DNA of 64,000 nt from IMG/VR virus record IMGVR_UViG_3300043399_001317, one strand, 5' to 3'. The position numbers and the translations under genes were made by a program. The DNA comes from an uncultured virus (IMG/VR IMGVR_UViG_3300043399_001317). Its lineage: Duplodnaviria; Heunggongvirae; Uroviricota; Caudoviricetes. The notes under the pieces are model-generated. The model was not told the DNA's origin. It did not search any database and was given only the letters and a program-made list of their open reading frames with translations. Below, piece by piece: positions 1 through 64,000 of this stretch. How positions within the stretch are numbered: the first letter of the stretch is position 1; each line of letters opens with the position of its first letter.

Positions 1-151
1 TTTTCGGGTCTGCTTCTACTATTTGGTCAAATATCCTTCTGTTTATGTCAGAATAATATTTCTGATATATTTCATCTGGAGATAAAGTTTTATCTTCAAT
101 TAATATATTTGATAATTCCTTAAACTGATTTTCTGTTATTAATATTTCCAT
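1..151 (-). CDS. 5' part of a paralog of the 139..1515 protein (runs off the window)
   Basis: ATG at 149-151 overlaps the end of the upstream gene; reads MEILITENQFKELSNILIEDKTLSPDEIYQKYY, nearly identical to the start of its neighbour. Confidence 0.85.
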   Translation of the reverse strand, partial: MEILITENQFKELSNILIEDKTLSPDEIYQKYYSDINRRIFDQIVEADPK

Positions 152-1515
152 TTTCCTTTTAATTTTGGGTACATTTCATCTAATTCTTCTTCTGTGTATT
201 TTGAAAGTCCAGAATTTTTTATGTAAATATTTCCTTCAACTTCCAAGTTTTCTGATAATGATTCAATTTTTACACAATTTATTAAACCCAAACTCCCTCC
301 AACTGTTTGAAGTTTTCCAAGGCTTGTTAAGGAGGTACATCCCCTTAATTCCAAATATCCCCCAACTGTTTCAAGTTTTCCAAGGCTTGTTAAGGATTTG
401 CAATTTAATAAATTCAAATTCCCCTTAACTGTTTGAAGATTTTCAAGGCTTGTTAATGAGGTGCATCCATTTAAATAGGAATTCCCTTCAACCCTTTTAA
501 GTTTTCCAAGGCTTGTTAAGGAGGTACAATTATATAAATTAAAAAACCCATCAACCCTTTCAAGTTTTCCAATCGTTTTTAAGGAGGTACAATTTCCTAA
601 ACCTATGTTCCCATATATTGTTCTCCAATGCTCTGGAATTTTTTTTATGTTTGTTGCATATAAATTTAAAAACCCTCTAAACCCTTTTTCTTCAAAATTT
701 TTTAATTTAAGTTCAACTATATTTTCTTCTGGTATTTCAAAAAAATTAACAGTATAATCATTAGGTTCAATTTCGCTTATATTTCTCAATATTTGTTTTC
801 TAAAAATCCCAAATAAATCTTTATTAGTATATAAAAATTGTTCCCAACCTTTCAAATCTTCATCATCTTTATCTTTAAATTGGTAATCTTCAAAATGAAA
901 TTGATATTTTTCTGATTCATCTCGTTTATTTATGATAATATAAAGATTCGCTTTTGAATTATATTTATCAAAACGATTTTCTCTATCCTGATAATCTGGA
1001 TTTAAGCAATATTGTCCATTTGATGTACACCATTCGGTATTAACTCCCAGATAAGCGGCTCCTTTTTCGGTTTTTGGAATAAAAACCCACCAGTTGTCAG
1101 AACCTTTAATTTCTTCATAGTCAACTCCAGCATCCAATTTTTCGAATATTTCTTTAATTGAAGAATTTATATTTAATATCTTGTCTTCTATTATATTATA
1201 AATCTCCGGTAAAGTTTGAACTGTATTAGGGATTGAACGATTATATTTATAAACAAGTTTTAAATAATATTTTGCTTTTGACAAATCTTCCAAAGGCAAT
1301 TTATTATTTCTAAACATATTAAGAAGCAACTTCGCATATCTCCCCACTTTAATACCCGGAATTGTTTTCGGGTCAGCTTCTATTATCTTATCAAATATAT
1401 CTCTTTTTATTTTTGAATAATATTTCTGATATATTTCATCTGGAGATAAAGTTTTATCTTCAATTAATATATTTGATAATTCCCTAAATTGATTTTCGGT
1501 TATTAATATTTCCAT
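139..1515 (-). CDS. Protein with PcfJ-like (TxWC) domain and C-terminal ~22-aa LRR-like repeats
   Basis: Likely start MEILITENQF (matches the paralog); GVNTEWCTS...LYIII..KYQFHF motif; repeats of type LETVGGYLELRGCTSLTSLGK. Confidence 0.65.
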   Translation of the reverse strand: MEILITENQFRELSNILIEDKTLSPDEIYQKYYSKIKRDIFDKIIEADPKTIPGIKVGRYAKLLLNMFRNNKLPLEDLSKAKYYLKLVYKYNRSIPNTVQTLPEIYNIIEDKILNINSSIKEIFEKLDAGVDYEEIKGSDNWWVFIPKTEKGAAYLGVNTEWCTSNGQYCLNPDYQDRENRFDKYNSKANLYIIINKRDESEKYQFHFEDYQFKDKDDEDLKGWEQFLYTNKDLFGIFRKQILRNISEIEPNDYTVNFFEIPEENIVELKLKNFEEKGFRGFLNLYATNIKKIPEHWRTIYGNIGLGNCTSLKTIGKLERVDGFFNLYNCTSLTSLGKLKRVEGNSYLNGCTSLTSLENLQTVKGNLNLLNCKSLTSLGKLETVGGYLELRGCTSLTSLGKLQTVGGSLGLINCVKIESLSENLEVEGNIYIKNSGLSKYTEEELDEMYPKLKGKWKY

Positions 1516-1551
1516 TAAAGTAAGAAATTTGATTATAAATAAATAGTTCAA

Positions 1552-2349
1552 TCAATCATTTCTGGGGAATGAAGACCTCACAGACCAATAACCACGGCTT
1601 ATATCCACCCTATCTTTCCAGTTATTTGCTGTGTGATAACCGGACTTATAAAGACACTTGCAAATATCTGGGGCATTATCAAAACTTTTACATCTTGCAT
1701 ATCTCTTTTGGTTAAAAACTCTTGCCCATCCATTAATCATATCTTCGTAACTGTTATAACTTGAAAAATCACAAGGTATGGGTTTTCCTTTACTATTATA
1801 GCAATCATCCAACGCTTTTGTTTTGCCGGCACCTTTAACATATTTAACACCACCGGGGTTCATATGTTCCCGCATTAATCTTGATTCCTGACCGTTTATG
1901 GTAGCTTCAATAATGAAGTATGAATAAATAATAGAAATGGGAAACCCTGTTTTTTCGTGCATATCCCAGAAAAATTGGTCATAGTTATAAGCCAACCAAA
2001 CCCTTCTTAGCATAGGTTCATCCCATCTATCCAATTTTTTAAAACCAGCCCTTAACATTGTATGTACCAATTGTTCCCGGGTCAAACCTTTTATCAACAT
2101 ACCGGGATTCTTTTCCCATTTAACATTTAAAGGTCTAAGCCATTGTTTCTTTCTATCTTCTTCTGAAACACTTGTATCTTTCATTATCTCCAAATCTGAA
2201 AGTAATTCATTTTTTTCTTCGTCAGATAATTTATCATTTTTGGATATAATTACTACTTCTTTCTCTTGATTTATACTGCCCCTTATGTAATTTTTATCTG
2301 GAGAACAAGAAAAAGATAAAATAATTAAAATTGCTGCATATTTTTTCAT
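1552..2349 (-). CDS. Lipoprotein with GH73/glucosaminidase-like peptidoglycan hydrolase domain
   Basis: Lipobox-like MKKYAAILIILSFSC; IIEAT (catalytic Glu), NPGGVK, YNSYED, GYHTA (YATD-like). Confidence 0.65.
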   Translation of the reverse strand: MKKYAAILIILSFSCSPDKNYIRGSINQEKEVVIISKNDKLSDEEKNELLSDLEIMKDTSVSEEDRKKQWLRPLNVKWEKNPGMLIKGLTREQLVHTMLRAGFKKLDRWDEPMLRRVWLAYNYDQFFWDMHEKTGFPISIIYSYFIIEATINGQESRLMREHMNPGGVKYVKGAGKTKALDDCYNSKGKPIPCDFSSYNSYEDMINGWARVFNQKRYARCKSFDNAPDICKCLYKSGYHTANNWKDRVDISRGYWSVRSSFPRND

Positions 2350-2422
2350 TTTAGTTAGGAAATTTTATATAAAATAACAATATATTTTAGTTTTTCAATA
2401 TATTTCTTTAAAAAGATTTGAC

Positions 2423-2656
2423 ATGTTTGAAAGATTTAGTAAATTTGTGAGAAAGTTGAATGACAATAAAGTTCGCCTTTCTTTTAAAGATGATGAAGGC
2501 GTAACAGCCAAAGTAATTTTCACCAAAAAAAAACCAGATAAATGGGATTTTTTGGAGGTTCAATTACATGATAAAATAAAAGACAAATACCCCAATTTGT
2601 CAGATAAAGAATTTATTGAAAGGGGGATAATTGAAATTAAAAAATATCAAGGTTAA
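2423..2656 (+). CDS. Hypothetical protein
   Basis: 77-aa ORF coupled to thyA by a TAATG overlap. Confidence 0.7.
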   Translation: MFERFSKFVRKLNDNKVRLSFKDDEGVTAKVIFTKKKPDKWDFLEVQLHDKIKDKYPNLSDKEFIERGIIEIKKYQG

Positions 2657-3726
2657 TGAACGAAATAGAAAATAATGGAAACGGTACTGCGTACAACCCA
2701 GACATGAAATTTGATAACATTAATTCTTTTTTATTCTATCTTAAAAGTTTGGATGGCACCATAATGATAGACCCCAAATTTTTGGTTAAAAAAGAAGGTA
2801 TTATCCCGCAAGAAAAACCAATAGGTATTTCTTTAACCACACTGATAAAATATCTATCGGAGATAAAAGACAAACAAGATGAAAGAGATAACATAAATAA
2901 AGCCGACAAATATTTCATCAAGAACTTAAACAACATTGTTGACAAGGGTCATTGGGATATAAACCCAAGAGCTAAATATAGGGATGGCACTGATGCAAAC
3001 TCAAAATTTATTACCCAAGTATTTGAGGAGTACGATATAAGCAAAGGCGAATTTCCAATAACCACATTGAGGGATACTGCAATAACGATAGGAATAAGAG
3101 AAATTCTTTGGATATATCAAAAACAAACCTCATCTTTGCAAACAGCTTGGGAAATGGGTATTCATTGGTGGGATTCTTGGAACATAGGTGATGATACAAT
3201 AGGTCAAAGATATGGGGCAACCGTAAAGAAATGGGGTTTAATGGATAAACTCCTCGTATCTCTTATTAAAGAGCCTTTCTCAAGAAGGCATATTATGAAT
3301 ATGTATCAAGAACAAGACCTAATAGAAACAAAAGGTTTATTCCCTTGCGCATATGAAACAATATGGTCGGTAAGGAAGGATAAGGACGATAAACTTTTCT
3401 TAGATATGACATTGATACAAAGGAGTAACGATTATATTGTCGCTGGTTACATAAACAAAATACAATACGTTGCCCTTATGATGATGGTCGCCGGGCATTG
3501 CGGATATGAGGTGGGCAAATTCTGCCACTTAGTCCAGAACCTACATATCTATGACAGGCATATCCACGCAGCCCTTGAGATATTGAATAAAAAACCACTG
3601 GACATAAAACCAAAGATTGTGCTGAAACAAAAAAAGCATTTCTACGATTATACAATAGACGATTTTGAAATAATCAATACCGAAGGGATAAAGAAAATAA
3701 AATCGAAATTGGAACTTGGAATATAA
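2656..3726 (+). CDS. thyA: Thymidylate synthase
   Basis: FPITTLR, EILW, LFPCAY, QRSND, INKIQY, NLHIYDRH motifs; has an N-terminal extension. Confidence 0.95.
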   Translation: MNEIENNGNGTAYNPDMKFDNINSFLFYLKSLDGTIMIDPKFLVKKEGIIPQEKPIGISLTTLIKYLSEIKDKQDERDNINKADKYFIKNLNNIVDKGHWDINPRAKYRDGTDANSKFITQVFEEYDISKGEFPITTLRDTAITIGIREILWIYQKQTSSLQTAWEMGIHWWDSWNIGDDTIGQRYGATVKKWGLMDKLLVSLIKEPFSRRHIMNMYQEQDLIETKGLFPCAYETIWSVRKDKDDKLFLDMTLIQRSNDYIVAGYINKIQYVALMMMVAGHCGYEVGKFCHLVQNLHIYDRHIHAALEILNKKPLDIKPKIVLKQKKHFYDYTIDDFEIINTEGIKKIKSKLELGI

Positions 3727-3729
3727 TTT

Positions 3730-4167
3730 TTAAAGCATGAATTTTTTTATGGTTGTAATTGAAGAGGGGTCTTTTAACAAAGCCGAAAGCCCAAAATGTT
3801 TTGGTTTTAAGTTCATAAGGCCATCAAAATCCACCCATAAAAAATCGCTTGTTTCCCAGTTTAATTTTGGTTCAAACTCTTTGTCCAATACACCAATAAA
3901 ATTGTAATAAGTAAAATCTGCCTTATTACTTTCAAAAACAAACGCTTTATACAATGATACGTTACCGTAAAATTCTGTTTCTTCTGATAATTCGCGTAAA
4001 GCCGCTTCTGATGGCTTTAAATCGTCGTCATCAATTTTTCCTCCCCACACACCCCAAGTATTCGGTTCCATGACATAAGGGCTTCTAAGGGCTAATAAAG
4101 CCCTTTTTGTTGGTTCACAAATGGGTAATATTCCAGCGCCTCTGGTACCCCAAAAAACATTCGACAT
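3730..4167 (-). CDS. NUDIX hydrolase
   Basis: GGKIDDDDLKPSEAALRELSEETE Nudix box. Confidence 0.9.
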   Translation of the reverse strand: MSNVFWGTRGAGILPICEPTKRALLALRSPYVMEPNTWGVWGGKIDDDDLKPSEAALRELSEETEFYGNVSLYKAFVFESNKADFTYYNFIGVLDKEFEPKLNWETSDFLWVDFDGLMNLKPKHFGLSALLKDPSSITTIKKFML

Positions 4168-4201
4168 AAAAATTTTTTAAATAAATATACTAAAAAAAAT
4201 T

Positions 4202-4435
4202 ATGGAAAGAAAGTTTAAATTTTCAATTTGGAAACGAATGAAAGAAGGTGAAAATAGAACCTTAATTGAGGAGAAGTTTTTCCCAACTTTTGTTTCGGGT
4301 AAAAGTTATTTTAAAGATACCATTTCTGATTATGGTCTGCAAATGTCTGATGCAGAACAAGACAATCAACCTCCTTTATTGCGGGCTTATGCGGATGGTA
4401 AAAATATCCTCATACAACTCAGGCAGGAGGATTAA
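4202..4435 (+). CDS. Hypothetical protein
   Basis: 77-aa ORF followed by a GGGGGG/CCCCCC hairpin terminator. Confidence 0.6.
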   Translation: MERKFKFSIWKRMKEGENRTLIEEKFFPTFVSGKSYFKDTISDYGLQMSDAEQDNQPPLLRAYADGKNILIQLRQED

Positions 4436-4482
4436 AAAAAATGGGGGGTTAAAAACCCCCCACAAAAAAACCAAATAACTAA

Positions 4483-4713
4483 TTACGTAAACTTCAAAAC
4501 CTGTTCTTTAAATATTTCCACCACTTCATCATAATTCCCCCAATCTTTATCCTCGGATAAATATGATATGTTGGCGGCAGAAAGAAAATCTGCTTTTTCA
4601 TTATTTTCAAGTTCATCAAATTTTTTACCCCAAATATTTGGATGTAATTTTTTTAAATCTTCGAACTTAATCTTTTTAATAGGAACAGTTTTCAAAACTT
4701 TTTTCTTCTTCAT
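4483..4713 (-). CDS. Hypothetical protein
   Basis: 76-aa ORF directly after the RNA ligase. Confidence 0.65.
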   Translation of the reverse strand: MKKKKVLKTVPIKKIKFEDLKKLHPNIWGKKFDELENNEKADFLSAANISYLSEDKDWGNYDEVVEIFKEQVLKFT

Positions 4714-4714
4714 C

Positions 4715-5743
4715 TTATTTTTGTTTTTCCCCGAGTAAAAAATTATTGCTTATCACTTTGAAGGATATTTTTCTGTCCAGTGAACGAACCACAATACCTT
4801 CCCTTTTAGCCATTGAATTATTTATTGCAGAAATACCGTCAGCCTGAACCAGCAGTTCGCTTATGGAATCCGGTAGCTTGTACGATTCATATATAATTGG
4901 CACAGTTTTCAATCCAAGGCTTTCAATGGTTTTCACAAAATTTTCAAAATCGTAATATTCTTGTTTATCGATATCAAAAACATTGTAGAAAAAAACATGT
5001 TGACCTTTTAGTTTGTAAATATTGCCTTGGATACCTTCTCCCACGAGTTCCCCTTGCAAACATATGTTTTTACCCAAACCAGCTAGCAAATTTTTGAGGT
5101 TAATTTCAGAAGCAACTTTCCAGAATGAATTTGTTTTACCACCTTCTTCGGGTTCTGAAAGTTCATAGTTTCTTGAACAAACACCGAAAACACCGTCTTT
5201 AAAATAAAAAGTTGCCGAACTACCATCCAGTTTCTCAGTAACATAGAAAGTTTTCTCCTTATACTTTTCATAAAAATTTGTGAGGTTCTGAATCCTTTCC
5301 TCATCTGTTTTAAAAAGGAAGGAAGGGAAACCACCTTTCATTTCACCGGACAATGATGCAGGAATGGGCGCTTCATATTTTACAATACCCAGCATTTCAG
5401 AAACATCCGTTCCGATTTCCATGTTAGAATTTTCTTCACCAATAATTTGGATAGGGAGGATAAGACCTTGGGATATTTGCCCAAGCATTTTAATTGTCCT
5501 CAATCTAAAACCCTCTTTATCCCCCATCTTTTTGTAAGAACTTTTCCTTAAAAATTCAAACTCATCCTTAATAGGTAAGAAAGAATCTATTTCACAGTAG
5601 ATGATTGAATCCCCAACTTTATGACCTACGTTTTTGGCCACTACTACCTTCCAACCATCAACCGTAGCCAATTCAATGGCGTCAGCTCCTTTAATTGGTT
5701 CAATTTTAGAAATTTTTCTAATTGTCGCTAATTTACGTTCCAT
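4715..5743 (-). CDS. RNA ligase, DRB0094/Rnl2-like family
   Basis: N-terminal RKLATIR..IEPI.GADAIE..V.GW; KTDEERIQN, TEKLDGSS, QGELVG, EGIV, FKVIS motifs. Confidence 0.9.
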   Translation of the reverse strand: MERKLATIRKISKIEPIKGADAIELATVDGWKVVVAKNVGHKVGDSIIYCEIDSFLPIKDEFEFLRKSSYKKMGDKEGFRLRTIKMLGQISQGLILPIQIIGEENSNMEIGTDVSEMLGIVKYEAPIPASLSGEMKGGFPSFLFKTDEERIQNLTNFYEKYKEKTFYVTEKLDGSSATFYFKDGVFGVCSRNYELSEPEEGGKTNSFWKVASEINLKNLLAGLGKNICLQGELVGEGIQGNIYKLKGQHVFFYNVFDIDKQEYYDFENFVKTIESLGLKTVPIIYESYKLPDSISELLVQADGISAINNSMAKREGIVVRSLDRKISFKVISNNFLLGEKQK

Positions 5744-5963
5744 AATTTGAATTTTTTAAAATGTCTTCACAAAATGAATAAATGTTAAATAATGTTTCTA
5801 ATTCCTTTTTGGCTTCGCTAACACCTAAATCGCATATGAAAGTATTTAAAGTGTTATTATTGTTTGTTATCTTAACTTTCTGTTTTTGATAATCTATATG
5901 AGCAAAATATTTTTTCCCATCTGAATCTATCTCATATGTTTCTACTGTTAGTTTTGCTTGCAT
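5733..5963 (-). CDS. Hypothetical protein
   Basis: 76-aa ORF in operon. Confidence 0.6.
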   Translation of the reverse strand: MQAKLTVETYEIDSDGKKYFAHIDYQKQKVKITNNNNTLNTFICDLGVSEAKKELETLFNIYSFCEDILKNSNYGT

Positions 5964-5967
5964 GTTT

Positions 5968-6456
5968 TTAATATTTTATCACTTTAGCCAATTTTATATC
6001 TATAAAAGCGTTTACTCTATTCGCAATGCCTCCATTTGCTCCGAACTGGGTTTTAGTTTTTGTTCGTTTGTGTTTTATGGTTTCATTTTTTAAAAAATCA
6101 TATATTTTAAAAGAAAGTAAATGCTGTGAATCTGCTAAAATAACAAAGATATGGTAGTTAAGTTTATTTTTTTTGGCTATCCTTATACCATCATCTATTT
6201 TTGTGGCAGTAATCAAATAGTCTGAATATTTTTTTCCTTGAAAAACCATGTTACCATCTGATAAAGAAGCATTTCTAAATTTAGCTTCAAAAACTGATAA
6301 CAACGTGTCCTGTTTTAAAATAAAACCATCCACAAAAGAAGGGCTTTCAAGTGGGAAGAAACAAAAATCTATTCCCAATTTTTTTGAAATGTCATATAGA
6401 ACTTTTCTTGTATCATCTTCATATTTTTTTCCGTTTGGTGTAAGTACATTCAACAT
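5968..6456 (-). CDS. Putative PD-(D/E)xK nuclease-fold protein
   Basis: FVDGFI...VFEAKFRN pattern. Confidence 0.55.
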   Translation of the reverse strand: MLNVLTPNGKKYEDDTRKVLYDISKKLGIDFCFFPLESPSFVDGFILKQDTLLSVFEAKFRNASLSDGNMVFQGKKYSDYLITATKIDDGIRIAKKNKLNYHIFVILADSQHLLSFKIYDFLKNETIKHKRTKTKTQFGANGGIANRVNAFIDIKLAKVIKY

Positions 6457-6509
6457 CTATTTTAAATTTTACAAATATAACCTTTTAAAATTATAAAAAG
6501 GTTAATGTT

Positions 6510-7550
6510 TTATTTACCATATTCTACCTGAATAATATTTTCTTTACCCAGTTCAACTTTTAAAACATTTGGGAAGATTATATCTTTCTCTTGTGCAGTC
6601 ATAACAGGAAATTCAAATTTAGGATGTTTATATTTCATTTCATTTTTATTTGGGTCTGAATTTCTATTCTCTACAAAATCAATGTGATTTTTTATTCTTT
6701 TATCGACAAATGAATTGTAAAAATCAACAGGTTTTGATAATATATTTTCAACAGCAAAGTTACAGATAAAGGAATCTATATCATAACCAATGCTGTTTCT
6801 GTTGGATGCAATAGCAGCCAGTGTTGTTGTACCCAAACCTAAAAATGGGTCTAATACAGTATCCCCAATCAATGAATACATATTGATAAGCCTGTAAGGT
6901 AATTCAAAAGGGTAGGCAGCACTTCTATCCCTACTATCAGGGTTATCCATTTTTTGTTTCACGCCTTTCAAATCCCATATGTCAGAAAACCAAGCGTTTC
7001 TTTCCTCCCAAAAGTAAGCGCTTTTCCTTCTTTTTAATTTATCTGAATCGCTAATAAATTCCCTTTTACCAGCCTTCCTAAATATTAAAACCCATTCATG
7101 TTCCAATGTTACATAAGCACCGGCGGGTAACATACCAGAACCCATAAATTTATTAGGTGCGTTCGTTTGTTTTTTCCATATAATGTTGGGTAGGTTTGAA
7201 AAACCCATACCTAAAAAATGAGATATAATCCTTGAATGGTTTGGGTAAAGTGAAAATTTTTTATTTATTGTCCTTGTTGCATCACCTATGTTTATGCAAG
7301 CAAAACCTCCCGGAACCAAAACCCTTCCCACTTCATTCCAGACCTTATCCAATTCAAGATGCATTAACTCAAATGCGAGAAAGCCATCATTTTTGATGGC
7401 TTCCCCGATTCCGTTATTTTGTTTTGCAAATATCTCATCCCACATTTCAATCATTGGGTATGGGGGGGATGTTACGATTAATTCCACAGAATTATCCCCA
7501 ACCAGCCCCATATTTTGGGATGCCCCAATCAATACGTTGTGTTTGCTCAT
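6510..7550 (-). CDS. DNA methyltransferase (N4-C/N6-A, beta class)
   Basis: VTSPPY catalytic motif before VLDPFLGLGTT SAM-binding motif. Confidence 0.92.
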   Translation of the reverse strand: MSKHNVLIGASQNMGLVGDNSVELIVTSPPYPMIEMWDEIFAKQNNGIGEAIKNDGFLAFELMHLELDKVWNEVGRVLVPGGFACINIGDATRTINKKFSLYPNHSRIISHFLGMGFSNLPNIIWKKQTNAPNKFMGSGMLPAGAYVTLEHEWVLIFRKAGKREFISDSDKLKRRKSAYFWEERNAWFSDIWDLKGVKQKMDNPDSRDRSAAYPFELPYRLINMYSLIGDTVLDPFLGLGTTTLAAIASNRNSIGYDIDSFICNFAVENILSKPVDFYNSFVDKRIKNHIDFVENRNSDPNKNEMKYKHPKFEFPVMTAQEKDIIFPNVLKVELGKENIIQVEYGK

Positions 7551-7556
7551 AAATTA

Positions 7557-7880
7557 TTATTTTTTTAAATCTGATTCATAAAACCAGCAAATATAAGATA
7601 CAACTTCGCCATACTTGTCAACGAAGAAGTCAAAACCCAGAACAGCCGGGAAAGATTTTGGGAAATGGCTCATCTTGCTTTTCGTTTTGAACCAATATTC
7701 GACACCTGCACATTCACCAGTATCTTCTTTAGAAATACCGGCTTCATACTTGGTTTGGAAGTTTACTCCGAACTCCTTTGCCAAAGTGTCCCGAAAAGCA
7801 ACACCGTTCTTTCTGGTTTTAAAAAGCCAATTAATAAAGTCTTTTTCAGTTTCAAACTTGAATTTGGTTAAAGTCATCAT
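7557..7880 (-). CDS. Hypothetical protein
   Basis: 107-aa ORF in operon. Confidence 0.6.
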   Translation of the reverse strand: MMTLTKFKFETEKDFINWLFKTRKNGVAFRDTLAKEFGVNFQTKYEAGISKEDTGECAGVEYWFKTKSKMSHFPKSFPAVLGFDFFVDKYGEVVSYICWFYESDLKK

Positions 7881-8364
7881 AGTTTTTTCTTTTTAGAGTG
7901 ACAAAATAAAAAGGATATTCATTTCTTTCGTTTTTTTCAAATCTTACACGTGCTATTTCGTTCCAATCATTCATTTCTATATTATAGAACGTATCAGCTT
8001 CTATTTTTGTTTCAACCAAAGTCAAATAAATTTTATTGCAATATGGGTAAAACAAAGAATATATCTGAGCGCCCCCTATAATGAACAGTTCTTTTTCATT
8101 GTTTGCTTGAGCAAAGTTAATAACTTTTTCTGGATTATCAAAGCATTTTACATTATTTATTTCACCTCCTCTACTTAATACTAAGTTTGTCCTACCGGGA
8201 AGCGGTCTACCCAAAGATTCATAAGTCTTTCTACCCATAACAATATGGTGTCCCATTGTGGTCTCTTTAAATAATTTTAAATCATCCTTCAAAGACCAAG
8301 GTATTTTATTTTTAAAACCAATACCTCCATTTAAATCTGTTGCCAAAATAATTGTTATTTCCAT
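7852..8364 (-). CDS. folA: Dihydrofolate reductase
   Basis: GIG..NKIPW..DL..FK..T, VMGRKTYES.RPLPGRTN, IIGGAQIY. Confidence 0.96.
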   Translation of the reverse strand: MEITIILATDLNGGIGFKNKIPWSLKDDLKLFKETTMGHHIVMGRKTYESLGRPLPGRTNLVLSRGGEINNVKCFDNPEKVINFAQANNEKELFIIGGAQIYSLFYPYCNKIYLTLVETKIEADTFYNIEMNDWNEIARVRFEKNERNEYPFYFVTLKRKNYDDFNQIQV

Positions 8365-8436
8365 TTTATTTATTTTTTAAAAAAAAATAACCCCCCACCC
8401 GAACCAGTCAGATGGGGGGTTATAAAAACCAAATAG

Positions 8437-8982
8437 TTAGTTGTTCCTGTTCTCACCGATGAACAAGTTACCGTAGCCTAAAATACCGATAGGTAAAGAA
8501 ACGCATACGATTATCTTGCCCACGACGCCACTGTCAAGTCCAAATAATTCCATGATTCCAAAGAGGGAGAAATCGGTTAATACTTGAACGAAGAAGAATA
8601 CAAACAACCAAATTCCCCTCGCAGATACCCACATTGCATTGCCCACTTTGATTTTTTTATTATTGAAATTAGCGGCAATCATTATGCCACTGGTTTCAAA
8701 AACAATACCCATCAAGACGCCAAAAAATAAGTGAATGTGAATGTCTACGGTGGCAGAAACTCTTTTTTCAAGCAAACCAAACATGCAGGCTTGGAAAAGG
8801 ATGGCAATAACCGTAAAAACCATTGCGGTCGTTTGGCTGGTGAGAATCCTCATTCCGAAGTGGTCTTCAGAAGCCCTTTTACCCCCATTGTAGTTCGCGG
8901 GTTTGTTGTTTGGCTTTTCGTCGTAGTCCGGGTTATTCCTGTTAGGCTTTGGCTCCGGGTCAGGATAAGGTTTAAAGCTCAT
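8437..8982 (-). CDS. Membrane protein (about 4 TM segments)
   Basis: Four hydrophobic stretches after a P/N-rich N-terminus; has its own promoter and terminator. Confidence 0.7.
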   Translation of the reverse strand: MSFKPYPDPEPKPNRNNPDYDEKPNNKPANYNGGKRASEDHFGMRILTSQTTAMVFTVIAILFQACMFGLLEKRVSATVDIHIHLFFGVLMGIVFETSGIMIAANFNNKKIKVGNAMWVSARGIWLFVFFFVQVLTDFSLFGIMELFGLDSGVVGKIIVCVSLPIGILGYGNLFIGENRNN

Positions 8983-9054
8983 GTTTCACTGTTTTAATTG
9001 TTACTGCAATATTTACACCACAAAGATAAACTACTTTTCTGAATATGCAAAATT

Positions 9055-9231
9055 TTAAGAAGTTTTTTTCGATTTAAATTTCTCCATGCAGTCATAATGA
9101 ATAAAACCTTCATTCTTTCCCAACAGAACGCTTATGTCCGCTTTATTAACCAATGGGCATCCATTGTTACCCCATTTAACAGTTTTCCCACAGACAACGC
9201 AAGGATTTGTCACTTTTTTTTTCTGTTCCAT
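9055..9231 (-). CDS. Small putative zinc-binding protein (58 aa, below the track cut-off)
   Basis: MEQKKKVTNPCVVCGK...FIHYDC: CxxC plus HxxC. Confidence 0.55.
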   Translation of the reverse strand: MEQKKKVTNPCVVCGKTVKWGNNGCPLVNKADISVLLGKNEGFIHYDCMEKFKSKKTS

Positions 9232-9235
9232 TTTA

Positions 9236-10369
9236 TTATAAATTTAAATTTTGTTGGGAAGCCCAATAATTAATTCTGTTCTTTGCTATTTCACAATAAT
9301 CATTTTCCCTTTCAATTCCTATTGAGTTAAAACCTTCCATATGGGCACCTATTAAGGTTGAACCACTCCCCATGAAAGGGTCTAAAACAGTACCACCGGG
9401 GGGTGTAACCAACCTACAAAGATAACGCATTAAATTTATTGGTTTTACAGTTGGGTGATGGTTTAGTGTTTCATTAACCCCTCTGTTTCTGGGATTATCA
9501 CCTCCGGGATTTCCTTCTTTTCTACTTTCATCCATTTTTTTGGGGGTTAAATTTTCTAAACCTAAGTTCCTCTCTTTTGTACTTGCTTTTGCTTGATAGA
9601 AGAAGCGGGCGGCGGAACCGGAATCACCGTATTGTGGGTCGCAAGGAGCATTACTTATCCCGCTCCACATTCCACCTGTGCCGCGAATATTTTTGTCTTT
9701 ACCCGCTTTGCTGTTAGGAAATAATTCCACCACTTCCTCGCTCCCATCATGAATTAGGTTGGCGGGGAAGCGGCCTTTTACGGTTTTGTATTCATTTTTG
9801 TTTGGTAAATACGAACCATTCCCAAACTGATTGCCATGAACAGGGCTAAAGTCTTTTTGCTGATTTTTTAGTTCCTCCGTACCAACCCTACACCCATCTA
9901 TGTTTATACCGCCCGTGCCCCACATCAACACGTTTTCCGCTACTGTGCCCTGTAAGGGTTTGCGGGCAACGGTGATGGGCTCGATGCTTGGTTTTAGAGA
10001 TGTACCAAACCCTTCCCATTTTTTTTCATCTATTCCATCTACCTTGTTTATAGCTTTCCCAATGTCCAGTGATTTCGGGAACCCTTGCCCATATACCCAC
10101 ATAATCATGTCCCTAATCTCAAACCCTGCATCTTCGATACGCACGGCCATGCGGTGCTGTGTACGGGTTCCTGCGAAGGCCAACAAGTGCCCACCGGGTT
10201 TCAATACCCGTAAACACTCTTGCCATATTTCGATACTGGGTACATCGTAATCCCATTTTTTCCCCATGAAAGCAAGCCCATAAGGTGGGTCTGTGACAAT
10301 AGAATCAATGCTATTGTCAGGCATTTTTTTAAGTACCTCTAAACAATCAGAATTAATTATTTCAAACAT
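9236..10369 (-). CDS. DNA methyltransferase (N6-A/N4-C, beta class)
   Basis: VTDPPY, HPTVKP, VLDPFMGSGST. Confidence 0.93.
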   Translation of the reverse strand: MFEIINSDCLEVLKKMPDNSIDSIVTDPPYGLAFMGKKWDYDVPSIEIWQECLRVLKPGGHLLAFAGTRTQHRMAVRIEDAGFEIRDMIMWVYGQGFPKSLDIGKAINKVDGIDEKKWEGFGTSLKPSIEPITVARKPLQGTVAENVLMWGTGGINIDGCRVGTEELKNQQKDFSPVHGNQFGNGSYLPNKNEYKTVKGRFPANLIHDGSEEVVELFPNSKAGKDKNIRGTGGMWSGISNAPCDPQYGDSGSAARFFYQAKASTKERNLGLENLTPKKMDESRKEGNPGGDNPRNRGVNETLNHHPTVKPINLMRYLCRLVTPPGGTVLDPFMGSGSTLIGAHMEGFNSIGIERENDYCEIAKNRINYWASQQNLNL

Positions 10370-10415
10370 AATAATTGGTTTATGAAAACAAATATATGGT
10401 TAATATTGCGTTTAA

Positions 10416-10688
10416 TCAAGGTTTAAACCATTTTATAACTTCGTCTATATGAAATATTTTTTTACTTGAAAACTCATTCACCTCTTCTTCCATAATAGGT
10501 CTTAGCATAACAGTTCCCCTTGAAATTGGTTCATCATAACTATCACCATATTCCGGGTCAGGGAGAATAACAAAAACAATATCTACAAGTTCTGGGTTTT
10601 TAGCAAAAAACCAAATATTTTCTTGGTAATATATTGGTTTTTTTGTTGGCATCTTAACCAAATCACCATATTTAATTTTTTCTAACAT
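10416..10688 (-). CDS. Hypothetical protein
   Basis: 90-aa ORF. Confidence 0.6.
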   Translation of the reverse strand: MLEKIKYGDLVKMPTKKPIYYQENIWFFAKNPELVDIVFVILPDPEYGDSYDEPISRGTVMLRPIMEEEVNEFSSKKIFHIDEVIKWFKP

Positions 10689-10757
10689 AGAAAATTTTTT
10701 AGAAAAAAGGGCTGGGTTTATTTCACCTCAGCCCTAAAAAAATGTTCACTCACTTTT

Positions 10758-11402
10758 TTACTTTATTTTTTCCACTTCAATGAATGGCATTTTTGTTACA
10801 GACAAAGGCATATAATCATCAACAGACCATTTAACGCCCGGGTTTTCGCGCATATGGTGTCTTATAACTGAGTACATTTCATAAGCCAAGTCAGAAACAT
10901 AGTTATAACCAACACCAAATCCGTGGTTTGTATTCCATACTATTTTACGTATATTTCTCAATATGTCTTCAACATCCCCTTCTTCATTGCATAAGAACAT
11001 TTTTGAAGCCACATTTTTTGGGAATATATTAATGTCCAATTGCGCACAAATAAAGCGGCAATAGAACTCAATAGATTCTGCCAACATATGTGTCTCATCT
11101 TCTTCCAGAACAAAATCACATGTATTAGTATAGTTATTATCCAAATCCCTTAAAAAATTTAACATTTTTATGAGCAAACTTGGGGTTCCCAAAGCGTCAT
11201 TTAGTTCTGTTTTAACCCACACCATTTTTTTCAAAACTTCGAGTTGCGCGTTAACCTCATCACTCTTTTCGAGCATTTTTTCCTTCACGGGGCTTGGAAA
11301 AGAATCAATAATGAGGTTTCCAAGTTGAATGTTTAAAGTGAAGGTAAGAGCTTTGGTCATTTCATAAAGTTGCTCCCGATTGCATGTGATTTTATATTGC
11401 AT
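10758..11402 (-). CDS. Hypothetical protein (possible internal duplication)
   Basis: 214-aa ORF; two loosely similar halves (QL.....FP..V..KM). Confidence 0.7.
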   Translation of the reverse strand: MQYKITCNREQLYEMTKALTFTLNIQLGNLIIDSFPSPVKEKMLEKSDEVNAQLEVLKKMVWVKTELNDALGTPSLLIKMLNFLRDLDNNYTNTCDFVLEEDETHMLAESIEFYCRFICAQLDINIFPKNVASKMFLCNEEGDVEDILRNIRKIVWNTNHGFGVGYNYVSDLAYEMYSVIRHHMRENPGVKWSVDDYMPLSVTKMPFIEVEKIK

Positions 11403-11479
11403 AATTCAATTAATTTTTAAAAGGTTTAATCAATAATATAGCACAAAGGTAGATATATATTTTGCAATATGCAAATTTT

Positions 11480-12010
11480 TCAATCAATTTCTTCAAACGG
11501 AACTTCAAAATCTAAACCTAAAGAACCTATTTTATAAATAGCCAATTCTTTATCAATAGATTTAATTGTAACTATCTGATTTCCGTAATTAACTACATCC
11601 CCTTTTGTTTTTTTAGGGGTTAAATTCCTCATTTTGACCCATTTTTTTATGTTTTTTTCTATTTGTTTTTTAACATCATTTTTCAAGTCATGCAATATAT
11701 CCAAAAAATATTCGGAAACAGAATCATATTCAAAAAAACGCTCCCTATTCTTTCTGTTCATGGCCACAGCCATATCGTAAGGGATTTTTTTGGCCTCAAT
11801 TACCCGAGCCAAATCTTTTTTAATGATAGGCTTAGCCTCTTTTTTTTGGTTTTCGTTCAATTTAATGAACGGCAAAAAAATATTTCTACTATCTAATAAG
11901 ATATTAGTATATTTATCCAATAAAGAATTTTTTTGGGAATCTAACAAACTGGTTGGTCTTTTTCCCACAGTACCAGCAGAAGAATCAAAAATTTTAAGTT
12001 GTTTTTTCAT
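11480..12010 (-). CDS. Hypothetical protein
   Basis: 176-aa ORF. Confidence 0.65.
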   Translation of the reverse strand: MKKQLKIFDSSAGTVGKRPTSLLDSQKNSLLDKYTNILLDSRNIFLPFIKLNENQKKEAKPIIKKDLARVIEAKKIPYDMAVAMNRKNRERFFEYDSVSEYFLDILHDLKNDVKKQIEKNIKKWVKMRNLTPKKTKGDVVNYGNQIVTIKSIDKELAIYKIGSLGLDFEVPFEEID

Positions 12011-12034
12011 TTTTTTTAGTTTTAATTAAATAGA

Positions 12035-12124
12035 TTTTTTGCGGAAAGTATCACTTTTCAATACTTTCCGCAAAAAATAACTTTTACTAAAAAAGGGTTT
12101 GCTGCGCACAACAAACCCCTTTTA
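12035..12124. terminator. Two adjacent hairpins (terminator-like)
   Basis: GCGGAAAGTAT/ATACTTTCCGC and GGGTTTG/CAAACCC, both flanked by A/T tracts. Confidence 0.6.
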
Positions 12125-12126
12125 AC

Positions 12127-12414
12127 TCACACCCACTTTACTTTACCTTTTTTAAGTTCGCCCAAGTCAATCTTTTTAATAAGTGCTATGGTCGGAATAA
12201 CATAACAAGAAACATCTTCAAAATAACCGTCTGTTTCTATGCAAACCTCTCTTACTATAACATGAGGTGAATTGGCAAAAAAAGAAGTTAAAAGACGGTT
12301 TTTCTCCAAATAGTGACATTCGTTGTTACATATCAGATACAGCACAGAACTGTTTGGCTCAAGGGCAAACAAACCTTGGTAATAATCATTTTCAGAAATT
12401 GTTAATGGTTTCAT
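12127..12414 (-). CDS. Hypothetical protein
   Basis: 95-aa ORF, ATGA overlap with upstream gene. Confidence 0.6.
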   Translation of the reverse strand: MKPLTISENDYYQGLFALEPNSSVLYLICNNECHYLEKNRLLTSFFANSPHVIVREVCIETDGYFEDVSCYVIPTIALIKKIDLGELKKGKVKWV

Positions 12415-12773
12415 CTTGCATAAATGGTTTTAAGGTTTCCACAATCTTTTATCAAAAATATTTCCCCTTCTTCGTTCGGTGTCGTCATTGAAAATGAGCA
12501 AATCACATTATCTTTATTCACACAAATATATTTTCTAACACCTTCAATTATATACCTTTGAGTAACGTTGTATGTTTCAACATCACCATTTTCAAAAGTT
12601 ACAGATAAGAAGTTTTGTGCCGGAACAAAAAATATAATGTGCGTTTCAAGTTTTGAAAAAGTATCCCTTTCGTATTTCCAGTTCGTTGAAACAAAAGTAG
12701 ACGTTTCGTACAGTGTTTGTGCGCAAGTAAAAACAGGTAAAAGTAAGAACAAGAAAATTTTAATTGTTTTCAT
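12411..12773 (-). CDS. Hypothetical exported protein
   Basis: Bacteroidota-style signal peptide MKTIKIFLFLLLPVFTCA-Q. Confidence 0.65.
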   Translation of the reverse strand: MKTIKIFLFLLLPVFTCAQTLYETSTFVSTNWKYERDTFSKLETHIIFFVPAQNFLSVTFENGDVETYNVTQRYIIEGVRKYICVNKDNVICSFSMTTPNEEGEIFLIKDCGNLKTIYAR

Positions 12774-12784
12774 ACTAAAAAGTT

Positions 12785-13288
12785 TTATCGTTCAAAATTT
12801 AATTTTTCTAAAAAGTGGCAAAGTTCGTTATCATTTGGACTCAACAAAGAACCTGCTGCGTAGATTTCACCTTCTATGAAAAATATTCTACCTAAATTAC
12901 TTATAGGAGTATCGGTAACATCCAGAAAACCATACACAGTTTCCAAAGAACCCAAATCTTTCATATTAGGTAGACGCGAGAAGGTAATGTTGTTACCACA
13001 TTTTAAATCTTTCACTTCGGCAAAGGATTCGCAATTAATAATTGTGACATTACCCCCAGCATGGTATAGAAAACCCGTACCCTTTAATTTTGGGCAACCT
13101 TCTATGTAAACAGTTCCGGTAACATGACGCAGTTCATTGAGGCTGGTCAAGTTAGGACAGTTGGTCAGGTGAAGATTCCCCGGTACGGCTTTCAAGAAAT
13201 CCGGCAACTTTTCGTTGGGATAACCCGAAAGGATTAAATCATCCCCATTTTCCAATTTTTCTTTAATCAAAAAATCCCAGTTGTTCAT
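12785..13288 (-). CDS. Stand-alone LRR-like repeat protein
   Basis: V.G.L.L..C..L..L..L repeats like those in the larger paralogs. Confidence 0.7.
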   Translation of the reverse strand: MNNWDFLIKEKLENGDDLILSGYPNEKLPDFLKAVPGNLHLTNCPNLTSLNELRHVTGTVYIEGCPKLKGTGFLYHAGGNVTIINCESFAEVKDLKCGNNITFSRLPNMKDLGSLETVYGFLDVTDTPISNLGRIFFIEGEIYAAGSLLSPNDNELCHFLEKLNFER

Positions 13289-13419
13289 AGTTAAATAATT
13301 TTTTTGTTAAAAAATATCTCTTTCAAAATCTCTTATGCAAATATAAACACATACCCAGTAATTTGCAAGTTTTTTTTGGGATTTTTTAGATTATCAAAAT
13401 ATTTATTTTTAAAAATATT

Positions 13420-13764
13420 ATGTTAAGAATAACAGAGCAAGAAAAGAAGTCTATACTTTCTATGTACCAAGTGATAAACGAACAAGACGCTTATCTGGAT
13501 AAGAATACAGTTCAACCATTATTGGCTCAAGGGTATAAGCCAGTTGATAAGATTGCGGTTTCTGATGGACCCTACATTCTCGTAGGTGCGGGTTATCTTT
13601 TTGATTTGACGCTGAGGGATAGAAAGACCGGATATAAGATAGTTCTGGTTGATGGAATCAAGAGTGCCACACAAAAGGAAATCCCCGTTATGGTAGAAGG
13701 TGGTCAAATCGTTGATTTCTTCCCGGTTTACAAGATGCTTTATAAAGCACCTTCTCCGTTCTAA
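13420..13764 (+). CDS. Hypothetical protein with ITE/INE leader
   Basis: MLRITEQEKKSILSMYQVINE; ATATTTAT upstream; terminator downstream. Confidence 0.7.
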   Translation: MLRITEQEKKSILSMYQVINEQDAYLDKNTVQPLLAQGYKPVDKIAVSDGPYILVGAGYLFDLTLRDRKTGYKIVLVDGIKSATQKEIPVMVEGGQIVDFFPVYKMLYKAPSPF

Positions 13765-13935
13765 ATTAAAAACCCCGGGTTAAATACGCTGGGGGTTTTT
13801 TAATTAAATTGAATCCCCCAATTACTGAAAATGGTTGGATTTTATGCTATTTTATATAAAAAATATTATTCTTTGTATGATAGTAAAAATTTTCTTAATT
13901 TTTTTTAATTTGTAAATATTTATACTAAAAATATT

Positions 13936-14202
13936 ATGAAAACAAATAAAATTACTGTTAACGAACTGCGTAATTTGGTTAAACAGATTATTAAGGAAGA
14001 AACAGATAGTAAAATTGGTATTAACTTACGTGCGTTGTTGGACGCTGAAATATCGATGGCTCTTAGAGATGTTGATTTATCTTCTTATAGGGAAAGAAAT
14101 TTATTTATTGATAGAATCGAAGCCAGAATTTCGGATTATGATTGGATTTCAATGAGTGATGGGACCACATTTGAAAAAACTTTTACTCCGTCTAAAAAAT
14201 AG
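13936..14202 (+). CDS. Hypothetical protein with leader
   Basis: MKTNKITVNELRNLVKQIIKEE; ATATTTAT upstream. Confidence 0.7.
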   Translation: MKTNKITVNELRNLVKQIIKEETDSKIGINLRALLDAEISMALRDVDLSSYRERNLFIDRIEARISDYDWISMSDGTTFEKTFTPSKK

Positions 14203-14307
14203 TCATAACCCAACTAACAATTTTGTCAATAAAAAAATATTATTATTTGGTAAAAATATTTATTTTAAAAACGAAAACCCCCGGTCAATTGCGATGGGGG
14301 TTTTTAA

Positions 14308-14835
14308 TTAAAATAAATCTATTGAATGTTGCTGGGTGAAATTTTCAATATCAAATAAAACCTCATTCATTTCATTAATTACATTGTCCAACTTTTCTTT
14401 GGGTATTTTTTCATCATTTTTAACTACAATCTATTTGCTATATGAAAGATTTTGTCCAACCTGTTTTAAACCATGTAAAAAAACTTTGTACTCTAAATCA
14501 CCCATACTATCAGGTTTTTTTACATGGAAAGAGTTTTTGATTATGAATAGGTGAAAATTATTTTCATAGACTTTATGCGGGTAATATGTTATTTCAGAAG
14601 ATATATTTAAAATGGGGAAATTTACCACATCATTACCAATTAGAAAATTGACATTTTCATTATAGGATATTTTTTTTGCTTCTAATCTATCATTGTTTCT
14701 TGGATGTTCAAAAATGTCATATTCTTTTAAGAATGGAATTCTTTTCAGCAAAATATGTTTAATGTTTTGGGTAGAGTAATCTTCATTTAAAAACTCCCTT
14801 ATGTTATTTTTGATTATTTTTTTTAAATTATTCAT
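14308..14835 (-). CDS. Hypothetical protein with in-frame TAG (read-through or pseudogene)
   Basis: TAG at 14431-14433 is followed by 40 more open codons ending at TAA just before the terminator. Confidence 0.6.
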
Positions 14836-15392
14836 AATCCCCCCTCTTCCCTATGTTTATCAATCAAATCTTGGGCATCGCTAATATTCATATAATCTGT
14901 CCAATTATTATTTAATAACAATTTAACACTTTCAATGTTAATCAAATCGGCATTGAAAATTGCGATATCATTATAACTTATATATCCTAAAATCCCCGAA
15001 GTACTCCAACCATTATATCCCATTTTTTTCAAAATTGGAATACTATCTCTTAAATCACTAAAACCCCATTCATAAAGTAAATCTTGATATAAATTATATG
15101 ATATTTCAGCTATTTTATTGGTTTTTATTTTGATTGAAAAAACAAATCTGATATCTTTCTTATCTGAGCTGTGCCATTCTGAAAATTCTTCCGCTACGGT
15201 TTCTTCATCAGCAACCCATATAGCACCATAGTCAGAATAGTCAACCCTCAACTCATCAAACAAATCATCATCTTCCCCAACAAATGAGCCGTGATAGAAA
15301 GTTCCATTTAATTTTATTTTAGGTATTTTTAACCTACCTTCATTCAAAAGATTTTTAATTGTTTCCTTTAAACTATTTTTTAAATTATTCAT
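14832..15392 (-). CDS. Putative ADP-ribosyltransferase-fold protein with leader
   Basis: FYHGS...AIWVA...VAEEF...GYNG pattern reminiscent of phage ART-like domains; leader ending LLNE. Confidence 0.45.
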   Translation of the reverse strand: MNNLKNSLKETIKNLLNEGRLKIPKIKLNGTFYHGSFVGEDDDLFDELRVDYSDYGAIWVADEETVAEEFSEWHSSDKKDIRFVFSIKIKTNKIAEISYNLYQDLLYEWGFSDLRDSIPILKKMGYNGWSTSGILGYISYNDIAIFNADLINIESVKLLLNNNWTDYMNISDAQDLIDKHREEGGL

Positions 15393-15422
15393 TAAGTTTT
15401 AACATAAATATTCAAAAACAAA

Positions 15423-15812
15423 TTACCTTTTTTCAATTTTGAATTCATCCAAAGAACAAATCTCCCCATCCCATCTTGGGAGTTCGCCTTCATAACCTTC
15501 GTATGGTTCATCCGTCCAACCGACAAAAGGTGCGCCCCAATAATTTTCTTCTGTATCAATTTCTGCGACAGGATAAGCCTCTTTGCCTTCAACATACCAA
15601 GTCCCATCGGAAATAAATTTATAATCAATCCTGATACACTTCCAATTTTTATTGGGAATAACCTCAACCATATCTGGCAACTCATATATTTTTGAGTTCT
15701 TAACCTCACAAACCATTTCATGCTGGGGTTGGTTTCTGAAAGAATATGAGGGGAAACAGATAATATCCCCATCTTTCCATTCACCGTAGTTTATTTTTGT
15801 TGTGTATTTCAT
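15423..15812 (-). CDS. Hypothetical protein
   Basis: 129-aa acidic/aromatic ORF. Confidence 0.65.
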   Translation of the reverse strand: MKYTTKINYGEWKDGDIICFPSYSFRNQPQHEMVCEVKNSKIYELPDMVEVIPNKNWKCIRIDYKFISDGTWYVEGKEAYPVAEIDTEENYWGAPFVGWTDEPYEGYEGELPRWDGEICSLDEFKIEKR

Positions 15813-15816
15813 TATT

Positions 15817-16206
15817 TTAAAACAATTTGATTTTTGAATATTCTTTTAATTCTGGGTCATCAAAATAGAAGAATTGAAAATCTATTATTCTACCTCTCCA
15901 TTTTGGTTTTTCTTCCTCTGATGAAAATTTTGATTGGTAATTCTCAGTTCTTTTTAAGGATGTTATTCTTTCTGATTTTGGAATTATTATTGCAATGTCC
16001 AAATCTGAATCCTCACTTGCAGTTCCTTTTACCTCAGAACCTACTATCTAAGCACCAAGAACCGTATAACTAACTCTTGAGGTAATATTATTTCTAAGGT
16101 TTGATAATATGAATTTCCTGCCCGGATATTCTTTATCGAACCCATCTTTTCCTTCATTTAAAATCTTAACAATATTATTTTTGATAATGTTTCTTATGTT
16201 GTCCAT
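15817..16206 (-). CDS. Minimal nucleotidyltransferase (Pol-beta superfamily) with in-frame TAG
   Basis: Two track ORFs are in one frame: ...YTVLGA*IVGSEVKGTASEDSDLDIAI..., the GS..G....SDxD motif; TAG at 16048-16050. Confidence 0.7.
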
Positions 16207-16315
16207 TTTTTTAAAAATAAATATGTTACAATTAAAAAGCCCATTAATATTTTGATATCGCAATATGAATTATCAAAATATTAATGGACTTTTATATGAA
16301 TATTTTTTATTATGT

Positions 16316-17341
16316 TCACAAACCTTTTACTCCTTCAAGAATTGCATTTTCAAAATTAACATTTTCAAGATTTGCATTAGTGAAGTCTGCATTTGTTAAG
16401 TCTGCGTTTTCAAAATTAACATTTCGCAAATTGGCATTGACAAAACTTGCATTTAAAAAAGAAGAGTTTGAAAAATCAGAATCTTCTATTTTTGCAGAAT
16501 TGAAATTAGATTCCTTAAATTTAGAATTTTTGAATATAGAATTAATAATTTCAACTTCTTTCATTATTGCATAATCAAAATTTGACATGCTTGCGTTGAA
16601 ATTATTCAATTTTGTTTTGTAAAAACTTGCCCCAGTTAAATCTGCATTCATTAGAATTGAACCGCTCAGGTCTGATTCTTCAACACCAGCCCCTGTTAAA
16701 AAAGCTCCGGTGAAATTGCAATTCATTAATTCACCATATTTAATGTTTGCACCAGTTAAATTGGCATAAAATAGAGTTGCACCAATCATTTGGTTGAAAT
16801 GTAACACACATCCGGTAAGGTCTGCGGAATTCAATACTGTCTCATTTAGTTTGGAGAGGCTCAAGTTGCAACCTGCCAATTTTACATTCCTTAAACTTGA
16901 TTTGCTTAAATTGACATTTTCCAAGTTTGCACCGGAAAGGTCTGTGAAATCAATTGTCGCCCCTTCAAGATTTGCTTGTTCCAAATCAGCACCTATTAAA
17001 CAAACTGAAATTAGTTTTGCCCCGCTCAAGTTAGACCAAGACAGATTAACCCCAATCATTCTAGACTCGGTTAAAAGGGCATCTTTTAGGTTAACAGCAT
17101 TAAAAATTGCATGTGTTAAATCGGAATTTTCCAAGTTTGCACCTTCGAGCGTTCCTTTAAAATGTGAACGGGTTAAAATTATGTTTTGCAGGTTTGCCCC
17201 GGAAAGGTCCATCCCCTCATAAACAGAACCCATGACTTGATAAGGGTTATAATTCACCACGTTTCCATCATTTCGCAAAGTCTGGTTCTCAAAATTCCTG
17301 CGACCTTCGCTGTAAAGTTTTAATAGTTGTTCTTTATTCAT
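16316..17341 (-). CDS. Pentapeptide-repeat protein
   Basis: A(D/N)Lxx repeats; N-cap LLKLYSEGRRNF. Confidence 0.92.
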   Translation of the reverse strand: MNKEQLLKLYSEGRRNFENQTLRNDGNVVNYNPYQVMGSVYEGMDLSGANLQNIILTRSHFKGTLEGANLENSDLTHAIFNAVNLKDALLTESRMIGVNLSWSNLSGAKLISVCLIGADLEQANLEGATIDFTDLSGANLENVNLSKSSLRNVKLAGCNLSLSKLNETVLNSADLTGCVLHFNQMIGATLFYANLTGANIKYGELMNCNFTGAFLTGAGVEESDLSGSILMNADLTGASFYKTKLNNFNASMSNFDYAIMKEVEIINSIFKNSKFKESNFNSAKIEDSDFSNSSFLNASFVNANLRNVNFENADLTNADFTNANLENVNFENAILEGVKGL

Positions 17342-17924
17342 TTTTGCACAATTTTGTATTTTTCAATTAATCTATCAATATTAGCCTTCAACCATTCTTT
17401 TGTGGTTTTAAGGGAATCAGATTCTATTTTTATCGCAATCCATTTCCAAATGGTATTATAAAAGATGAAAAAATTTATTGAAAAAAATATAAAAACATTT
17501 ACTTTTAAAAAAAAAAATATGATATTTATTGTTTGTAAGATATAGTTCTTTGATATGGGGTTCCACCATCAAATCTTTTGGTGGGTAAAATCAAGAAAGT
17601 TGTCCTGCTTGCAGGGCATTACCACACACCTTTGGTGTGTTATCAAGTAGTCGGAGAATTTCAGTATCCGATAGAGGTGTGCAGTACGTCATAGATTTTT
17701 TAAAATCTTAAAACATTAAATATTTTTCTATATTTTTTGTAACTGTTTGGGTTCCCATCTTCATTGATATCGGATTTTAAAACCCTAAGCCTAATAACAC
17801 CCCAATCATCGTGAACTATTTGACCCACATTTTCCTTGTTTAAAAGAATATGATGTTGAGGTTTATTAACCCAAGCAAATTTGCCCTTTCCCTTTTCTGT
17901 TTTAAAAGTGATTTTGTTTTTCAT
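17338..17924 (-). pseudogene. Probable hypothetical gene split by a ~290-bp insertion
   Basis: 5' part MKNKITF...EDGNPNS (17742-17924) runs into low-complexity sequence; 3' part TIWKWIAIK...KYKIVQK* (17338-17455) ends in an ATGA overlap with the next gene. Confidence 0.45.
17545..17697 (+). ncRNA. Candidate structured ncRNA
   Basis: ATATTTAT at 17522, boxA-like GTTCTTTGA, then hairpins CCACCA/TGGTGG, TGTCCTG/CAGGGCA, ACACACC/GGTGTGT, TCGGA/TCCGA in an AT-rich background. Confidence 0.55.
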
Positions 17925-18124
17925 GATATTCAGTTTTGATGTGACAAAGATACGCATATTATTCAAAAAAACAAAATTTTAACAAAAAAACCCAACCTTT
18001 TACATTTTATGCTTTCTGTAAAATTATAAAAACATCTAAAAAAATCATATCTGATTACCTTTCAACTAATATGTTATTCCATTAAATTAAATAACCATTA
18101 TATTTATACATAAAAGTTAAACCA

Positions 18125-19681
18125 TTGGAAATACTAATAACAGAGGAACAGTTGAGTGAATTATTAACAGAGGCAATTGAGGATTATTTATATTATTATA
18201 GGTCTCCAAGGTCCTTGTTGACTATTCTAAAAACAAACCAGATAAGGGCGTCTGTCGCAGGATTGGGTTTGAGTGACGATGTTAGAGACAGTGTTTTCAA
18301 TAAGAACAGGCTTTTTTTCCTTTCCACAACCAGAAATAAAAATTTTGTATTTAGGGGTAGACCTTGTAGGATATATTTAGACAGGGATAAATTAAAAAGA
18401 AAATATAAAATCGTACCTTTTCAATTTTATAAAAATAGTAAATTAAACAAAACGGAATATGAAGATAGAATTTTAATGTATGACCCTTATTTGGTTGCTT
18501 CATCATATATTAAAAGAATTGACATATATGTTAAATCATACCTAGTTGATGATGAATTAAAAAGTATTGTTGAATTGGCATATTCTCACAACATACCATT
18601 ATATTTTTTTGACGAATTCGATAAATATGAAATTGGTAGTGAAAAATATGCCCTCTCCGATTTCCGTATTCGAATCGGCGATGAAATAGAACCTTATAAA
18701 CCTTATAAATTAAGTGATTCAGAATTAAATTTGTTTTTTTCAATTTTCTATCTAAACAATGATGAAATTCCTATATTCAAAGATATCAACAAACAATATA
18801 TGGAACATTATAAAGAAATTTTATTTTATACACCCAAACAATATTTCTCTGATTATATTGATTTAATTGATAAAATGCGTTCAAACTCAGAATATTTTGA
18901 ATATCTAAAGTTTTTAGCAAAGAAAATGAGGAAGTATGGTACAAGTGATATTAAATATTTAATAATTAGAAAGAGTAAGGAATTATCGATTAAAGAATAT
19001 ATTGAAAAAGGTTCTATTGGTGATTTAGATATTAGTGAATCAAATTTAGAAACTTTAAACCCATTGGAAAAAGTTTCCGGTATTTTAAACATATCATTTT
19101 CCAAAAATTTAAAAACTTTTGGTACTTTAAAAGAAGTTGTCGGTTATTTAAATGCGTCAAATTGCCGTTCATTGAAAACATTGGCCAATTTTCAAATTGC
19201 GCAATGTGATGTTGATTTATACAATTGTGTTTCATTAAAAGATTTGGGTTTGCTTGAAAATGTAGAGGGAGATTTACGTTTAGATGGTTGCACATCTTTA
19301 ACCACTTTAGATAACCTCCAAACAGTTGGGAAAAGTTTGGATTTAGATGGTTGCACGTCTTTAAAGAGTATTGAAAGCATAAAAGAAGTCGGGTATTCTA
19401 TATTTTTAAAAAATTGTGAATTACTTAATGATTTAGGTTCTATTGAAGAAGTTAACTCTAATTTAATATTACTTAATTGTACATCGTTAAAAGATATTGG
19501 AAATATTAAAAAGATTGGTGGGGTTTTAAATTTAACTGGTTCTTCAATACGTAGTCTTGGCAAACTTCAAGAAGTTGGTGAGTATATTGCTATAGGTAAC
19601 ACACCATTAGAAAAGGAATTCAATTCTGGACAACTTCAAAAGAAATACCCCCATTTGGCCGATAAATTTATAATTTATTAA
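18125..19681 (+). CDS. ART-like domain + LRR-like repeat protein (paralog 1)
   Basis: TTG start; YYYRS / FLSTTR / EYEDR motifs; 22-aa repeats; C-cap SGQLQKKYPHLADKF. Confidence 0.65.
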   Translation: MEILITEEQLSELLTEAIEDYLYYYRSPRSLLTILKTNQIRASVAGLGLSDDVRDSVFNKNRLFFLSTTRNKNFVFRGRPCRIYLDRDKLKRKYKIVPFQFYKNSKLNKTEYEDRILMYDPYLVASSYIKRIDIYVKSYLVDDELKSIVELAYSHNIPLYFFDEFDKYEIGSEKYALSDFRIRIGDEIEPYKPYKLSDSELNLFFSIFYLNNDEIPIFKDINKQYMEHYKEILFYTPKQYFSDYIDLIDKMRSNSEYFEYLKFLAKKMRKYGTSDIKYLIIRKSKELSIKEYIEKGSIGDLDISESNLETLNPLEKVSGILNISFSKNLKTFGTLKEVVGYLNASNCRSLKTLANFQIAQCDVDLYNCVSLKDLGLLENVEGDLRLDGCTSLTTLDNLQTVGKSLDLDGCTSLKSIESIKEVGYSIFLKNCELLNDLGSIEEVNSNLILLNCTSLKDIGNIKKIGGVLNLTGSSIRSLGKLQEVGEYIAIGNTPLEKEFNSGQLQKKYPHLADKFIIY

Positions 19682-19693
19682 AAATTTAAACCA

Positions 19694-21058
19694 TTGGAAA
19701 TACTAATAACAGAGGAACAGTTGAGTGAATTATTAACAGAGGCAATTGAGGATTATTTATATTATTATCGGTCTCCCGATTCACTAGTTGATATATTAAC
19801 AACAAATAAGATAAAGTCTTCTGTTGTTGGTTTGGGTATTAGCAAAAGTAGTAAAGATACTTTATTTAGCAAAAACAGGCTTTTTTTCCTTTCTACATCC
19901 AGAAATAAAAATTTCGTGTTTAAAAATAAGGCTTGTCGGATATATTTGGATAAGAATAAACTAAAAAGAAAATATAAAATTGTACCATTTAATTATTTTT
20001 ATGGTTCAGAAAGTAGATTGGATAGTAGTGAATTTGAAGATAGGATTTTGATGGATGAACCATATTTGGTTGCCTCTTCGTATATTAAAAGAATTGATAT
20101 ATTTGGGTCTATCTATGATTTAGGTCATATAATTAAATTATCTCAAAGTTACAATATACCCATATATTTTTTTAATAATTTTGAGCAGTATAGAATTGGA
20201 AATGAAAAATATGCTAATAAATTTTTAAAAAACTCATCTAAAATAGAAAACGATAACAAAGAAATTTATAAATTAAATAATGAAAATTTAAAACTATTTT
20301 CATCTATTTTTTATTTCGGCGATATAAAAACACCTTTTCTCAATAATATTGACGAAAATTATATGAAAAATAAGAAAGACCTTTTTCTTTATCACCCAAC
20401 TGCTTATTATAAAGATTTTATTGATTTAATTGATAAAGTTCGTTCAAATCCAGAATATTTCGAATACCTAAAGTTTTTAGCCAAAAAAATGAGGTATTAT
20501 GCAGCGAAAGACATTAAAATTTTCATAAAAAAAATTAGAAGTAAACTTATAATTAAGGAATATATTTCGAATGGTTCCACAGGTGACTTATACCTCCGTG
20601 CATCATTTTTAGAAACTTTAAGTCCATTAGAAAAAGTTGACGGAAATTTAGACGTTATGTTTTCTAAAGATTTAAAAACTTTTGGTACTTTAAAAGAAGC
20701 CGGTTTTGTATCAGCATCTGAATCCGAATATTTAATAACATTGGGGAGACTTACTACTGTAACTTTTGGGGTAAATTTAAGTAATTGTAAATCACTTAGG
20801 GATTTGGGTTTACTTGAAAGTGTCGGGGGATATTTAGATTTACGAAACTGTATATCTTTAAAAAGTCTTGGAAATTTAAAAGAAGTTAAACAGTCTATTT
20901 ATTTAAACAACTGTACTTCATTAAAAGATTTTGGTAATTTAAAAGAAGTTGGTGATGGCGAATACATTTATTTGGTTGGTAGCGGATTAGAGAAAGAATA
21001 CCGTTCTGGAGAACTTCAGAAAAAATATCCGCATTTGGCAGATAAATTTAAAATTTAA
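19694..21058 (+). CDS. ART-like domain + LRR-like repeat protein (paralog 2)
   Basis: Same architecture; FLSTSR, EFEDR; fewer repeats. Confidence 0.65.
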   Translation: MEILITEEQLSELLTEAIEDYLYYYRSPDSLVDILTTNKIKSSVVGLGISKSSKDTLFSKNRLFFLSTSRNKNFVFKNKACRIYLDKNKLKRKYKIVPFNYFYGSESRLDSSEFEDRILMDEPYLVASSYIKRIDIFGSIYDLGHIIKLSQSYNIPIYFFNNFEQYRIGNEKYANKFLKNSSKIENDNKEIYKLNNENLKLFSSIFYFGDIKTPFLNNIDENYMKNKKDLFLYHPTAYYKDFIDLIDKVRSNPEYFEYLKFLAKKMRYYAAKDIKIFIKKIRSKLIIKEYISNGSTGDLYLRASFLETLSPLEKVDGNLDVMFSKDLKTFGTLKEAGFVSASESEYLITLGRLTTVTFGVNLSNCKSLRDLGLLESVGGYLDLRNCISLKSLGNLKEVKQSIYLNNCTSLKDFGNLKEVGDGEYIYLVGSGLEKEYRSGELQKKYPHLADKFKI

Positions 21059-21062
21059 ACCA

Positions 21063-22742
21063 TTGGAAATATTAATAACAGAGGAACAGTTGAGCAATTT
21101 GCTCACAGAGGGCATAGAGGACGTTCTTTATTATTACAGGTCTTCTGATTCTTTATTGGATATTTTAGAAAGAAATTTAATAAGGACTTCTTTATCAGGT
21201 ATTGGTATAAGTAATAGTAAAAAAGACTCCCTTTTTAATAAAGGTAGGTTATTTTTCTTATCAACAACTAGAAATAAAAATTTTATATTCAGAGATAGAA
21301 ATTGCAGGATATATTTAGACAAGGATAAATTAAAGAGAAAATATAAAATTGTACCATTTAATTATTATTATGACGAATACAGTAGACTGGATGGTAGTGA
21401 ACATGAAGATAGGGTTTTAACATATGACCCCTATTTAATAGCATCTTCTTATATTAAAAGAATTGATATTTGGGGACGAGACCAAAATTTTAGTAAAATA
21501 ATTAAATTGGTCGAAGATAAATACGATTTTCCTGTATATTTTTTCAACGACGTAAAAAAATATAGAATTGGAAATGAAACGTATGCTGTCGGTTTTGGAA
21601 ATATTGAATTTGAAGAAGAACGTGAGGGAAAAATATACACATTAAATAATGAAGAATCAAGTTTATTTTTTTCTATATTTTATCTTAATGATATAAAAAT
21701 ACCTTTTTATTTCGATATCGAAGAAAAGCGAATCATACCTTTAAAGTATAAATTTATTGATAGTTATGACAGTTATTTTAGCGATTTCATTTCAGTAATT
21801 GATAAAATGCGTTCAAACAAGGCTTATTTTAAGTACTTGCGTTTTTTAGCTAAAAAAATGAAGGATTATGGCGCTAGAGACATTAAAAATTTTATATATA
21901 AACTTAGGAGTAAATTAATAGTTAAAGAATACATAGAAAATGGTTCTTTTGGGGATTTGCGGCTTGATTTTTATTCTTTAGAAACTTTAAGTCCATTAAA
22001 AAAAGTTGATGGGAAGTTAACTATAGAAAAACAAAGTATCCATTCCTTAAAAACTTTTGGTACATTAGAAGAAGTCAGTGGTAGCATAATAGCAAATGAG
22101 TGCGATTCTTTGAAAACGCTTGGCGCACTTAAATTTGTTGGTAAAAACCTCGATTTGGAAGGATGTTCTTTACTTGAAGATTTGGGTTCAGTTAAAAAAA
22201 TAGGTGGGATGCTATCAATAAACTCCCCAAAAATTAAAAGTTTCGGTTTACTTGAAGAAGTTGGGGATTTTATAAACGCACCCTACTGTGAATCATTAAC
22301 AACTTTTGGAAACCTTAGAACAGTTTCGGGTAGCATTTATTTGGACCATAACACATCCTTAATTGATTTAGGTAATCTAAAAGAGGTTAATGGGAGTTTA
22401 ATTTTAAATGGTTGCAATTCATTAACAAATTTGGGAAACATAACAAATATAAAAAAGAATTTAAAATTATCGGGTTGCGATTCAATTAATAACCTTAACA
22501 ATCTCGAAGAGGTGGGTGGTTCTGTTGATTTGGATGGTTGTCATTCACTAACAAGTCTTGGGAACCTTAGAAAAATTGGCGAAAAATTAAACTTAAATGG
22601 TTGCACATCCTTAATTGATTTGGGTAATCTACAAGAGGTCGGGCATTCAATTTTCGTGAGTCACAGTTCATTAGAAAAAGAATATCTTTCCGGCGAATTA
22701 AAAAAGAAATACCCCCATTTAGCAGATAAGTTTGAAATGTAA
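21063..22742 (+). CDS. ART-like domain + LRR-like repeat protein (paralog 3)
   Basis: Same architecture; FLSTTR, EHEDR; most repeats. Confidence 0.65.
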   Translation: MEILITEEQLSNLLTEGIEDVLYYYRSSDSLLDILERNLIRTSLSGIGISNSKKDSLFNKGRLFFLSTTRNKNFIFRDRNCRIYLDKDKLKRKYKIVPFNYYYDEYSRLDGSEHEDRVLTYDPYLIASSYIKRIDIWGRDQNFSKIIKLVEDKYDFPVYFFNDVKKYRIGNETYAVGFGNIEFEEEREGKIYTLNNEESSLFFSIFYLNDIKIPFYFDIEEKRIIPLKYKFIDSYDSYFSDFISVIDKMRSNKAYFKYLRFLAKKMKDYGARDIKNFIYKLRSKLIVKEYIENGSFGDLRLDFYSLETLSPLKKVDGKLTIEKQSIHSLKTFGTLEEVSGSIIANECDSLKTLGALKFVGKNLDLEGCSLLEDLGSVKKIGGMLSINSPKIKSFGLLEEVGDFINAPYCESLTTFGNLRTVSGSIYLDHNTSLIDLGNLKEVNGSLILNGCNSLTNLGNITNIKKNLKLSGCDSINNLNNLEEVGGSVDLDGCHSLTSLGNLRKIGEKLNLNGCTSLIDLGNLQEVGHSIFVSHSSLEKEYLSGELKKKYPHLADKFEM

Positions 22743-22776
22743 AAAAACCCAACCAGATTTCCAGTTGGGTTTTTTT
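22741..22776. terminator. Bidirectional intrinsic terminator
   Basis: AAAAAAACCCAAC...GTTGGGTTTTTTT between convergent genes. Confidence 0.8.
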
Positions 22777-22781
22777 AAATG

Positions 22782-23894
22782 TTAAAGGAGCAGAACCCTT
22801 CGACCATTATTTATTTCCAAATTGGTTATGCCCACTTTTTTCAGGTTATCAATAACCGTCCACCTTAAATTTGTTTGGTTGAACCTTGCATAACTAACAT
22901 CTGCGTTTGTTAAGTTTGAATGTGATAAATCTGTTTTGGATAAATCAGCATGTGTCATATATGCGGAATTCAGGTTGCACATAACCATTTTCGCATTAAA
23001 CAAATTTGAGTCAGCCAAGTTTACACTCTGCATGGTTGCTTCTGATAGGTCAGATTCTGAAAGGTCTATTGAAGGCATATATGCTCCATCCAGTTTTGCA
23101 AAGCGAAGTGAACTTTTTAGGATTTTCGCACCTTCCATTTTTGCACCCTCAAAATTTGCATTTTCAAAAGAACATTCAACAATTTTGGAATCAGAAAAAT
23201 TTGACATTTGGGCTTTGACATCGTTCAAGGAAATTTTTTCCAAATGAACCCCAGAAAAATCCGACCATCTCAAATCTGCCCCTTTCATGGAAACACCCAT
23301 AAAAGATGTTTTTCCACCAGAAACGTTGTTCATAACAACACCGTCCATATCTGTTTCGCGAAATATTGTGCTGTACAAATGGGTGGAACTCAAAATGGCG
23401 TTATTCAGTTTTGATTTAAAAAACATTGCCCCGTTCAAATCGCATTTATACAGGTTTGCGTTTTTAAAGTTTGTGTGTTCAATATGAGCATTACTCAATG
23501 ACGCATTAGTCAGGTCAGCCCCGTACATATTTGAATTAAAAATAATCTTCACAGCCAAATTAGCATCTTTCAATAGGGCATATTCAAAATTTGCCATAAC
23601 TATTTGGGATGCATAAAGGTTTACTCCAACCATTTTTGCGCCCCTGAAAATAGCCTCTTTAAAATTTGACCCAGTGAAATCAGATAAATTCAAAGTAGCG
23701 TAGGTAAAATCCGCCCCCTCAAAATTTGCGTTTTGACATGTCATGTTTACCATATAAGCCCCTCGAAAAGAACAATTGGCAAAAGACATATTGTTGTTAA
23801 AACTTGCCATTGCAAATTCTACAGTGCTGAGGTCTTCTCCGCTAAAATCCGACCTACCTTCTTCAATTTGTTCCCAAAATTCTTCGTTTGTCAT
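22782..23894 (-). CDS. Pentapeptide-repeat protein
   Basis: 370 aa of pentapeptide repeats; N-cap EGRSDF. Confidence 0.92.
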   Translation of the reverse strand: MTNEEFWEQIEEGRSDFSGEDLSTVEFAMASFNNNMSFANCSFRGAYMVNMTCQNANFEGADFTYATLNLSDFTGSNFKEAIFRGAKMVGVNLYASQIVMANFEYALLKDANLAVKIIFNSNMYGADLTNASLSNAHIEHTNFKNANLYKCDLNGAMFFKSKLNNAILSSTHLYSTIFRETDMDGVVMNNVSGGKTSFMGVSMKGADLRWSDFSGVHLEKISLNDVKAQMSNFSDSKIVECSFENANFEGAKMEGAKILKSSLRFAKLDGAYMPSIDLSESDLSEATMQSVNLADSNLFNAKMVMCNLNSAYMTHADLSKTDLSHSNLTNADVSYARFNQTNLRWTVIDNLKKVGITNLEINNGRRVLLL

Positions 23895-24012
23895 ATTATT
23901 TATTTTTTTCTAATTCATTATAAACATTTTTAAGCACATGCCAGTAACCCCTATCACCCAACTTAATTTCGCACCACTCTTCCATTAATTCGTCATAGTT
24001 TTAAAATTTTTG

Positions 24013-24318
24013 TTACTTATAAAATCTTTCACTCCATTTAACAACTTTCAACTTGGAAAATAAGTTGTTCAGAACTTCTTCTTTAATTTCATCAGAAAGC
24101 GGAACATCTTTTTCTTCAATTTTTTCTGCGAATGAACGCCTAACGCCGCTAATAATCCTTTCATATTTTTTGACCGGAAAATATTTTCTTTTTGAACCAT
24201 CTTCCTTTTTAAAGAGGATATAAGAGTCCAAACAGATGTTCAAGTCAATGAGGATGAAACTCCATTCTTCATAATAGGTTTCATCTATTTTATTTTTAAA
24301 ATTAACAGTTGGATACAT
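24013..24318 (-). CDS. Hypothetical protein (paralog of 26034..26327)
   Basis: Shared YE.W.F......LD.Y and VPL...KEE.......KV.KW. Confidence 0.7.
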   Translation of the reverse strand: MYPTVNFKNKIDETYYEEWSFILIDLNICLDSYILFKKEDGSKRKYFPVKKYERIISGVRRSFAEKIEEKDVPLSDEIKEEVLNNLFSKLKVVKWSERFYK

Positions 24319-24343
24319 TTGTTTTTATTTTTAATGGTTAAAA

Positions 24344-24628
24344 TTAATAAGAAGGACGCTCAAGATAAGCCCAATGGGTTATAAATGACGACTTGAATTG
24401 ACCTTCTGTGAATTGAGAGATACCAATTGCTTCGTTTTCACCTATTTGCAAAAAAGTTAAATATTGACCATCTTTTTCTGGTTTTCCATCTTTCATATCT
24501 CGCCAAAATATAGCATTTTGTAATAGGTTGTCCCAAATCAATTCCGGGCTGTTAAATTCGGCTTTAAATTCATCTTCAAAGGTTTCATTAACTTTTGAAA
24601 CTTTGTTCATGAAATATTCTTTGTTCAT
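24344..24628 (-). CDS. Hypothetical protein (DUF551-like C-terminus)
   Basis: W......P..DG.YL ... ITHWAYL..P pattern; start moved to MNKEY. Confidence 0.55.
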   Translation of the reverse strand: MNKEYFMNKVSKVNETFEDEFKAEFNSPELIWDNLLQNAIFWRDMKDGKPEKDGQYLTFLQIGENEAIGISQFTEGQFKSSFITHWAYLERPSY

Positions 24629-24659
24629 AATGGTTAATATTTTAGCGTTATAATAAATT

Positions 24660-25355
24660 TCAATAAATTTTGCCCACACTAAACTTAAAGTCGTCCCAAA
24701 TTAGGTATTCCCCAGACGTACCAAGCGTATCAATAAAAATAACGTCATCGCTAATAATTAAGTTCTCATATGCGGTGTGTCCAACAACTTGGATAAAACC
24801 TTCAATCCTATCTTTCATTAAACTTCTTGGTCTTACCCAAATTGGTGTTTGTTCAACATCATCTCCAAAAAAGCTGCGATTTTTACCGCCCGTAAACTTG
24901 AAAGAATTTGGTTTGAACTTAAAAAGTTCGTTAATTGATTCCTCAATAAATTCTCTCTGTATCAAATTATTGTCGCACCAAGTTTGTGTTACCCCCGCAT
25001 GGGAGAAAAGCATGTTCTGCCAAACAAAACACATCTGGAATAATTCAGCATCAATAGCGGGGTGCAATAATTCTTGTATGTCAGTCTTTTGCCAAGACTG
25101 ATAACCTGCGTAAGACTCAGTTGAACTCCCCAAATAATGGTAGTCGTGGTTTCCAAACAACAAAACAACCTTATCCATGTTCGCTTTCTTATAGGCGAGT
25201 ATTTCTTTAAAGTTTTCTTTTTGCTGTTCGGCTGAAATATCTTCACGGGTATCAAAATAATCACCCATAAAAACAACCTTATCAAACTTTTCCTTGGCTA
25301 TAATTTGTTTCCAAATAGTTCTGCCGTGTATATCCCCTAATCCAATTATCCTCAT
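24660..25355 (-). CDS. Calcineurin-like metallophosphoesterase
   Basis: GDIHG, GDYFD, GNHD, SHAG, VGHT, IDT. Confidence 0.92.
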   Translation of the reverse strand: MRIIGLGDIHGRTIWKQIIAKEKFDKVVFMGDYFDTREDISAEQQKENFKEILAYKKANMDKVVLLFGNHDYHYLGSSTESYAGYQSWQKTDIQELLHPAIDAELFQMCFVWQNMLFSHAGVTQTWCDNNLIQREFIEESINELFKFKPNSFKFTGGKNRSFFGDDVEQTPIWVRPRSLMKDRIEGFIQVVGHTAYENLIISDDVIFIDTLGTSGEYLIWDDFKFSVGKIY

Positions 25356-25377
25356 TTTAATTTTTGTTTAAAAGTTG

Positions 25378-25782
25378 TTATTGAATATTTTGAATACCCA
25401 GCATTTTCATCGCAAAATCCGCAAATTGACTGTTATCGCCAAGATACTTATATTGAAGATAGACCAAAAATGCAACATCAAAAGTCGGACTAATGATATG
25501 GGTCCTTCTCCAATTTCCATTCTCATCAACGTATATGCTTCTAAACGGATATTTTGCCTCCCATTCATCTTTAACAATAACAGTGTAAATTTTGACTTCA
25601 TCAGTAGAAAGCACAATTTCAGCCAGTTTTTTTTCGTTGGCAACTTGCTCAATGAGTTGCCTATCTTTTTGTTTTTTTTCATTTTCTTCTTTAGCCCTAC
25701 CAATAAACCCTTTCATCAGGTTTTTTTGTATTTTCGGAAATTCGCTGTTGTCCACAAGTTCAATAATTTTTTCTGTGTTCAT
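25378..25782 (-). CDS. Hypothetical protein
   Basis: ORF, likely start MNTEK. Confidence 0.65.
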   Translation of the reverse strand: MNTEKIIELVDNSEFPKIQKNLMKGFIGRAKEENEKKQKDRQLIEQVANEKKLAEIVLSTDEVKIYTVIVKDEWEAKYPFRSIYVDENGNWRRTHIISPTFDVAFLVYLQYKYLGDNSQFADFAMKMLGIQNIQ

Positions 25783-25807
25783 TTTTATTTTGTTTTTATA
25801 TGATTTT

Positions 25808-26026
25808 TTAATTAAGAGCAATACCTTTGTTAGACAGAATCTCTCTATTATCAGGATAGTTTTCAATTTCTTCCTGTGTCATGGGCACAATCTTGTATGC
25901 AGATGAAGGAAATTGACCTGATATAAATTCATTACAATCCTCCAATGTTCCAACAAAACAACCCTGACCCTCATCTGAGTGATAAATTAAATCCAGCACC
26001 TTGTGTGTTTTTAGTTTCTTGCCCAT
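25808..26026 (-). CDS. Hypothetical protein
   Basis: 72-aa ORF in operon. Confidence 0.6.
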   Translation of the reverse strand: MGKKLKTHKVLDLIYHSDEGQGCFVGTLEDCNEFISGQFPSSAYKIVPMTQEEIENYPDNREILSNKGIALN

Positions 26027-26033
26027 TTTGTTT

Positions 26034-26327
26034 TTATTTTTCGCCCCATTTAAGGACTTTTATTTTTGGATTCCCTAATCCTACAAATTTTTTATATGCT
26101 TCTTCTTTAACATCCTCTGGCAAAGGGACTTCACTAGCTTTAATGCTATCGTCATGCCATATATGGGGGGCAAACCTTTTGTATAACTTCTTTTTTTCAT
26201 AAAAAGGATGAAATTCATCTTTTCTTGCATATAAGGCATAAAAATCCAAATAAAGGTTTCCCTCATCGAAAACGAACTGCCATTTTTCATAAGATAGTTC
26301 GTCAATTGGTTTGATAACTTCTACCAT
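26034..26327 (-). CDS. Hypothetical protein (paralog of 24013..24318)
   Basis: See paralog; promoter TATCTTTG upstream. Confidence 0.7.
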   Translation of the reverse strand: MVEVIKPIDELSYEKWQFVFDEGNLYLDFYALYARKDEFHPFYEKKKLYKRFAPHIWHDDSIKASEVPLPEDVKEEAYKKFVGLGNPKIKVLKWGEK

Positions 26328-26442
26328 ATCATTTAATATTTTGTTGAGACAAAGATACGGAGGTTATTCCAAAAAAGCAAGCACCAAAAAAAAAATCCCA
26401 AAAAAATATTTCTGGGATTCTTTTAAAATAAAAACAAAATAA

Positions 26443-26814
26443 TCACTTAACTCCCTTAACTCTCCATACGCCTCCGGTAATCATTCCTTTGTATATGGCA
26501 AATTCGATTTCATCTCCGATTTTCTTTTTGTAATAAAGTTTGGGTTCACATTTGGCTGAGAATATTTCGCCATTTGATTCAACCATCACAATGAACTTTT
26601 CTGGTTCATAAGAAGATGTTGTTACAATACCCGGTTTGCCGTTGGTTATAACCGTGCCAGTCTCGACCCCGCCACTTTCTGCGACATATTGTTTATCAAC
26701 AACTTTGCCGACAAAAAATTCCGGTTTTGAGGATATCCAATCAAACAGAACGACAACACAGAGCAACAGGAAAGCCCCGACCAAAATTGATAGAAAGTCA
26801 AAATATTTTATCAT
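26443..26814 (-). CDS. Membrane-anchored hypothetical protein
   Basis: N-terminal TM helix then G.VVDK.Y beta-rich domain. Confidence 0.7.
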   Translation of the reverse strand: MIKYFDFLSILVGAFLLLCVVVLFDWISSKPEFFVGKVVDKQYVAESGGVETGTVITNGKPGIVTTSSYEPEKFIVMVESNGEIFSAKCEPKLYYKKKIGDEIEFAIYKGMITGGVWRVKGVK

Positions 26815-26897
26815 AATTGTTATTTTTAAAAAATTGTACCCGATATGGTATAAAGTTAACAGAAATGGTTTAAATCGTACCTTATCGGGTGTAAAAA

Positions 26898-27107
26898 TTA
26901 ATTTTGTGCTTTATCTTTGTTTTCCCAATCAATTGAGAATCCGCCCACGATTTCGCAAGATAAAATCAAATTCAATGCGGTGGTTATTTTTTCGTCCATT
27001 TCAATATATTCGGAGCTTAAACGGGAATGTTCGTCCCTTTCTTCCTCCATCCGGTTTATTTTTTCCCAAAATTTAACCTCATTAATCAATATGGTTTTCA
27101 TATTCAA
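26898..27107 (-). CDS. Hypothetical protein
   Basis: 69-aa ORF. Confidence 0.55.
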   Translation of the reverse strand: MNMKTILINEVKFWEKINRMEEERDEHSRLSSEYIEMDEKITTALNLILSCEIVGGFSIDWENKDKAQN

Positions 27108-27124
27108 TTTTTTTTGATTAGAAG

Positions 27125-27331
27125 TTATTTTATCCTCCCGTTTATGAAATTTCCCTTGCTGTCTTTTGCAATGAAATATTTCCTATCCAAATCGAAATAA
27201 TATTCTTTGGTGACGGGCTGTTGCTTTAGTTTAACGCCAACTGCGTAAAAAAATACTTTTTCACCAGCCACCTCTTTATCCCCGAGTTGGGGCATTTTGT
27301 CTATGGCAAATTTTTTATTTATTACTACCAT
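27125..27331 (-). CDS. Hypothetical protein
   Basis: 68-aa ORF. Confidence 0.55.
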   Translation of the reverse strand: MVVINKKFAIDKMPQLGDKEVAGEKVFFYAVGVKLKQQPVTKEYYFDLDRKYFIAKDSKGNFINGRIK

Positions 27332-27338
27332 TTTGTTT

Positions 27339-27593
27339 TTATTTTTTAATTAAAAAATTCCAATTGGAAACATCAATAAGATACAACATTCTTTCCAAAC
27401 CCTCATCTGACATATATCTCAAAACATTAATCGCCCCAATCATTTGAGTATCGGTATCTTTTATATCATCAAAAACAAATGTTTTTTGTAATGTTTTGTA
27501 GTATTCATTGGTGACAATTTTTTCCATTTCCGCAAATTTTTCCTTATCGCAAACTATGGAAAGTATTTTCGCCATTAATTGAACTCTGTTCAT
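27339..27593 (-). CDS. Hypothetical protein
   Basis: 84-aa ORF. Confidence 0.6.
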   Translation of the reverse strand: MNRVQLMAKILSIVCDKEKFAEMEKIVTNEYYKTLQKTFVFDDIKDTDTQMIGAINVLRYMSDEGLERMLYLIDVSNWNFLIKK

Positions 27594-27614
27594 AATAATT
27601 CATTTTAAAGATTA

Positions 27615-27965
27615 TCACAATTCATCGTGGATAACACAAAGTTGTTTATATATCGAGGATGACAGTTCGCTCATTGGTTCGTTATAATCTTCTCTGGTCA
27701 ATTGGTCAAACCCTTCAATTTTGGAAAGTGCTTCCAAAAATTCTTTTTTCTTTTTGACACGTTTGAAGAACCGCATGAGGGGCATTTCGGTTGAGGCTTT
27801 TGCGACATACAGGACGGCATAATAACCAATATCCTTTTTTGCCAAAAAAACGAACAACGAATTGAACTCATATAAGTCAGCATCGGTTTCACCCATTTCA
27901 GCCATTGCCGAACGGTAAAAAAGTTTGATTTCATCCGTTGATTTTTCAACATTTATTTTTTTCAT
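27615..27965 (-). CDS. Hypothetical protein (paralog of 28969..29289)
   Basis: Shared PL.RF...VK...E.LE.LSKIEG...L and YKQL. Confidence 0.7.
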   Translation of the reverse strand: MKKINVEKSTDEIKLFYRSAMAEMGETDADLYEFNSLFVFLAKKDIGYYAVLYVAKASTEMPLMRFFKRVKKKKEFLEALSKIEGFDQLTREDYNEPMSELSSSIYKQLCVIHDEL

Positions 27966-28018
27966 CTTATTAAGTTTTAATGATAATGCAAAGATAGAAT
28001 AAAAAACTTACTTTATTG

Positions 28019-28858
28019 TTATGCTTTCATTTGTGGTAATGTTGTAAACCCTCCCACAATGGATAAATTGGCATCGGAGAGGTCAACATTTTCCATTTGG
28101 ACATTGTCCAAACTTGCGCTTTCAAAATTTGCTTTCAATATTTTTGAATTGAATATTTGGCTTTCATCGAAAAAAGCCCCGGTGAAATTTGATTCCAAAA
28201 AATTTGAGTTCAATATGTTGCAATGCATAAGGTTTGTTCCAACCATTTCCATTTTATTCATTTTTGTTTCCTCGATTCCGGTATTCCGCATATTTGCCCC
28301 AATGAGTTTGACATTATTCACATTTGCGTTAAAAAAATGCGATTCAACCAATTCGGACCCGGTTAAGTTTAAATTGTTAAGGGTGCAATAATGGAATTCG
28401 GCATATTTCAGTTTGGAATAAGCCATATTGACATTGTTCAAGATTGCGTTATCCATTTTGGCATGTTCCATATGTGCCTCCCTGAAATCGGAGTCGAGCA
28501 ATTCTGCCCCACGCAGGACAACGCTTGGCATAAAAGCCTTATGGAAGTTTGAATTTTTTATTTTTGAGCTTGACATATTTGCGTTTATGAACTCCGCCTC
28601 AAAAGCATTGCAGTTATCAAAAACGCAATTGGTCAATTTGGTTGTGTTCATTTGCGTCCCTTCCATCTTTACATTGAAAAAATAAGACCATGCCATATTT
28701 GATGCTGAAAAAACGCAACGCTCCAAGTTGCAATCGATAAATTCTGACATTTCAAAACTAATTCCATGAAAATCCAGCCCAGAAAGGTCAAGATTCAGAA
28801 AACGGTTTTGCCCTTTTTTGAGAAGTTCCAAAACTTCATCTTTTGTCATTTTTTTCAT
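28019..28858 (-). CDS. Pentapeptide-repeat protein
   Basis: Pentapeptide repeats; N-cap MTKDEVLELLKKGQNRF. Confidence 0.92.
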   Translation of the reverse strand: MKKMTKDEVLELLKKGQNRFLNLDLSGLDFHGISFEMSEFIDCNLERCVFSASNMAWSYFFNVKMEGTQMNTTKLTNCVFDNCNAFEAEFINANMSSSKIKNSNFHKAFMPSVVLRGAELLDSDFREAHMEHAKMDNAILNNVNMAYSKLKYAEFHYCTLNNLNLTGSELVESHFFNANVNNVKLIGANMRNTGIEETKMNKMEMVGTNLMHCNILNSNFLESNFTGAFFDESQIFNSKILKANFESASLDNVQMENVDLSDANLSIVGGFTTLPQMKA

Positions 28859-28968
28859 TTTAAAATAAATTTAATGTTAATGAATAAAAAAATAAAGCCA
28901 CAAATTTAAAAAAATATGTGACCTTACAATTGTCATATTTTTGTTTTTGCAATTGAAATAATTGGTTA

Positions 28969-29289
28969 TCAACGCTGGAGGGAATATCTGAGGTCAGACA
29001 GTTGTTTATATGCCTTATCTGCCTTTTCTGTGTTTTCATTATTTTCTGTCTTATTTGCAAAATCTCCCCACACAAGTTCGTTAAGACCTTCGATTTTTGA
29101 CAAACCTTCCAGAAGTTCCCTTTGGGTTTTCACATAAGGAAACCTAAAGAGGGGTTCAGAGTCCGATACGGATGGAAGGAACACCTCCGCAGAATAGCGA
29201 TAATTTGAAAAATAACCCTTTTTGGAAAAGATAACCAAAAGGCCATTCCCGGAATAGTTTCCATCTTTGTTTCTTTTGAAGTTTTTCAT
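28969..29289 (-). CDS. Hypothetical protein (paralog of 27615..27965)
   Basis: Start MKNFKR downstream of a TATCTTTG promoter. Confidence 0.7.
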   Translation of the reverse strand: MKNFKRNKDGNYSGNGLLVIFSKKGYFSNYRYSAEVFLPSVSDSEPLFRFPYVKTQRELLEGLSKIEGLNELVWGDFANKTENNENTEKADKAYKQLSDLRYSLQR

Positions 29290-29371
29290 AATGCAAGTTT
29301 TTTTGAGTTTTTCAATGGGACAAAGATAAGGCAAAGTTTTGAAAGATGCAAGAGATAACAAAAAAATATTT

Positions 29372-29779
29372 TCAGTTATAACGCCATCCTTCATCATTTG
29401 GTTCAACGGAATATATGTTTTCCCATTCGATATGGTTTGACAAAGTGCCTTTTGAAAAATCATATATATTGCCGTTTATTTCAACCCAATGATGAACCAT
29501 TAGGTTTTGTTTTTTTCCGTATTGGTCAATATATGGTTCATCCACTTCTATTTCACCAAAGACTTTAACGGCTTCTTCAAATTCCATGGTTATTTCTGAA
29601 ACAATTGATTGGCAATCCCCAATTTCTTGGTTATCTATATAGTTTTCCCAAGCCAAATCCAAATTTCCGTCATATAGTTCAATAAATTCTTCTTCGTCAA
29701 CCAAATTTTCCATAATCAAATATTTCTTTATTTGCTCAACAATCAACCTTTCGTTTTCAATTTTTTTTTTGTTTCGCAA
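29372..29779 (-). CDS. Hypothetical protein (possible transglutaminase/papain-like C-H-D triad)
   Basis: GDCQ ... HHWVE....IYDFS. Confidence 0.5.
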   Translation of the reverse strand: MRNKKKIENERLIVEQIKKYLIMENLVDEEEFIELYDGNLDLAWENYIDNQEIGDCQSIVSEITMEFEEAVKVFGEIEVDEPYIDQYGKKQNLMVHHWVEINGNIYDFSKGTLSNHIEWENIYSVEPNDEGWRYN

Positions 29780-30249
29780 ATATTTTGAAGCGAGCCAATC
29801 AGGTTTAACCTATCCTCTTTTAATTTATATTTGTCATAACGGTTCCCTTGGTTTTCCATTGCCCTAACGCCTTGGGTATATTCTTTCATAAACCTTCTCA
29901 TTTTTGCGAGAATGCTTTTCCCCTTAAATTCAAAACCGATGGTCAGGTCATGTGAACCTGAGCCCGCGAGCGAATAATTGTTTTCAAATTTATCCAGAAC
30001 GTCTTGTGGAAGCCCGCCAATGCGGATGGTTTTAATCATATCGAGAAAATCCTTTATAAAATTTGCCGAAGATTCGCTATGAAACCTATCCAAAAATTCG
30101 TCGGTAAATTGTTTTATGCTTATCCCGGGTTTGAGTTGATAGCCGACATTATCAATATCCCCATCTTCATCGACTTCTTCAAACCAAACCAATTTTCCAC
30201 CCGGATAAAGGTTTTGCTCCTGAACTGTTTTTCCATATAAATAAATCAT
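29743..30249 (-). CDS. Hypothetical protein
   Basis: 168-aa ORF; ATATTTAT upstream on the minus strand. Confidence 0.65.
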   Translation of the reverse strand: MIYLYGKTVQEQNLYPGGKLVWFEEVDEDGDIDNVGYQLKPGISIKQFTDEFLDRFHSESSANFIKDFLDMIKTIRIGGLPQDVLDKFENNYSLAGSGSHDLTIGFEFKGKSILAKMRRFMKEYTQGVRAMENQGNRYDKYKLKEDRLNLIGSLQNICETKKKLKTKG

Positions 30250-30286
30250 AACAAAGTATTTTAAAGATAAATATTAAAAAACAATA

Positions 30287-31000
30287 TTATTTAAAAGAAA
30301 CCGCAACAAAAAAGGTTTTCACGTCAGCATCAACACCCCAATTAACAAAAACATGATTGCTAATGTCAGATAAACCTTTCTTATGCCAAACATGGTCGTT
30401 AAAGGTATCAACATGGATATCCCCTTTCATCTCCGACAACTCAGCCATCTTTTTGCAATATTGGGCAGCATTCTCCCAAACATGAGCTTTAAAACCAACA
30501 CCCCTCTTATGGGCAACAGCCTCAAAAGCAAACCTAAATTCATCGGGAATATCAGTCCAAGTTTTCAAAAGACTTTTAACAATGCAAGCATCGGAACCCT
30601 CAATAATGGAAACAAAACACTCATTGTAAAAGGAAGCAAAAGAAAAGGAAACCCCTTGCTTTTCCATAAACAATTCAACCTCCCTCAATGCAGATTCCTC
30701 ATCCACATGCTCCAAACGCAGAATATGGTCAATAGGGTTCTCAAAAGTATAACCGGATTCATCATAACTGCAAAACCTAATAAGATGTTCGGGCAAATCA
30801 ACACCATGCCCAGAAAACTTAGATAGGTTAGACCAACCAGAAGTGCCCAAAGAAGTAAAGTAAAAACCAAGCATCTCAACAATACGGTCAATCTTCTTAA
30901 TCTTGATATGTTCATCCCCCCTAAAGAGGTTCACATAGTTTTCGCCCACAACAAGCGTAATGTCAAAAATGGAATAAATGCCTTCCCTAATCTTTTTCAT
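30287..31000 (-). CDS. Hypothetical protein
   Basis: ORF, likely start MKKIRE; strongly G/T-skewed coding strand. Confidence 0.65.
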   Translation of the reverse strand: MKKIREGIYSIFDITLVVGENYVNLFRGDEHIKIKKIDRIVEMLGFYFTSLGTSGWSNLSKFSGHGVDLPEHLIRFCSYDESGYTFENPIDHILRLEHVDEESALREVELFMEKQGVSFSFASFYNECFVSIIEGSDACIVKSLLKTWTDIPDEFRFAFEAVAHKRGVGFKAHVWENAAQYCKKMAELSEMKGDIHVDTFNDHVWHKKGLSDISNHVFVNWGVDADVKTFFVAVSFK

Positions 31001-31438
31001 AAACGTATGGTTTTTATCAAAAAAATAATAACAGGACAAATGTACAAACAACTAATGAAATATGCAAGTGTATAACAGAAAAAAAATTTTTTACTGTAAA
31101 ATATACATAGAAAATGGTTATATAAAAGACTGATTATCAATAAGTAAATAAATGATTGAAAATCAGTTAATTATGTAATAAATTACAAAAACCCGCAATC
31201 CGGGCTAAAATGGCCTTGAAAGCCCATAAAATAAGGGGTTTTAAGGGTATAAGGCAATACATAAAATAAGCACATATATAAAGGAAAACCCGCCAACACG
31301 CAAAGGGGGCATCTCATGGGTTAAATGCCCCGAATTCGGGGTATTTGAACTAACTGTAAAGGGATAAAACATAATAAAATTAACCCTTTTAAGAGGGATA
31401 AATACTAAAAGATATTAAAGGAAATGGATAAACAATAT

Positions 31439-31728
31439 GGGGGTAAAATGGCTCTGGAAATGGCTCTGGGAATGGGTAGTAAATGGTCTTGGAAATGGCT
31501 CTGGAAATGGCTCTGGGAATGGGAGTAAAATGGTCTTGGAAATGGCTCTGGAAATGGCTCTGGGAATGGGAGTAAAATGGTCTTGGAAATGGGAGTAAAA
31601 TGGCCTTGGAAATGGGAGTAAAATGGCCTTGGAAATGGGAGTAAAATGGCCTTGGAAATGGGAGTAAAATGGCCTTGGAAATGGGAGTAAAATGGCCTTG
31701 GAAATGGGAGTAAAATGGCTCTGGGAAT
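31439..31728. repeat. Tandem repeat array (23-bp unit built from 11-12-bp subunits)
   Basis: Five perfect GGGAGTAAAATGGCCTTGGAAAT copies at 31591-31705, plus 47-bp higher-order variants containing GGCTCTGGAAAT upstream. Confidence 0.95.
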
Positions 31729-31828
31729 TGTCCCCACATCAACCCCCAACCATATATTTACGTTTTTTTTTAATAATATCTGCTTAACGGCATAAAATTA
31801 AAATAATATTTTGCATATAATCTATAAC

Positions 31829-31998
31829 TCAGAATATCGTCGGAATTTTAATATATGGCTATAAGAATAATATTTGGTTTGGGGGTATATTTGGTGTATT
31901 TTGGGTAAAATATGGGGTATTTGGAATAATATTTTGCAAATTTATTATTATTCAGAACATCGTCGGAATTTTCATATATGGCTATAAGAATAATATTT
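31829..31998. repeat. Two 47-bp direct repeats
   Basis: TCAGAAYATCGTCGGAATTTTMATATATGGCTATAAGAATAATATTT at 31829 and 31952. Confidence 0.9.
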
Positions 31999-32083
31999 TG
32001 TGTTTGAATATTTAATTAATTTTTTTGATAAAAAACTTGCATATTTGGTAAAGTGTTTGTATATTTGTGGAAAATTATGGGAT

Positions 32084-32278
32084 ATGGATGTCACCAAAAA
32101 ATTTGTATCTGATTATTTTCTTATCGATTTTTTAAATCAGATAAAGAAAGATGTTATAGATGAGAGTGGGAAGATTCCCTACTATGAGAAGGTACAGAAG
32201 ATAAAGGACAGGGGTGTGGGTGAGTACCTATTGATTATAGACTATGATAAAGATTATTGTTACGTTTGTGACAAATAG
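32084..32278 (+). CDS. Hypothetical protein
   Basis: Start MDVTKK after a TATATTTG promoter; terminator follows. Confidence 0.55.
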   Translation: MDVTKKFVSDYFLIDFLNQIKKDVIDESGKIPYYEKVQKIKDRGVGEYLLIIDYDKDYCYVCDK

Positions 32279-32368
32279 ATATAAGTTTTCTCATTGGTTT
32301 TTTGTGAGGAGGGGCGTTTTGCCCCTCTTTTTTTTTTATTACATATTTATCTGTAAATTATTTTTGAT

Positions 32369-33652
32369 ATGGATTTATTGATAACGGAGGCTCAGCTTAA
32401 TGGTTTAATAAATGAGGGGATAGGGGGTTATTTATATTATTACAGGTCTCCCGCTTCTTTACTGGATATACTTAGGACAAATAGGATTAGGGCTTCTGTG
32501 GCCGGTTTTTTTAATAGTGAAAGTGCTTACTGGGAAACTAAATTTAATAAAGGTAGGTTTTTTTTCTTATCAACAACGAGGAATAAGTTATTCAGGTTTA
32601 TGGGTAGGAACTGTAGGATTTATTTGGATGAAAATAAATTAAGGCAGAGGTATAAGGTTGTTCCTATTGAAACATTGTCTGGTGTTAAAGAATATGAAGA
32701 AAGGGTTTTATTGAATAAGAGTTTCATTATTGCATCTGATTATATATTAAGGGTTGATTTTTTTGTTCCGACAATTCATGAGGAGTATGTTGAGGAAATT
32801 GATAAGTTATCTAAAGAAATGGGGATACCTGTTTATTTTTTCAAGAATGAACCTGCGTTCTTAAAAGGGGATGAAAGTAAAGATATTAACCCAAAACATA
32901 TAATAAAAAAATATCATAGAAATATCCCAATCAAAAAATATAAACCGATTAGTGAATTTGACTTGAAATATTTTTTATTTATTTTTCAGATAGGAAGTGA
33001 TAGAGGTGGTATTATTGATTATTTGGATGATAGCACAATAAGGAATATGTCAATGCTCCCTTTTGATGCCAATAGGTTTGAGCGTATTGTGGGTGAGATG
33101 TTGGTAAACCCAGATTATCATTTCCTTTTACAAACATTGGCTGATAGAATGAAAAGGGATAAAGTTGTAAATATTGGTGATTTCTTTTCTGTTCAACGTT
33201 CAAGGTATGATATTGAAAATTATGTTTCCAATGGTTCCAAAGGAAATTTAAAATTGGAAAAAACAAAATTGAAATCTTTAAAACCCCTTCTTGAAGTGGG
33301 GGGTAATTTTAACTTTTCATTCTCAAGAGAGTTGGAGGTTTTGGATAGTATTAAAGAGGTTGGAGGCATTTGCGACATGAGTTTATGTAGCAATTTAAAA
33401 AGCCTTGGTACACTTGAAAAAGTTGGGGGTCATTTGCATTTACATATTTGTTACAATTTAAGAGGTTTTGGTTCGCTCAAATTTGTCGGTGGCAGTTTGT
33501 CTGTAAACCAATGCACTAAATTAAAGAATTTGGATGGCATTGAACATGTTGGTGGTTACATCCACTTATCCGGTAGTGCCCTTATGTTAGATGCCCAATC
33601 AGGTGAACTACAAAAGAAATATCCGCACCTAGCAGATAAATTCTATTTTTAA
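32369..33652 (+). CDS. ART-like domain + LRR-like repeat protein (paralog 4)
   Basis: MDLLITEAQLNGLINE; YYYRS / FLSTTR / EYEER; C-cap SGELQKKYPHLADKF. Confidence 0.65.
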   Translation: MDLLITEAQLNGLINEGIGGYLYYYRSPASLLDILRTNRIRASVAGFFNSESAYWETKFNKGRFFFLSTTRNKLFRFMGRNCRIYLDENKLRQRYKVVPIETLSGVKEYEERVLLNKSFIIASDYILRVDFFVPTIHEEYVEEIDKLSKEMGIPVYFFKNEPAFLKGDESKDINPKHIIKKYHRNIPIKKYKPISEFDLKYFLFIFQIGSDRGGIIDYLDDSTIRNMSMLPFDANRFERIVGEMLVNPDYHFLLQTLADRMKRDKVVNIGDFFSVQRSRYDIENYVSNGSKGNLKLEKTKLKSLKPLLEVGGNFNFSFSRELEVLDSIKEVGGICDMSLCSNLKSLGTLEKVGGHLHLHICYNLRGFGSLKFVGGSLSVNQCTKLKNLDGIEHVGGYIHLSGSALMLDAQSGELQKKYPHLADKFYF

Positions 33653-33674
33653 TGGTTTCCTCCTTATTTTGGAA

Positions 33675-33758
33675 TTTTATTATTCTTTATAGAATAATAA
33701 AATGTTACCAATCAGTGTAGATGGTATATAGAGAATTATATTATACTGATTGGTAACA
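33675..33758. repeat. Two adjacent inverted repeats
   Basis: TTTTATTATTCT/AGAATAATAAAA (12 bp) and TGTTACCAATCAGT/ACTGATTGGTAACA (14 bp perfect). Confidence 0.85.
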
Positions 33759-33838
33759 CTTTTAATCCTTGCTGGGTATTTTGGAATTATATTATTCTTT
33801 ATGATAATTCCCTTCCATATTTGTAATAATATTATTCT

Positions 33839-34477
33839 TTATGTGTTGGAAATCATTGAATGACTTTCCTCCCCTCCCCTTATGAAAAGTTCTGATAGGT
33901 CGCTTCTCTGGTGAACAACGTTCATTATTTTATTTATGGTTATAATAATATCCTCCGGTTTGGTCTGGCGGATTAATTCTTTTGCGAGTTTATATAAGGG
34001 TTTGATTCCAAAATCGCTTAATACAGGTTGTCCGTTACTGAATTGGGGCACGTATTCATCTATATCATATTCATTGTATAATATATCATAAACCCCATGA
34101 AAATCTTTTTTTTCTGGTCTTTCAATATCGTCGAATACATCATAAAACTCATCAAATGGAAAAACTCCTCTGTGCCCATGTATTCGTGTTAAAGCCTCCA
34201 GCATGGCAATATTATTTAAAACCAATTCCTTCCAATCCAATATTTTATTTTCTGGGAATCTTATGAACTGGCCATATTTCATATATTCTTCCATTGCCCT
34301 TTTATATTGATATGGGTCTATGAGGCTGAATGTTATTTTTTCTTTGTCTTTTATTTGTCTGAAAATATCATATATGTTTTGTATTAAAAGTTCTGTTAAA
34401 TCATCTTCGCTTTCTATTTGTTCTTGAATTAACTTCTTTAATTTGTTTTTAATAATGTTCTCTATTAACATATCCAT
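33839..34477 (-). CDS. Hypothetical protein with leader
   Basis: MDMLIENIIKNKLKKLIQE; ATATTTAT upstream. Confidence 0.7.
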   Translation of the reverse strand: MDMLIENIIKNKLKKLIQEQIESEDDLTELLIQNIYDIFRQIKDKEKITFSLIDPYQYKRAMEEYMKYGQFIRFPENKILDWKELVLNNIAMLEALTRIHGHRGVFPFDEFYDVFDDIERPEKKDFHGVYDILYNEYDIDEYVPQFSNGQPVLSDFGIKPLYKLAKELIRQTKPEDIIITINKIMNVVHQRSDLSELFIRGGEESHSMISNT

Positions 34478-34569
34478 TTTTGTAATAAATATTTAATAAC
34501 AAAAAACAGGGGGTCTGAGAATTTAATCCCAGCCCCCTCGAACATGATTGCAAAAAACTCGTTTTCTTT

Positions 34570-34794
34570 TTAATACCAGCCTTCTCCTATTTTGTAGAGG
34601 CGCTTATCAACCGTTACATATTTCTCAAACCATTGCCCCCATTCACCCCTCCTTGTCCGGGTAACGGTTACAGAATAATACTTTAATGCGTACTTTTTTA
34701 ATTCCTTTTTAATCTCCTTGTAGGTGTTGAAAGTTTTTTCTTCTACGATGTTCTTGTTTTCATCATAGCAGGTAATCCATGGTTTCTTGTTCAT
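34570..34794 (-). CDS. Hypothetical protein
   Basis: 74-aa ORF. Confidence 0.6.
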   Translation of the reverse strand: MNKKPWITCYDENKNIVEEKTFNTYKEIKKELKKYALKYYSVTVTRTRRGEWGQWFEKYVTVDKRLYKIGEGWY

Positions 34795-34820
34795 TTGTTA
34801 TGTTTTTTATTGGTCAATAA

Positions 34821-35798
34821 TTAAGAATAAATAAAAGGATTAATCCGGGTATTGATTGAATCTATCATAAACGATTCCAATAAGCGCTCAAATTTGCCCT
34901 TGTTAAGATAGCAGTTTGGTTTCATGGAATCCATCCCTGATGTATGGGGTTCATCAACTCTGGCAATGTCAACCACATAGAAAGCATTTTCATTTGACAA
35001 TACCTTGATGTGGGAAATGTCGCGCAAATCGGGACCTAATTGATAGCTCTTCTTATCCTTTGATAACAATACACTATAATCCCCATAAGAAGATGATTTT
35101 ATGTTAAAGGCATTATCCTTTCCGTTAGGGTCGTATTCTTTTCTGGGGACGCTCTTTATGAACGCCTGAACATCGAAATCGTTCATGCCGGCCACAATTG
35201 ATTTTGACAATTCCCCAATAACGTTCTTTATTAACGATTTGGCATAAAACACCATCTCTACTTTCTCATTTGATAATTCTGCCAACGTGGGGTTATGCTC
35301 CCTCAAGATGTTCAACATAAAATCTTCAATGTCAACCTTGCATTGTTTGATTATTCCTGAAATATCCTCAACCATGAACATGTTTAACGTCAAATCTTCA
35401 ATGTCACCCTTAAATTCTTCATTTGTTCTCGATTCTTCAATTTTTCTTGCAATATCCCCAATCATGTATAAGATTTCAATGTCTTTTTCACCATAAAATA
35501 GGATTTTAAATTCTCTATCAATAATGGAAGGTTGGTTTTTTTCATCATTGCCAATATTAAAAGTGATGCTAATAATTTTTTGACCTTCTTTGAAACCATG
35601 CAGAACTACCTCCTGAGAAATTATATTATTCCCTGAAGAAAAAAATTCGTGCTGACAATCCATATGGAGTTTGTCAATATTGATAAAGTAGCTGGCGACA
35701 AAAGTTTTCAAGTCAAACAACATGCAAGATTTAACTTGCTCAAGTTTTTCGGAATTTGCTTCCAGTTTCTGGATTATTTTTTCTATTGATTCAAACAT
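34821..35798 (-). CDS. Hypothetical protein
   Basis: 325-aa ORF. Confidence 0.75.
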   Translation of the reverse strand: MFESIEKIIQKLEANSEKLEQVKSCMLFDLKTFVASYFINIDKLHMDCQHEFFSSGNNIISQEVVLHGFKEGQKIISITFNIGNDEKNQPSIIDREFKILFYGEKDIEILYMIGDIARKIEESRTNEEFKGDIEDLTLNMFMVEDISGIIKQCKVDIEDFMLNILREHNPTLAELSNEKVEMVFYAKSLIKNVIGELSKSIVAGMNDFDVQAFIKSVPRKEYDPNGKDNAFNIKSSSYGDYSVLLSKDKKSYQLGPDLRDISHIKVLSNENAFYVVDIARVDEPHTSGMDSMKPNCYLNKGKFERLLESFMIDSINTRINPFIYS

Positions 35799-35811
35799 AA
35801 TATTTTAATTT

Positions 35812-36633
35812 TTAAGCGTGAACATATTCCAATTGATTCATGAAAGAAGCAAAGATATACTTTTCAATGCAAAGTTTCAACTCCTCTCTGGTTACACAAC
35901 CAACACGCAAATCTTCCCCGCAGTTAAGGGTTATATTAATATAATTCTTTCCTTCGAATACTTTGCCAATCTCAGAAATATCTTTCATGTTGTGTACGGA
36001 ACTTACTTGCATCTCATCCCTACTATTTCGGTAATGAAGCACCAAGAAATGGTGTTGTGGTTGCGAAGGCAGGTTATTCCTGAAACCTTCCAAGTTAAAT
36101 TTGGAATGGTTAATATCTTCCATTGCGCCATTTGCCCATATTTCTGCAAAGTGCTTTGCTTTCACAGTTATTTCAGAAGATATGTTTTGTTCTTCCAGTA
36201 ATAGGGTACAAAGCCTCTGGTCGCTTTCTCTAAGGATATTCATTACAGCCCCCTCTATCGTTTCCTTTTTTGCTTTGTACAAGGTAAAAATATCATCCAT
36301 GGGGCTTTGGTTCGGTTTAACGATGTAATAATTAATTTCTGTCCGGGCGTAAGAGTGAACATTAAGGATATTTGATTCTGTATCCCTGATGGGAATAAAT
36401 TCAATTTCGCAAGTGTTCTCACCTTCCTTTATGGTGCATATTATTTTTTGCAAAGTGATGCTGCCATTTGAAGAGTATATCTTATGGGATATTTCAAGTT
36501 GGTAAGAATCTTTTAAATTAAGGGATTCTTTGATATAGCCCTTGAGCAATTGTTTCAATGATTCCACCACAAAGATGATATCAGAATCAACCGACTTTTT
36601 ATTTTCAAATAATTTGTCAAACACGCCTTTCAT
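35812..36633 (-). CDS. Hypothetical protein
   Basis: ORF, likely start MKGVF. Confidence 0.7.
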   Translation of the reverse strand: MKGVFDKLFENKKSVDSDIIFVVESLKQLLKGYIKESLNLKDSYQLEISHKIYSSNGSITLQKIICTIKEGENTCEIEFIPIRDTESNILNVHSYARTEINYYIVKPNQSPMDDIFTLYKAKKETIEGAVMNILRESDQRLCTLLLEEQNISSEITVKAKHFAEIWANGAMEDINHSKFNLEGFRNNLPSQPQHHFLVLHYRNSRDEMQVSSVHNMKDISEIGKVFEGKNYINITLNCGEDLRVGCVTREELKLCIEKYIFASFMNQLEYVHA

Positions 36634-36700
36634 ATTTTTTTTATTTTGAATTTGGATAAACGAATAAAGGGGGAACAGCAGTGCCGTTCCCCCAGATGTT

Positions 36701-37489
36701 TTATATTCCGTTATAGACAATTCCTTTCATTAATGCCAGTAGGTCATTTTGCTTTACAAAATTATAGTTAATGACCTTATAGGAGGAATTTGTTTGATAT
36801 TCCACTTTAAAAAAGCCATTTATTTTATCTATGATTTTGATATAAACCAAATCAAAGATATTTTGCAAATAAAGTTTATTAAAGCGTTTTGTTTCGTGCA
36901 AATAATATATTGGCAATGTGCTATAATTCCCAAATCTGCTTGGAAATTGGTCAGTGAAATCTTTAACGATAAAAGGTTGTTCCCACATTTTTTCAATTGC
37001 ATGACTCGCAAGCATATTGGAAACCGATTCCTTTTCCACATCCAATTCGGTTTTAACAAGATGTAATTCTTTCAACAAAGAGTTGCGCTCAGGATAATAT
37101 TTTTGCAATATTTCCAGTACCCGTTCTTCGTTTTCTTTTTCAAAATATGCGAAATTGTTTGCGATACCCCCAATATATTTCAAACCCAGAAATTCCTCTT
37201 CCTTTTCGGCAGATATTCCGCCCATATTAATCCTGAAACGGATTTCAACGGGATAATCGTTTTCATTTAAAAAAACCCTGAAGTTCAAAGAACCCAAGAT
37301 TTTATTCCCGCTGTATAATTTGGCTTCAAAGTTTTCGGATAGGCTGACTTCAAACCTGCAACCCGGAACATTGGGAAATATGACGGACAAATAAGACCCC
37401 AGTTCTTCTTTGGTTTTACCTTGAAGAATCTGGATTTTATCCAAAAGTTCTACCTTTTTGATTTTTAGTTGTTCAAGTTTTTCGCTCAT
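36701..37489 (-). CDS. Hypothetical protein (paralog of 37861..38670)
   Basis: Start MSEKLEQ; shared P.V.GCRF..S, EF.GL.YIG.I, VKDF. Confidence 0.75.
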   Translation of the reverse strand: MSEKLEQLKIKKVELLDKIQILQGKTKEELGSYLSVIFPNVPGCRFEVSLSENFEAKLYSGNKILGSLNFRVFLNENDYPVEIRFRINMGGISAEKEEEFLGLKYIGGIANNFAYFEKENEERVLEILQKYYPERNSLLKELHLVKTELDVEKESVSNMLASHAIEKMWEQPFIVKDFTDQFPSRFGNYSTLPIYYLHETKRFNKLYLQNIFDLVYIKIIDKINGFFKVEYQTNSSYKVINYNFVKQNDLLALMKGIVYNGI

Positions 37490-37519
37490 GTTGTTTTTAT
37501 TTTTTAGTGGGTAAAACAT

Positions 37520-37627
37520 TATGTACTCAGTTGTGATAGGTGGTTCTACGTTAAATCCCCTATTTAACTCCAGAATATAATCAAGGAGCCTATCACAACT
37601 GCCCACCCTAAAGCGGGTTCGTACACA
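37520..37627 (-). ncRNA. Candidate multi-branch structured RNA
   Basis: Closing TGTGTAC/GTACATA; perfect 13-bp CAGTTGTGATAGG/CCTATCACAACTG; inner hairpins CTCC/GGAG, TTAAAT/ATTTAA, CCCGC/GTGGG. Confidence 0.6.
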
Positions 37628-37629
37628 AA

Positions 37630-37775
37630 GAATAACACATGCTGGCTTTTCGGGAGGCTACAAAGAAACCAACAACGTTCGCCCCCTCTTATAATGTGTT
37701 ATGAATAACACATGCTGGCTTTTCGGGAGGCTACAAAGAAACCAACAACGTTCGCCCCCTCTTATAATGTGTTAT
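37630..37775 (-). repeat. Perfect 73-bp tandem duplication, probably a structured RNA
   Basis: Units 37630-37702 and 37703-37775 are identical; each is closed by ATAACACAT/ATGTGTTAT; starts right after a promoter at 37782. Confidence 0.9.
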
Positions 37776-37860
37776 CTTCTGCAAAGATAATACATTTTTT
37801 TAATCTTGTCAAGTTTTTTTCAAAAAAAATGGGGAGAAATATATTCCCCCCATAAAAAAA

Positions 37861-38670
37861 TTATAACGCAAAATAAACATTCCGGGAAATTTCGCGAATG
37901 AGGTCTTCCTCTTTCACGTACATGTCGTCAAAGTAAACACCAGATACGGCTTTAAGTTCCAAACGGTATGCTTTTGACCTTGACTCAACAATTTTTGCTT
38001 CCAGAAAAGACTCCATAGTATATTTCAAATGTTCTTGAAGCCTGTTTGTCCGTGTGTTCAGCTTAAACGTTTTAAGGGTAAAATGGGGGTTTTCAACTTT
38101 TCTGCACCACTTTTCCATAAAATCCTTAACAACAAGCGGTTCAGATTTCATTCCCTTGATGATTTCCGATGCTACTTTTTTAGAGATTTCGGTTCTCTCC
38201 CTATCAAGTTGAGTGTGAAGGGAACTATTTTTTGCTAGAAATTCGCTAATCCCATCGTAATGTTTGAGCAAAATTTGGTAAACGTCCGATTCAATTGTAT
38301 TTTTATACTCAAAAATCGTTCTTGAAATTCTACCAATGTAGTACAAACCCATGAACTCAAAATCCTTTTCCGGGTTTATGCTGGAAACAGAAAAGGAAAG
38401 TTCTACACCTTGAGGTGTCTCCCCGTAAAGCACTTTTGTGGTCAGGTTAACAGTTCCCATTTCCCGGCCAACCATGAGGCCAACATTTGAGCTAAGCCGG
38501 ATGTCAACCCTATATTGATTTGCAGATATGTCAAACCTGCACCCGTCCACTTTTGGGAGAACAATATCAAAGTAGGAATTTAATTCATCTCTGTAGGCTT
38601 TAAGCAAAGCCTTAGCCTGTTGGTTTACAGATAGGTATTCTTTTTTAATTTCTTCGAGTTTCTCTTTCAT
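37861..38670 (-). CDS. Hypothetical protein (paralog of 36701..37489)
   Basis: Start MKEKLEE after a promoter. Confidence 0.75.
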   Translation of the reverse strand: MKEKLEEIKKEYLSVNQQAKALLKAYRDELNSYFDIVLPKVDGCRFDISANQYRVDIRLSSNVGLMVGREMGTVNLTTKVLYGETPQGVELSFSVSSINPEKDFEFMGLYYIGRISRTIFEYKNTIESDVYQILLKHYDGISEFLAKNSSLHTQLDRERTEISKKVASEIIKGMKSEPLVVKDFMEKWCRKVENPHFTLKTFKLNTRTNRLQEHLKYTMESFLEAKIVESRSKAYRLELKAVSGVYFDDMYVKEEDLIREISRNVYFAL

Positions 38671-38772
38671 GTCCTTTTTTTTACAAATATAAAGAAATAA
38701 TTTCAATGCTGCAAGTTTTTTAAAAAAAAACATGAGGGGAAAATATTCCCCCCATGAAAAAACCAAGAAGCA

Positions 38773-39168
38773 TTAATGAAATTTTTTTGCCAGTTCAATC
38801 AATTCATTTTTATCCATTTGGATTAATTTGCTCTCATACCATTGTGATTCTTCAAGAGTTTCTGGTTCGTAGGGACATTCCTCTTTTATTTGTTTGATAA
38901 ATTCAAAAGTTTCTTCCCCCTCAAACCAATCCAAATCGTTGAACAAGATGTTCCTGATTATTTTGTTGAAGGCTTTGTTGTAAAGTGAAAGGTGGGAAAA
39001 TTCTTTTACTTCGTCTTCTTTGCCGTCGGTTTTAAAGCAAACAGAAAAGAAACCAGATTTATGTTCCTTATCCAAAATGCTTTTGCACCACGTTAGGGCT
39101 TCGTTGCTGTTGTTGAAATAACCTGAAGCCAACATTTTACCCACACTGTCAAATAAAATTGCTTTCAT
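38773..39168 (-). CDS. Hypothetical protein
   Basis: Start MKAILF. Confidence 0.65.
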   Translation of the reverse strand: MKAILFDSVGKMLASGYFNNSNEALTWCKSILDKEHKSGFFSVCFKTDGKEDEVKEFSHLSLYNKAFNKIIRNILFNDLDWFEGEETFEFIKQIKEECPYEPETLEESQWYESKLIQMDKNELIELAKKFH

Positions 39169-39178
39169 TTTTTTCGTT

Positions 39179-39517
39179 TTAAAATAAACAATCGGTTTCA
39201 AAAGGGGCTTCCTGTTCTACCCAAGTAATCAAACCCTTTGAAAGGTCGTCCAAGTTCAGCCTGTAACTGCATGATTCGGTTGGTGTGGTATGAACATCAA
39301 TCTCTTCAGTCCAACTATGTTCAATACCATATGGATATAATGTAATGGTTTCTATTTTCGTGTTTTCAGGTTTTCTGCTCTCTGCATATGTCCCAATAAA
39401 AATGGGTTCTTTCCCCGGTACAATCAAGTATTCTGCCCCAGATGAATGGAAACCAATTTTTGCACTTTTGTATTCCTCTGGAGTTAATTTAATCGGTTTT
39501 GTGTAATATCTAGCCAT
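39179..39517 (-). CDS. Hypothetical protein
   Basis: 112-aa ORF. Confidence 0.65.
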   Translation of the reverse strand: MARYYTKPIKLTPEEYKSAKIGFHSSGAEYLIVPGKEPIFIGTYAESRKPENTKIETITLYPYGIEHSWTEEIDVHTTPTESCSYRLNLDDLSKGLITWVEQEAPFETDCLF

Positions 39518-39567
39518 TGTTTTTTTATTTTATGAGGGGGATTTTAACCCCCCCCCTGATATGTGAT

Positions 39568-39840
39568 TTATTTCAGATGTTCAACAAGTTCCAGTCGGTA
39601 AAGTTCAACCTCTTTGCGTGTGGCGTAGCGTTCGGTGGTGTATTTGCTGAAACAGCCCGAACCCCATTGGTCGGTGCGGTATTCACCTTTGCCGTGCATT
39701 TGGATAACAACCCCGATTTCGGGCTTTTCGTCATCGTCCTCAAATTTATAGAGGACGTCCCCGAGTTGTGGTCCTTTTTGCTTGTGGCTAATGTAACCAG
39801 AACCGAAAAAATTGTGGTCTTTTACTTTTAGCTTTTTCAT
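39568..39840 (-). CDS. Hypothetical protein
   Basis: 90-aa ORF. Confidence 0.65.
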   Translation of the reverse strand: MKKLKVKDHNFFGSGYISHKQKGPQLGDVLYKFEDDDEKPEIGVVIQMHGKGEYRTDQWGSGCFSKYTTERYATRKEVELYRLELVEHLK

Positions 39841-39841
39841 A

Positions 39842-40081
39842 TTAAGGCATGTTTATCCATTGTATTGATTTATTACGGGCATTCACAACGAAATTTCCGT
39901 TGTGGATTAATTCCTCTTCAAAGGGAATAACGTCAGGGTCAACCCCTATTCCCTCAACCAGTTCGGTCATCCTTTCATAGGCTTGACTTATAAGCCATTT
40001 GTTTTGTTTGTCCGGGTCTAACGGAAAAGGATGGTACCCCGTGATTTCGTTTTGACTGATTTCAAAGATAACGATTTGCAT
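39842..40081 (-). CDS. Hypothetical protein
   Basis: 79-aa ORF after a promoter. Confidence 0.6.
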   Translation of the reverse strand: MQIVIFEISQNEITGYHPFPLDPDKQNKWLISQAYERMTELVEGIGVDPDVIPFEEELIHNGNFVVNARNKSIQWINMP

Positions 40082-40126
40082 GGTAATATTTTTTGAGTGT
40101 TATTTAATAAGACAAATATACACCTT

Positions 40127-42310
40127 TTAACCGAAATTTCCAAGCATATAAAGGGTATGTTTTTCATTTTTTCTCAAAAATTCAACCATAAAATTCAAAG
40201 CATCGGATACAGCTTCTTTGTCCTTACTTTCTTTAAGCATGTTCGCCCAAATCATTAGGTAGGGATAAGAAAATACTTTATTTGAAAAATAACCCGGAAT
40301 GTCAGGTTTAAACATTTTAAATGCTTTCAAATAATTTTGAAACTCATATTGCTTATTTTCGGAACGGACGGATTTTTGTTGAAAAGACATGCGCAAATAA
40401 AAATTATCGTCGTATTCCATATTATTCATCATTCTAACATCTTTTTTACCCTCATTCCTTGATACAAAATAATAGTTTTCAAACGTGGGAAAAATATTCT
40501 GTTCTATCATTACATGGTGGTCAGATGTTTGATACCTTTTTTTTGGCACAATTTGACCAGAACCCACTTCTATTTTATAACGCGGGGGCAAATTTTCAAG
40601 ATTATGGGTTCTGCATATTTTCAAACATTCGTTACCCCCCAGATTGATAATAATAGAATAATCCTTATTGAATTCAACAACAGAACTATTTTCATCGGTA
40701 CATTTCCCCAAGTTTATGCAAGTAAAATTTGAAACAAATTTATCCAGACCCGGTTCCTTTATGGCGGATATTAATATATTTGCCTCAGAGTTTTTCCGGT
40801 CAATCTTTTCATTCAGGGAAATAAATTGGTCAATATAGGCCGGGACATCGTATGTATATATCTTGATATCGTTCCTTACATTGCTCATGCAAATGCGGTT
40901 GATACGCCCTTCGCGTTGGATTGTTTTGGACGGGTTCCACTTTGAATCGTAGTGAACCAAATGGTTCGCATAATGCAAAGAAACCCCTTCTGCCAAAACA
41001 TCACTGCAAAACAATACTTTGTATTTATTGCTTTTATGCTGGTTTGCATCAAATTCGGCGCTTATTGTCTCCAGAACATTTTCGTTTGTATCGCTGTTAT
41101 AGGAAATAAAAGGTATTTGCCTTTTTTCGGCCTCATTCACAAGCATGGAAAGCGTTTCGCTATATTCAGTGAACACAACGATTTTCCCCGTTTCCCTTTC
41201 AATGAGGTCAAACAGTATTTCCATTTTATCGGAGTCTTCTTTTCCCTCCCATATGGAAATAATATTTTTATAACGGGAACAATCATTTTCCAAATCCGAT
41301 TTAAATTTATCGGTTAATGTATATTCCGCGTCCCCTATTTTAATAATATTCTTATTCAGGCAATTTTCTATGTTCGAAATGCTTTTACTTATGGAAGCCA
41401 AAAAAGCGTTCAAAGAAGATTCAAACAGTTTGAACAAAGTTGTTTTGTAAACCGTGCCAAAACGGGAATCGCTGTTTGGTATGAAATAATTTATTTGCTC
41501 CTGCCATGCAAAAGTTATTTTATCAATTTGCCTAAACGTATCGACAAATGCTTCTTTGTTTTTATGGTTGTATTTCAGGTCAACCTGCTCAGTTTTGGGG
41601 AACTTTTCCAACAGGTGTTCGGTCGGCAATATCTCGATTGTGGAACGCTCATCCCGTATGGAGAAAGTGCCCACAACGTTCCCGATAAATGCTATATGTT
41701 TGCCCAGTTCGTTATTTAAAAATGCTTTTTCAGTTATTTTGGTATGGGGCATACCAGTAATTTCATCCCCGTAAATACGACGGATAACCCCCAAGTTGTA
41801 ATTTATTTCATTTATTTGCGTCCCCAAAAACCCAATCAAAGTTTTTTCCTTTTCTGGCAAATTGAAAAGCGTTATCAAATCCAAAAAGGATTCCATGGTA
41901 TTGTTGTATGGAGTTGCGCTTATGGCAATTAACTTTGAATTGTTTTGCCGGGATAATATAAACAAATCCAGAAAGGTTTTTGAGGTTGCAGTACCAACCT
42001 TATGAACCTCATCGATTATAATAAAATCGTATGGTTCGGTGTATGTCGGAATTTTCCGATTCCCGGTTACAGTAGAATTTAAATCTGTCCTTGACAAAAT
42101 ATCAACCCATGCCTTTTGGTTTGCTTTTGGACTAATAACCAAAACACTTTTAGGGCTTAGGTTATAAGCAATTGTGGCAGCCACAATCGTTTTACCTAAT
42201 CCCGTTTCGCTCATAAGCAAAAGCGAATTTTTGGTTTCCATGATTTCCAGACCTTTCAATATTGACTTGTGCTGGAAATGAAACGGTTTAAAATTTTCAA
42301 TTGTCTTCAT
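40127..42310 (-). CDS. Superfamily 2 helicase (SNF2/ResIII-like)
   Basis: ETGLGKT, IIDEVH, ISATP, VVFTEY, SDVLAEGVSL, WNPS...QREGRINR. Confidence 0.9.
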   Translation of the reverse strand: MKTIENFKPFHFQHKSILKGLEIMETKNSLLLMSETGLGKTIVAATIAYNLSPKSVLVISPKANQKAWVDILSRTDLNSTVTGNRKIPTYTEPYDFIIIDEVHKVGTATSKTFLDLFILSRQNNSKLIAISATPYNNTMESFLDLITLFNLPEKEKTLIGFLGTQINEINYNLGVIRRIYGDEITGMPHTKITEKAFLNNELGKHIAFIGNVVGTFSIRDERSTIEILPTEHLLEKFPKTEQVDLKYNHKNKEAFVDTFRQIDKITFAWQEQINYFIPNSDSRFGTVYKTTLFKLFESSLNAFLASISKSISNIENCLNKNIIKIGDAEYTLTDKFKSDLENDCSRYKNIISIWEGKEDSDKMEILFDLIERETGKIVVFTEYSETLSMLVNEAEKRQIPFISYNSDTNENVLETISAEFDANQHKSNKYKVLFCSDVLAEGVSLHYANHLVHYDSKWNPSKTIQREGRINRICMSNVRNDIKIYTYDVPAYIDQFISLNEKIDRKNSEANILISAIKEPGLDKFVSNFTCINLGKCTDENSSVVEFNKDYSIIINLGGNECLKICRTHNLENLPPRYKIEVGSGQIVPKKRYQTSDHHVMIEQNIFPTFENYYFVSRNEGKKDVRMMNNMEYDDNFYLRMSFQQKSVRSENKQYEFQNYLKAFKMFKPDIPGYFSNKVFSYPYLMIWANMLKESKDKEAVSDALNFMVEFLRKNEKHTLYMLGNFG

Positions 42311-42369
42311 TGGTTTTTTTTGCAAAGATATAATAATGGGATTTAAAAAGCAAGTTTATTCGAAAATAA

Positions 42370-42888
42370 TTAACCCATAACAGGCAATCCTTTGCAGTTT
42401 GTGAGGATTGCTCCGGTCAGGTTGGCATTACTAAGGTCAGCCCTTCTAAAGTCTGCATTGGTAAGGTCTGCCCCGGCTATATAAGAATCGCTTAGGTTGG
42501 CCATGTAAAGATTAGCGCCAGTTAGGTTTGCTTGATACAGGTTCGAATAACCCATATCTACCAAACCCATATTGGCTTCAGTCAAGTTTACTTTACTTAA
42601 ATTCGCACCAATTAATTTTGCTTCAGTAAGGTCGGCACCAGTAAGATTGGCCTCAGTTAAGTTTGCCTTGATTAAAGAAACCTCCGTTAAGTCAGCATAA
42701 CTCAGGTCGACATTTTTTAGATTTGCCCCGGTTAGGTTTGCTTCAAATAACCAAGCATCGTTTAGTTTGGCTCCGCTCAAGTTTATATTAGTTAAATTTG
42801 CGCGGTTCAAATTTGCCTTGCTAAGGTCAACCCCCGAAAAATCCCTTTCCCCGTTGGCATATCGTTCCAATAATTCTTCTCTTGTCAT
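42370..42888 (-). CDS. Pentapeptide-repeat protein
   Basis: MTREELLERYANGERDF + ANLxx repeats. Confidence 0.95.
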   Translation of the reverse strand: MTREELLERYANGERDFSGVDLSKANLNRANLTNINLSGAKLNDAWLFEANLTGANLKNVDLSYADLTEVSLIKANLTEANLTGADLTEAKLIGANLSKVNLTEANMGLVDMGYSNLYQANLTGANLYMANLSDSYIAGADLTNADFRRADLSNANLTGAILTNCKGLPVMG

Positions 42889-43017
42889 GTTTTTATTTTT
42901 TTATTGATACAAAGATAAAGGATATTACCCAAATAAACAAAAAATAAATGTTAAATTTTTAAAAAAAGGGGGCAACACCTTTTTGATGCTACCCCTGAAA
43001 AATGCTAGTACATATCT

Positions 43018-43713
43018 TTAGTGTTCCATGATGTATATTGGTTTCCCCTTACTTTTTGTATTGCACATTTTGCAAATGGAACATACCGTCATCTTTCCTG
43101 ATTCCTTTGAAGCGGGGCAGTTTATAAAGTTTTTTTCGTTCCCTTCAATCTGTTTTTTGTCCTTAATTGCGGTATATGTTTTCCAACCTTCTGCTAGTGC
43201 CTCAAAGGTTTCCATTATATTATCACATGAGGCCAAAAGGTGTTTTTTATATTCGGGGTATTGCTTCCATGCGTGTGTGTATCCTGTGTATGTGTAAGCA
43301 TTGGATATCAGAACACCCATATTTTCAAAAGGAACAAAAATAGGTTCACCATAAACCCCAAACCGAATATACAAAGATTTTGAAACAGAATAAAGTTTAT
43401 CCCAGTTAAAGTCTTTGATTTCAGGAATTTCCCCCAATTCTTTCTTTGCCTTTTTGATGTGGTTGACAAAAGACAAGAACTGATGATATTTCCGGGTATA
43501 ACACTTATTTTCTTTTCCCCGGCGAACGCAGTTTAGACAATTTGCCGCGTCTGCTGCAAAGAAGTCTGAGAAGTTTAAATCCCCCTCCCATTGCTTTTTG
43601 GAAAAAGAAAATTGGTTCAAAATTAATTGCCCGGTCAAAGCAATTTTTTTGTTGTGGTTTGTCTGAACCGAAAACAGAACGACAACTCCTTGGTCTTTGT
43701 AAGCGAAATACAT
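43018..43713 (-). CDS. Cys-rich phage protein (radical-SAM-like/Fe-S candidate)
   Basis: CLNC...CY, IRFGVYGEP, TGYTHAW, NCPAS..CSICKMC. Confidence 0.55.
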   Translation of the reverse strand: MYFAYKDQGVVVLFSVQTNHNKKIALTGQLILNQFSFSKKQWEGDLNFSDFFAADAANCLNCVRRGKENKCYTRKYHQFLSFVNHIKKAKKELGEIPEIKDFNWDKLYSVSKSLYIRFGVYGEPIFVPFENMGVLISNAYTYTGYTHAWKQYPEYKKHLLASCDNIMETFEALAEGWKTYTAIKDKKQIEGNEKNFINCPASKESGKMTVCSICKMCNTKSKGKPIYIMEH

Positions 43714-43817
43714 AGTTTATTTGAGTTTTGTTGTTACAAAGATAAACCAATGTTATTTAAAAACCAAATTTATTTAAAAAAAAATTCCCCATACCATTAA
43801 GATATGAGGAATTTATT

Positions 43818-44276
43818 TCAACCCATAATGGGCAAACCGATACATTTTGTCAGGATTGCTCCTGTAAAGTTTGTCTCGGTAAGGTTTGCCATGGTCAATT
43901 CAGCCCCAGTTAGGTCAGCTCCGCTCAGGTCAGCCTCAGTCAGGTCAGCCTTAACAAAATTAGCTTCTTTTAAGTTCGCGCCGCTCAGGTTGGCCTTCAT
44001 TAGGTATGCATCGCTCAGGTCTGCCTCAGTAAGATTTGCCTTCTGTAAGGAAGTTTCACACAAATAAGCATAACTCACGTCTGCCCCAGTAAGGTTTGCC
44101 TCGCTAAGGTTTGAATTATAAAAGTCAGCCCTTCTAAGGTCTGCATTATAAAAGTTGGCTCCGGTAAAATCTGCATATCTCAAATAAATATTTTTTAATT
44201 TTACCCAATTTAGGTCTACCCCCCTAAAATCCCGCTCTCCGGCGGCGTAACGTTCCAATAGTTCTTCTGCTGTCAT
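43818..44276 (-). CDS. Pentapeptide-repeat protein
   Basis: MTAEELLERYAAGERDF + repeats. Confidence 0.95.
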   Translation of the reverse strand: MTAEELLERYAAGERDFRGVDLNWVKLKNIYLRYADFTGANFYNADLRRADFYNSNLSEANLTGADVSYAYLCETSLQKANLTEADLSDAYLMKANLSGANLKEANFVKADLTEADLSGADLTGAELTMANLTETNFTGAILTKCIGLPIMG

Positions 44277-44297
44277 TTCATTTTTATTTAAGAATAA

Positions 44298-44828
44298 TTA
44301 ATCCATAACATACAATCCTTTGCAGTTTGTTAGGATTGTTCCAGTAAGGTTTGCATTAGTTAAATTGGTATCGGTAAAGTCGGCTCCAGTTAGGTTTGCC
44401 CCGCTCAGGTCAGCCCCGGTTAAGTCAGCGCCTAAAAGTTTTACGTTAGTTAGGTCAGCATTATTCATTTTCGCATTATTTAATTTTGCACCGACCAAAA
44501 GGGTGCGATTTAGTTTTGCTCCAATCATGTCAACACTTCTCAGGTTTGCCCCGCTTAGGTCAGCATTGCTCAAGTCAGCCCCTGTAAGATTTGACCACCT
44601 CATATTTGCCCCGGTCAGGTTTGTCCAGATAAGTTTTGCATTGGTTAAGTTTACACGGGTAAGTTTTGCCCATCTAAGGTTTGTCTCTGTAAAATTTACC
44701 CCGGTTAGATTTATCCCAAATTTAATTCCATTTAGAGTTAACCCGCTAAGGTTCGTATTTCTCAAGTCGAACAACCTAAAATCCCTTTCCCCGGCAGCAT
44801 AACTCTCCAAAAACTCCTCTCTTGTCAT
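44298..44828 (-). CDS. Pentapeptide-repeat protein
   Basis: Start MTREEFLESYAAGERDF. Confidence 0.95.
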   Translation of the reverse strand: MTREEFLESYAAGERDFRLFDLRNTNLSGLTLNGIKFGINLTGVNFTETNLRWAKLTRVNLTNAKLIWTNLTGANMRWSNLTGADLSNADLSGANLRSVDMIGAKLNRTLLVGAKLNNAKMNNADLTNVKLLGADLTGADLSGANLTGADFTDTNLTNANLTGTILTNCKGLYVMD

Positions 44829-44934
44829 ATTTTTATTTTTTATTAACACAAAGATAAATGATATTTTTAGAAAAACCAAATTTATTTGAGAAAAAAATTC
44901 CCCTCACATTAAAAAATATGAAGGGAATTATAAG

Positions 44935-45645
44935 TTATTTTAACCCTTTAACATCGGTAAGGTTTGCCCCGGTCAGGTTGGCCGTACTGAAATAGGCATT
45001 GGTCAAGTCGGCTCCGGTTAGGTTTGCACCCCTAAGATTAACCCCGGTTAGGTTTGTCCCGTACAAACCTGCTGAACTCAAGTCGGTTTTGCTCAGGTTT
45101 GCGTTGCTCAATTCAGTATTGTTCAGGTTGGCCGTATTCAGTTCAGCCCATTGCAAGTTTGCACCAGTAAGGTCAGCCCCGGACAAGTCGGCTCCAGTAA
45201 GGTTGACTGAGAAAAGGTCTAGTAGTCTTAGATTTGCCCCTCTCAGGTTTGCCCCTTTCAGGTTTGCCCCTCTCAGTGGGGTAAATCTGAGGTCTAAACC
45301 ACTCAGGTCAGCCCCGCTCAGGTTGGAATGACTAAGGTTTGTCCAATTAAGGTCGGCACCCGTAAGGTTTACACCCTCCAAATACTGATAACTAAGGTTT
45401 AGTTGCCGTAGGTTCGCCCCTCTGAAATCCCTTTCCCCGGAATTATATCTTTCTAAGAAAAGCCCTGATTCCGTTTCCACGTCGTTTTCAATAGACGTAA
45501 TGAAAGATACCATTCCACCATTTTGTAATTGGTTTATGGCTTTTTCCTGCACTTCATTTAGGAAATTCACATCCTCATAAGGCATTTCAGAATCACATTT
45601 AACAGAAACCAAAATGGTAACTTCAACCAGTTTATTTTTTCCCAT
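44935..45645 (-). CDS. Pentapeptide-repeat protein with extra ~60-aa N-terminal domain
   Basis: Unrelated N-terminus joined to FLERYNSGERDF + repeats. Confidence 0.9.
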   Translation of the reverse strand: MGKNKLVEVTILVSVKCDSEMPYEDVNFLNEVQEKAINQLQNGGMVSFITSIENDVETESGLFLERYNSGERDFRGANLRQLNLSYQYLEGVNLTGADLNWTNLSHSNLSGADLSGLDLRFTPLRGANLKGANLRGANLRLLDLFSVNLTGADLSGADLTGANLQWAELNTANLNNTELSNANLSKTDLSSAGLYGTNLTGVNLRGANLTGADLTNAYFSTANLTGANLTDVKGLK

Positions 45646-45702
45646 TCTTAAATATTTTTTAGATGAAAATAAGAGGGGGGATTTTAACCCCCCCCCCGTT
45701 CT

Positions 45703-46452
45703 TTAGTTGCAGTAGCTTTCGGCCATTTCCCAGAGCTTGAGGTTAACCTCGTTCTCAAGGGAGAAATTTTTGATTGGCCGAGCTTTGCGGGTTTTACCGT
45801 CCTTTTGCATTTCAACTTTGCCCCGGACAAGTTTTTCCTGAGCGATGTTGAAGATGTTCCAAACGGTCGGATTTTCGTCCTCTGTCCTTTCCGCCTGAAT
45901 GTAATCATCAAAGATTACATCCACGTTCCCCTCCCACCGGATTGCGAGAGATTTGCGGAAAAACTCCAGCGCGTCGGTTTCCTCTATCCGGGTTTCCTGC
46001 ATCCGCTTAACGCGGTCGGAAACGGAAGGTAGGAAGGCCGCAAAACGCTCCATGAGTTCCTTCAGTTCGGAGGATTCGATGTTGGTGTGGCGAATGCGCA
46101 GCGATTCGTTGAACCCTTGCACCGGAACGGTAAGGCCGTTTTCACAAGCCAGACGGAACAAGCCCATGTCGAAGGAAATGGGCGCTTTCCCGTTGTGGCT
46201 GTTGATGATAACGATTTCGGGCGCGGTGTCGCCCACAGTAATGAGGCCACCGTTTGTCATCCTTACTTCGTGCTTATCAAAGGCACGGTTTTCGGTGGAA
46301 CGGCTTTTGGATTGCCGGGCATTGCGAACAGACCAGCCAAGGTCTTCGAGGCCCCGCACCAGTTGGTGCGTTGAAACGAAAGAGTAGCGGTCGGACATTT
46401 GCGGTGCGGCTTGCTTTGAGAATACAGCCGGGCAGTTGATTAGTTGTGACAT
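45703..46452 (-). CDS. DUF932/DUF945-like protein
   Basis: SDRYSFVST, KHEVRM, PEIVIINSHNG, GLFRLACENGL, IRH, WNIFNIAQE; visibly GC-richer than neighbours. Confidence 0.85.
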   Translation of the reverse strand: MSQLINCPAVFSKQAAPQMSDRYSFVSTHQLVRGLEDLGWSVRNARQSKSRSTENRAFDKHEVRMTNGGLITVGDTAPEIVIINSHNGKAPISFDMGLFRLACENGLTVPVQGFNESLRIRHTNIESSELKELMERFAAFLPSVSDRVKRMQETRIEETDALEFFRKSLAIRWEGNVDVIFDDYIQAERTEDENPTVWNIFNIAQEKLVRGKVEMQKDGKTRKARPIKNFSLENEVNLKLWEMAESYCN

Positions 46453-46586
46453 GGCTTTTTGTTTTTAGTGGTTGATTAAATTGATAGTACAAAGATAATG
46501 CGATTCATTTTAATTTGCAAGTTTTTGTCAAACTTTTTTTAAAATATTTTTGAATCGCTTTTTATTTGTTAATTCAAAGATAAAAG

Positions 46587-47045
46587 TTATTTTTGGAATA
46601 ATAACCCAATGACCCCGTCCAGATAAACCCCGGTCAACTTCGCATCAGTCAGGTTTGCCCCGGTCAGGTTTGCTCCGCTCAGGTTGGCAAAGTTTAGGTC
46701 TGCCCCGCTAAGGTCGGCATTGGTTAGGTCAGCCGTTTTAAGGTTTGCCCACCTCATATTTGCCTCTCGCAAGTCAGCGCCGCTCAAGTTTGCCCCGGTA
46801 AGGTCAGCCCCGAAAAGGCTTGCATCTTTCAGGTTTGAATCGTTCAAGTCAGCCCCGCTCAGGTCGGCTCTATTTAGGAAAGACCAGCTAAGGTCAACCC
46901 CGCTTAGGTTAGCCCCGCTCAGGTTCGCCTTGAATAACTCAGAAACTTTGAGATTAGCCCCGCTTAGTTCCAACCCTTTTAGGTCAGTTTCCATAAAATC
47001 CCGCCTTCCGGCAGCGTAATGTCCCAATAATTCTTCTGCTGTCAT
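46587..47045 (-). CDS. Pentapeptide-repeat protein
   Basis: MTAEELLGHYAAGRRDF + repeats. Confidence 0.95.
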   Translation of the reverse strand: MTAEELLGHYAAGRRDFMETDLKGLELSGANLKVSELFKANLSGANLSGVDLSWSFLNRADLSGADLNDSNLKDASLFGADLTGANLSGADLREANMRWANLKTADLTNADLSGADLNFANLSGANLTGANLTDAKLTGVYLDGVIGLLFQK

Positions 47046-47162
47046 GTTTTTAGTTTTTTATTGATACAAAGATAAAAGTTATTTTTCAAATAAGCAAATT
47101 TATTTCCAAATAAAAAACCTAATACCGTTAAGATATAAGGATTTTTTCTGGTTGTAAGGGGT

Positions 47163-47498
47163 TTATAGAAATACCTTCCTGTCACCCAGTTGCATGAAAG
47201 CCCCGCTCAGGTTGGCTTCGCTCATATTTGTCCCTCCGAAGGAAGCCTCTGTCAGATTTGCCCCTCCGAAGTCAGTCAGATATAAGTTAGCCTCTACAAG
47301 GTTTGCCCCGGTCAAGTCAGCATCGGTTAGGTTGGCCATGTATAGTGCAGCACTACTCAAGTCTACACCTTTCAGGTTTGCCCCAGTCAGGTCAGCCCAA
47401 ATTAATGTTGCTCTGGTCAGGTTTGCCCCGCTTAGGTCAACCCACCGAAAATCCCGCTGCCCGGCAGCGTAACGTCCCAATAGTTGTTCTGCTGTCAT
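47163..47498 (-). CDS. Pentapeptide-repeat protein
   Basis: MTAEQLLGRYAAGQRDF + repeats. Confidence 0.95.
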   Translation of the reverse strand: MTAEQLLGRYAAGQRDFRWVDLSGANLTRATLIWADLTGANLKGVDLSSAALYMANLTDADLTGANLVEANLYLTDFGGANLTEASFGGTNMSEANLSGAFMQLGDRKVFL

Positions 47499-47618
47499 AT
47501 ATTTTTTTATTTAGTGATTTAATAAGACAAAGATAAAGGTTATTTTGGAATAAACAAAAAAAAATGGGGACATTTTTAGTTGCCCCCATAAAAAAAAATA
47601 ATTCTGCTAAAACATATC

Positions 47619-48641
47619 TCAAAAAGCTAAACGTTGAAAATCTGGTCGTACCATGTCCCATATAGCTTGGGAGTAGTCTTTGCCGTCCATCATCTTAAAC
47701 AGTATGTGTTTCACGTCTGGATAATCAGATATTGCCTTTAAAGCAAAAGTTTTTCTATCCTCACAAAGAGGTTTTATAACATTGTAGGCATCAACAGCAG
47801 CTTTTTCGATTTCCAAATAATCCGCTGTTAATTTTTCTTTTACATTCCTTACAGAATTGTAAAATTCGTCTGGAACCCTATCCAATATCTCATCGAACGG
47901 CAAATTATCTTTCAAGTATTCCCATATGGTAACATTGGTAACGTTGGTTAATATCCTGTGCATACGCACATACCAATCACCTTTTACTTTTATTCTGAAA
48001 CCATTTGAGAAACGAATAGTATAACCTTCCCTGTTTTCCTCAATATTAGATGTGCAGAAAAGTTCCTCCAAGGTTTTATTTTCATACCTTTTAACAATAG
48101 TAAAACCCTTTGGTAAATCAGAATAGGGTAATTCTTTAGCGTCCTTTGTACGTATTGCGCCCAGTAGAACCAAATCTTCAAAATTATATTTACAAACTAT
48201 TCGATTCGTAGCATATATGATTTCAAACATATAGGTATATTCAGGGTTTAAGGAATCGTACAGATTCAGGGAATCCATCATTTCCTTTGCCCTTACAGCT
48301 TGTTCAGAAGTGAATGAACCCCTTGAGGATAAAATCCACTTGTTGTCGTAATAGAACAATATACCCAAGGAACCATCCATTTTCTCGAACACCTCAAAAG
48401 AAGTGTTTGGTATTTCTTCAGGGTTATGTTCCGAGAAGTTAAAGAACTTACCGAAAGGACGGGCAACAACAACATTACCATCCATAACCAAACCCCTACA
48501 AACCAAAGTTACATCGTCCCACAACTTTTCGTATTGCGTTTTAGGCGTGTAGTTATATATTTTGAGGTTAGGATATTCAGGGTGAACCTGATATTGCAAC
48601 AAACCCCTTTCCACATAACCTGCCAATATTTCCTCTCTCAT
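47619..48641 (-). CDS. T4 Rnl1-like RNA ligase
   Basis: CRGLV, ARPFGKFFN, EKMDGSLG, SRGSF, MFEII, EGY, KVK..WY. Confidence 0.9.
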   Translation of the reverse strand: MREEILAGYVERGLLQYQVHPEYPNLKIYNYTPKTQYEKLWDDVTLVCRGLVMDGNVVVARPFGKFFNFSEHNPEEIPNTSFEVFEKMDGSLGILFYYDNKWILSSRGSFTSEQAVRAKEMMDSLNLYDSLNPEYTYMFEIIYATNRIVCKYNFEDLVLLGAIRTKDAKELPYSDLPKGFTIVKRYENKTLEELFCTSNIEENREGYTIRFSNGFRIKVKGDWYVRMHRILTNVTNVTIWEYLKDNLPFDEILDRVPDEFYNSVRNVKEKLTADYLEIEKAAVDAYNVIKPLCEDRKTFALKAISDYPDVKHILFKMMDGKDYSQAIWDMVRPDFQRLAF

Positions 48642-48645
48642 GGTT

Positions 48646-49029
48646 TTATAATTTTATGTTAAACCTTTTTTGCATTTTCAACAAAGTCTCATCAGGAACG
48701 TCATGCACGTTTACACCACCATGCCTGTTTTCTACAATAAGAACAAACGTTTGGTAGTTATGTTCACTGGCCAAAGAAATATATCCGGCCATTTCTTTCT
48801 CGGTTGTAAAAGTATTCGACACTGCAATTTTGTCTTCACCAGACGTCATTGCATTTTCAACTTTTTTGTAACACCAGTCATGGGCTTCTTTCAATTTGTT
48901 AAATTGAAAGTTATACACACCATCCCGCATAAAGTACATGTCAGCCTCGAAGTGGGGACACCCCAGAGATTTTGCGAAGGTAGATTTCCCAGAACCGGGC
49001 AAGCCTCTAACAATATATAATATTTTCAT
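48646..49029 (-). CDS. P-loop kinase (AAA_33 / polynucleotide-kinase-like)
   Basis: RGLPGSGKST, FEADMYF, VSNTFT, NVHDVP. Confidence 0.85.
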   Translation of the reverse strand: MKILYIVRGLPGSGKSTFAKSLGCPHFEADMYFMRDGVYNFQFNKLKEAHDWCYKKVENAMTSGEDKIAVSNTFTTEKEMAGYISLASEHNYQTFVLIVENRHGGVNVHDVPDETLLKMQKRFNIKL

Positions 49030-49676
49030 ATGTGATGGTCTTCTGGTAGAACCAGATTTTTGATTTGTTTATTTTTAAGGATTTCAAAAACATCATCCAG
49101 TAGCATAGGTTTCAGGTCGTTCCCGTCGATTCCAATATCCATGTAACGTCCATCAGATACTCTCAGGTGTTTGGGCAGGTGTGTATGTCCGTGAAGGTGA
49201 AAAACTCCCTTTCCCATGTTAGGCCAAGAAGCAACCGGAAGATGTGAAATGAAAAACACTCGGGTTTTTTCATTAAACTTTCTTTCCAGTATCATTGTTT
49301 CGCTGACCGAAGAGAAAAGTTTTTGAACATCCTCTTTATTCTTTTCGATGTGGTGGTCATGATTCCCGAGAATTAAATGCACATTTTGGCAAACAATCCG
49401 ATTTCGGAATTCAATAATTTTTTCAAACCCCCCAAAGGAAAAGTCGCCCGCATGGATTAGGATATCATCCTGACCGACCACATTGTTTATGTTGTTAACA
49501 ATGTGGTCGTTCATTTGTTCAATGGTATCAAAATCCCTTGTTTTGGAACCATCCGGCCATGATGTTGTACCACGGCAAATGTTGGCATGTCCGTAATGAG
49601 TATCAGAACAAAGCCATATTTTTTTATCGTCTGAGAATTTCGTAATCTTGTTCATTTCATTCATTTTATAACACAA
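49026..49676 (-). CDS. Calcineurin-like phosphoesterase
   Basis: SDTHYGH, AGDF, GNHD, LHGHTH, DIGID. Confidence 0.9.
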   Translation of the reverse strand: MCYKMNEMNKITKFSDDKKIWLCSDTHYGHANICRGTTSWPDGSKTRDFDTIEQMNDHIVNNINNVVGQDDILIHAGDFSFGGFEKIIEFRNRIVCQNVHLILGNHDHHIEKNKEDVQKLFSSVSETMILERKFNEKTRVFFISHLPVASWPNMGKGVFHLHGHTHLPKHLRVSDGRYMDIGIDGNDLKPMLLDDVFEILKNKQIKNLVLPEDHHI

Positions 49677-49700
49677 AGATAAAGGTTATTTTTTAATTAT

Positions 49701-50171
49701 TCAATCAATGTCTGGATAAATTTTTCTTATTTTATTCGTTGCGATATTCACTTCCCAAAAGTCATTTATAAGGTATATGGTTGGACTAATTATTTTTATA
49801 GTTTCAGCAGTCTCATCTATATATTTTTCGAACAAAAACAAAGCATTGTTTAGTTTGTTTTTACTTATGGCGTCATTTTTTCTACTCCTTATTGGTTCGA
49901 AGTCACCATTTTTTTTAATTTCTTTAATTGTAGCGATGTAAAAAGGACATTGATAATCTATATTCACATTTAATTGTCTGGCCAAAATCCTTTCAACAGC
50001 TCTCAATAAAGATAGTAGTGTTTCATTTTTATTTTGAATGATTGCACTTTTTGTTTGACCTCGGATAGAACGCCTTTGTTCTGTACTGAATTTATCAGAG
50101 TAAATATCAGTTATTTCCATGATTAAACCCCCCGGACATTCAGATTGATAAATTTTTTTATTGGCCGTCAT
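49701..50171 (-). CDS. Hypothetical protein (N-terminus related to 60717..60977)
   Basis: Shared C.G.L..EI...Y...F...QRRS..G..K. Confidence 0.7.
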   Translation of the reverse strand: MTANKKIYQSECPGGLIMEITDIYSDKFSTEQRRSIRGQTKSAIIQNKNETLLSLLRAVERILARQLNVNIDYQCPFYIATIKEIKKNGDFEPIRSRKNDAISKNKLNNALFLFEKYIDETAETIKIISPTIYLINDFWEVNIATNKIRKIYPDID

Positions 50172-50289
50172 TTGTTTTTATTTTATTGATACAAAGATAA
50201 AGGTTATTTATCAAATAAGCAAATTTATTTTCAAATAAAAAACCCCATACCTTTATCTAGATATGGGGTTTTCATAGAGACAAATGGGT

Positions 50290-50544
50290 TTAAAATTCAT
50301 CATCCAAATCGGTTACTCTTATTTCCTGAGACAAGCCCGGAATTTTTAGTTCCCCAGAAACCTTTTCAAGATTCCCGATCCAACCCATTTTAACCCGGGA
50401 ATACAGGCCGCTTTCAATGATTTCAACATACCACCATTCAGGATAACCCCCGTTATGGGCGGCTTTCACTTTGTCGCAGTTTTCATTCCACTCTTCTTTG
50501 CTCTTTGAAGAGGTCATGAGGTCAATAACAACTTGCTTTTCCAT
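50290..50544 (-). CDS. Hypothetical protein
   Basis: 84-aa ORF. Confidence 0.65.
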   Translation of the reverse strand: MEKQVVIDLMTSSKSKEEWNENCDKVKAAHNGGYPEWWYVEIIESGLYSRVKMGWIGNLEKVSGELKIPGLSQEIRVTDLDDEF

Positions 50545-50628
50545 GATTAATTTATTTGTTAATTTAAAAAAGAAAGGCCAGAATGAAAACCTTCATCACT
50601 GACCTTACCAAAAACCTGAGAAAATTTG

Positions 50629-50703
50629 ATAATCCGGCCAGAATCGAACTAGCTGCCTCCCCAATGTCTGGAATAGGGCGCTCTACCAATGAGCTACGGA
50701 TTA
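50629..50703 (-). tRNA. Atypical tRNA with 10-nt anticodon loop (identity undetermined)
   Basis: Acceptor TAATCCG/CGGATTA, D arm GCTC/GAGC, stem CCCTA/TGGGG around TTCCAGACAT, T arm GCTAG-TTCGATT-CTGGC. Confidence 0.75.
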
Positions 50704-50705
50704 AG

Positions 50706-50779
50706 TAGAGTAAGCAGGACTCGAACCTGCAACCACCAGAACCCAAATCTGGTACGCTAGCCAATTGCGCCATTACTCT
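50706..50779 (-). tRNA. tRNA-Pro(TGG)
   Basis: Canonical cloverleaf; CCAGA-TT TGG GT-TCTGG; GCAGG-TTCGAGT-CCTGC. Confidence 0.93.
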
Positions 50780-50793
50780 ATATTTCAAAAAAA

Positions 50794-50909
50794 GTGGGGG
50801 AGACCTAAACTCGATGAACTCATATGCGTACATACAAGCGCGAAAGCGGAAATGGACGTAATTGCAGCGGATAACGCAAACGCTGGGCGTCCTGAAGGTC
50901 AGCCCCCAC
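50794..50909 (-). ncRNA. Y-shaped ncRNA, family copy 1
   Basis: Closing GTGGGGG(CT)GACCT/AGGTC(T)CCCCCAC then T7; arm GGACG/CGTCC; arm with TACG tetraloop; own promoter. Confidence 0.7.
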
Positions 50910-50919
50910 AGCTTCTTTT

Positions 50920-50960
50920 CACTCAACAAAGATAAGAACTTTTTCAAATCTTGTCAAGTG
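50920..50960 (-). promoter_or_regulatory. Strong host-type promoter, repeated nearly identically across the RNA island
   Basis: Minus strand CTTGACAAGATTTGAAAAAGTTCTTATCTTTGTTG; copies near 51390, 51700, 51900 and variants near 52040, 52665. Confidence 0.85.
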
Positions 50961-50979
50961 TTTTTGAATATTTTTTTTG

Positions 50980-51108
50980 CGGTTGGGGCAGGATTCGAAC
51001 CTGCATCCATGTATCTGTAGCCCCAGAAGCTGACCCAGTTTTCCTCCATTATAGAGCAGCCTTTTTTCGGAGTTGGACCGGGGTGTCAACCAATTCCACC
51101 ACCCAACC
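50980..51108 (-). ncRNA. tRNA-like RNA with a 51-nt domain in place of the anticodon loop
   Basis: Acceptor GGTTGGG/CCCAACC, Leu-type D arm GTGGAATTGGTTGACAC, T arm GCAGG-TTCGAAT-CCTGC, long variable region; insert 51027-51077. Confidence 0.8.
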
Positions 51109-51122
51109 AATTTATTTTTTTT

Positions 51123-51272
51123 GACTCATGGCAGGACTCGAACCTGCATTTAACTGCGCAATTAAACCACATAGTCGCATTATATCATTATATGCTACTG
51201 GTCTTAGGTTCGACCGGGAGAGCTTATCCTACCTTCCCCTATGTGTGCGGCTACCCATTTCGCCACATGACC
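51123..51272 (-). ncRNA. tRNA-like RNA with a 64-nt three-hairpin domain in place of the anticodon loop
   Basis: Acceptor GGTCATG/CATGAGT (one mismatch), D arm GCG..CGC, stem CACATAG/CTATGTG, variable arm TTTAATT/AGTTAAA, T arm GCAGG-TTCGAGT-CCTGC. Confidence 0.8.
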
Positions 51273-51287
51273 CAAATTCGCAAAAAA

Positions 51288-51373
51288 GTGTGGGGGCTGG
51301 CCTTCAGCGAGTTGGTTCTATCCGTGGTCAACCGGACCCCCCATAGACAGCAAAAGCATACATCGCAGCCGTC
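51288..51373 (-). ncRNA. Candidate two-domain ncRNA
   Basis: Hairpin GACGGC/GCTGTC then a domain closed by TGGGGG/CCCCCA and a T tract; directly after a promoter. Confidence 0.5.
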
Positions 51374-51446
51374 TTTTCTTTCACCCAACAAAGATAAGAA
51401 CTTTTTCAAATCTTGTCAAGTGTTTTTGAATGTTTTTTTTAAAAAA

Positions 51447-51571
51447 GTGGGGGCGACCTTTGAATCGCGGAAGTCGGGCGCATATAAGCGCGAATGCGGA
51501 GATGGACGTTTTCGCTCAGTCGCCCCAAAAGGGGATACAAACTGGTGCATGTCCTGAAGGTCAGCCCCCAC
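51447..51571 (-). ncRNA. Y-shaped ncRNA, family copy 2
   Basis: Shares GAAGCTGTGGGGGCTGACCTTCAGGAC and ACGTCCATYTCCGCWTTCGCGCTTRTATG with copy 1. Confidence 0.7.
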
Positions 51572-51580
51572 AGCTTCTTT

Positions 51581-51682
51581 GTTGTCGGCGAGGAGTGGAC
51601 TTTTACCACAGCTAAGAGAGTTTTCTTTCTCTTTCGCAACCTCAAGTTAGGCTTGTGCATCTTGCACTACCCCGGCGACAAC
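51581..51682 (-). ncRNA. Candidate multi-branch ncRNA
   Basis: Closing GTTGTCG/CGACAAC; hairpins GTGCA/TGCAC, AGCCT/AGGTT, AGAGA/TCTCT; directly after a promoter. Confidence 0.6.
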
Positions 51683-51756
51683 TTTTCTTTTCACACAACA
51701 AAGATAAGAACTTTTTCAAATCTTGTCAAGTTTTTTCTTGTTTTTTTTTAAAAAAA

Positions 51757-51885
51757 GTGGGGGCGACCCTCTTTGCGGCGGAACCATCCGATTATATCGG
51801 TAGGCGGGGCCGTAAGACTATCTGCTGCGTTACGCTCTGGCCCCTTGAGACCAGCACAACAGGTTAAAGTAAAGTCAACCCCCAC
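51757..51885 (-). ncRNA. Y-shaped ncRNA, family copy 3 (divergent interior)
   Basis: Closing GTGGGGGTTGACTT/GGGTCGCCCCCAC; arms CTGTTG/CAGCAG (inner TGGTCT/GGGCCA) and CGGC/GCCG (inner CCGAT/ATCGG). Confidence 0.65.
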
Positions 51886-51956
51886 AGTTTCTTTTCACTC
51901 AACAAAGATAAGAACTTTTTCAAATCTTGTCAAGTGTTTTGTGATATTTTTTTTAG

Positions 51957-52028
51957 TACTCCCTACGGGATTCGAACCCGTGTTACCAGATAGAAAGTCC
52001 GGTGTCTTAACCACTTGACCAAAGGAGC
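51957..52028 (-). tRNA. tRNA-Glu(TTC)
   Basis: Cloverleaf GCTCCTT/AGGGAGT; CCGGA-CT TTC TA-TCTGG; ACGGG-TTCGAAT-CCCGT. Confidence 0.92.
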
Positions 52029-52133
52029 AATTTGATAGAACAAAGATAAGAGGTTTTTCTGATTTTGTCAAGTTTTTTTTGACTTTTTTTTGTGGGGGCA
52101 ACATTTTTTTTTGTTACCCCCACACCGGTCATA

Positions 52134-52583
52134 TTACTTGGACAATGCCTCCTCGAGTTTTTTGAACTCTTCGTCGGTCATATTCTTGTAAGCAGCCATT
52201 TGACGTTCTTGCTTGATTTGGGCAAGCAATTCCATCGTTTCCTTTTTTGCCCGGGCATTTTCGGCGCGTTGCGCAGCTTCTTTTTCTTCTTCCTCCCTTT
52301 TCGATATGATGTAGGATACCACATCCAACATGAGCTTCAGCCTTTGTTCTTCGCTGGTTGGGGTTTCCCTACGACGGCGAGGGATTTCAGAGATTTTCTT
52401 AGTGAGTTCATCCTCCAAATCGTAAAGGTTTGGGGCGGAAACACCTCGTTTGATTTCGGCGTCGGTGAGTTTGATTTTGGCCTTGAAAAGGTCTTCGGTT
52501 GACACGTTGCCCGCAAGGGGGAAACGCAAACCCAGCCGTAGTGCCTGTTCGATGAGCATTGCTCCATTTACATTGTTTTCCAT
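52134..52583 (-). CDS. Hypothetical phage protein (coiled-coil C-terminus)
   Basis: A.R..LRF...G..STEDLF; GC-richer codon usage. Confidence 0.75.
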   Translation of the reverse strand: MENNVNGAMLIEQALRLGLRFPLAGNVSTEDLFKAKIKLTDAEIKRGVSAPNLYDLEDELTKKISEIPRRRRETPTSEEQRLKLMLDVVSYIISKREEEEKEAAQRAENARAKKETMELLAQIKQERQMAAYKNMTDEEFKKLEEALSK

Positions 52584-52703
52584 GTTCTTTAGGTTTTTTT
52601 TGTGGGGGCTATCATTAGCGTTTTGACAGCCCCCGGTTAATGATTAATTGCCTTAAATTTACCTTACAAAGATAAGAACTTTTTTAAATCTTGTCAAGTC
52701 TTT

Positions 52704-54836
52704 TTAGAAATTTATTTTCATAAATCTCGTATGTGTTCCCACAACCTTGACAACCAAAGAGTTCCGCATGGTGGCGTTGAACCCAAGACCAGCCAAACAT
52801 TTCTCAGAAGGCTTTATTTTCCTTATGTCGGACAGAATTTGGAGGGGCTTACGGAACTGCAAAAGTTCCCCAACCAAAAATTGGTTATGGAAGCTAGCAA
52901 GCGGCGCGTCCGGTTTGCAATTATCCAACATAAAGAAATAATGTTTGGTATCAAATTTGTTTTCACCCCAGTAGTTAGGGGAAAGTGAAACCAATTTCAC
53001 GGTATGAAAATCATTCAAGCTCAATCCCCAGACTTCGCGAGAGGTTTTATCCTCTTTAATAAAGCCTTGCACTTTGACAAACTCCCCGTTCTCAAATTCG
53101 ACCGTTGCTACCGTAACAGTCCCGGTCAGTTTTCCCTCATACACATACGTGTATGTTTCCCCGTTCAGATACAGTTCGGCACGGAACCCGTTGTGGTTTC
53201 TATCGTTGTAGTTGTTTACTTCAAATTTATATATACCATCAACAAGTTTTTCAGTAGATTCCCAGTATATGTTTTCAACTCCAACGGTAGTAGGGCTTCT
53301 CATGTCAACATCCAATTGACCTCCCATGGAAGTTTTGTTATATCCACCCCGGCTTTTTAGGAAATCAGAGCCGTAGTAGATATGCGTACCGTTCGGTTCC
53401 TTTGCGTGTGCATCCAAGTCTACAATATCGCCCCCGTTTTCATTCCAGATGATAGAGAATCGGAAGGGCGCGTCGACAAAACCGCCAGCCTTTTTAACCT
53501 CTTGTTTGATGGTTGATACCCCGGTAAGGCCGTTGATATACGTCCAGCCAAAGTTATTGTTCCATTTGAAGATACCCTTTTCGGCGTCAGAGGTATGCAA
53601 GGCCACAAAGTTTTCGGCGTGATTATGTTTGACCAATGCCTCAATTTTGGTAGCTTTTGGCAATACGTTGGACATAAATTCTCCAATTCCAATTTCAACA
53701 ACACCGTCAATTTTGGCTTTTCCGTGTCTTGTGGGTTTTTGACTAGGAACGTTGGCAAATAGCCCGACATTTTTTACCTTTCCGTCAACATTTTTGTGAT
53801 ATACCTCAGAAATGTTGATATCGGAAAGCGATGCAAAACGACGGTTGAAAGCCTCTAGGTAGCCCTTTTCTTCAATGAATTTTTCGGTTTCTACCTTCAT
53901 TTTTTCAGTGAAAATGGGTGTTTTAGAACGCATGAAGTTCGCAGGGTCTACCTTAACATTATACGAATGTACTGCATCGTCCAAATCCATGCCTTGAGAA
54001 AGGCTAACCAGAAGATTCCCAATGGATTCGTTGCGCAACTTCGCATAAGGCAGCGATTCGGCCACTTTCCAACAGAAGTTGGTTTTTTGGCTTTCAGAGA
54101 GCTGACCATATTCAGTCTTCAATTTGGCAATTTTGGCCAACTTATATACTTGTTGTTCTGAGTTTTTAACCGAGTCCTGCTCAATCAGTTCGATAACCAA
54201 TTCAATGGTATCAACGTCAACCTCCTCCATTAGGCGTTGGAACACCTCAGCAGGGGCACGTTTTTCGGTCATTAAGAACTCGGGAGACTTGTTTGAAAAA
54301 GAAAGGTTTTCCCGGTTCAGCATCACATGGAAATGATTGAATTCGTATGTTTTCCCCGCTGTTACCATGCCATACACAGCAGCTTCTTCTGGTGTGTACA
54401 CCTTCAACGTTCGTTCGTGGCCAAGTTGGAACAAGTTATCCCCCCTTTTTATTTTGCTATAAGGCATAGCATTCAGTACGTCAAACGTCTCAACAAAGGC
54501 ATCGACAACTTTTGCACCCTTAAAAAGGTCTTTGACCGCGTTTACGGCGTTAGCATACGGTTCGGGTGCGTCAAAATCAAAGAGGTGAACAATTTTATTT
54601 TCCTCATCGATTGCTACAACGTTGCCGTACCGACGAATGAAGTTGCGGTCGTGGTTGCAGTTGTGGTACGTCGATTCCGGGTGTCGGAACACCGGGTTTT
54701 CTTCAGCAGTGAATCCGTTGATGTAGGCATCCCAGATTTGGTCGCCCGTTACATCAACTCGGTAAAGTTTGCCAACTCGCTGCATATGCGAGAATTGGAT
54801 TTTTACCATTGAATTGAAATTTAGAAATGTTATCAT
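52704..54836 (-). CDS. Large hypothetical phage protein with DUF2135/YfaP-like domain
   Basis: HNCNHD near the N-terminus; W.....VDLDAH..EP.G.HIYY, GGQLDVDM, VENIYW. Confidence 0.7.
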   Translation of the reverse strand: MITFLNFNSMVKIQFSHMQRVGKLYRVDVTGDQIWDAYINGFTAEENPVFRHPESTYHNCNHDRNFIRRYGNVVAIDEENKIVHLFDFDAPEPYANAVNAVKDLFKGAKVVDAFVETFDVLNAMPYSKIKRGDNLFQLGHERTLKVYTPEEAAVYGMVTAGKTYEFNHFHVMLNRENLSFSNKSPEFLMTEKRAPAEVFQRLMEEVDVDTIELVIELIEQDSVKNSEQQVYKLAKIAKLKTEYGQLSESQKTNFCWKVAESLPYAKLRNESIGNLLVSLSQGMDLDDAVHSYNVKVDPANFMRSKTPIFTEKMKVETEKFIEEKGYLEAFNRRFASLSDINISEVYHKNVDGKVKNVGLFANVPSQKPTRHGKAKIDGVVEIGIGEFMSNVLPKATKIEALVKHNHAENFVALHTSDAEKGIFKWNNNFGWTYINGLTGVSTIKQEVKKAGGFVDAPFRFSIIWNENGGDIVDLDAHAKEPNGTHIYYGSDFLKSRGGYNKTSMGGQLDVDMRSPTTVGVENIYWESTEKLVDGIYKFEVNNYNDRNHNGFRAELYLNGETYTYVYEGKLTGTVTVATVEFENGEFVKVQGFIKEDKTSREVWGLSLNDFHTVKLVSLSPNYWGENKFDTKHYFFMLDNCKPDAPLASFHNQFLVGELLQFRKPLQILSDIRKIKPSEKCLAGLGFNATMRNSLVVKVVGTHTRFMKINF

Positions 54837-54858
54837 TGTTTTGTGGTTTTTTTATTTT

Positions 54859-55023
54859 TTAAAAATCCAAATAGACGGGCGCGTATTTGGGTTTCCTGTT
54901 CTTTTTGCTAACATGGACCATTTTCGCCCTTTTGGGTCCATGTTCCCCAGTTGCCCGGGCTTTCGCTACAGGGTTTCCCCGGTGGCGAATTTCCTTTTTG
55001 TTTCTTTTTGCAGTTCGGCTCAT
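54859..55023 (-). CDS. Small basic protein (NPVAK motif)
   Basis: MSRTAKRNKK..RGNPVAKA...HVSKKNRKPKY after a promoter. Confidence 0.6.
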   Translation of the reverse strand: MSRTAKRNKKEIRHRGNPVAKARATGEHGPKRAKMVHVSKKNRKPKYAPVYLDF

Positions 55024-55093
55024 TGGTTTGTTTTTTTGATAATGCAAAGATAAGAACGTTTATTTTAAAATGCAAGTTTTTTTTGAATTATTT

Positions 55094-55699
55094 TTAAAAT
55101 TTGCAATTTGTGATAATCGCTTCGTTTAAATTCACACCAGACATGGTAGAATCTGTAAAATCGCAGCCATTCAGTTTGGCATCTTTGAAATCAACAGACA
55201 TCATTTTTGAACGTCTCATGTTGACATTATTGACCTCAGTTGAAGCGAAAGAACATTCGGTTAGTCTGGACGTTTCAAAATTGGTTTCAAGTAAAAAACA
55301 ATTATAAAAATTAACGTCCGAAAAATCACTAATTAGTGTTGTACATCTAAGGTTAGCCCCACTCATCCGTACATTTCTAAGGAATGATGAAAAAATCCCG
55401 GCCTCAGAAAGATTTGCACCTCTTAGGTCTACATTTTCCATTACATTACCCGGCATACGACATTTGAAAAGGTTGGCTTTCCTGAATTTGGTGTCTATTA
55501 AAAGCGCACCAGAAATTTCCGCCCCTATTAATATGGCGTGTTCCAGTACAACATTTTTGAATTCAACATAACTCAGGTCAGCCCCGTTGAGGTTTATATC
55601 GCTCAAATCCACATCGTTCAGGCAGACACCCTTTAGGCAAATACCCTGAAAATCCCGCTCCCCGGCAGCGTAGCGCTTCAATAATTCGGTTGTGGTCAT
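55094..55699 (-). CDS. Pentapeptide-repeat protein
   Basis: MTTTELLKRYAAGERDF + repeats. Confidence 0.95.
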   Translation of the reverse strand: MTTTELLKRYAAGERDFQGICLKGVCLNDVDLSDINLNGADLSYVEFKNVVLEHAILIGAEISGALLIDTKFRKANLFKCRMPGNVMENVDLRGANLSEAGIFSSFLRNVRMSGANLRCTTLISDFSDVNFYNCFLLETNFETSRLTECSFASTEVNNVNMRRSKMMSVDFKDAKLNGCDFTDSTMSGVNLNEAIITNCKF

Positions 55700-55774
55700 A
55701 TTTATTTTTTTGATAATGCAAAGATACTGGGGTTTAGTTTAAAATGCAAGTTTTTTCAACCCAAAATATTACCC

Positions 55775-55936
55775 TTATATGATTTCATCCTCCTTTTTGG
55801 GGAGAACCATTGGGTAATCTTTTTTTGCTTCTTTTTTTGCACCCACAGTTCTGATAGGGCGAAAACCCACTGGGGGCAGTTCCACCTTCCAAATGGAAGT
55901 GGAATCTAATAACGCAATAATCAAGATAAGTTTCAT
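55775..55936 (-). CDS. Small hypothetical protein (53 aa, below the track cut-off)
   Basis: MKLILIIALLDST... directly after a TATCTTTG promoter. Confidence 0.5.
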   Translation of the reverse strand: MKLILIIALLDSTSIWKVELPPVGFRPIRTVGAKKEAKKDYPMVLPKKEDEII

Positions 55937-55997
55937 TGTGTTTTTATTTTGTTAAGGCAAAGATAAGGTTTATTTTTGAATTATCCAAATCTTTAAC

Positions 55998-56042
55998 AAA
56001 AAAAATTCCCTCATACCTTATTCAGATGTGAGGGAATTTTTT
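55998..56042. terminator. Repeated terminator family (representative copy)
   Basis: CCCTCATACCTTATTCAGATGTGAGGG hairpin; near-identical at ~58915, 59650, 60468, 61448 and variants at ~43785, 44898, 47115, 50240. Confidence 0.85.
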
Positions 56043-56056
56043 GGTGGTGATGGTGA

Positions 56057-56740
56057 TTAATTCAATTTTTGTCCCGGAAAGACTGGTGTCAACCCGTTTG
56101 AACACAATATCGCCCCGGTAAGGTTTGCTTCAATAAAATCAGCCCCGGTCCATTTGGCCTCGCGCAAGTCAGCCCCGGTCAAGTCGGCTTTGGTTAAATT
56201 AGCATAGGTCAGGTCGGCACCGTACAAGTCAGCATCATTCATTTTTGCCTCATACAGTTTTGCTGCGCTCAGGTTGGTACCATTCAGATTTGCCTTCTCT
56301 ATGTTGGCGTTACTCAGGTTAGTCTTTGTCAAATCTGCCCTGCTCAGTTTAGCCGCTCTAAGATTTACCCTCTTTAGGTTGGCGTTACTCATGTTCGCCA
56401 CAGTCAGGTTTGCCACGGTCAGGTTTGAACAAGTCATGTTAGCCTCGCTCAAGTCGGCTCCTGTAAGGTCGGCCCCGGTCAGGTTTGAACAAGTCATGTT
56501 AGCACAACGAAGGTCAGCCAAAATAAGGGTGGCTCCAATCAAGTCTGCGCCAATCAGGTCTGCCCTTATCAAGGTAGTTTTAAAAAGGTCTGCCCCTCTC
56601 ATGTAAGCCCCGGTCAAGTTTGCCTCGCTTAGGTCAGCGCCGCTTAGGTTTGCCCCTCCAAGGTCAACTCCGATAAGGTTAACCCCCCGAAAATCCCGCT
56701 GCCCGGAAGCGTAGCGAGTCAATAGTTCTTCTGCTGTCAT
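56057..56740 (-). CDS. Pentapeptide-repeat protein
   Basis: MTAEELLTRYASGQRDF + repeats. Confidence 0.95.
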   Translation of the reverse strand: MTAEELLTRYASGQRDFRGVNLIGVDLGGANLSGADLSEANLTGAYMRGADLFKTTLIRADLIGADLIGATLILADLRCANMTCSNLTGADLTGADLSEANMTCSNLTVANLTVANMSNANLKRVNLRAAKLSRADLTKTNLSNANIEKANLNGTNLSAAKLYEAKMNDADLYGADLTYANLTKADLTGADLREAKWTGADFIEANLTGAILCSNGLTPVFPGQKLN

Positions 56741-56810
56741 TTGTTTTTATTTTATTGATACAAAGATAAGAGTTATTTTTCAAAAAAACAAAAAAAGGGG
56801 GAAACTTTTT

Positions 56811-57014
56811 TTACCCAAAACCCGGACGCCAAAAACCGTGATACCACATTTCTATAAAGCCCTCATATTCCGAAGGCTCTAAAGAATGGCAATACTTTAA
56901 AGACCATTCATTGCCAGATAAACCTTTATTAAGGTTTATGCATTTTTGCATGGCCTTAATTTCGTCGCCCGGAATTTCCAAAGTTTTTCCGGTTTTGTCT
57001 ACAATAGTTGTCAT
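56811..57014 (-). CDS. Hypothetical protein
   Basis: Start MTTIV after a promoter. Confidence 0.6.
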   Translation of the reverse strand: MTTIVDKTGKTLEIPGDEIKAMQKCINLNKGLSGNEWSLKYCHSLEPSEYEGFIEMWYHGFWRPGFG

Positions 57015-57118
57015 AATTTTATTTTTGACAAAGATAAAAACTAATTTCCAAATAAACAAAAAATGGGGCAACTTTTTTGTCGCCCCATTAAAAAAAATTG
57101 CTAATCAAAAGTATGTTT

Positions 57119-57463
57119 TCATTCTGGGTTATGGTCGGATTGAATTTCTGTTTTCGACCCAATAGAAGCAGATATTTCGCAATCCCTGATAAAACCAGTG
57201 GTCGGCATAACATACATATTGAGGGAATATGGTTTTTTGGAAAAAAAATCAGCATAAAGGATTAAATCTTCTACCTTTAAAGGCCAAGTAAGCCAAAGTG
57301 CTTTCCTTCGATTATCCTCCACAAATGAAATCCCTCTCAAAACATTATCCACCAGATAATATTCCCAACCCTGTTGGTTGAAACGAAGTTCTTGCGCCCG
57401 GCCTTCATGGGCAGCAATTTCGAGCATAGTTTGGAGTTGCTCAATAGTTGTTTTGTGTACCAT
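57119..57463 (-). CDS. Hypothetical protein
   Basis: 114-aa ORF after a promoter. Confidence 0.65.
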   Translation of the reverse strand: MVHKTTIEQLQTMLEIAAHEGRAQELRFNQQGWEYYLVDNVLRGISFVEDNRRKALWLTWPLKVEDLILYADFFSKKPYSLNMYVMPTTGFIRDCEISASIGSKTEIQSDHNPE

Positions 57464-57514
57464 ATTCTATATTTTTGACAAAGATAGGTAATAATTTTGA
57501 AAGTGGCAACTTTT

Positions 57515-57727
57515 TTAATCAAATTTATACCCAATCTGCCTTAATTCTTTTTCCAGTTCGGCATACTCATCTGGGGTAGCCTTTTCACATTCGGCAACAT
57601 AACCGATATGCGCCATTGAATGTTGGCCAACATGCGCATAGGATTGAACGTAAAGGCCAAGTGCAGTATCAGGGAATACGGCGAAAACGTCCCCTTCTTT
57701 GTCTTTGCGAAATTCAACTTTTACCAT
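57515..57727 (-). CDS. Hypothetical phage protein
   Basis: MVKVEFRK...VFAVFP...SYAHVGQHS. Confidence 0.7.
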   Translation of the reverse strand: MVKVEFRKDKEGDVFAVFPDTALGLYVQSYAHVGQHSMAHIGYVAECEKATPDEYAELEKELRQIGYKFD

Positions 57728-57747
57728 CGTTTTATGTTTTTTGTGGT

Positions 57748-57987
57748 TTAAATCCAACTATTTTTTCTGGCCTTTTTGTCAGCATTTTTTTGGTTAATAG
57801 CCCAAACGCTATTTTCCCCATAAAAATACTGTTTTAGACCATTAGCTTTTTTGATAGCTATTTCGGCATTTTGCAACCTCTCTTCCTTCTCTTTTTCAGT
57901 TTCAAAAGGCTCTGTATAGTGATTTCCACCACCATACATTAGCATTGCTCCCATGGTCGCCAAATGAAACTTAACATCGTCTTTCAT
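57748..57987 (-). CDS. Hypothetical protein
   Basis: Start MKDDV after a promoter. Confidence 0.65.
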   Translation of the reverse strand: MKDDVKFHLATMGAMLMYGGGNHYTEPFETEKEKEERLQNAEIAIKKANGLKQYFYGENSVWAINQKNADKKARKNSWI

Positions 57988-58034
57988 AATGCTTTTTTTA
58001 TTAACACAAAGATACAAACTAATTTCCAAATAAA

Positions 58035-58066
58035 CAAAAAAAGGGGCAACTTTTTTTGTCGCCCCT
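58035..58066 (-). terminator. Second repeated terminator family, fused to the next promoter (representative copy)
   Basis: GGGGCGAC-A7-GTTGCCCC-T tract on the minus strand; related copies at ~42967, 47565, 52094, 57064, 62981, 63455. Confidence 0.8.
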
Positions 58067-58077
58067 TCTTTTTTTAC

Positions 58078-58491
58078 TTACTTGAGTTTGAACTCCCCGA
58101 CCTCGAAAAGTTCCCTTTTAACCTCATCAGAGGCCAAAAGAAGGCTTTTAATGGGAAACTCAATGATTCGGTGGCTGTCGTTCGGGATATTGTCGGTAGA
58201 AATAGGTTTCCCAACCGTATCAATGAAATCTTGGGCGAAAACAAAGTCATCCAAGGATACATGCCATGTATCCAGACGGAAGGTCATTGTTTGGTCGGTA
58301 TTAAAGGGCATGGCATTTACCAAATCCTTTAAGATTTCACGGGGCATTTCAAGTCCAATTTCCCATTGCTCAAGATTGGACTTCAAGCCAATATCTTCAC
58401 CTTTAAGGTGTTTCCCATTAGCTTCAAGCCAATCTTGGGTAGCATCGCCCAGCCATTCCCAAAGAACCAAAAGTTTGATTTTGTTGTTCAT
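58078..58491 (-). CDS. Hypothetical protein
   Basis: Start MNNKI after a promoter. Confidence 0.65.
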   Translation of the reverse strand: MNNKIKLLVLWEWLGDATQDWLEANGKHLKGEDIGLKSNLEQWEIGLEMPREILKDLVNAMPFNTDQTMTFRLDTWHVSLDDFVFAQDFIDTVGKPISTDNIPNDSHRIIEFPIKSLLLASDEVKRELFEVGEFKLK

Positions 58492-58546
58492 ATGTCTTTT
58501 TTTATGGTACAAAGATAAAGAATAAATTTGAATTCCGCAATAGACT

Positions 58547-58831
58547 CTATGTATTTTTTTCCCAAACCTTCAGGCCGTCCTTATGTTTGTAGTGTTCGTC
58601 AAAGTCTCTATGCACAGTGAAACTGATACCATTCACTTGAATGGTTACTGATTTTGCAACCACCGAGTAATACCAACACCCCTCATCGCAACCACAGCCA
58701 CAATCCCTTTTAATGTTGTACCTGTCTACTACCTTACCTTTCAGGGAACGGGCAGCCCTCGCAGTGGCCTTTGTCCAAGACAGGCCAAGCTCTAAACCCT
58801 CGATGATTTTGTTTCGCAGCATTTCTGTCAT
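58547..58831 (-). CDS. Hypothetical protein (Cys cluster)
   Basis: 94 aa; DCGCGCDEGC. Confidence 0.6.
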   Translation of the reverse strand: MTEMLRNKIIEGLELGLSWTKATARAARSLKGKVVDRYNIKRDCGCGCDEGCWYYSVVAKSVTIQVNGISFTVHRDFDEHYKHKDGLKVWEKNT

Positions 58832-58953
58832 GGCTTTTATTTTTGGTTATTTAATAGGACAAAGATAAAAGTTATTTTTGAATTATGCAATAGCCACATA
58901 AAATTTAACAAAAAAAATCCCTCATACCTTATTCAGATGTGAGGGAATTTTTA

Positions 58954-59565
58954 TCACAAAAACTTTTTGAGTTCGTCAATAAAAGACAAAAGGTCATGTT
59001 TGTTTTCCGGGTTCAACAAATAAACGGGCACATTCACACCCATTATATTTGCGAATTCCGGCAACATTAGGTTGTACACCCTTCTATCAGGTTTTTGCAG
59101 AAAGAAATGGATAGCCTCAGCCACATGTTCAACCTTAACCCTATCCGATTTATCAAGTTGCGCAACTGTTTTAGAGACAACTATGATTTTTTGCAAAGTT
59201 GTCTCAGATAAAGACATCCTTCTTTGAGCCGTTTTTAAAAGCATCTCAGAAGTTTGGTCTATCTCGCAATCAACAACCTCGAAATCTTTTGCGGCCTCAA
59301 CCCTTTTTTTGGACTCATCCAAATTGAAGACAGGTATTCCGTTTACCCTATCTAAAGGGTATAATTCAACGGTCAACCCGTCTTCTGCGGATAAAATATC
59401 TTCACCCATTTCTGGGAGGATTATAGCTTTGAAGTCCTCGAACATTGGTTCAAAGGACATTGGAACTATTTTGTAACCCCCCAAAAGCGCAATCTCATAC
59501 GCCCTTTGAAGGTTAACCCACGCGCCCGTGTATTGCACGGTCTTTATTTTCTTTTTCTTTGCCAT
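58954..59565 (-). CDS. Protein with ComM/YifB (Mg-chelatase) C-terminal-like domain, no Walker A
   Basis: RAYEIA..GG; LS.....KII.VSKTVAQLD.S..V..EHVAEAI. Confidence 0.65.
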   Translation of the reverse strand: MAKKKKIKTVQYTGAWVNLQRAYEIALLGGYKIVPMSFEPMFEDFKAIILPEMGEDILSAEDGLTVELYPLDRVNGIPVFNLDESKKRVEAAKDFEVVDCEIDQTSEMLLKTAQRRMSLSETTLQKIIVVSKTVAQLDKSDRVKVEHVAEAIHFFLQKPDRRVYNLMLPEFANIMGVNVPVYLLNPENKHDLLSFIDELKKFL

Positions 59566-59702
59566 AGCAATTTTTTTTGGTTGTTTAATGATACAAAGAT
59601 AGGTTTTATTTTTGAAATAAACAATATCCAGATAAAACTTTAACAAAAAAATTCCCTCATACCTTATTCAGATGTGAGGGAATTTTTTGTGGTGAGGTGT
59701 TA

Positions 59703-60383
59703 CTATTCTACCTTATTGGTTTTCACCCCGGTAAGGTTTGCCCCAGTTATGTTGACCCCGGTCAGTTTCGCCCCGGTCAGGTCGGCCTCGGTTAGGTCTG
59801 CATCGCTTAGGTTGACACTATTTAGGGTGGCACTATTTAGGTTGGTACCGATAAGGTTCGCCCCTCTCATGCAAGCACCATTCAGGTTTGCCCCGGTCAG
59901 GTCGGCCTTACCAAGTTCAACCTCTACCATATTTGCACCAGCCATATTTGCTTGTCTCATATCAGAACAACTCAAGTTTGCCCCAGCCATATTAACACCG
60001 ATTAAGTTCGCCCCGCTCAAGTCGGCATTGTAAAGGTGAGCGCCCCTCAAGTTTGTCCAGATAAGTTTTGCGTCGCTCAGGTTCGCAAACACTAAACAAG
60101 CATCGCTAAGGTCTGCTCCGCTCAGGTTTGCATTGTATAGAGACGCTTTGCTAAAATTAACCCCTTTCAAGTTCGCCCCGCTCAAGTTGGCATTGTACAG
60201 GTAAACCCCAGTCAGGTCGGCCCCAGTCAGGTCAGCCCCAGTCAGGTCAGACTCGCGTAGGTTTGCGTAACTAAGGTTCGCCCCGGCTAGATTTACCCCG
60301 GTCAGTTTTAACCGGTATAAATTAGCTCCTTTAAAATCCCGCTCCCCGGCGGCGTAGCGTTCTAAAAGTTTTTCCGCTGTCAT
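59703..60383 (-). CDS. Pentapeptide-repeat protein
   Basis: MTAEKLLERYAAGERDF + repeats. Confidence 0.95.
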   Translation of the reverse strand: MTAEKLLERYAAGERDFKGANLYRLKLTGVNLAGANLSYANLRESDLTGADLTGADLTGVYLYNANLSGANLKGVNFSKASLYNANLSGADLSDACLVFANLSDAKLIWTNLRGAHLYNADLSGANLIGVNMAGANLSCSDMRQANMAGANMVEVELGKADLTGANLNGACMRGANLIGTNLNSATLNSVNLSDADLTEADLTGAKLTGVNITGANLTGVKTNKVE

Positions 60384-60503
60384 GTTTTTTTTATTTGTTA
60401 TTTAATAGTACAAAGTTAAGGGTTATTTTTGAAATAAACAATAGGTAGATAAATTTTAACAAAAAAAATCCCCCACAGCTTATCCAGATGTGAGGGAATT
60501 TTT

Positions 60504-60704
60504 TTAGTCTGCCCAACCCCGGGTATAACGCTTTACCCCGGTAGGAATGGGGTATTCAGGGTCTTTTTTAAAGTTAGCCCTCCATTGACGCCATGCTTCT
60601 CTGGTAGCACGGTTGGCAGAAGTCTTGTATGGTTTGCGGATACCAGCCCGCTTGGGCAGTAAGTGATGCCCTTTCTCCTTTAATGCTTCAGGTTTTGCAG
60701 CCAT
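60504..60704 (-). CDS. Small basic hypothetical protein
   Basis: 66 aa, K/R-rich, followed by a terminator. Confidence 0.6.
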   Translation of the reverse strand: MAAKPEALKEKGHHLLPKRAGIRKPYKTSANRATREAWRQWRANFKKDPEYPIPTGVKRYTRGWAD

Positions 60705-60716
60705 TTTATATACAAT

Positions 60717-60977
60717 TTAGCAGTTACAATCCATACATACAACCCGGTAACGGTCTTCACCAGTTACCAAATCGTAGTGTTCAATAAGCACTTTAAAGCG
60801 CATGATTTTACAGACGCTTTTGAGTACTGCCATTTCTGTTTTACGGTCGCCCCTTTCGCCAGCGTGTTTGACTTCACCCAGCATTGAACGCCTTTGCTGA
60901 GGGGTGAAACTTTCTCGGTATTCGGTTATGATTTCCCGTACCAAAGCCCCGGCGCAGTGTGAGTAGAATTTTGTCAT
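60717..60977 (-). CDS. Hypothetical protein (related to the 49701..50171 N-terminus)
   Basis: QQRRSMLGEVK motif. Confidence 0.65.
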   Translation of the reverse strand: MTKFYSHCAGALVREIITEYRESFTPQQRRSMLGEVKHAGERGDRKTEMAVLKSVCKIMRFKVLIEHYDLVTGEDRYRVVCMDCNC

Positions 60978-61031
60978 AGCTATTATTTTTTTAACACCAC
61001 AAAGATATGAAATAAATATGAAACGACCAAA

Positions 61032-61373
61032 TTAATTTACCGAAATGTCAAGAAAAGGTGAATAATTTTCGCCTTTCCAAGTTACGGTCAACACCCCTTT
61101 GCTGGTCGAAATTTCCATTTCGGCGGAACAATCGGGAAAGTTAGAAAATTCAATCCCTTCCAAATTTGCCCCGACAATTTGAGTGTTGCCATCTGTTATC
61201 TCCGAGTCATAATTGGAGTCAAATACAAAAATTTCCTTTCCGTTTGAAAGCTCCAAAAAATAACCCGACGAACATTTAATCTCACAATAGGTTGTTTTAG
61301 CTGTCAATATTTGAAAGCCAACGCAACCCATAATGGACTGGTCTATCTCTTTTGTTTCATATGGATATTGCAT
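61032..61373 (-). CDS. Hypothetical protein
   Basis: 113-aa ORF after a promoter. Confidence 0.65.
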   Translation of the reverse strand: MQYPYETKEIDQSIMGCVGFQILTAKTTYCEIKCSSGYFLELSNGKEIFVFDSNYDSEITDGNTQIVGANLEGIEFSNFPDCSAEMEISTSKGVLTVTWKGENYSPFLDISVN

Positions 61374-61499
61374 TTTTATGTATTTTTAACAAAGGTAGGT
61401 TTTATTTTTGAAATAAACAATAGGTAGATAAATTTTAACAAAAAAAAATCCCCCACAGCTTATCCAGATGTGAGGGATTTTTTGGGTAGTGAGGCTTTA

Positions 61500-62051
61500 C
61501 TATTCTACCTTATTGGTTTTCACCCCGGTAAGGTTTGCCCCAGTTATGTTGACCCCGGTCAGTTTCGCCCCGGTCAGGTCGGCCTCGGTTAGGTCCGCAT
61601 AGCTTAGGTTGGTTCCGTTTAATGTTGTGTTACTTAGGTTCGCCCCTTTCAGGTTTGCACCATTCAGGTTTGCACCATTCAGGTTTGCACCGCTAAGGTT
61701 TGTATCATGAAGGTCGGTATTGGTCAGGTTTGCCCCGGCTAGGTTTGCCTCTATCATATTAGAACAACTTGTATTAGCAAAAGTCATATTTACACCGATT
61801 AGGTTTGCTTCAACCAAATTGGTACTATAGAGGCTAGCACCGCTCAGGTTTACCCAGATAAGTTTTGCCTTGTTCAGGTTTGAAAAGTTGAGGTTTGCAT
61901 CGGTCAGGTTGGCACCGCTTAGGCTGGCCCCACTCAGGTTTATTTCGCTTAGGTTTACCCCGCTTAGGTTGGCCCCAGTAAGGTCAGCACCCGAAAAATC
62001 CCGCTCTCCGTATGCATAGCTTTCCAATAACAATAATTCTTCTGCTGTCAT
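61500..62051 (-). CDS. Pentapeptide-repeat protein
   Basis: MTAEELLLLESYAYGERDF; 3' end identical to the 59703 gene. Confidence 0.95.
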   Translation of the reverse strand: MTAEELLLLESYAYGERDFSGADLTGANLSGVNLSEINLSGASLSGANLTDANLNFSNLNKAKLIWVNLSGASLYSTNLVEANLIGVNMTFANTSCSNMIEANLAGANLTNTDLHDTNLSGANLNGANLNGANLKGANLSNTTLNGTNLSYADLTEADLTGAKLTGVNITGANLTGVKTNKVE

Positions 62052-62090
62052 TTGTTTTTATTTTATTGATACAAAGATAAAAGTTATTTT

Positions 62091-62450
62091 TCAATTTAGC
62101 AACCATTTGGCCGAAAAATTTTCAAGCCATTGGATATAATCCATAACAAAACTTTCAGCGTCCTTTTTCTCAAGCACCTTTACAAGGTTTTCATACGCTG
62201 TTTTTATGTCAACCGGGGTTCCTGATTCATCGGTTAAAACGACATACACAATATCGTCATTCATCAGGATACCGACGATGTTTTGAATTGTAACAAAGTC
62301 AGAACCCTTTTCCATAAGGTTTCTGTGGTCGGTATAGTCAAAAAACCCTTTGGATTCCAAACACTCCCTGAAATGGTTTAGAACGGTTAACCATTCCTCC
62401 ATTCCTTTGATGTTTAAATACCGCTTCTGGATATACTCTTCCCAGTTCAT
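62091..62450 (-). CDS. Hypothetical protein
   Basis: 119-aa ORF, ATGA overlap with upstream gene. Confidence 0.65.
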   Translation of the reverse strand: MNWEEYIQKRYLNIKGMEEWLTVLNHFRECLESKGFFDYTDHRNLMEKGSDFVTIQNIVGILMNDDIVYVVLTDESGTPVDIKTAYENLVKVLEKKDAESFVMDYIQWLENFSAKWLLN

Positions 62451-62926
62451 TTGTTTACTATTTTGCTTAGTTTGTCGATTATCGGTTTATAGAACCCTGA
62501 TTCGTTTTCTGAAAACCCTTTTTCCATCCCTTCTTTTTCTTTTGTTTCCTCATCGGTTAACCCAGAACCAAATTCTTTGTCAACCAAATCGGAGAACCTG
62601 TCAACCCGCTGTTTTTGTTGCCACTTAACCGGGTTATTATGGAAAAGAATGATATCTTCTATTATTTCCAATGATACCTTTTTGATTTTGTTAAGCCCAT
62701 AATCTTGGGGTTTTTCGGTTGAATGTAGTTCTATTCCCATGTTGGTATACAGAACCACTTTATCAACCCCTTTTATGCGGGCACTGAAAACCATTTCCCC
62801 CAAATCCTTCTTTGTAATCAGATAACTTCCATTATCCGATGTCAAACAAAAAAGGTCGGCTGTTTTTCCATCCCAGCCAATTTTGAAGGATATCCCGTTT
62901 TCGGTTATGTAATCAGAAAGTTTCAT
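62447..62926 (-). CDS. Hypothetical protein
   Basis: 159-aa ORF after a promoter. Confidence 0.65.
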   Translation of the reverse strand: MKLSDYITENGISFKIGWDGKTADLFCLTSDNGSYLITKKDLGEMVFSARIKGVDKVVLYTNMGIELHSTEKPQDYGLNKIKKVSLEIIEDIILFHNNPVKWQQKQRVDRFSDLVDKEFGSGLTDEETKEKEGMEKGFSENESGFYKPIIDKLSKIVNK

Positions 62927-63035
62927 ATCTTTTTTTTTGATAAGTCAAAGATACAAACTATTTTTGACATAAACAAAAAAGGGGGCAACTTTTTTTGTTG
63001 CACCCCTTAAAAAAATATTGTTAACCAAAAATATA

Positions 63036-63398
63036 TCATTCCCCCATTGCTTGTTTTATTGCTTTGGGGTTTGTTTCAATTAGTTCGTCAATTGCCTCCG
63101 CCAGAACATCAAAGTATAGGTTTTCAACCCTACATTTGACCGTGTAATCCTCATTTAAGAGCGTTACGTCAAAGAGGTCCAATGAATTAAGGGTAATCAA
63201 AACCCAGAACTGGTGATAGCGCCCATTAGCTTTGAAGCCAAAGGCTAAATCTTTGAAGTTTGAAAAGTTTGTTCCGCCCCAAGAGAAGAACATGGTAATA
63301 TTAACCTTCAGATATGCGAAGGTTTCTTTTACATTTTGCTCCCTCGGTTTGAGGTCTTCAATTAATTTAAAGACTTTTAGTGCGTTTTCTTTGTGCAT
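63036..63398 (-). CDS. Hypothetical phage protein
   Basis: FFSWG...FKANG..H..WVLITLN..DLFDV. Confidence 0.7.
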   Translation of the reverse strand: MHKENALKVFKLIEDLKPREQNVKETFAYLKVNITMFFSWGGTNFSNFKDLAFGFKANGRYHQFWVLITLNSLDLFDVTLLNEDYTVKCRVENLYFDVLAEAIDELIETNPKAIKQAMGE

Positions 63399-63508
63399 CG
63401 TTTTTTATTTTTGTTAATACAAAGATACAAAATATTTTTGATATAAACAAAAAAGGGGGCAACTTTTTTGCTGTCCCCCTAAAAAATATTGTTAATCCTT
63501 AATCGATA

Positions 63509-63949
63509 TTACCATTTTACGACCGCACCTTTAGGTAGCTGGTCAATTGTTAATTTTTTAGGTACACAATCTTCGGCGTGCATACGTGCCTGACGCGCCA
63601 TTTGAAGCGTGGGAATCTCTATACCCCTAAATTCTGTGCAAGAGTCACCCAATGGCTCAGGTGTTTCGCCGATAAAAGTAAAATGGGGTTTAAACAAATA
63701 GCTGACCGCTGGCTCCCATTTGCTTTTGGCGGCTATTCTAAACCATGCCTCATCATCTGGTCGCCCCAAAAGATTAGGTGCCACACATTTAAAATTGCGC
63801 CACTTGGTGACGCTTATTTTTTTGAAACTAAATCCCTCTGACTGGTCTCTAAAACGACCCCCGCCCACATAACCCTTTGCCTCTTCTTCTGTCCATTCAG
63901 AGGGAAAAGATACAACAAACTCAATCGCTTCAAAAGTTATGTGGCTCAT
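63509..63949 (-). CDS. Hypothetical protein
   Basis: Start MSHIT after a promoter. Confidence 0.65.
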   Translation of the reverse strand: MSHITFEAIEFVVSFPSEWTEEEAKGYVGGGRFRDQSEGFSFKKISVTKWRNFKCVAPNLLGRPDDEAWFRIAAKSKWEPAVSYLFKPHFTFIGETPEPLGDSCTEFRGIEIPTLQMARQARMHAEDCVPKKLTIDQLPKGAVVKW

Positions 63950-64000
63950 GATTTTTTTTTTGATTAACAATAATACAAATATAAGGTTTATTTTTGAAAC

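Follow-up and report, generated by a model that had tools for sequence, protein, structure and literature searches.

An array of RNA genes, ~1.5 kb in length and with every feature on the minus strand, was identified in a window of 64,000 nt (the whole stretch of DNA that was analysed) from an uncultured large phage (IMG/VR record IMGVR_UViG_3300043399_001317), the host of which is probably a member of the Bacteroidota. The array represents the small-RNA/tRNA region of this phage and contains tRNA-Glu, tRNA-Pro, an odd tRNA, two tRNA-framed RNAs (T1 and T2), three RNAs of one type (A1, A2, and A3), and two further RNAs (B and C). The array itself, which had been noticed in a first-pass annotation of the sequence, was confirmed as a real, ORF-poor set of promoter-driven RNA genes. 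The set of cassettes varies among close strains, and the products are therefore probably expressed small RNAs. In the reading that we tentatively favour, the tRNA look-alikes that do not decode may act as mimics that engage host tRNA-binding factors.

Promoters and layout of the array

A Bacteroidota-type promoter, TTGACA-N17-TATCTTTG, was found in five copies between positions 50927 and 52071 and in two more copies elsewhere in the window. Its -7 box, TATCTTTG, matches the flavobacterial sigma-A consensus TAnnTTTG as given in PMC9723704. The complete 31-mer TTGACAAGATTTGAAAAAGTTCTTATCTTTG occurred as four exact copies within the array (P2, 51903..51933; P3, 51699..51729; P4, 51389..51419; and P5, 50927..50957; all on the minus strand), compared with 0 expected from 100 shuffles. 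One further copy with one mismatch (P0, 52667..52697, minus strand) was located upstream of a 149-aa ORF (52583-52134), the expression of which it drives. The looser pattern TTGACA-N17-TAnnTTTG yielded seven sites in the window against 0.04 expected, and the sites that it added were those at 52041..52071 (P1, minus strand, with a variant spacer) and 37782-37812. The five near-identical promoters of the first-pass annotation are thus four exact 31-mers and the variant-spacer copy P1. Together they serve five short cassettes without ORFs, all on the minus strand and each behind a copy of one host-type promoter. It is this host-type character that suggests early expression of the array.

Between P0 and the 149-aa ORF, the 5'UTR contains the hairpin GGGGGCUGUC...GAUAGCCCCC (52604-52634, minus strand; z -5.2, all fold z-scores being against shuffled sequences). 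The ORF is followed by a 12-bp G5/C5 hairpin (52092..52123, minus strand; z -4.7), after which comes an A-run and no U-run. The end of the array is marked by an intrinsic terminator consisting of a hairpin and a U-run (50566..50609, minus strand; z -3.1), which was identical at 83/83 positions in the related locus L117. Four ORFs of 81-127 aa lie inside the array; none of the four matched PHROGs, and they overlap the tRNAs and promoter repeats, in agreement with the earlier view that this 1.5 kb holds no credible protein gene. The repeats in the array belong to the promoter, shell, and T-arm families only, and no short tandem units were found in it.

Canonical tRNAs and tRNA-framed RNAs

The two canonical tRNAs reported previously, tRNA-Glu(UUC) (51956..52028, minus strand) and tRNA-Pro(UGG) (50705..50779, minus strand), were found by ARAGORN and scored 61.6 and 65.7 bits in Rfam, respectively. 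The former was identical at 73/73 positions in L117, and the latter at 75/75 positions in both L117 and L118, a second related locus. The gathering cut-off of the Rfam tRNA family (RF00005) is 29 bits, and it was exceeded by tRNA-Glu, tRNA-Pro, the odd tRNA, and T1. A tRNA was regarded as decoding when it had a 5-bp anticodon stem, a 7-nt loop, U33, and a purine at position 37. This combination was present in tRNA-Glu and tRNA-Pro and was lacking in the odd tRNA, T1, and T2. The latter three, which had been described as anticodon-altered tRNA-like RNAs, are accordingly tRNA-framed RNAs without a usable anticodon loop.

The odd tRNA (50628..50703, minus strand) was called 'Leu(CAG)' by ARAGORN and scored 47.4 bits against the Rfam tRNA family. 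Its acceptor, D, and T arms are good, and its anticodon arm can be drawn in two ways, with a 10-nt loop or with C33 and a 6-bp stem that contains a U.U pair. L118 and one sequencing-run contig have an additional A in this loop, inserted behind position 50666, so that the loop length differs between strains (10-11 nt).

The tRNA body of T1 (50980..51108, minus strand; 36.6 bits) combines a D-arm and a T-arm with a clean 7-bp acceptor stem, and 73 nt replaces the 18-nt anticodon arm. T2 (about 51123..51272, minus strand) was called a tRNA solely under the intron option of ARAGORN, and its Rfam score of 18.8 bits is under the cut-off. It folds as a cloverleaf with an expanded anticodon domain, in which about 100 nt, folded as a 7-bp stem that branches into three hairpins, takes the place of the anticodon arm; the T-arm is canonical, a D-arm is present, the variable arm is a hairpin, and part of the RNA aligns as a second partial tRNA. 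T2 is possibly a decaying gene, because its acceptor stem carries a G.G mismatch and the Rfam cut-off was missed. T1, T2, and tRNA-Pro have almost the same T-arm (repeat family D2), which favours chimeras as their origin. An assignment of T1 and T2 as Leu tRNAs was rejected: the first 27 nt of T1 best matched a phage tRNA-Leu at 18/27 positions only, tied with tRNA-Ser, and the best matches of T2 were tRNA-Ile and tRNA-Ala. Neither RNA was therefore assigned an amino-acid identity.

According to the favoured reading, host RNA polymerase would transcribe the cassettes early and strongly, and the closing helices and tRNA frames would stabilise the RNA products; the tRNA frames would, in addition, be cut to length by RNase P and receive a CCA tail. 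Host tRNA-binding factors, most plausibly the defence nucleases that cut tRNA, would then be occupied or misled by the look-alikes that do not decode. The real tRNAs would act as a second layer distinct from this one, together with the heal-and-seal enzymes in phages that have them. We infer this decoy role; if it holds for some of the RNAs, they would constitute an RNA-only layer of phage counter-defence and a natural use of the 'tRNA scaffold' trick. That trick is familiar from RNA engineering. The mimic idea leaves out A and B, the sequences of which show no features of tRNA.

PMC10264068, PMC11555353, and PMC13056530 document tRNA-cutting defences and tRNA-based escape by phages, and phage tRNAs with altered anticodon loops are set against tRNA-targeting nucleases in PMC10264068 and PMC11555353. 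Like these tRNAs, the odd tRNA has an altered loop, which in its case is strain-variable. Unlike them (they still decode), it has a loop of 10-11 nt or a stem with U.U and C33, and T1 and T2 have no anticodon loop.

A-type RNAs, B, and C

The RNAs A1 (50794..50909; z -2.5), A2 (51447..51571; z -2.8), and A3 (51757..51885; z -3.9), all on the minus strand, are built on one shell, which consists of a leader, a G5/C5 closing helix of 14 pairs, and a U-tract, whereas their interiors differ. Inside the closing helix, A1 contains helix P2 (GGAC/GUCC), a small NUUC hairpin, and a UACG-capped hairpin, and it ends in U7. A2 has the shell of A1 with another tip on helix P2, followed by U6. A3 contains two internal hairpin domains, followed by U7. 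A1 and A3 were identical to L117 at 118/121 and 129/131 positions, respectively, and A2 was identical to L118 at 127/127 positions. The closing helix was 95% paired, compared with 51-60% when the partner strand was slid; compensatory base changes were found in 0/14 of its pairs.

B (51582..51684, minus strand; z -3.3; 103/103 identical in L118) has an 11-bp closing stem and four hairpins that form a five-way junction, and it appeared tRNA-like solely at a relaxed ARAGORN threshold. C (51288..51385, minus strand) has a 3' end of the A type (…GCCCCCACAC followed by U6), and its 3' domain is replaced in other strains. The first-pass annotation had listed five other folded RNAs; this held for A1, A2, A3, and B (z -2.5 to -3.9) and failed for C, which folded no better than chance (z -0.2). 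Nine of the ten RNAs in the array are accordingly credible and C is doubtful.

Searches of Rfam with short sub-stretches (E up to 10) returned no match for A, B, or C, and no tRNA match was obtained for A1-A3, B, or C. Weak rows for pntA, RAGATH-19, and PreQ1 fell on A/U-rich promoter DNA and were rejected. The 5' end of A resembled that of tmRNA by eye, but its 3' end has neither a T-arm nor an alanine-type acceptor stem. A pentapeptide-like reading of A1, also made by eye, was discarded as well, as the pentad pattern is not kept in A2 and A3.

Comparison with the T4 RNAs and other known systems

That phage tRNA clusters can contain small RNAs has been clear ever since T4, and the closest known case is the pair RNAC and RNAD in the tRNA cluster of that phage. 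As described in PMC3014915 and PMC9697503, RNAC (species 1) and RNAD (species 2) are stable RNAs of 119-139 nt among tRNA genes, and their roles are still unknown. The array offers an unusually clean system in which to ask that role, with its own strong promoters and recognisable designs (a tRNA frame with a swapped arm, and a shell with variable interiors). Similarly to the T4 RNAs, A, B, C, T1, and T2 lie between or beside tRNA-Glu and tRNA-Pro, and T4 rnaC has a canonical T-arm, paired ends, and no usable anticodon, as do T1 and T2. Unlike in T4, each RNA or RNA pair here has its own copy of a strong promoter, the A-type RNAs have the G5/C5 shell, and the cassette content is strain-variable; in addition, T1 and T2 keep a D-arm and a long variable arm.

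It is possible that the array RNAs are stable or regulatory small RNAs like RNAC and RNAD, functional but not tRNA decoys, for example RNA-RNA regulators, protein sponges with no relation to tRNA, or cis-acting transcription elements. The two RNAs of the T4 cluster are a precedent for this, rnaC folds strongly (z -4.6) with a T-arm of the tRNA type as in T1 and T2, and the sequence marks of tRNA are absent from A and B; on the other hand, homology to rnaC and rnaD does not extend past an 11-nt T-loop that T1 shares with rnaC. A regulatory role would also accord with a repeated 12-mer, GGGGCTGACCTT, of the A shell (5' arm): pentapeptide-repeat genes contain it in the sense orientation at 14 sites (18 sites in total at <=1 mismatch, against 0.22 expected), so that the 3' arms of A and C are antisense to those mRNAs. 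The similarity stops at 12 nt, however, and the closing helix ties up the complementary arm. Moreover, no antisense target was found in the window for the interiors of A, B, C, and T, the matches being <=13-17 nt with E-values near chance.

Three other known systems were compared. The Y RNA-like YrlA (RF02553) of bacteria and phages, which acts with Ro60/Rsr, is a modular non-coding RNA with a tRNA-like elbow that is tied to RNA repair operons. Its model gave 31.1 bits against a cut-off of 69 in a match spanning the junction of tRNA-Pro and the odd tRNA, which was considered an artefact; T1 and T2 are not permuted, unlike YrlA, and no TROVE/Ro60 domain was detected in the 65 window ORFs scanned against Pfam. 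Regarding tmRNA, which has tRNA-Ala-like ends and a tag reading frame, none was found by ARAGORN at default settings, and a 548-nt 'permuted' call at a relaxed threshold runs across three cassettes and was rejected. ToxI-like antitoxins consist of tandem repeats of ~34-40 nt beside an endoRNase toxin gene, and neither tandem units in the array nor a toxin-like neighbour by Pfam was found.

Relatives and exchange of cassettes

A metagenome scan for close relatives returned eight loci, two of which were real (L117 and L118). In L117, A3, A1, the odd tRNA, and both canonical tRNAs were matched; in L118, B, A2, an A1/A2 hybrid, the odd tRNA, and tRNA-Pro were present. T1, T2, and C were absent from both. 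Cassette joints of the L117 and L118 types were also seen in sequencing runs, and further runs contained 40-47% of the sequence words of the array. The first-pass annotation had held that relatives retaining the canonical tRNAs only would speak against a system of this kind, and instead L117 and L118 keep A-type RNAs and the odd tRNA. Recombination, both in the promoter repeats and within the A paralogs, has led to the gain, loss, and hybridisation of cassettes among close strains. As natural strains differ by whole cassettes, deletions and hybrids are in effect already available for study.

The RNA, promoter, and terminator elements that L117 has in common with the window were identical at 706/714 positions (98.9%), compared with 858/1037 (82.7%) at the third codon positions of three neighbouring genes. 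Judged from this comparison, in a set of only two sequence relatives that are both very close, the shared RNAs appear to be much more constrained than the silent sites of their neighbours, and a recent exchange of the whole island could be an alternative source of the high identity.

In searches beyond these relatives, tRNA-Glu was the only part of the array matched among GenBank phages. Patterns for the A shell and the promoter gave 20 chance coding matches in IMG/VR, then 0, 0, and 1 chance match. The A-shell pattern found three loci in species genomes, which matched by pattern alone, and two of them were Oscillospiraceae MAGs with a span of 111 nt, equal to that of chance coding matches in the metagenome scan. 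No tRNA or array-like sequence was found within 10 kb in LR756500.1, the closest record for a neighbouring 710-aa protein (45% identity), and no insert-bearing tRNA was found in loci L101-L112.

It is rather unlikely that the locus is a decaying tRNA array scrambled by recombination, in which the odd tRNA, T1, and T2 are pseudogenes hit by insertions, A and C are mainly elaborate terminator or insulator hairpins separating duplicated promoters, and only tRNA-Glu and tRNA-Pro matter. The near-identical T-arms of family D2, the partial second tRNA and G.G mismatch of T2, the poor fold of C, and the absence of T1, T2, and C from both relatives are consistent with decay, and the G5/C5 stem also occurs as a plain hairpin after the 149-aa ORF and in its 5'UTR. 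Against this, every cassette has an intact strong promoter, and A1 and A3 are 97.5-98.5% identical between phages with silent sites that are ~83% identical. The closing helices of A enclose 92-105 nt of folded RNA, unlike simple terminators, and none of them was found by a standard-terminator scan. In a diverged DNA variant, T1 and T2 had five substitutions while the 3' domain of C was replaced. Even if the RNAs were inert, the locus would still show how promoter repeats scramble phage tRNA arrays.

A more speculative proposal, which we consider unlikely, is that the phage carries, in this array, a natural library of RNA decoys mounted on scaffolds. The tRNA frames (T1, T2, the odd tRNA, and perhaps B) and the G5/C5 shell (A1-A3 and C) would present differing folded modules, each binding or trapping a different effector, and recombination between promoter repeats would shuffle the set. 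Host RNA-directed immune effectors or tRNA-processing factors would be the targets, and the array would then correspond, at the level of RNA, to the anti-defence gene islands of phages.

RNA repair genes, RNA-library contigs, and other neighbours

Heal-and-seal RNA repair genes (47619..49676, minus strand) adjoin the array ~950 nt downstream. They encode a Metallophos phosphoesterase (49676-49026; PF00149, 3.8e-11), a P-loop kinase (49029-48646; PF13671, 7.5e-11; phrog_505 polynucleotide kinase, 3.8e-06; GLPGSGKST in the translation), and an Rnl1-type ligase (48641-47619; PF09511, 4.9e-15; PDB 2c5u, T4 Rnl1, 1.3e-21) that has the Rnl1-family KxDG nucleotidyl-transferase motif, as KMDG, in its translation. 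These Pfam, PHROGs, and PDB matches bear out the three enzymes named in the first-pass annotation on the same strand. The accompanying suggestion that they process or repair the array RNAs fared worse. L117, for which the comparison covered 10.3 of 38.6 kb, lacks the segment corresponding to window positions 47145-50192 (ligase, kinase, phosphoesterase, and ORF156) at its array, and any tRNA lay within 8 kb in only 6/80 viral loci with a related ligase, whereas a kinase was present in 65/80. From these gene contents, the repair genes appear to be accessory, and their link to the array is not conserved.

An Rnl1-family ligase beside P-loop kinase and phosphoesterase genes recalls Pnkp and Rnl1 of T4. 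Unlike in T4 Pnkp, the phosphatase is a separate calcineurin-type metallophosphoesterase with no kinase fusion; the 3' phosphatase of T4 is an HAD-type domain fused to the kinase. PMC7824862 states an HAD-type 3' phosphatase domain for jumbo phages and presents tRNA genes with repair enzymes as a known theme among them. In contrast to the modules of T4 and jumbo phages, the one described here is absent beside the L117 array and elsewhere mostly occurs without tRNAs.

The evidence bearing on expression consisted of contigs from RNA libraries, which weakly suggest transcription, as DNA carry-over is also possible. Contig X15 spans A3, A1, tRNA-Pro, and the odd tRNA and stops at the 3' end of the latter, and contigs X16 and X17 span T2 and T1 with the inserts retained. 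Parts of the array outside these contigs are uninformative either way, and X18-X20, with run shares <0.2, were left out of the evidence.

These data also bear on whether T1 and T2 are intron-bearing tRNA genes, or whether the array RNAs are dedicated substrates that a nuclease cuts and the neighbouring enzymes then heal and seal (splicing or circularising them), both of which we regard as improbable. The intron option of ARAGORN modelled T1 and T2 as class II tRNAs with inserts of 42 and 63 nt, respectively, a complete heal-and-seal set lies nearby, and the closing helices place the 5' and 3' ends next to each other. The 'spliced' models are nevertheless poor (the anticodon stem has a U.U or C.A pair, position 37 is C, and a class II body carries an Arg anticodon), the inserts are kept in the RNA-library contigs, and no insert-skipping joint was seen in RNA runs. 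No Rfam group I intron family matched T1 or T2 at E up to 10; the inserts (42-100 nt) are below the size range of such introns. The L117 array without the enzymes at the same place, and the 65/80 ligase-kinase pairs, mostly without nearby tRNAs, further argue against this idea. Joints at T1 in DNA runs were rejected as splicing, as they had 22-nt sides with foreign or unknown letters between them and probably derive from other tRNAs.

That the A cassettes encode small proteins from a GUG with which the closing helix begins is very improbable: open frames of 29, 51, and 45 codons exist in A1, A2, and A3 (starting MGADL or MGVDF), the variable stretch in A1, the A1/A2 hybrid, and A2 measures 27, 30, and 42 nt (multiples of 3), and the A-rich leader is like those of Bacteroidota mRNAs, but the start codon is inside the 14-pair GC-rich helix, the frames contain a U-tract terminator or end at one, and the in-frame changes between the window and L117 were 3 non-synonymous to 1 synonymous.

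No toxin-like Pfam match was found among the array neighbours, and ORF84 and ORF156 matched no Pfam or PHROG family. A further search yielded weak leads at most, with no named match for ORF84 and, for ORF156, matches with a Rep3_N label on 52% of members.

Layout and promoters of the small-RNA array

A row of short transcription units was located on the minus strand from 52130 to 50566. The 31-nt promoter TTGACAAGATTTGAAAAAGTTCTTATCTTTG occurred as four exact copies (P2-P5) and one with a single mismatch, against 0 expected from 100 shuffles, and five of the seven sites of its looser form, TTGACA-N17-TAnnTTTG, in the 64-kb window were inside 50927-52071 (P1-P5). The -7 box matches TAnnTTTG, given as the flavobacterial sigma-A consensus in PMC9723704. 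The units, all on the minus strand, were a hairpin, P1, and tRNA-Glu (unit 1); P2 and A3 with a U7 tract (unit 2); P3, B, and A2 with U6 (unit 3); P4, C with U6, T2, and T1 (unit 4); and P5, A1 with U7, tRNA-Pro, an odd tRNA, and a hairpin terminator with a z of -3.1 (unit 5). Here A1-A3 are RNAs with a G5/C5 shell, B is a five-way-junction RNA, C is a weakly folded RNA, and T1 and T2 are tRNA bodies with folded inserts replacing the anticodon arm.

The same promoter type was found at 37782-37812 (-). Behind it come two identical 73-nt units in tandem (37630-37775), both with a closing AUAACACAU-type stem of 10 bp, and the pair sits upstream of a 301-aa ORF (37606-36701, -). No Rfam match was obtained for 37630-37812, which is possibly a further small-RNA locus or a structured leader.

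tRNAs and structured RNAs

ARAGORN called Glu(UUC), Pro(UGG), and 'Leu(CAG)' in the island, and these three tRNAs and T1 were the only Rfam hits above threshold in the whole window. In the odd tRNA ('Leu') the acceptor, D, and T arms are good, and the anticodon arm can be drawn in two ways, with a 10-nt loop on a 5-bp stem or with a 6-bp stem, a U.U pair, and C33; one extra A was found in this loop in the close relative L118 and in one contig. T1 scored 36.6 bits with the Rfam tRNA model (cut-off 29) and carries 73 nt in place of the expected 18, while T2 scored 18.8 bits, below the 29-bit cut-off. In the predicted fold of T2, an acceptor stem and a D-arm are followed by a 7-bp stem that branches into three hairpins, then by a hairpin in the variable arm and a T-arm. 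With the intron option, ARAGORN modeled both T1 and T2 as tRNAs of class II, with inserts of 42 and 63 nt, respectively, and removal of these inserts left poor anticodon arms.

A1, A2, A3, and B folded better than their shuffles (z of -2.5, -2.8, -3.9, and -3.3, respectively). The first-pass annotation of a promoter-driven island of tRNAs and look-alike RNAs was confirmed as no artefact, the doubtful member being C, which folded no better than shuffles (z -0.2). A1-A3 have in common a leader, a closing helix, and a U-tract, and the interior of A3 is unrelated to those of A1 and A2. Of the 14 pairs in the closing helix, 10 were invariant, three varied on one side, and none was compensatory; the helix was 95% paired, against 51-60% in the slid control. 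Searches of Rfam with E values as high as 10 gave no fitting family for A, B, or C, and none of the island's four ORFs (81-127 aa) matched PHROG.

The G5/C5 stem motif (GGGGG...CCCCCAC) also flanks a 149-aa ORF, with one copy in the 5'UTR (52604-52634, -) and one after the stop codon (52092-52123, -), both followed by A-runs, not U-runs. CCCCCAC occurred 15 times in the window (5.8 expected), 10 of these within 50794-52608.

Cassette exchange and conservation in relatives

A search of GenBank phages and IMG/VR revealed nothing resembling the island, and two of eight loci from one metagenome scan, L117 and L118, were true relatives. The order was Glu / A3 / A1-Pro-odd tRNA in L117 and Glu / B-A2 / A1/A2 hybrid-Pro-odd tRNA in L118; both keep A-type RNAs and the odd tRNA beyond the canonical tRNAs, so the proposed island held in the synteny check. 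A deletion joint from 50916 to 51379 and the A1/A2 hybrid joint recurred in contigs of sequencing runs, and runs of several studies contained 40-47% of the island words, a share that other cassette sets would be expected to give. Together, the orders, joints, and partial word content show that recombination, both in the promoter repeats and within the A paralogs, exchanges cassettes.

The RNA, promoter, and terminator elements common to the window and L117 were identical at 706 of 714 positions (98.9%), compared with 858 of 1037 third codon positions (82.7%) in three neighbouring genes; the ORF directly upstream of the array was not alignable at the DNA level. For these close relatives, such high identity indicates that the island is under purifying selection or was recently exchanged.

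Genes neighbouring the array

The genes downstream encode an Rnl1-type ligase (PF09511; T4 Rnl1 structure 2c5u, E 1.3e-21), a P-loop kinase, and a calcineurin-type phosphoesterase. The tie between island and repair operon proposed earlier proved weak: L117 lacks window 47145-50192 at the corresponding place, and with it the ligase, kinase, phosphoesterase, and the downstream gene ORF156, and of the 80 viral loci at which a related ligase occurred, 6 had a tRNA within 8 kb (kinase in 65, phosphoesterase in 7). L118 lacks only ORF156 (window 49700-50176). The stretch just downstream of the array is a variable accessory spot in the comparison with L117 and L118.

In contrast to the ligase, a 710-aa gene (phrog_1735, 4.8e-179; 52704-54836, -) had tRNA genes nearby in 8 of 12 related loci (L101-L112); the island therefore marks the tRNA region of the phage, with the repair module as an accessory neighbour. 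The best matches of the 710-aa protein were an uncultured 462-kb phage overall (45% identity) and, among cultured phages, Cellulophaga phages (38-39%). A Bacteroidota host is likely, judging from these phages. Full-length relatives of this protein of unknown function came from 459 phage records, with Salmonella, Klebsiella, Bacillus, and Cellulophaga phages among them.

A second RNA ligase (4715-5743, -; PHA02142 OB fold and RNA_ligase domain, phrog_968) and a further Metallophos phosphoesterase (24660-25355, -) were found elsewhere; therefore, the RNA-end-repair enzymes of the phage form more than one set.

Nature of the array

The nearest precedent is the T4 tRNA cluster, which encodes rnaC and rnaD, described in PMC3014915 and PMC9697503 as having unknown roles. 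In our computation, T4 rnaC had a strong fold and a tRNA T-arm, but only an 11-nt T-loop in common with T1. YrlA, tmRNA, a group I intron, and a ToxI-type antitoxin were each ruled out by their defining tests. tRNA genes with repair enzymes are a known theme in jumbo phages (PMC7824862). The array itself is a new form of another known theme, in which a phage tRNA cluster also encodes stable RNAs. It is unusual in that each cassette has a strong promoter of its own, that a folded module replaces the anticodon arm of the tRNA frames, that a common helix shell encloses variable interiors, and that cassettes are shuffled between strains.

tRNA-cutting defences and tRNA-based phage escape are documented (PMC10264068, PMC11555353, PMC13056530). 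The best single guess, still a tentative one, is predicted tRNA mimicry or decoy action. Unspecified regulatory small RNAs come second as a somewhat less probable reading, an array in decay is rather unlikely, splicing or repair substrates appear improbable, and small ORFs as the products are the least credible. Contigs from RNA libraries suggest that the array may be expressed. X15 (491 nt, cDNA library) spans A3, a promoter, A1, tRNA-Pro, and the odd tRNA, at whose 3' end it stops, and the metatranscriptome contigs X16 and X17 carry T2 and T1 with inserts retained; DNA carry-over is possible for all three. No contig of the RNA runs skipped the T1 or T2 insert.

Pentapeptide-repeat genes

At least 13 pentapeptide-repeat paralogs, seven by Pfam and six judged from translations, were found in the window, all on the minus strand: 16316-17341, 22782-23894, 28019-28858, 42370-42888, 43818-44276, 44298-44879, 44935-45645, 46587-47045, 47163-47498, 55094-55699, 56057-56740, 59703-60383, and 61500-62051. 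Many of the proteins start with MTAEELL.RYAAGERDFRG.DL. The expansion is striking for a phage, and putative DNA-mimic or anti-defence roles are conceivable.

The 12-mer GGGGCTGACCTT, which encodes G-A-D-L in these genes (14 coding sites, all in sense), also lies within the 5' arm of the A-RNA shell at 50895-50906 and 51557-51568; with up to one mismatch, 18 sites were counted against 0.22 expected. The likeness between the A shell and the pentapeptide genes does not extend beyond the 12-mer and may be due to chance, to a shared origin, or to an antisense relation. Among the pentapeptide genes is one for a DUF932 protein (PF06067, 1.2e-27; 45703-46452, -), which is kept in L117 with 91.7% nucleotide identity.

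Follow-up and report, generated by a model that had tools for sequence, protein, structure and literature searches.

RNAs that resemble tRNAs and have other jobs are known, among them tmRNA, the Y RNA-like RNAs and viral tRNA-like ends. Phage T4 carries its stable RNAs C and D (species 1 and 2) within a tRNA cluster and also has a polynucleotide kinase and RNA ligase 1. The group I intron in tRNA-Leu(UAA) is self-splicing, measures about 200 nt or more and splits the UAA anticodon. In the engineered tRNA scaffold of Ponchon and Dardel, as set out in the description of its design (PMC3753655), the acceptor, T and D arms are kept while the anticodon stem-loop becomes a hairpin-closed insertion site; the rationale given there is that cellular tRNA enzymes will process the product and that it will be shielded from decay, and the scaffold works in bacteria. 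The main text of Devoto et al. 2019 (PMC6784885) terms the tRNA introns of Lak megaphages 'enigmatic', one insert being cloverleaf-like and possibly encoding a tRNA. YrlA, a bacterial Y RNA-like RNA (RF02553; PMC4201824), is non-coding, imitates a portion of a tRNA and occurs in phages too.

The RNA described here, W1, is encoded in the window, the whole 64,000-nucleotide stretch of DNA that was analysed, which is phage-like, has a G+C content of 35% and carries many pentapeptide-repeat genes. An earlier note, made from the sequence of this DNA, had placed W1 exactly; the gene lies on the minus strand, its RNA reading 5' to 3' from position 51272 to 51123. The positions of its elements, and those of the related and neighboring features, are collected in Table 1. 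The acceptor stem of W1 is paired at six of seven positions, one pair being G.U, and has a G2.G71 mismatch. The discriminator is C73 (51123), and CCA is not encoded. U8 and G9 follow the 5' acceptor strand, A26 stands between the D arm and the closing stem, and U48 precedes the T arm. All positions of the tRNA tertiary core are found in W1 and in its neighbor W2, namely U8, A14, A15 with U48, G18G19, A21, G53-C61 and the T loop.

Table 1. Elements of W1, members of the tRNA-framed family and neighboring features (window positions unless a contig is named)
Feature	Position	Strand	Description and basis
W1	51123..51272	minus	150-nt tRNA-framed RNA; sequence, MFE fold, ARAGORN intron mode, frame common to seven other RNAs
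W1 acceptor, 5' strand	51266..51272	minus	GGUCAUG; partner CAUGAGU at 51124-51130
W1 D arm	51247..51263	minus	GCG, 11-nt loop with GGG, CGC; 3-bp stem; identical to tRNA-Leu(UAA) D arm
W1 closing stem, 5' strand	51239..51245	minus	CACAUAG; 7 bp with CUAUGUG at 51168-51174
W1 core	51175..51238	minus	64 nt; hairpins 1, 2 and 3 at 51216-51238, 51200-51215 and 51177-51195
W1 variable arm	51149..51166	minus	long hairpin UUUAAUU-GCGC-AGUUAAA; 7 bp; sequence and MFE fold
W1 T arm	51131..51147	minus	GCAGG-UUCGAGU-CCUGC; identical to T arm of tRNA-Leu(UAA) gene L079
W2	50980-51108	minus	129-nt tRNA-framed RNA, 14 nt downstream of W1; homologs A and F
Member A	L122:5202-5333	minus	132 nt; frame member, W2 core type
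Member B	L122:4929-5027	minus	99 nt; frame member
Member C	L123:681-760	plus	80 nt; frame member, tiny core
Member D	L123:934-1005	plus	72 nt; frame member, tiny core
Member E	L123:3188-3344	plus	157 nt; frame member
Member F	L123:3981-4111	plus	131 nt; frame member, W2 core type
Promoter-like site P4	51391..51419	minus	TTGACA-17-TATCTT; nearest upstream of W1 and W2
Leader RNA D	51282..51384	minus	between P4 and W1; ends GGGGGG...CCCCC, then U run
Metallophosphoesterase	49026-49676	minus	Pfam, PHROGs, NCBIfam
P-loop polynucleotide-kinase-like protein	48646-49029	minus	Pfam, PHROGs, NCBIfam
Rnl1-type RNA ligase	47619-48641	minus	Pfam, PHROGs, NCBIfam

The MFE fold of W1 recovers every listed element (acceptor, D arm, closing stem, core, variable arm and T arm), with core hairpin stems GGGA/UCCC, GGUC/GACC and GCAU../..AUGC. 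It thereby confirms the anatomy given in the earlier note, which comprised a tRNA-like acceptor with one mismatch, a D arm, a long variable arm, a T arm, and a 7-bp stem CACATAG/CTATGTG with three hairpins (GGGA/TCCC, GGTC/GACC and GCAT/ATGC). Folded alone, the stem-closed core reaches -21.1 kcal/mol (z = -2.28; 5 of 200 shuffles fold as well); the whole RNA has a z of only -1.43. The contact that the note had also proposed between loops 1 and 2 (TAGG/CCTA) is not supported: UAGG/CCUA is a complementarity of 4 nt, which by our own arithmetic would arise in about 1 in 5 cases by chance between loops of 15 and 8 nt, and the substitution U67G of a variant haplotype breaks the A43-U67 pair uncompensated.

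The motif UAUAAUG occurs in the cores of both W1 and W2 (window 51176-51191 and 51048-51056, minus strand), in W1 as the tandem AUAUAAUG AUAUAAUG, with the DNA reading TGnTATAAT. In homolog A of W2 it is replaced by UAUGAUG and is therefore not strictly kept. TATAAT within both cores was considered as an internal promoter and set aside, the motif being altered in A.

Outside the anticodon region, W1 has the features of a decoding tRNA: a 7-bp acceptor stem, a D arm with G18G19 and a T arm with a UUCRANY loop. The anticodon arm of a decoding tRNA has a 5-bp stem, a 7-nt loop, U33 and a purine at position 37, whereas in W1 a 7-bp stem closes 64 nt. With this core in place of the anticodon loop, W1 would be unable to read codons. 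ARAGORN in its default mode made neither a tRNA nor a tmRNA call at W1, and the Rfam search gave only a partial match to the tRNA model (RF00005), in the wrong register and at 18.8 bits against a gathering score of 29; W1 found no full-length match in Rfam to an already described RNA family, a match that would have told against the reading of the earlier note. With introns allowed, ARAGORN accepts the tRNA frame that the note had recognised, as Arg(GCG) with a 59-nt intron, and calls W2 as Leu(CAG) with a 42-nt intron. W2 scores 36.6 bits on the Rfam tRNA model, above threshold only when 73 nt are skipped as an insert. Two further readings of W1 were discarded: the mitochondrial modes of ARAGORN found no nested mini-tRNA in the core, and the 'Leu(UAA)' that ARAGORN reads in the 3' half at a low threshold folds poorly and has to compete with far more stable stems.

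The D arm (18/18) and T arm (17/17) of W1 are identical to those of the cellular tRNA-Leu(UAA) gene L079. In species genomes, the 18-mer of the W1 D arm has 66 matches, 64 of them outside tRNA genes and the other two in tRNA-Leu(UAA) genes (L037 and L079); that of W2 has a single match in IMG/VR, likewise in a tRNA-Leu(UAA). A73 is carried by the tRNA-Leu genes L037, L079 and L098, where W1 has C73 and W2 G73, and no register of W1 or W2, by sequence or in ARAGORN, restores a Leu(UAA) loop. Judged by its arms, the body of W1 is of the tRNA-Leu(UAA) type. The resemblance of the frame goes far beyond chance, given the identity of its D and T arms to those of L079 and its recurrence in seven other RNAs with compensatory changes.

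The earlier note had missed the strand, the Leu(UAA)-type body, the second gene W2 and the family to which both genes belong. Using an 18-mer from the W2 core, a scan of IMG/VR returned 15 matches, among them two true homologs on the phage contigs L122 (G001) and L123 (G002), and eight RNAs in three lineages (the window and these two contigs) share the frame. Its consensus consists of an acceptor RGUCAKG/CMUGASY, a UG linker, a D arm GCG-RAAU...CGC and a T arm RCAGG-UUCRARU-CCUGY, with the W2 frame as a further diverged version. Over the eight members, 98.3% of the cells of 15 frame pairs are paired and six of these pairs change on both sides; none of 500 shuffles matches this pairing and covariation, and slid controls pair in only 28-40% of cells. 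One compensatory change is specific to W1, where acceptor pair 6-67 is U-A, as against G-C in the seven other members.

The cores carried on this frame are fully different among W1, W2/A/F, B, C, D and E, which makes six or more unrelated types, with cores of some 20-110 nt in RNAs of 72-157 nt, and members with the same frame have no anticodon stem in common. The core of E resembles that of W1 in layout, an 8-bp stem closing a multi-hairpin domain. Within the W2/A/F type, two blocks, of 20 and 23 nt, do not vary across the three lineages, while the frames of the same RNAs change on both sides in 3/7 acceptor, 1/3 D-stem and 1/5 T-stem pairs; a fourth, partial W2-type copy in sequencing run X15 shows the same T-stem switch from G-C to A-U. 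The invariant core blocks, set against compensating frame pairs, show that sequence is constrained in at least one type of core and that what persists in the frame is its structure. An H-type pseudoknot that GGCUG and CAGCU might form in W2 was rejected, its 5' strand being replaced in A, F and the X15 copy.

For the core of W1 itself, no homolog was found in GenBank phages and no Rfam match at E<=10. Exact patterns run against IMG/VR (W1 core, D arm plus T arm, promoter, sRNA motif) gave no W1 homolog and two unrelated matches, the 3' part of the frame occurs in 0 of 401 genomes drawn from the phylum of G003, and no insert-bearing tRNA of the W1/W2 kind lies in the 29 loci around relatives of the 710-aa neighbor gene. 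Since the W1 core is without a homolog, it offers no covariation; the comparison of homologs that the earlier note had in mind thus yields a compensated frame in eight members and says nothing of this core.

On L123, the tRNA-framed RNAs are bordered by repeated gene fragments (600-655 versus 3428-3475 and 3533-3570 versus 3873-3912), with the gene of a T5orf172 nuclease (2291-2782) in their midst, which suggests that the cassettes move or duplicate by recombination. Besides this nuclease, L123 encodes a protein that bears a sorting domain of type IX secretion, and the window promoters fit the TTG...TAnnTTTG pattern of Bacteroidota; together these suggest Bacteroidota hosts. A DNA methylase is common to L122 and the window.

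W1 sits in a 1.5-kb stretch of the minus strand that holds only RNA genes. Six near-identical promoter-like sites (TTGACA-17-TATCTT) lie on this strand between 50500 and 52750, and five of them are predicted to head, in order, units of tRNA-Glu; sRNA A; sRNAs B and C; leader D, W1 and W2; and sRNA E, tRNA-Pro and an odd tRNA. The sRNAs A, C and E (window 51750-51887, 51441-51574 and 50787-50912, minus strand; about 125-135 nt, predicted to be promoter-driven) share a 5' GUGGGGG that pairs with a 3' CCCCCAC followed by a U run, and match no Rfam family; C and E are paralogs, and A and E are conserved in a metagenome relative, L012. sRNA B (window 51581-51682, minus strand; 102 nt), closed by a 10-bp stem (GUUGUCGCCG/CGCCGACAAC), is present in the window and absent from L012, and has no Rfam match. 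The odd tRNA (window 50628-50703, minus strand) is of class I, scores 47.4 bits in Rfam and has extra anticodon-loop bases; ARAGORN calls it Leu(CAG) with a 6-bp stem, a U.U mismatch and C33, and L012 keeps it with a single difference. An ordinary tRNA-Leu is missing from the window, whose commonest leucine codons are UUA and UUG. A search of the window for antisense targets of W1 gave a longest complementarity of 11-12 nt, which is the shuffle level, and no partner.

Directly downstream of the RNA array come an 84-aa gene, an orphan 156-aa gene and the repair genes. By their family assignments, the phosphoesterase, the kinase and the Rnl1-type ligase form a complete heal-and-seal set; beside them, no splicing endonuclease was recognised. 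The 156-aa protein has no family and no relatives, and its predicted model is too poor to use (pLDDT 36). Far from the Rnl1-type enzyme lies another RNA ligase, which is of the DRB0094/PHA02142 type (window 4715-5743, minus strand), so that the phage has two RNA ligases. The 710-aa protein (window 52704-54836, minus strand) belongs to phrog_1735, with no Pfam, NCBIfam or PDB relative, and its relatives repeatedly adjoin tRNA genes or arrays in phage contigs L003, L004 and L006-L010. Of these, L007 is a distant relative with 29 tRNA genes; it also holds a 127-nt RNA (12580-12706) to which the tmRNA model gives 68.6 bits (over its full span, most of it deleted) and, at about 15622-15760, a 140-nt element with an acceptor stem and a T arm and without an ordinary middle.

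In L012, whose 710-aa neighbor protein is 85% identical, the same array is found minus two blocks. One comprises the RNA cassettes B/C and D/W1/W2 (window ~51685..50978), and the other is a 3-kb segment (~50193..47144) with the 156-aa gene, the phosphoesterase, the kinase, Rnl1 and a pentapeptide gene. The W1/W2 cassette is accessory; its link to the repair genes is only a hint, coming as it does from this single comparison.

The stretch or parts of it are present in public sequencing runs of 14 studies, four of which (runs X4, X15, X16 and X17) were compared; parts of the stretch uncovered in RNA-labelled runs were left out of the evidence. A contig of the DNA run X4 spans W1 and W2 with the inserts in place. 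Both inserts are equally in place in a 393-nt contig of X16, a metatranscriptome-labelled run, which covers 50949-51297, and in the second RNA-labelled run, X17, two short contigs cover parts of W1 and W2. Unspliced sequence is hence present in RNA-labelled libraries, whose contigs may reflect DNA carry-over or primary transcripts and show neither ends nor levels. No joint that skips an insert occurs in the four runs, the sole joint, in X15, being a cassette deletion of the L012 type. A variant haplotype has five substitutions, all in the W1 and W2 cores and none in the frames. Those of W1 (G62U, U67G and A71G) all fall in hairpin 2, where U60-A71 becomes U.G and a new U62-A69 pair arises; the fold is kept, at -20.9 versus -21.1 kcal/mol. 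In the X4 haplotype, leader RNA D is heavily diverged, with W1 and W2 nearly unchanged.

With middling confidence, we read W1 as an unspliced, non-decoding RNA on a leucine-tRNA frame, cotranscribed from P4 with leader D and W2, in which the frame carries and the core works. P4 would transcribe the leader, W1 and W2 together, and host RNase P and 3'-end nucleases, guided by the intact frame of acceptor, T arm and D arm, would cut W1 out of this transcript. The CCA-adding enzyme would then finish it to a discrete, stable, L-shaped RNA of 150 nt, whose stem-closed core would present a folded module specific to this member. The frame would accordingly act as a carrier, serving processing, stability and possibly contact with tRNA-binding proteins, and the core would be the working part; we infer processing and stability for W1, and a specific partner for its core. 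In view of the RNA repair genes nearby, the most likely field of action for W1 is the conflict of phage and host over tRNAs. A wider and more doubtful reading, which we offer tentatively, is that phages, probably of Bacteroidota, carry a natural modular tRNA scaffold, a single leucine-tRNA frame that host enzymes would cut out and stabilize and whose modules would be swapped by recombination, the W1 core being one module acting in tRNA conflict alongside the repair enzymes. Several observations weigh against our preferred reading: the W1 core has no homolog and the z of the whole RNA is low, the placing of all five close-haplotype substitutions in cores also fits cores that matter less than the frame, and the tiny cores of members C and D look more like damaged anticodon arms than cargo.

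Other known classes were considered and rejected. A group I intron in tRNA-Leu(UAA) does not fit an insert of 64 nt with no group I match at E<=10 and no split CUUAAAA loop. For a Lak-type intron, the only reading is Arg(GCG) on a Leu-type body, and there is no insert-free allele, L012 being without the whole gene. W1 has U3-A70 and a D stem and matches tmRNA in neither ARAGORN nor Rfam, and a short frame in A and F that might have served as a tmRNA tag is not kept in W2. As for self-cleaving ribozymes and riboswitches, an Rfam search of 316 nt gave only tRNA and noise at E<=10.

In one rival account the frame alone matters, W1 being a pure decoy or sponge whose tRNA-Leu body binds a host factor, such as a tRNA-cutting or end-modifying defense enzyme or a synthetase, with a bulky core that blocks cleavage and the ribosome. 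Strictly kept frames with highly variable cores agree with it, as do the substitutions of the close haplotype (5/5 in cores), the odd tRNA with its irregular anticodon arm in the same array, and an accessory cassette lying 800 nt from the heal-and-seal set and gained or lost together with it in the one available comparison. Mere filler, however, would not show the pattern of the W2/A/F type, whose core sequence is more conserved than the frame helices across three lineages; moreover, the A73 of the three tRNA-Leu genes is missing in W1 and W2, and no defense gene or target is known. We consider the decoy unlikely. Another rival takes the genes for functionless copies of a phage tRNA-Leu gene that are decaying after insertions and deletions hit the anticodon region. 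It would explain the very different core lengths, some of them truncated (C and D), the repeated flanks and T5orf172 nuclease gene near the L123 copies, which indicate duplication and shuffling, and the dispensability of the cassette in L012. Such decay is nevertheless highly improbable when compensatory changes keep the frames paired, three lineages conserve one type of core, W1 and W2 hardly differ in a haplotype whose neighboring leader D has diverged heavily, and a strong repeated promoter is predicted ahead of each cassette.

W1 might also be an intron-bearing tRNA, from which an endonuclease would excise the core and whose halves the phosphoesterase, kinase and Rnl1 would heal and seal into a working tRNA. 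The intron-mode calls for W1 and W2 point this way, as do the complete heal-and-seal set that adjoins the cassette and co-varies with it, the window's want of an ordinary tRNA-Leu despite its codon usage, and the unexplained tRNA introns reported in the main text on Lak megaphages (PMC6784885). Yet in the solution for W1, an anticodon for Arg falls on a body of the class II Leu type, the stem being 6 bp long and the acceptor 8 bp, and a Leu(UAA) loop arises in no register. For W2, the solution relies on a distal CUGGGG, which is GUAGAG in A and F, and the conserved pairing CCGGU/ACUGG falls inside the supposed intron. In 29 loci of relatives, the intron mode gave ten calls that span adjacent tRNAs or long-armed tRNAs, which we read as artefacts. 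No archaeal- or eukaryal-type bulge-helix-bulge (BHB) is anchored on the anticodon or closing stem, a relaxed search matching 168 and 152 of 200 shuffles and hence performing at chance; neither a group I intron nor a ribozyme matches at E<=10; and the missing insert-skipping joints and the absence of a common anticodon stem among frame members argue in the same direction. An intron-bearing tRNA is thus improbable. The interpretation offered in the earlier note is supported in part. A natural tRNA-scaffolded RNA as opposed to a classical intron is supported, with at least six unrelated cores in three lineages behind it; the data fit the note's decoy and its stabilized functional module alike; its protein-spliced intron is disfavored, as no canonical anticodon loop can be rebuilt, neither a BHB nor a spliced joint is found and the intron model for W2 fails in the homologs.

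We found no constant-frame, variable-core family in Rfam or GenBank phages, and a full-text literature search, which covered main texts, returned no natural tRNA-like family of this kind (Table S6 of Devoto et al. may hold comparable inserts). The pertinent parts of a paper on cyanobacterial tRNA arrays (PMC8421152) and of a survey of viral structured RNAs (PMC10690425) contain nothing like the W1 family.

A natural phage gene family in which one tRNA frame carries many cores found no precedent in these searches, and the importance of W1 lies mainly in this family, which suggests that the shape of a tRNA serves phages to carry other RNA functions. If true, this would provide a rule by which to search for hidden non-coding RNAs of phages, those that tRNA finders throw out, natural and host-adapted RNA carriers, and an RNA layer in the struggle of phage and host over tRNAs.

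Compared with the known systems, W1 resembles the T4 RNAs C and D, going by their general descriptions, as a small, putatively stable RNA encoded in a phage tRNA cluster alongside a polynucleotide-kinase-like protein and an RNA ligase of the Rnl1 type; to our knowledge, the T4 RNAs are not a family with a constant frame and variable cores. Like tmRNA (RF00023), W1 has a tRNA-derived acceptor and T arm, with a larger domain in place of the anticodon arm, and is not a usual decoder, but it is without G3.U70, keeps a full D stem and variable arm, and lacks a conserved tag frame. The ends of YrlA make up its Ro-binding stem, with the tRNA-like part inside the molecule, whereas the ends of W1 form the acceptor stem; RF02553 matches neither W1 nor W2, its sole weak match spanning two ordinary neighboring tRNAs. 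The Lak inserts, as presented in the main text of their description, are like that of W1 in being short, lying in the anticodon region and not being group I introns; they differ in having assignable anticodons and insert-free alleles, while W1 and W2 have no credible anticodon loop, no insert-free allele was found for them, and one frame bears many cores. The engineered scaffold, so far as its published design goes, was built in the laboratory on the frame of human tRNA-Lys3 or E. coli tRNA-Met, whereas the W1 family is natural, its frame is of class II and Leu-type with a long variable arm, and its processing is putative. With the same acceptor, T and D arms kept, a foreign module closed by a stem and different modules on one frame, W1 nonetheless finds in this scaffold its closest working model.
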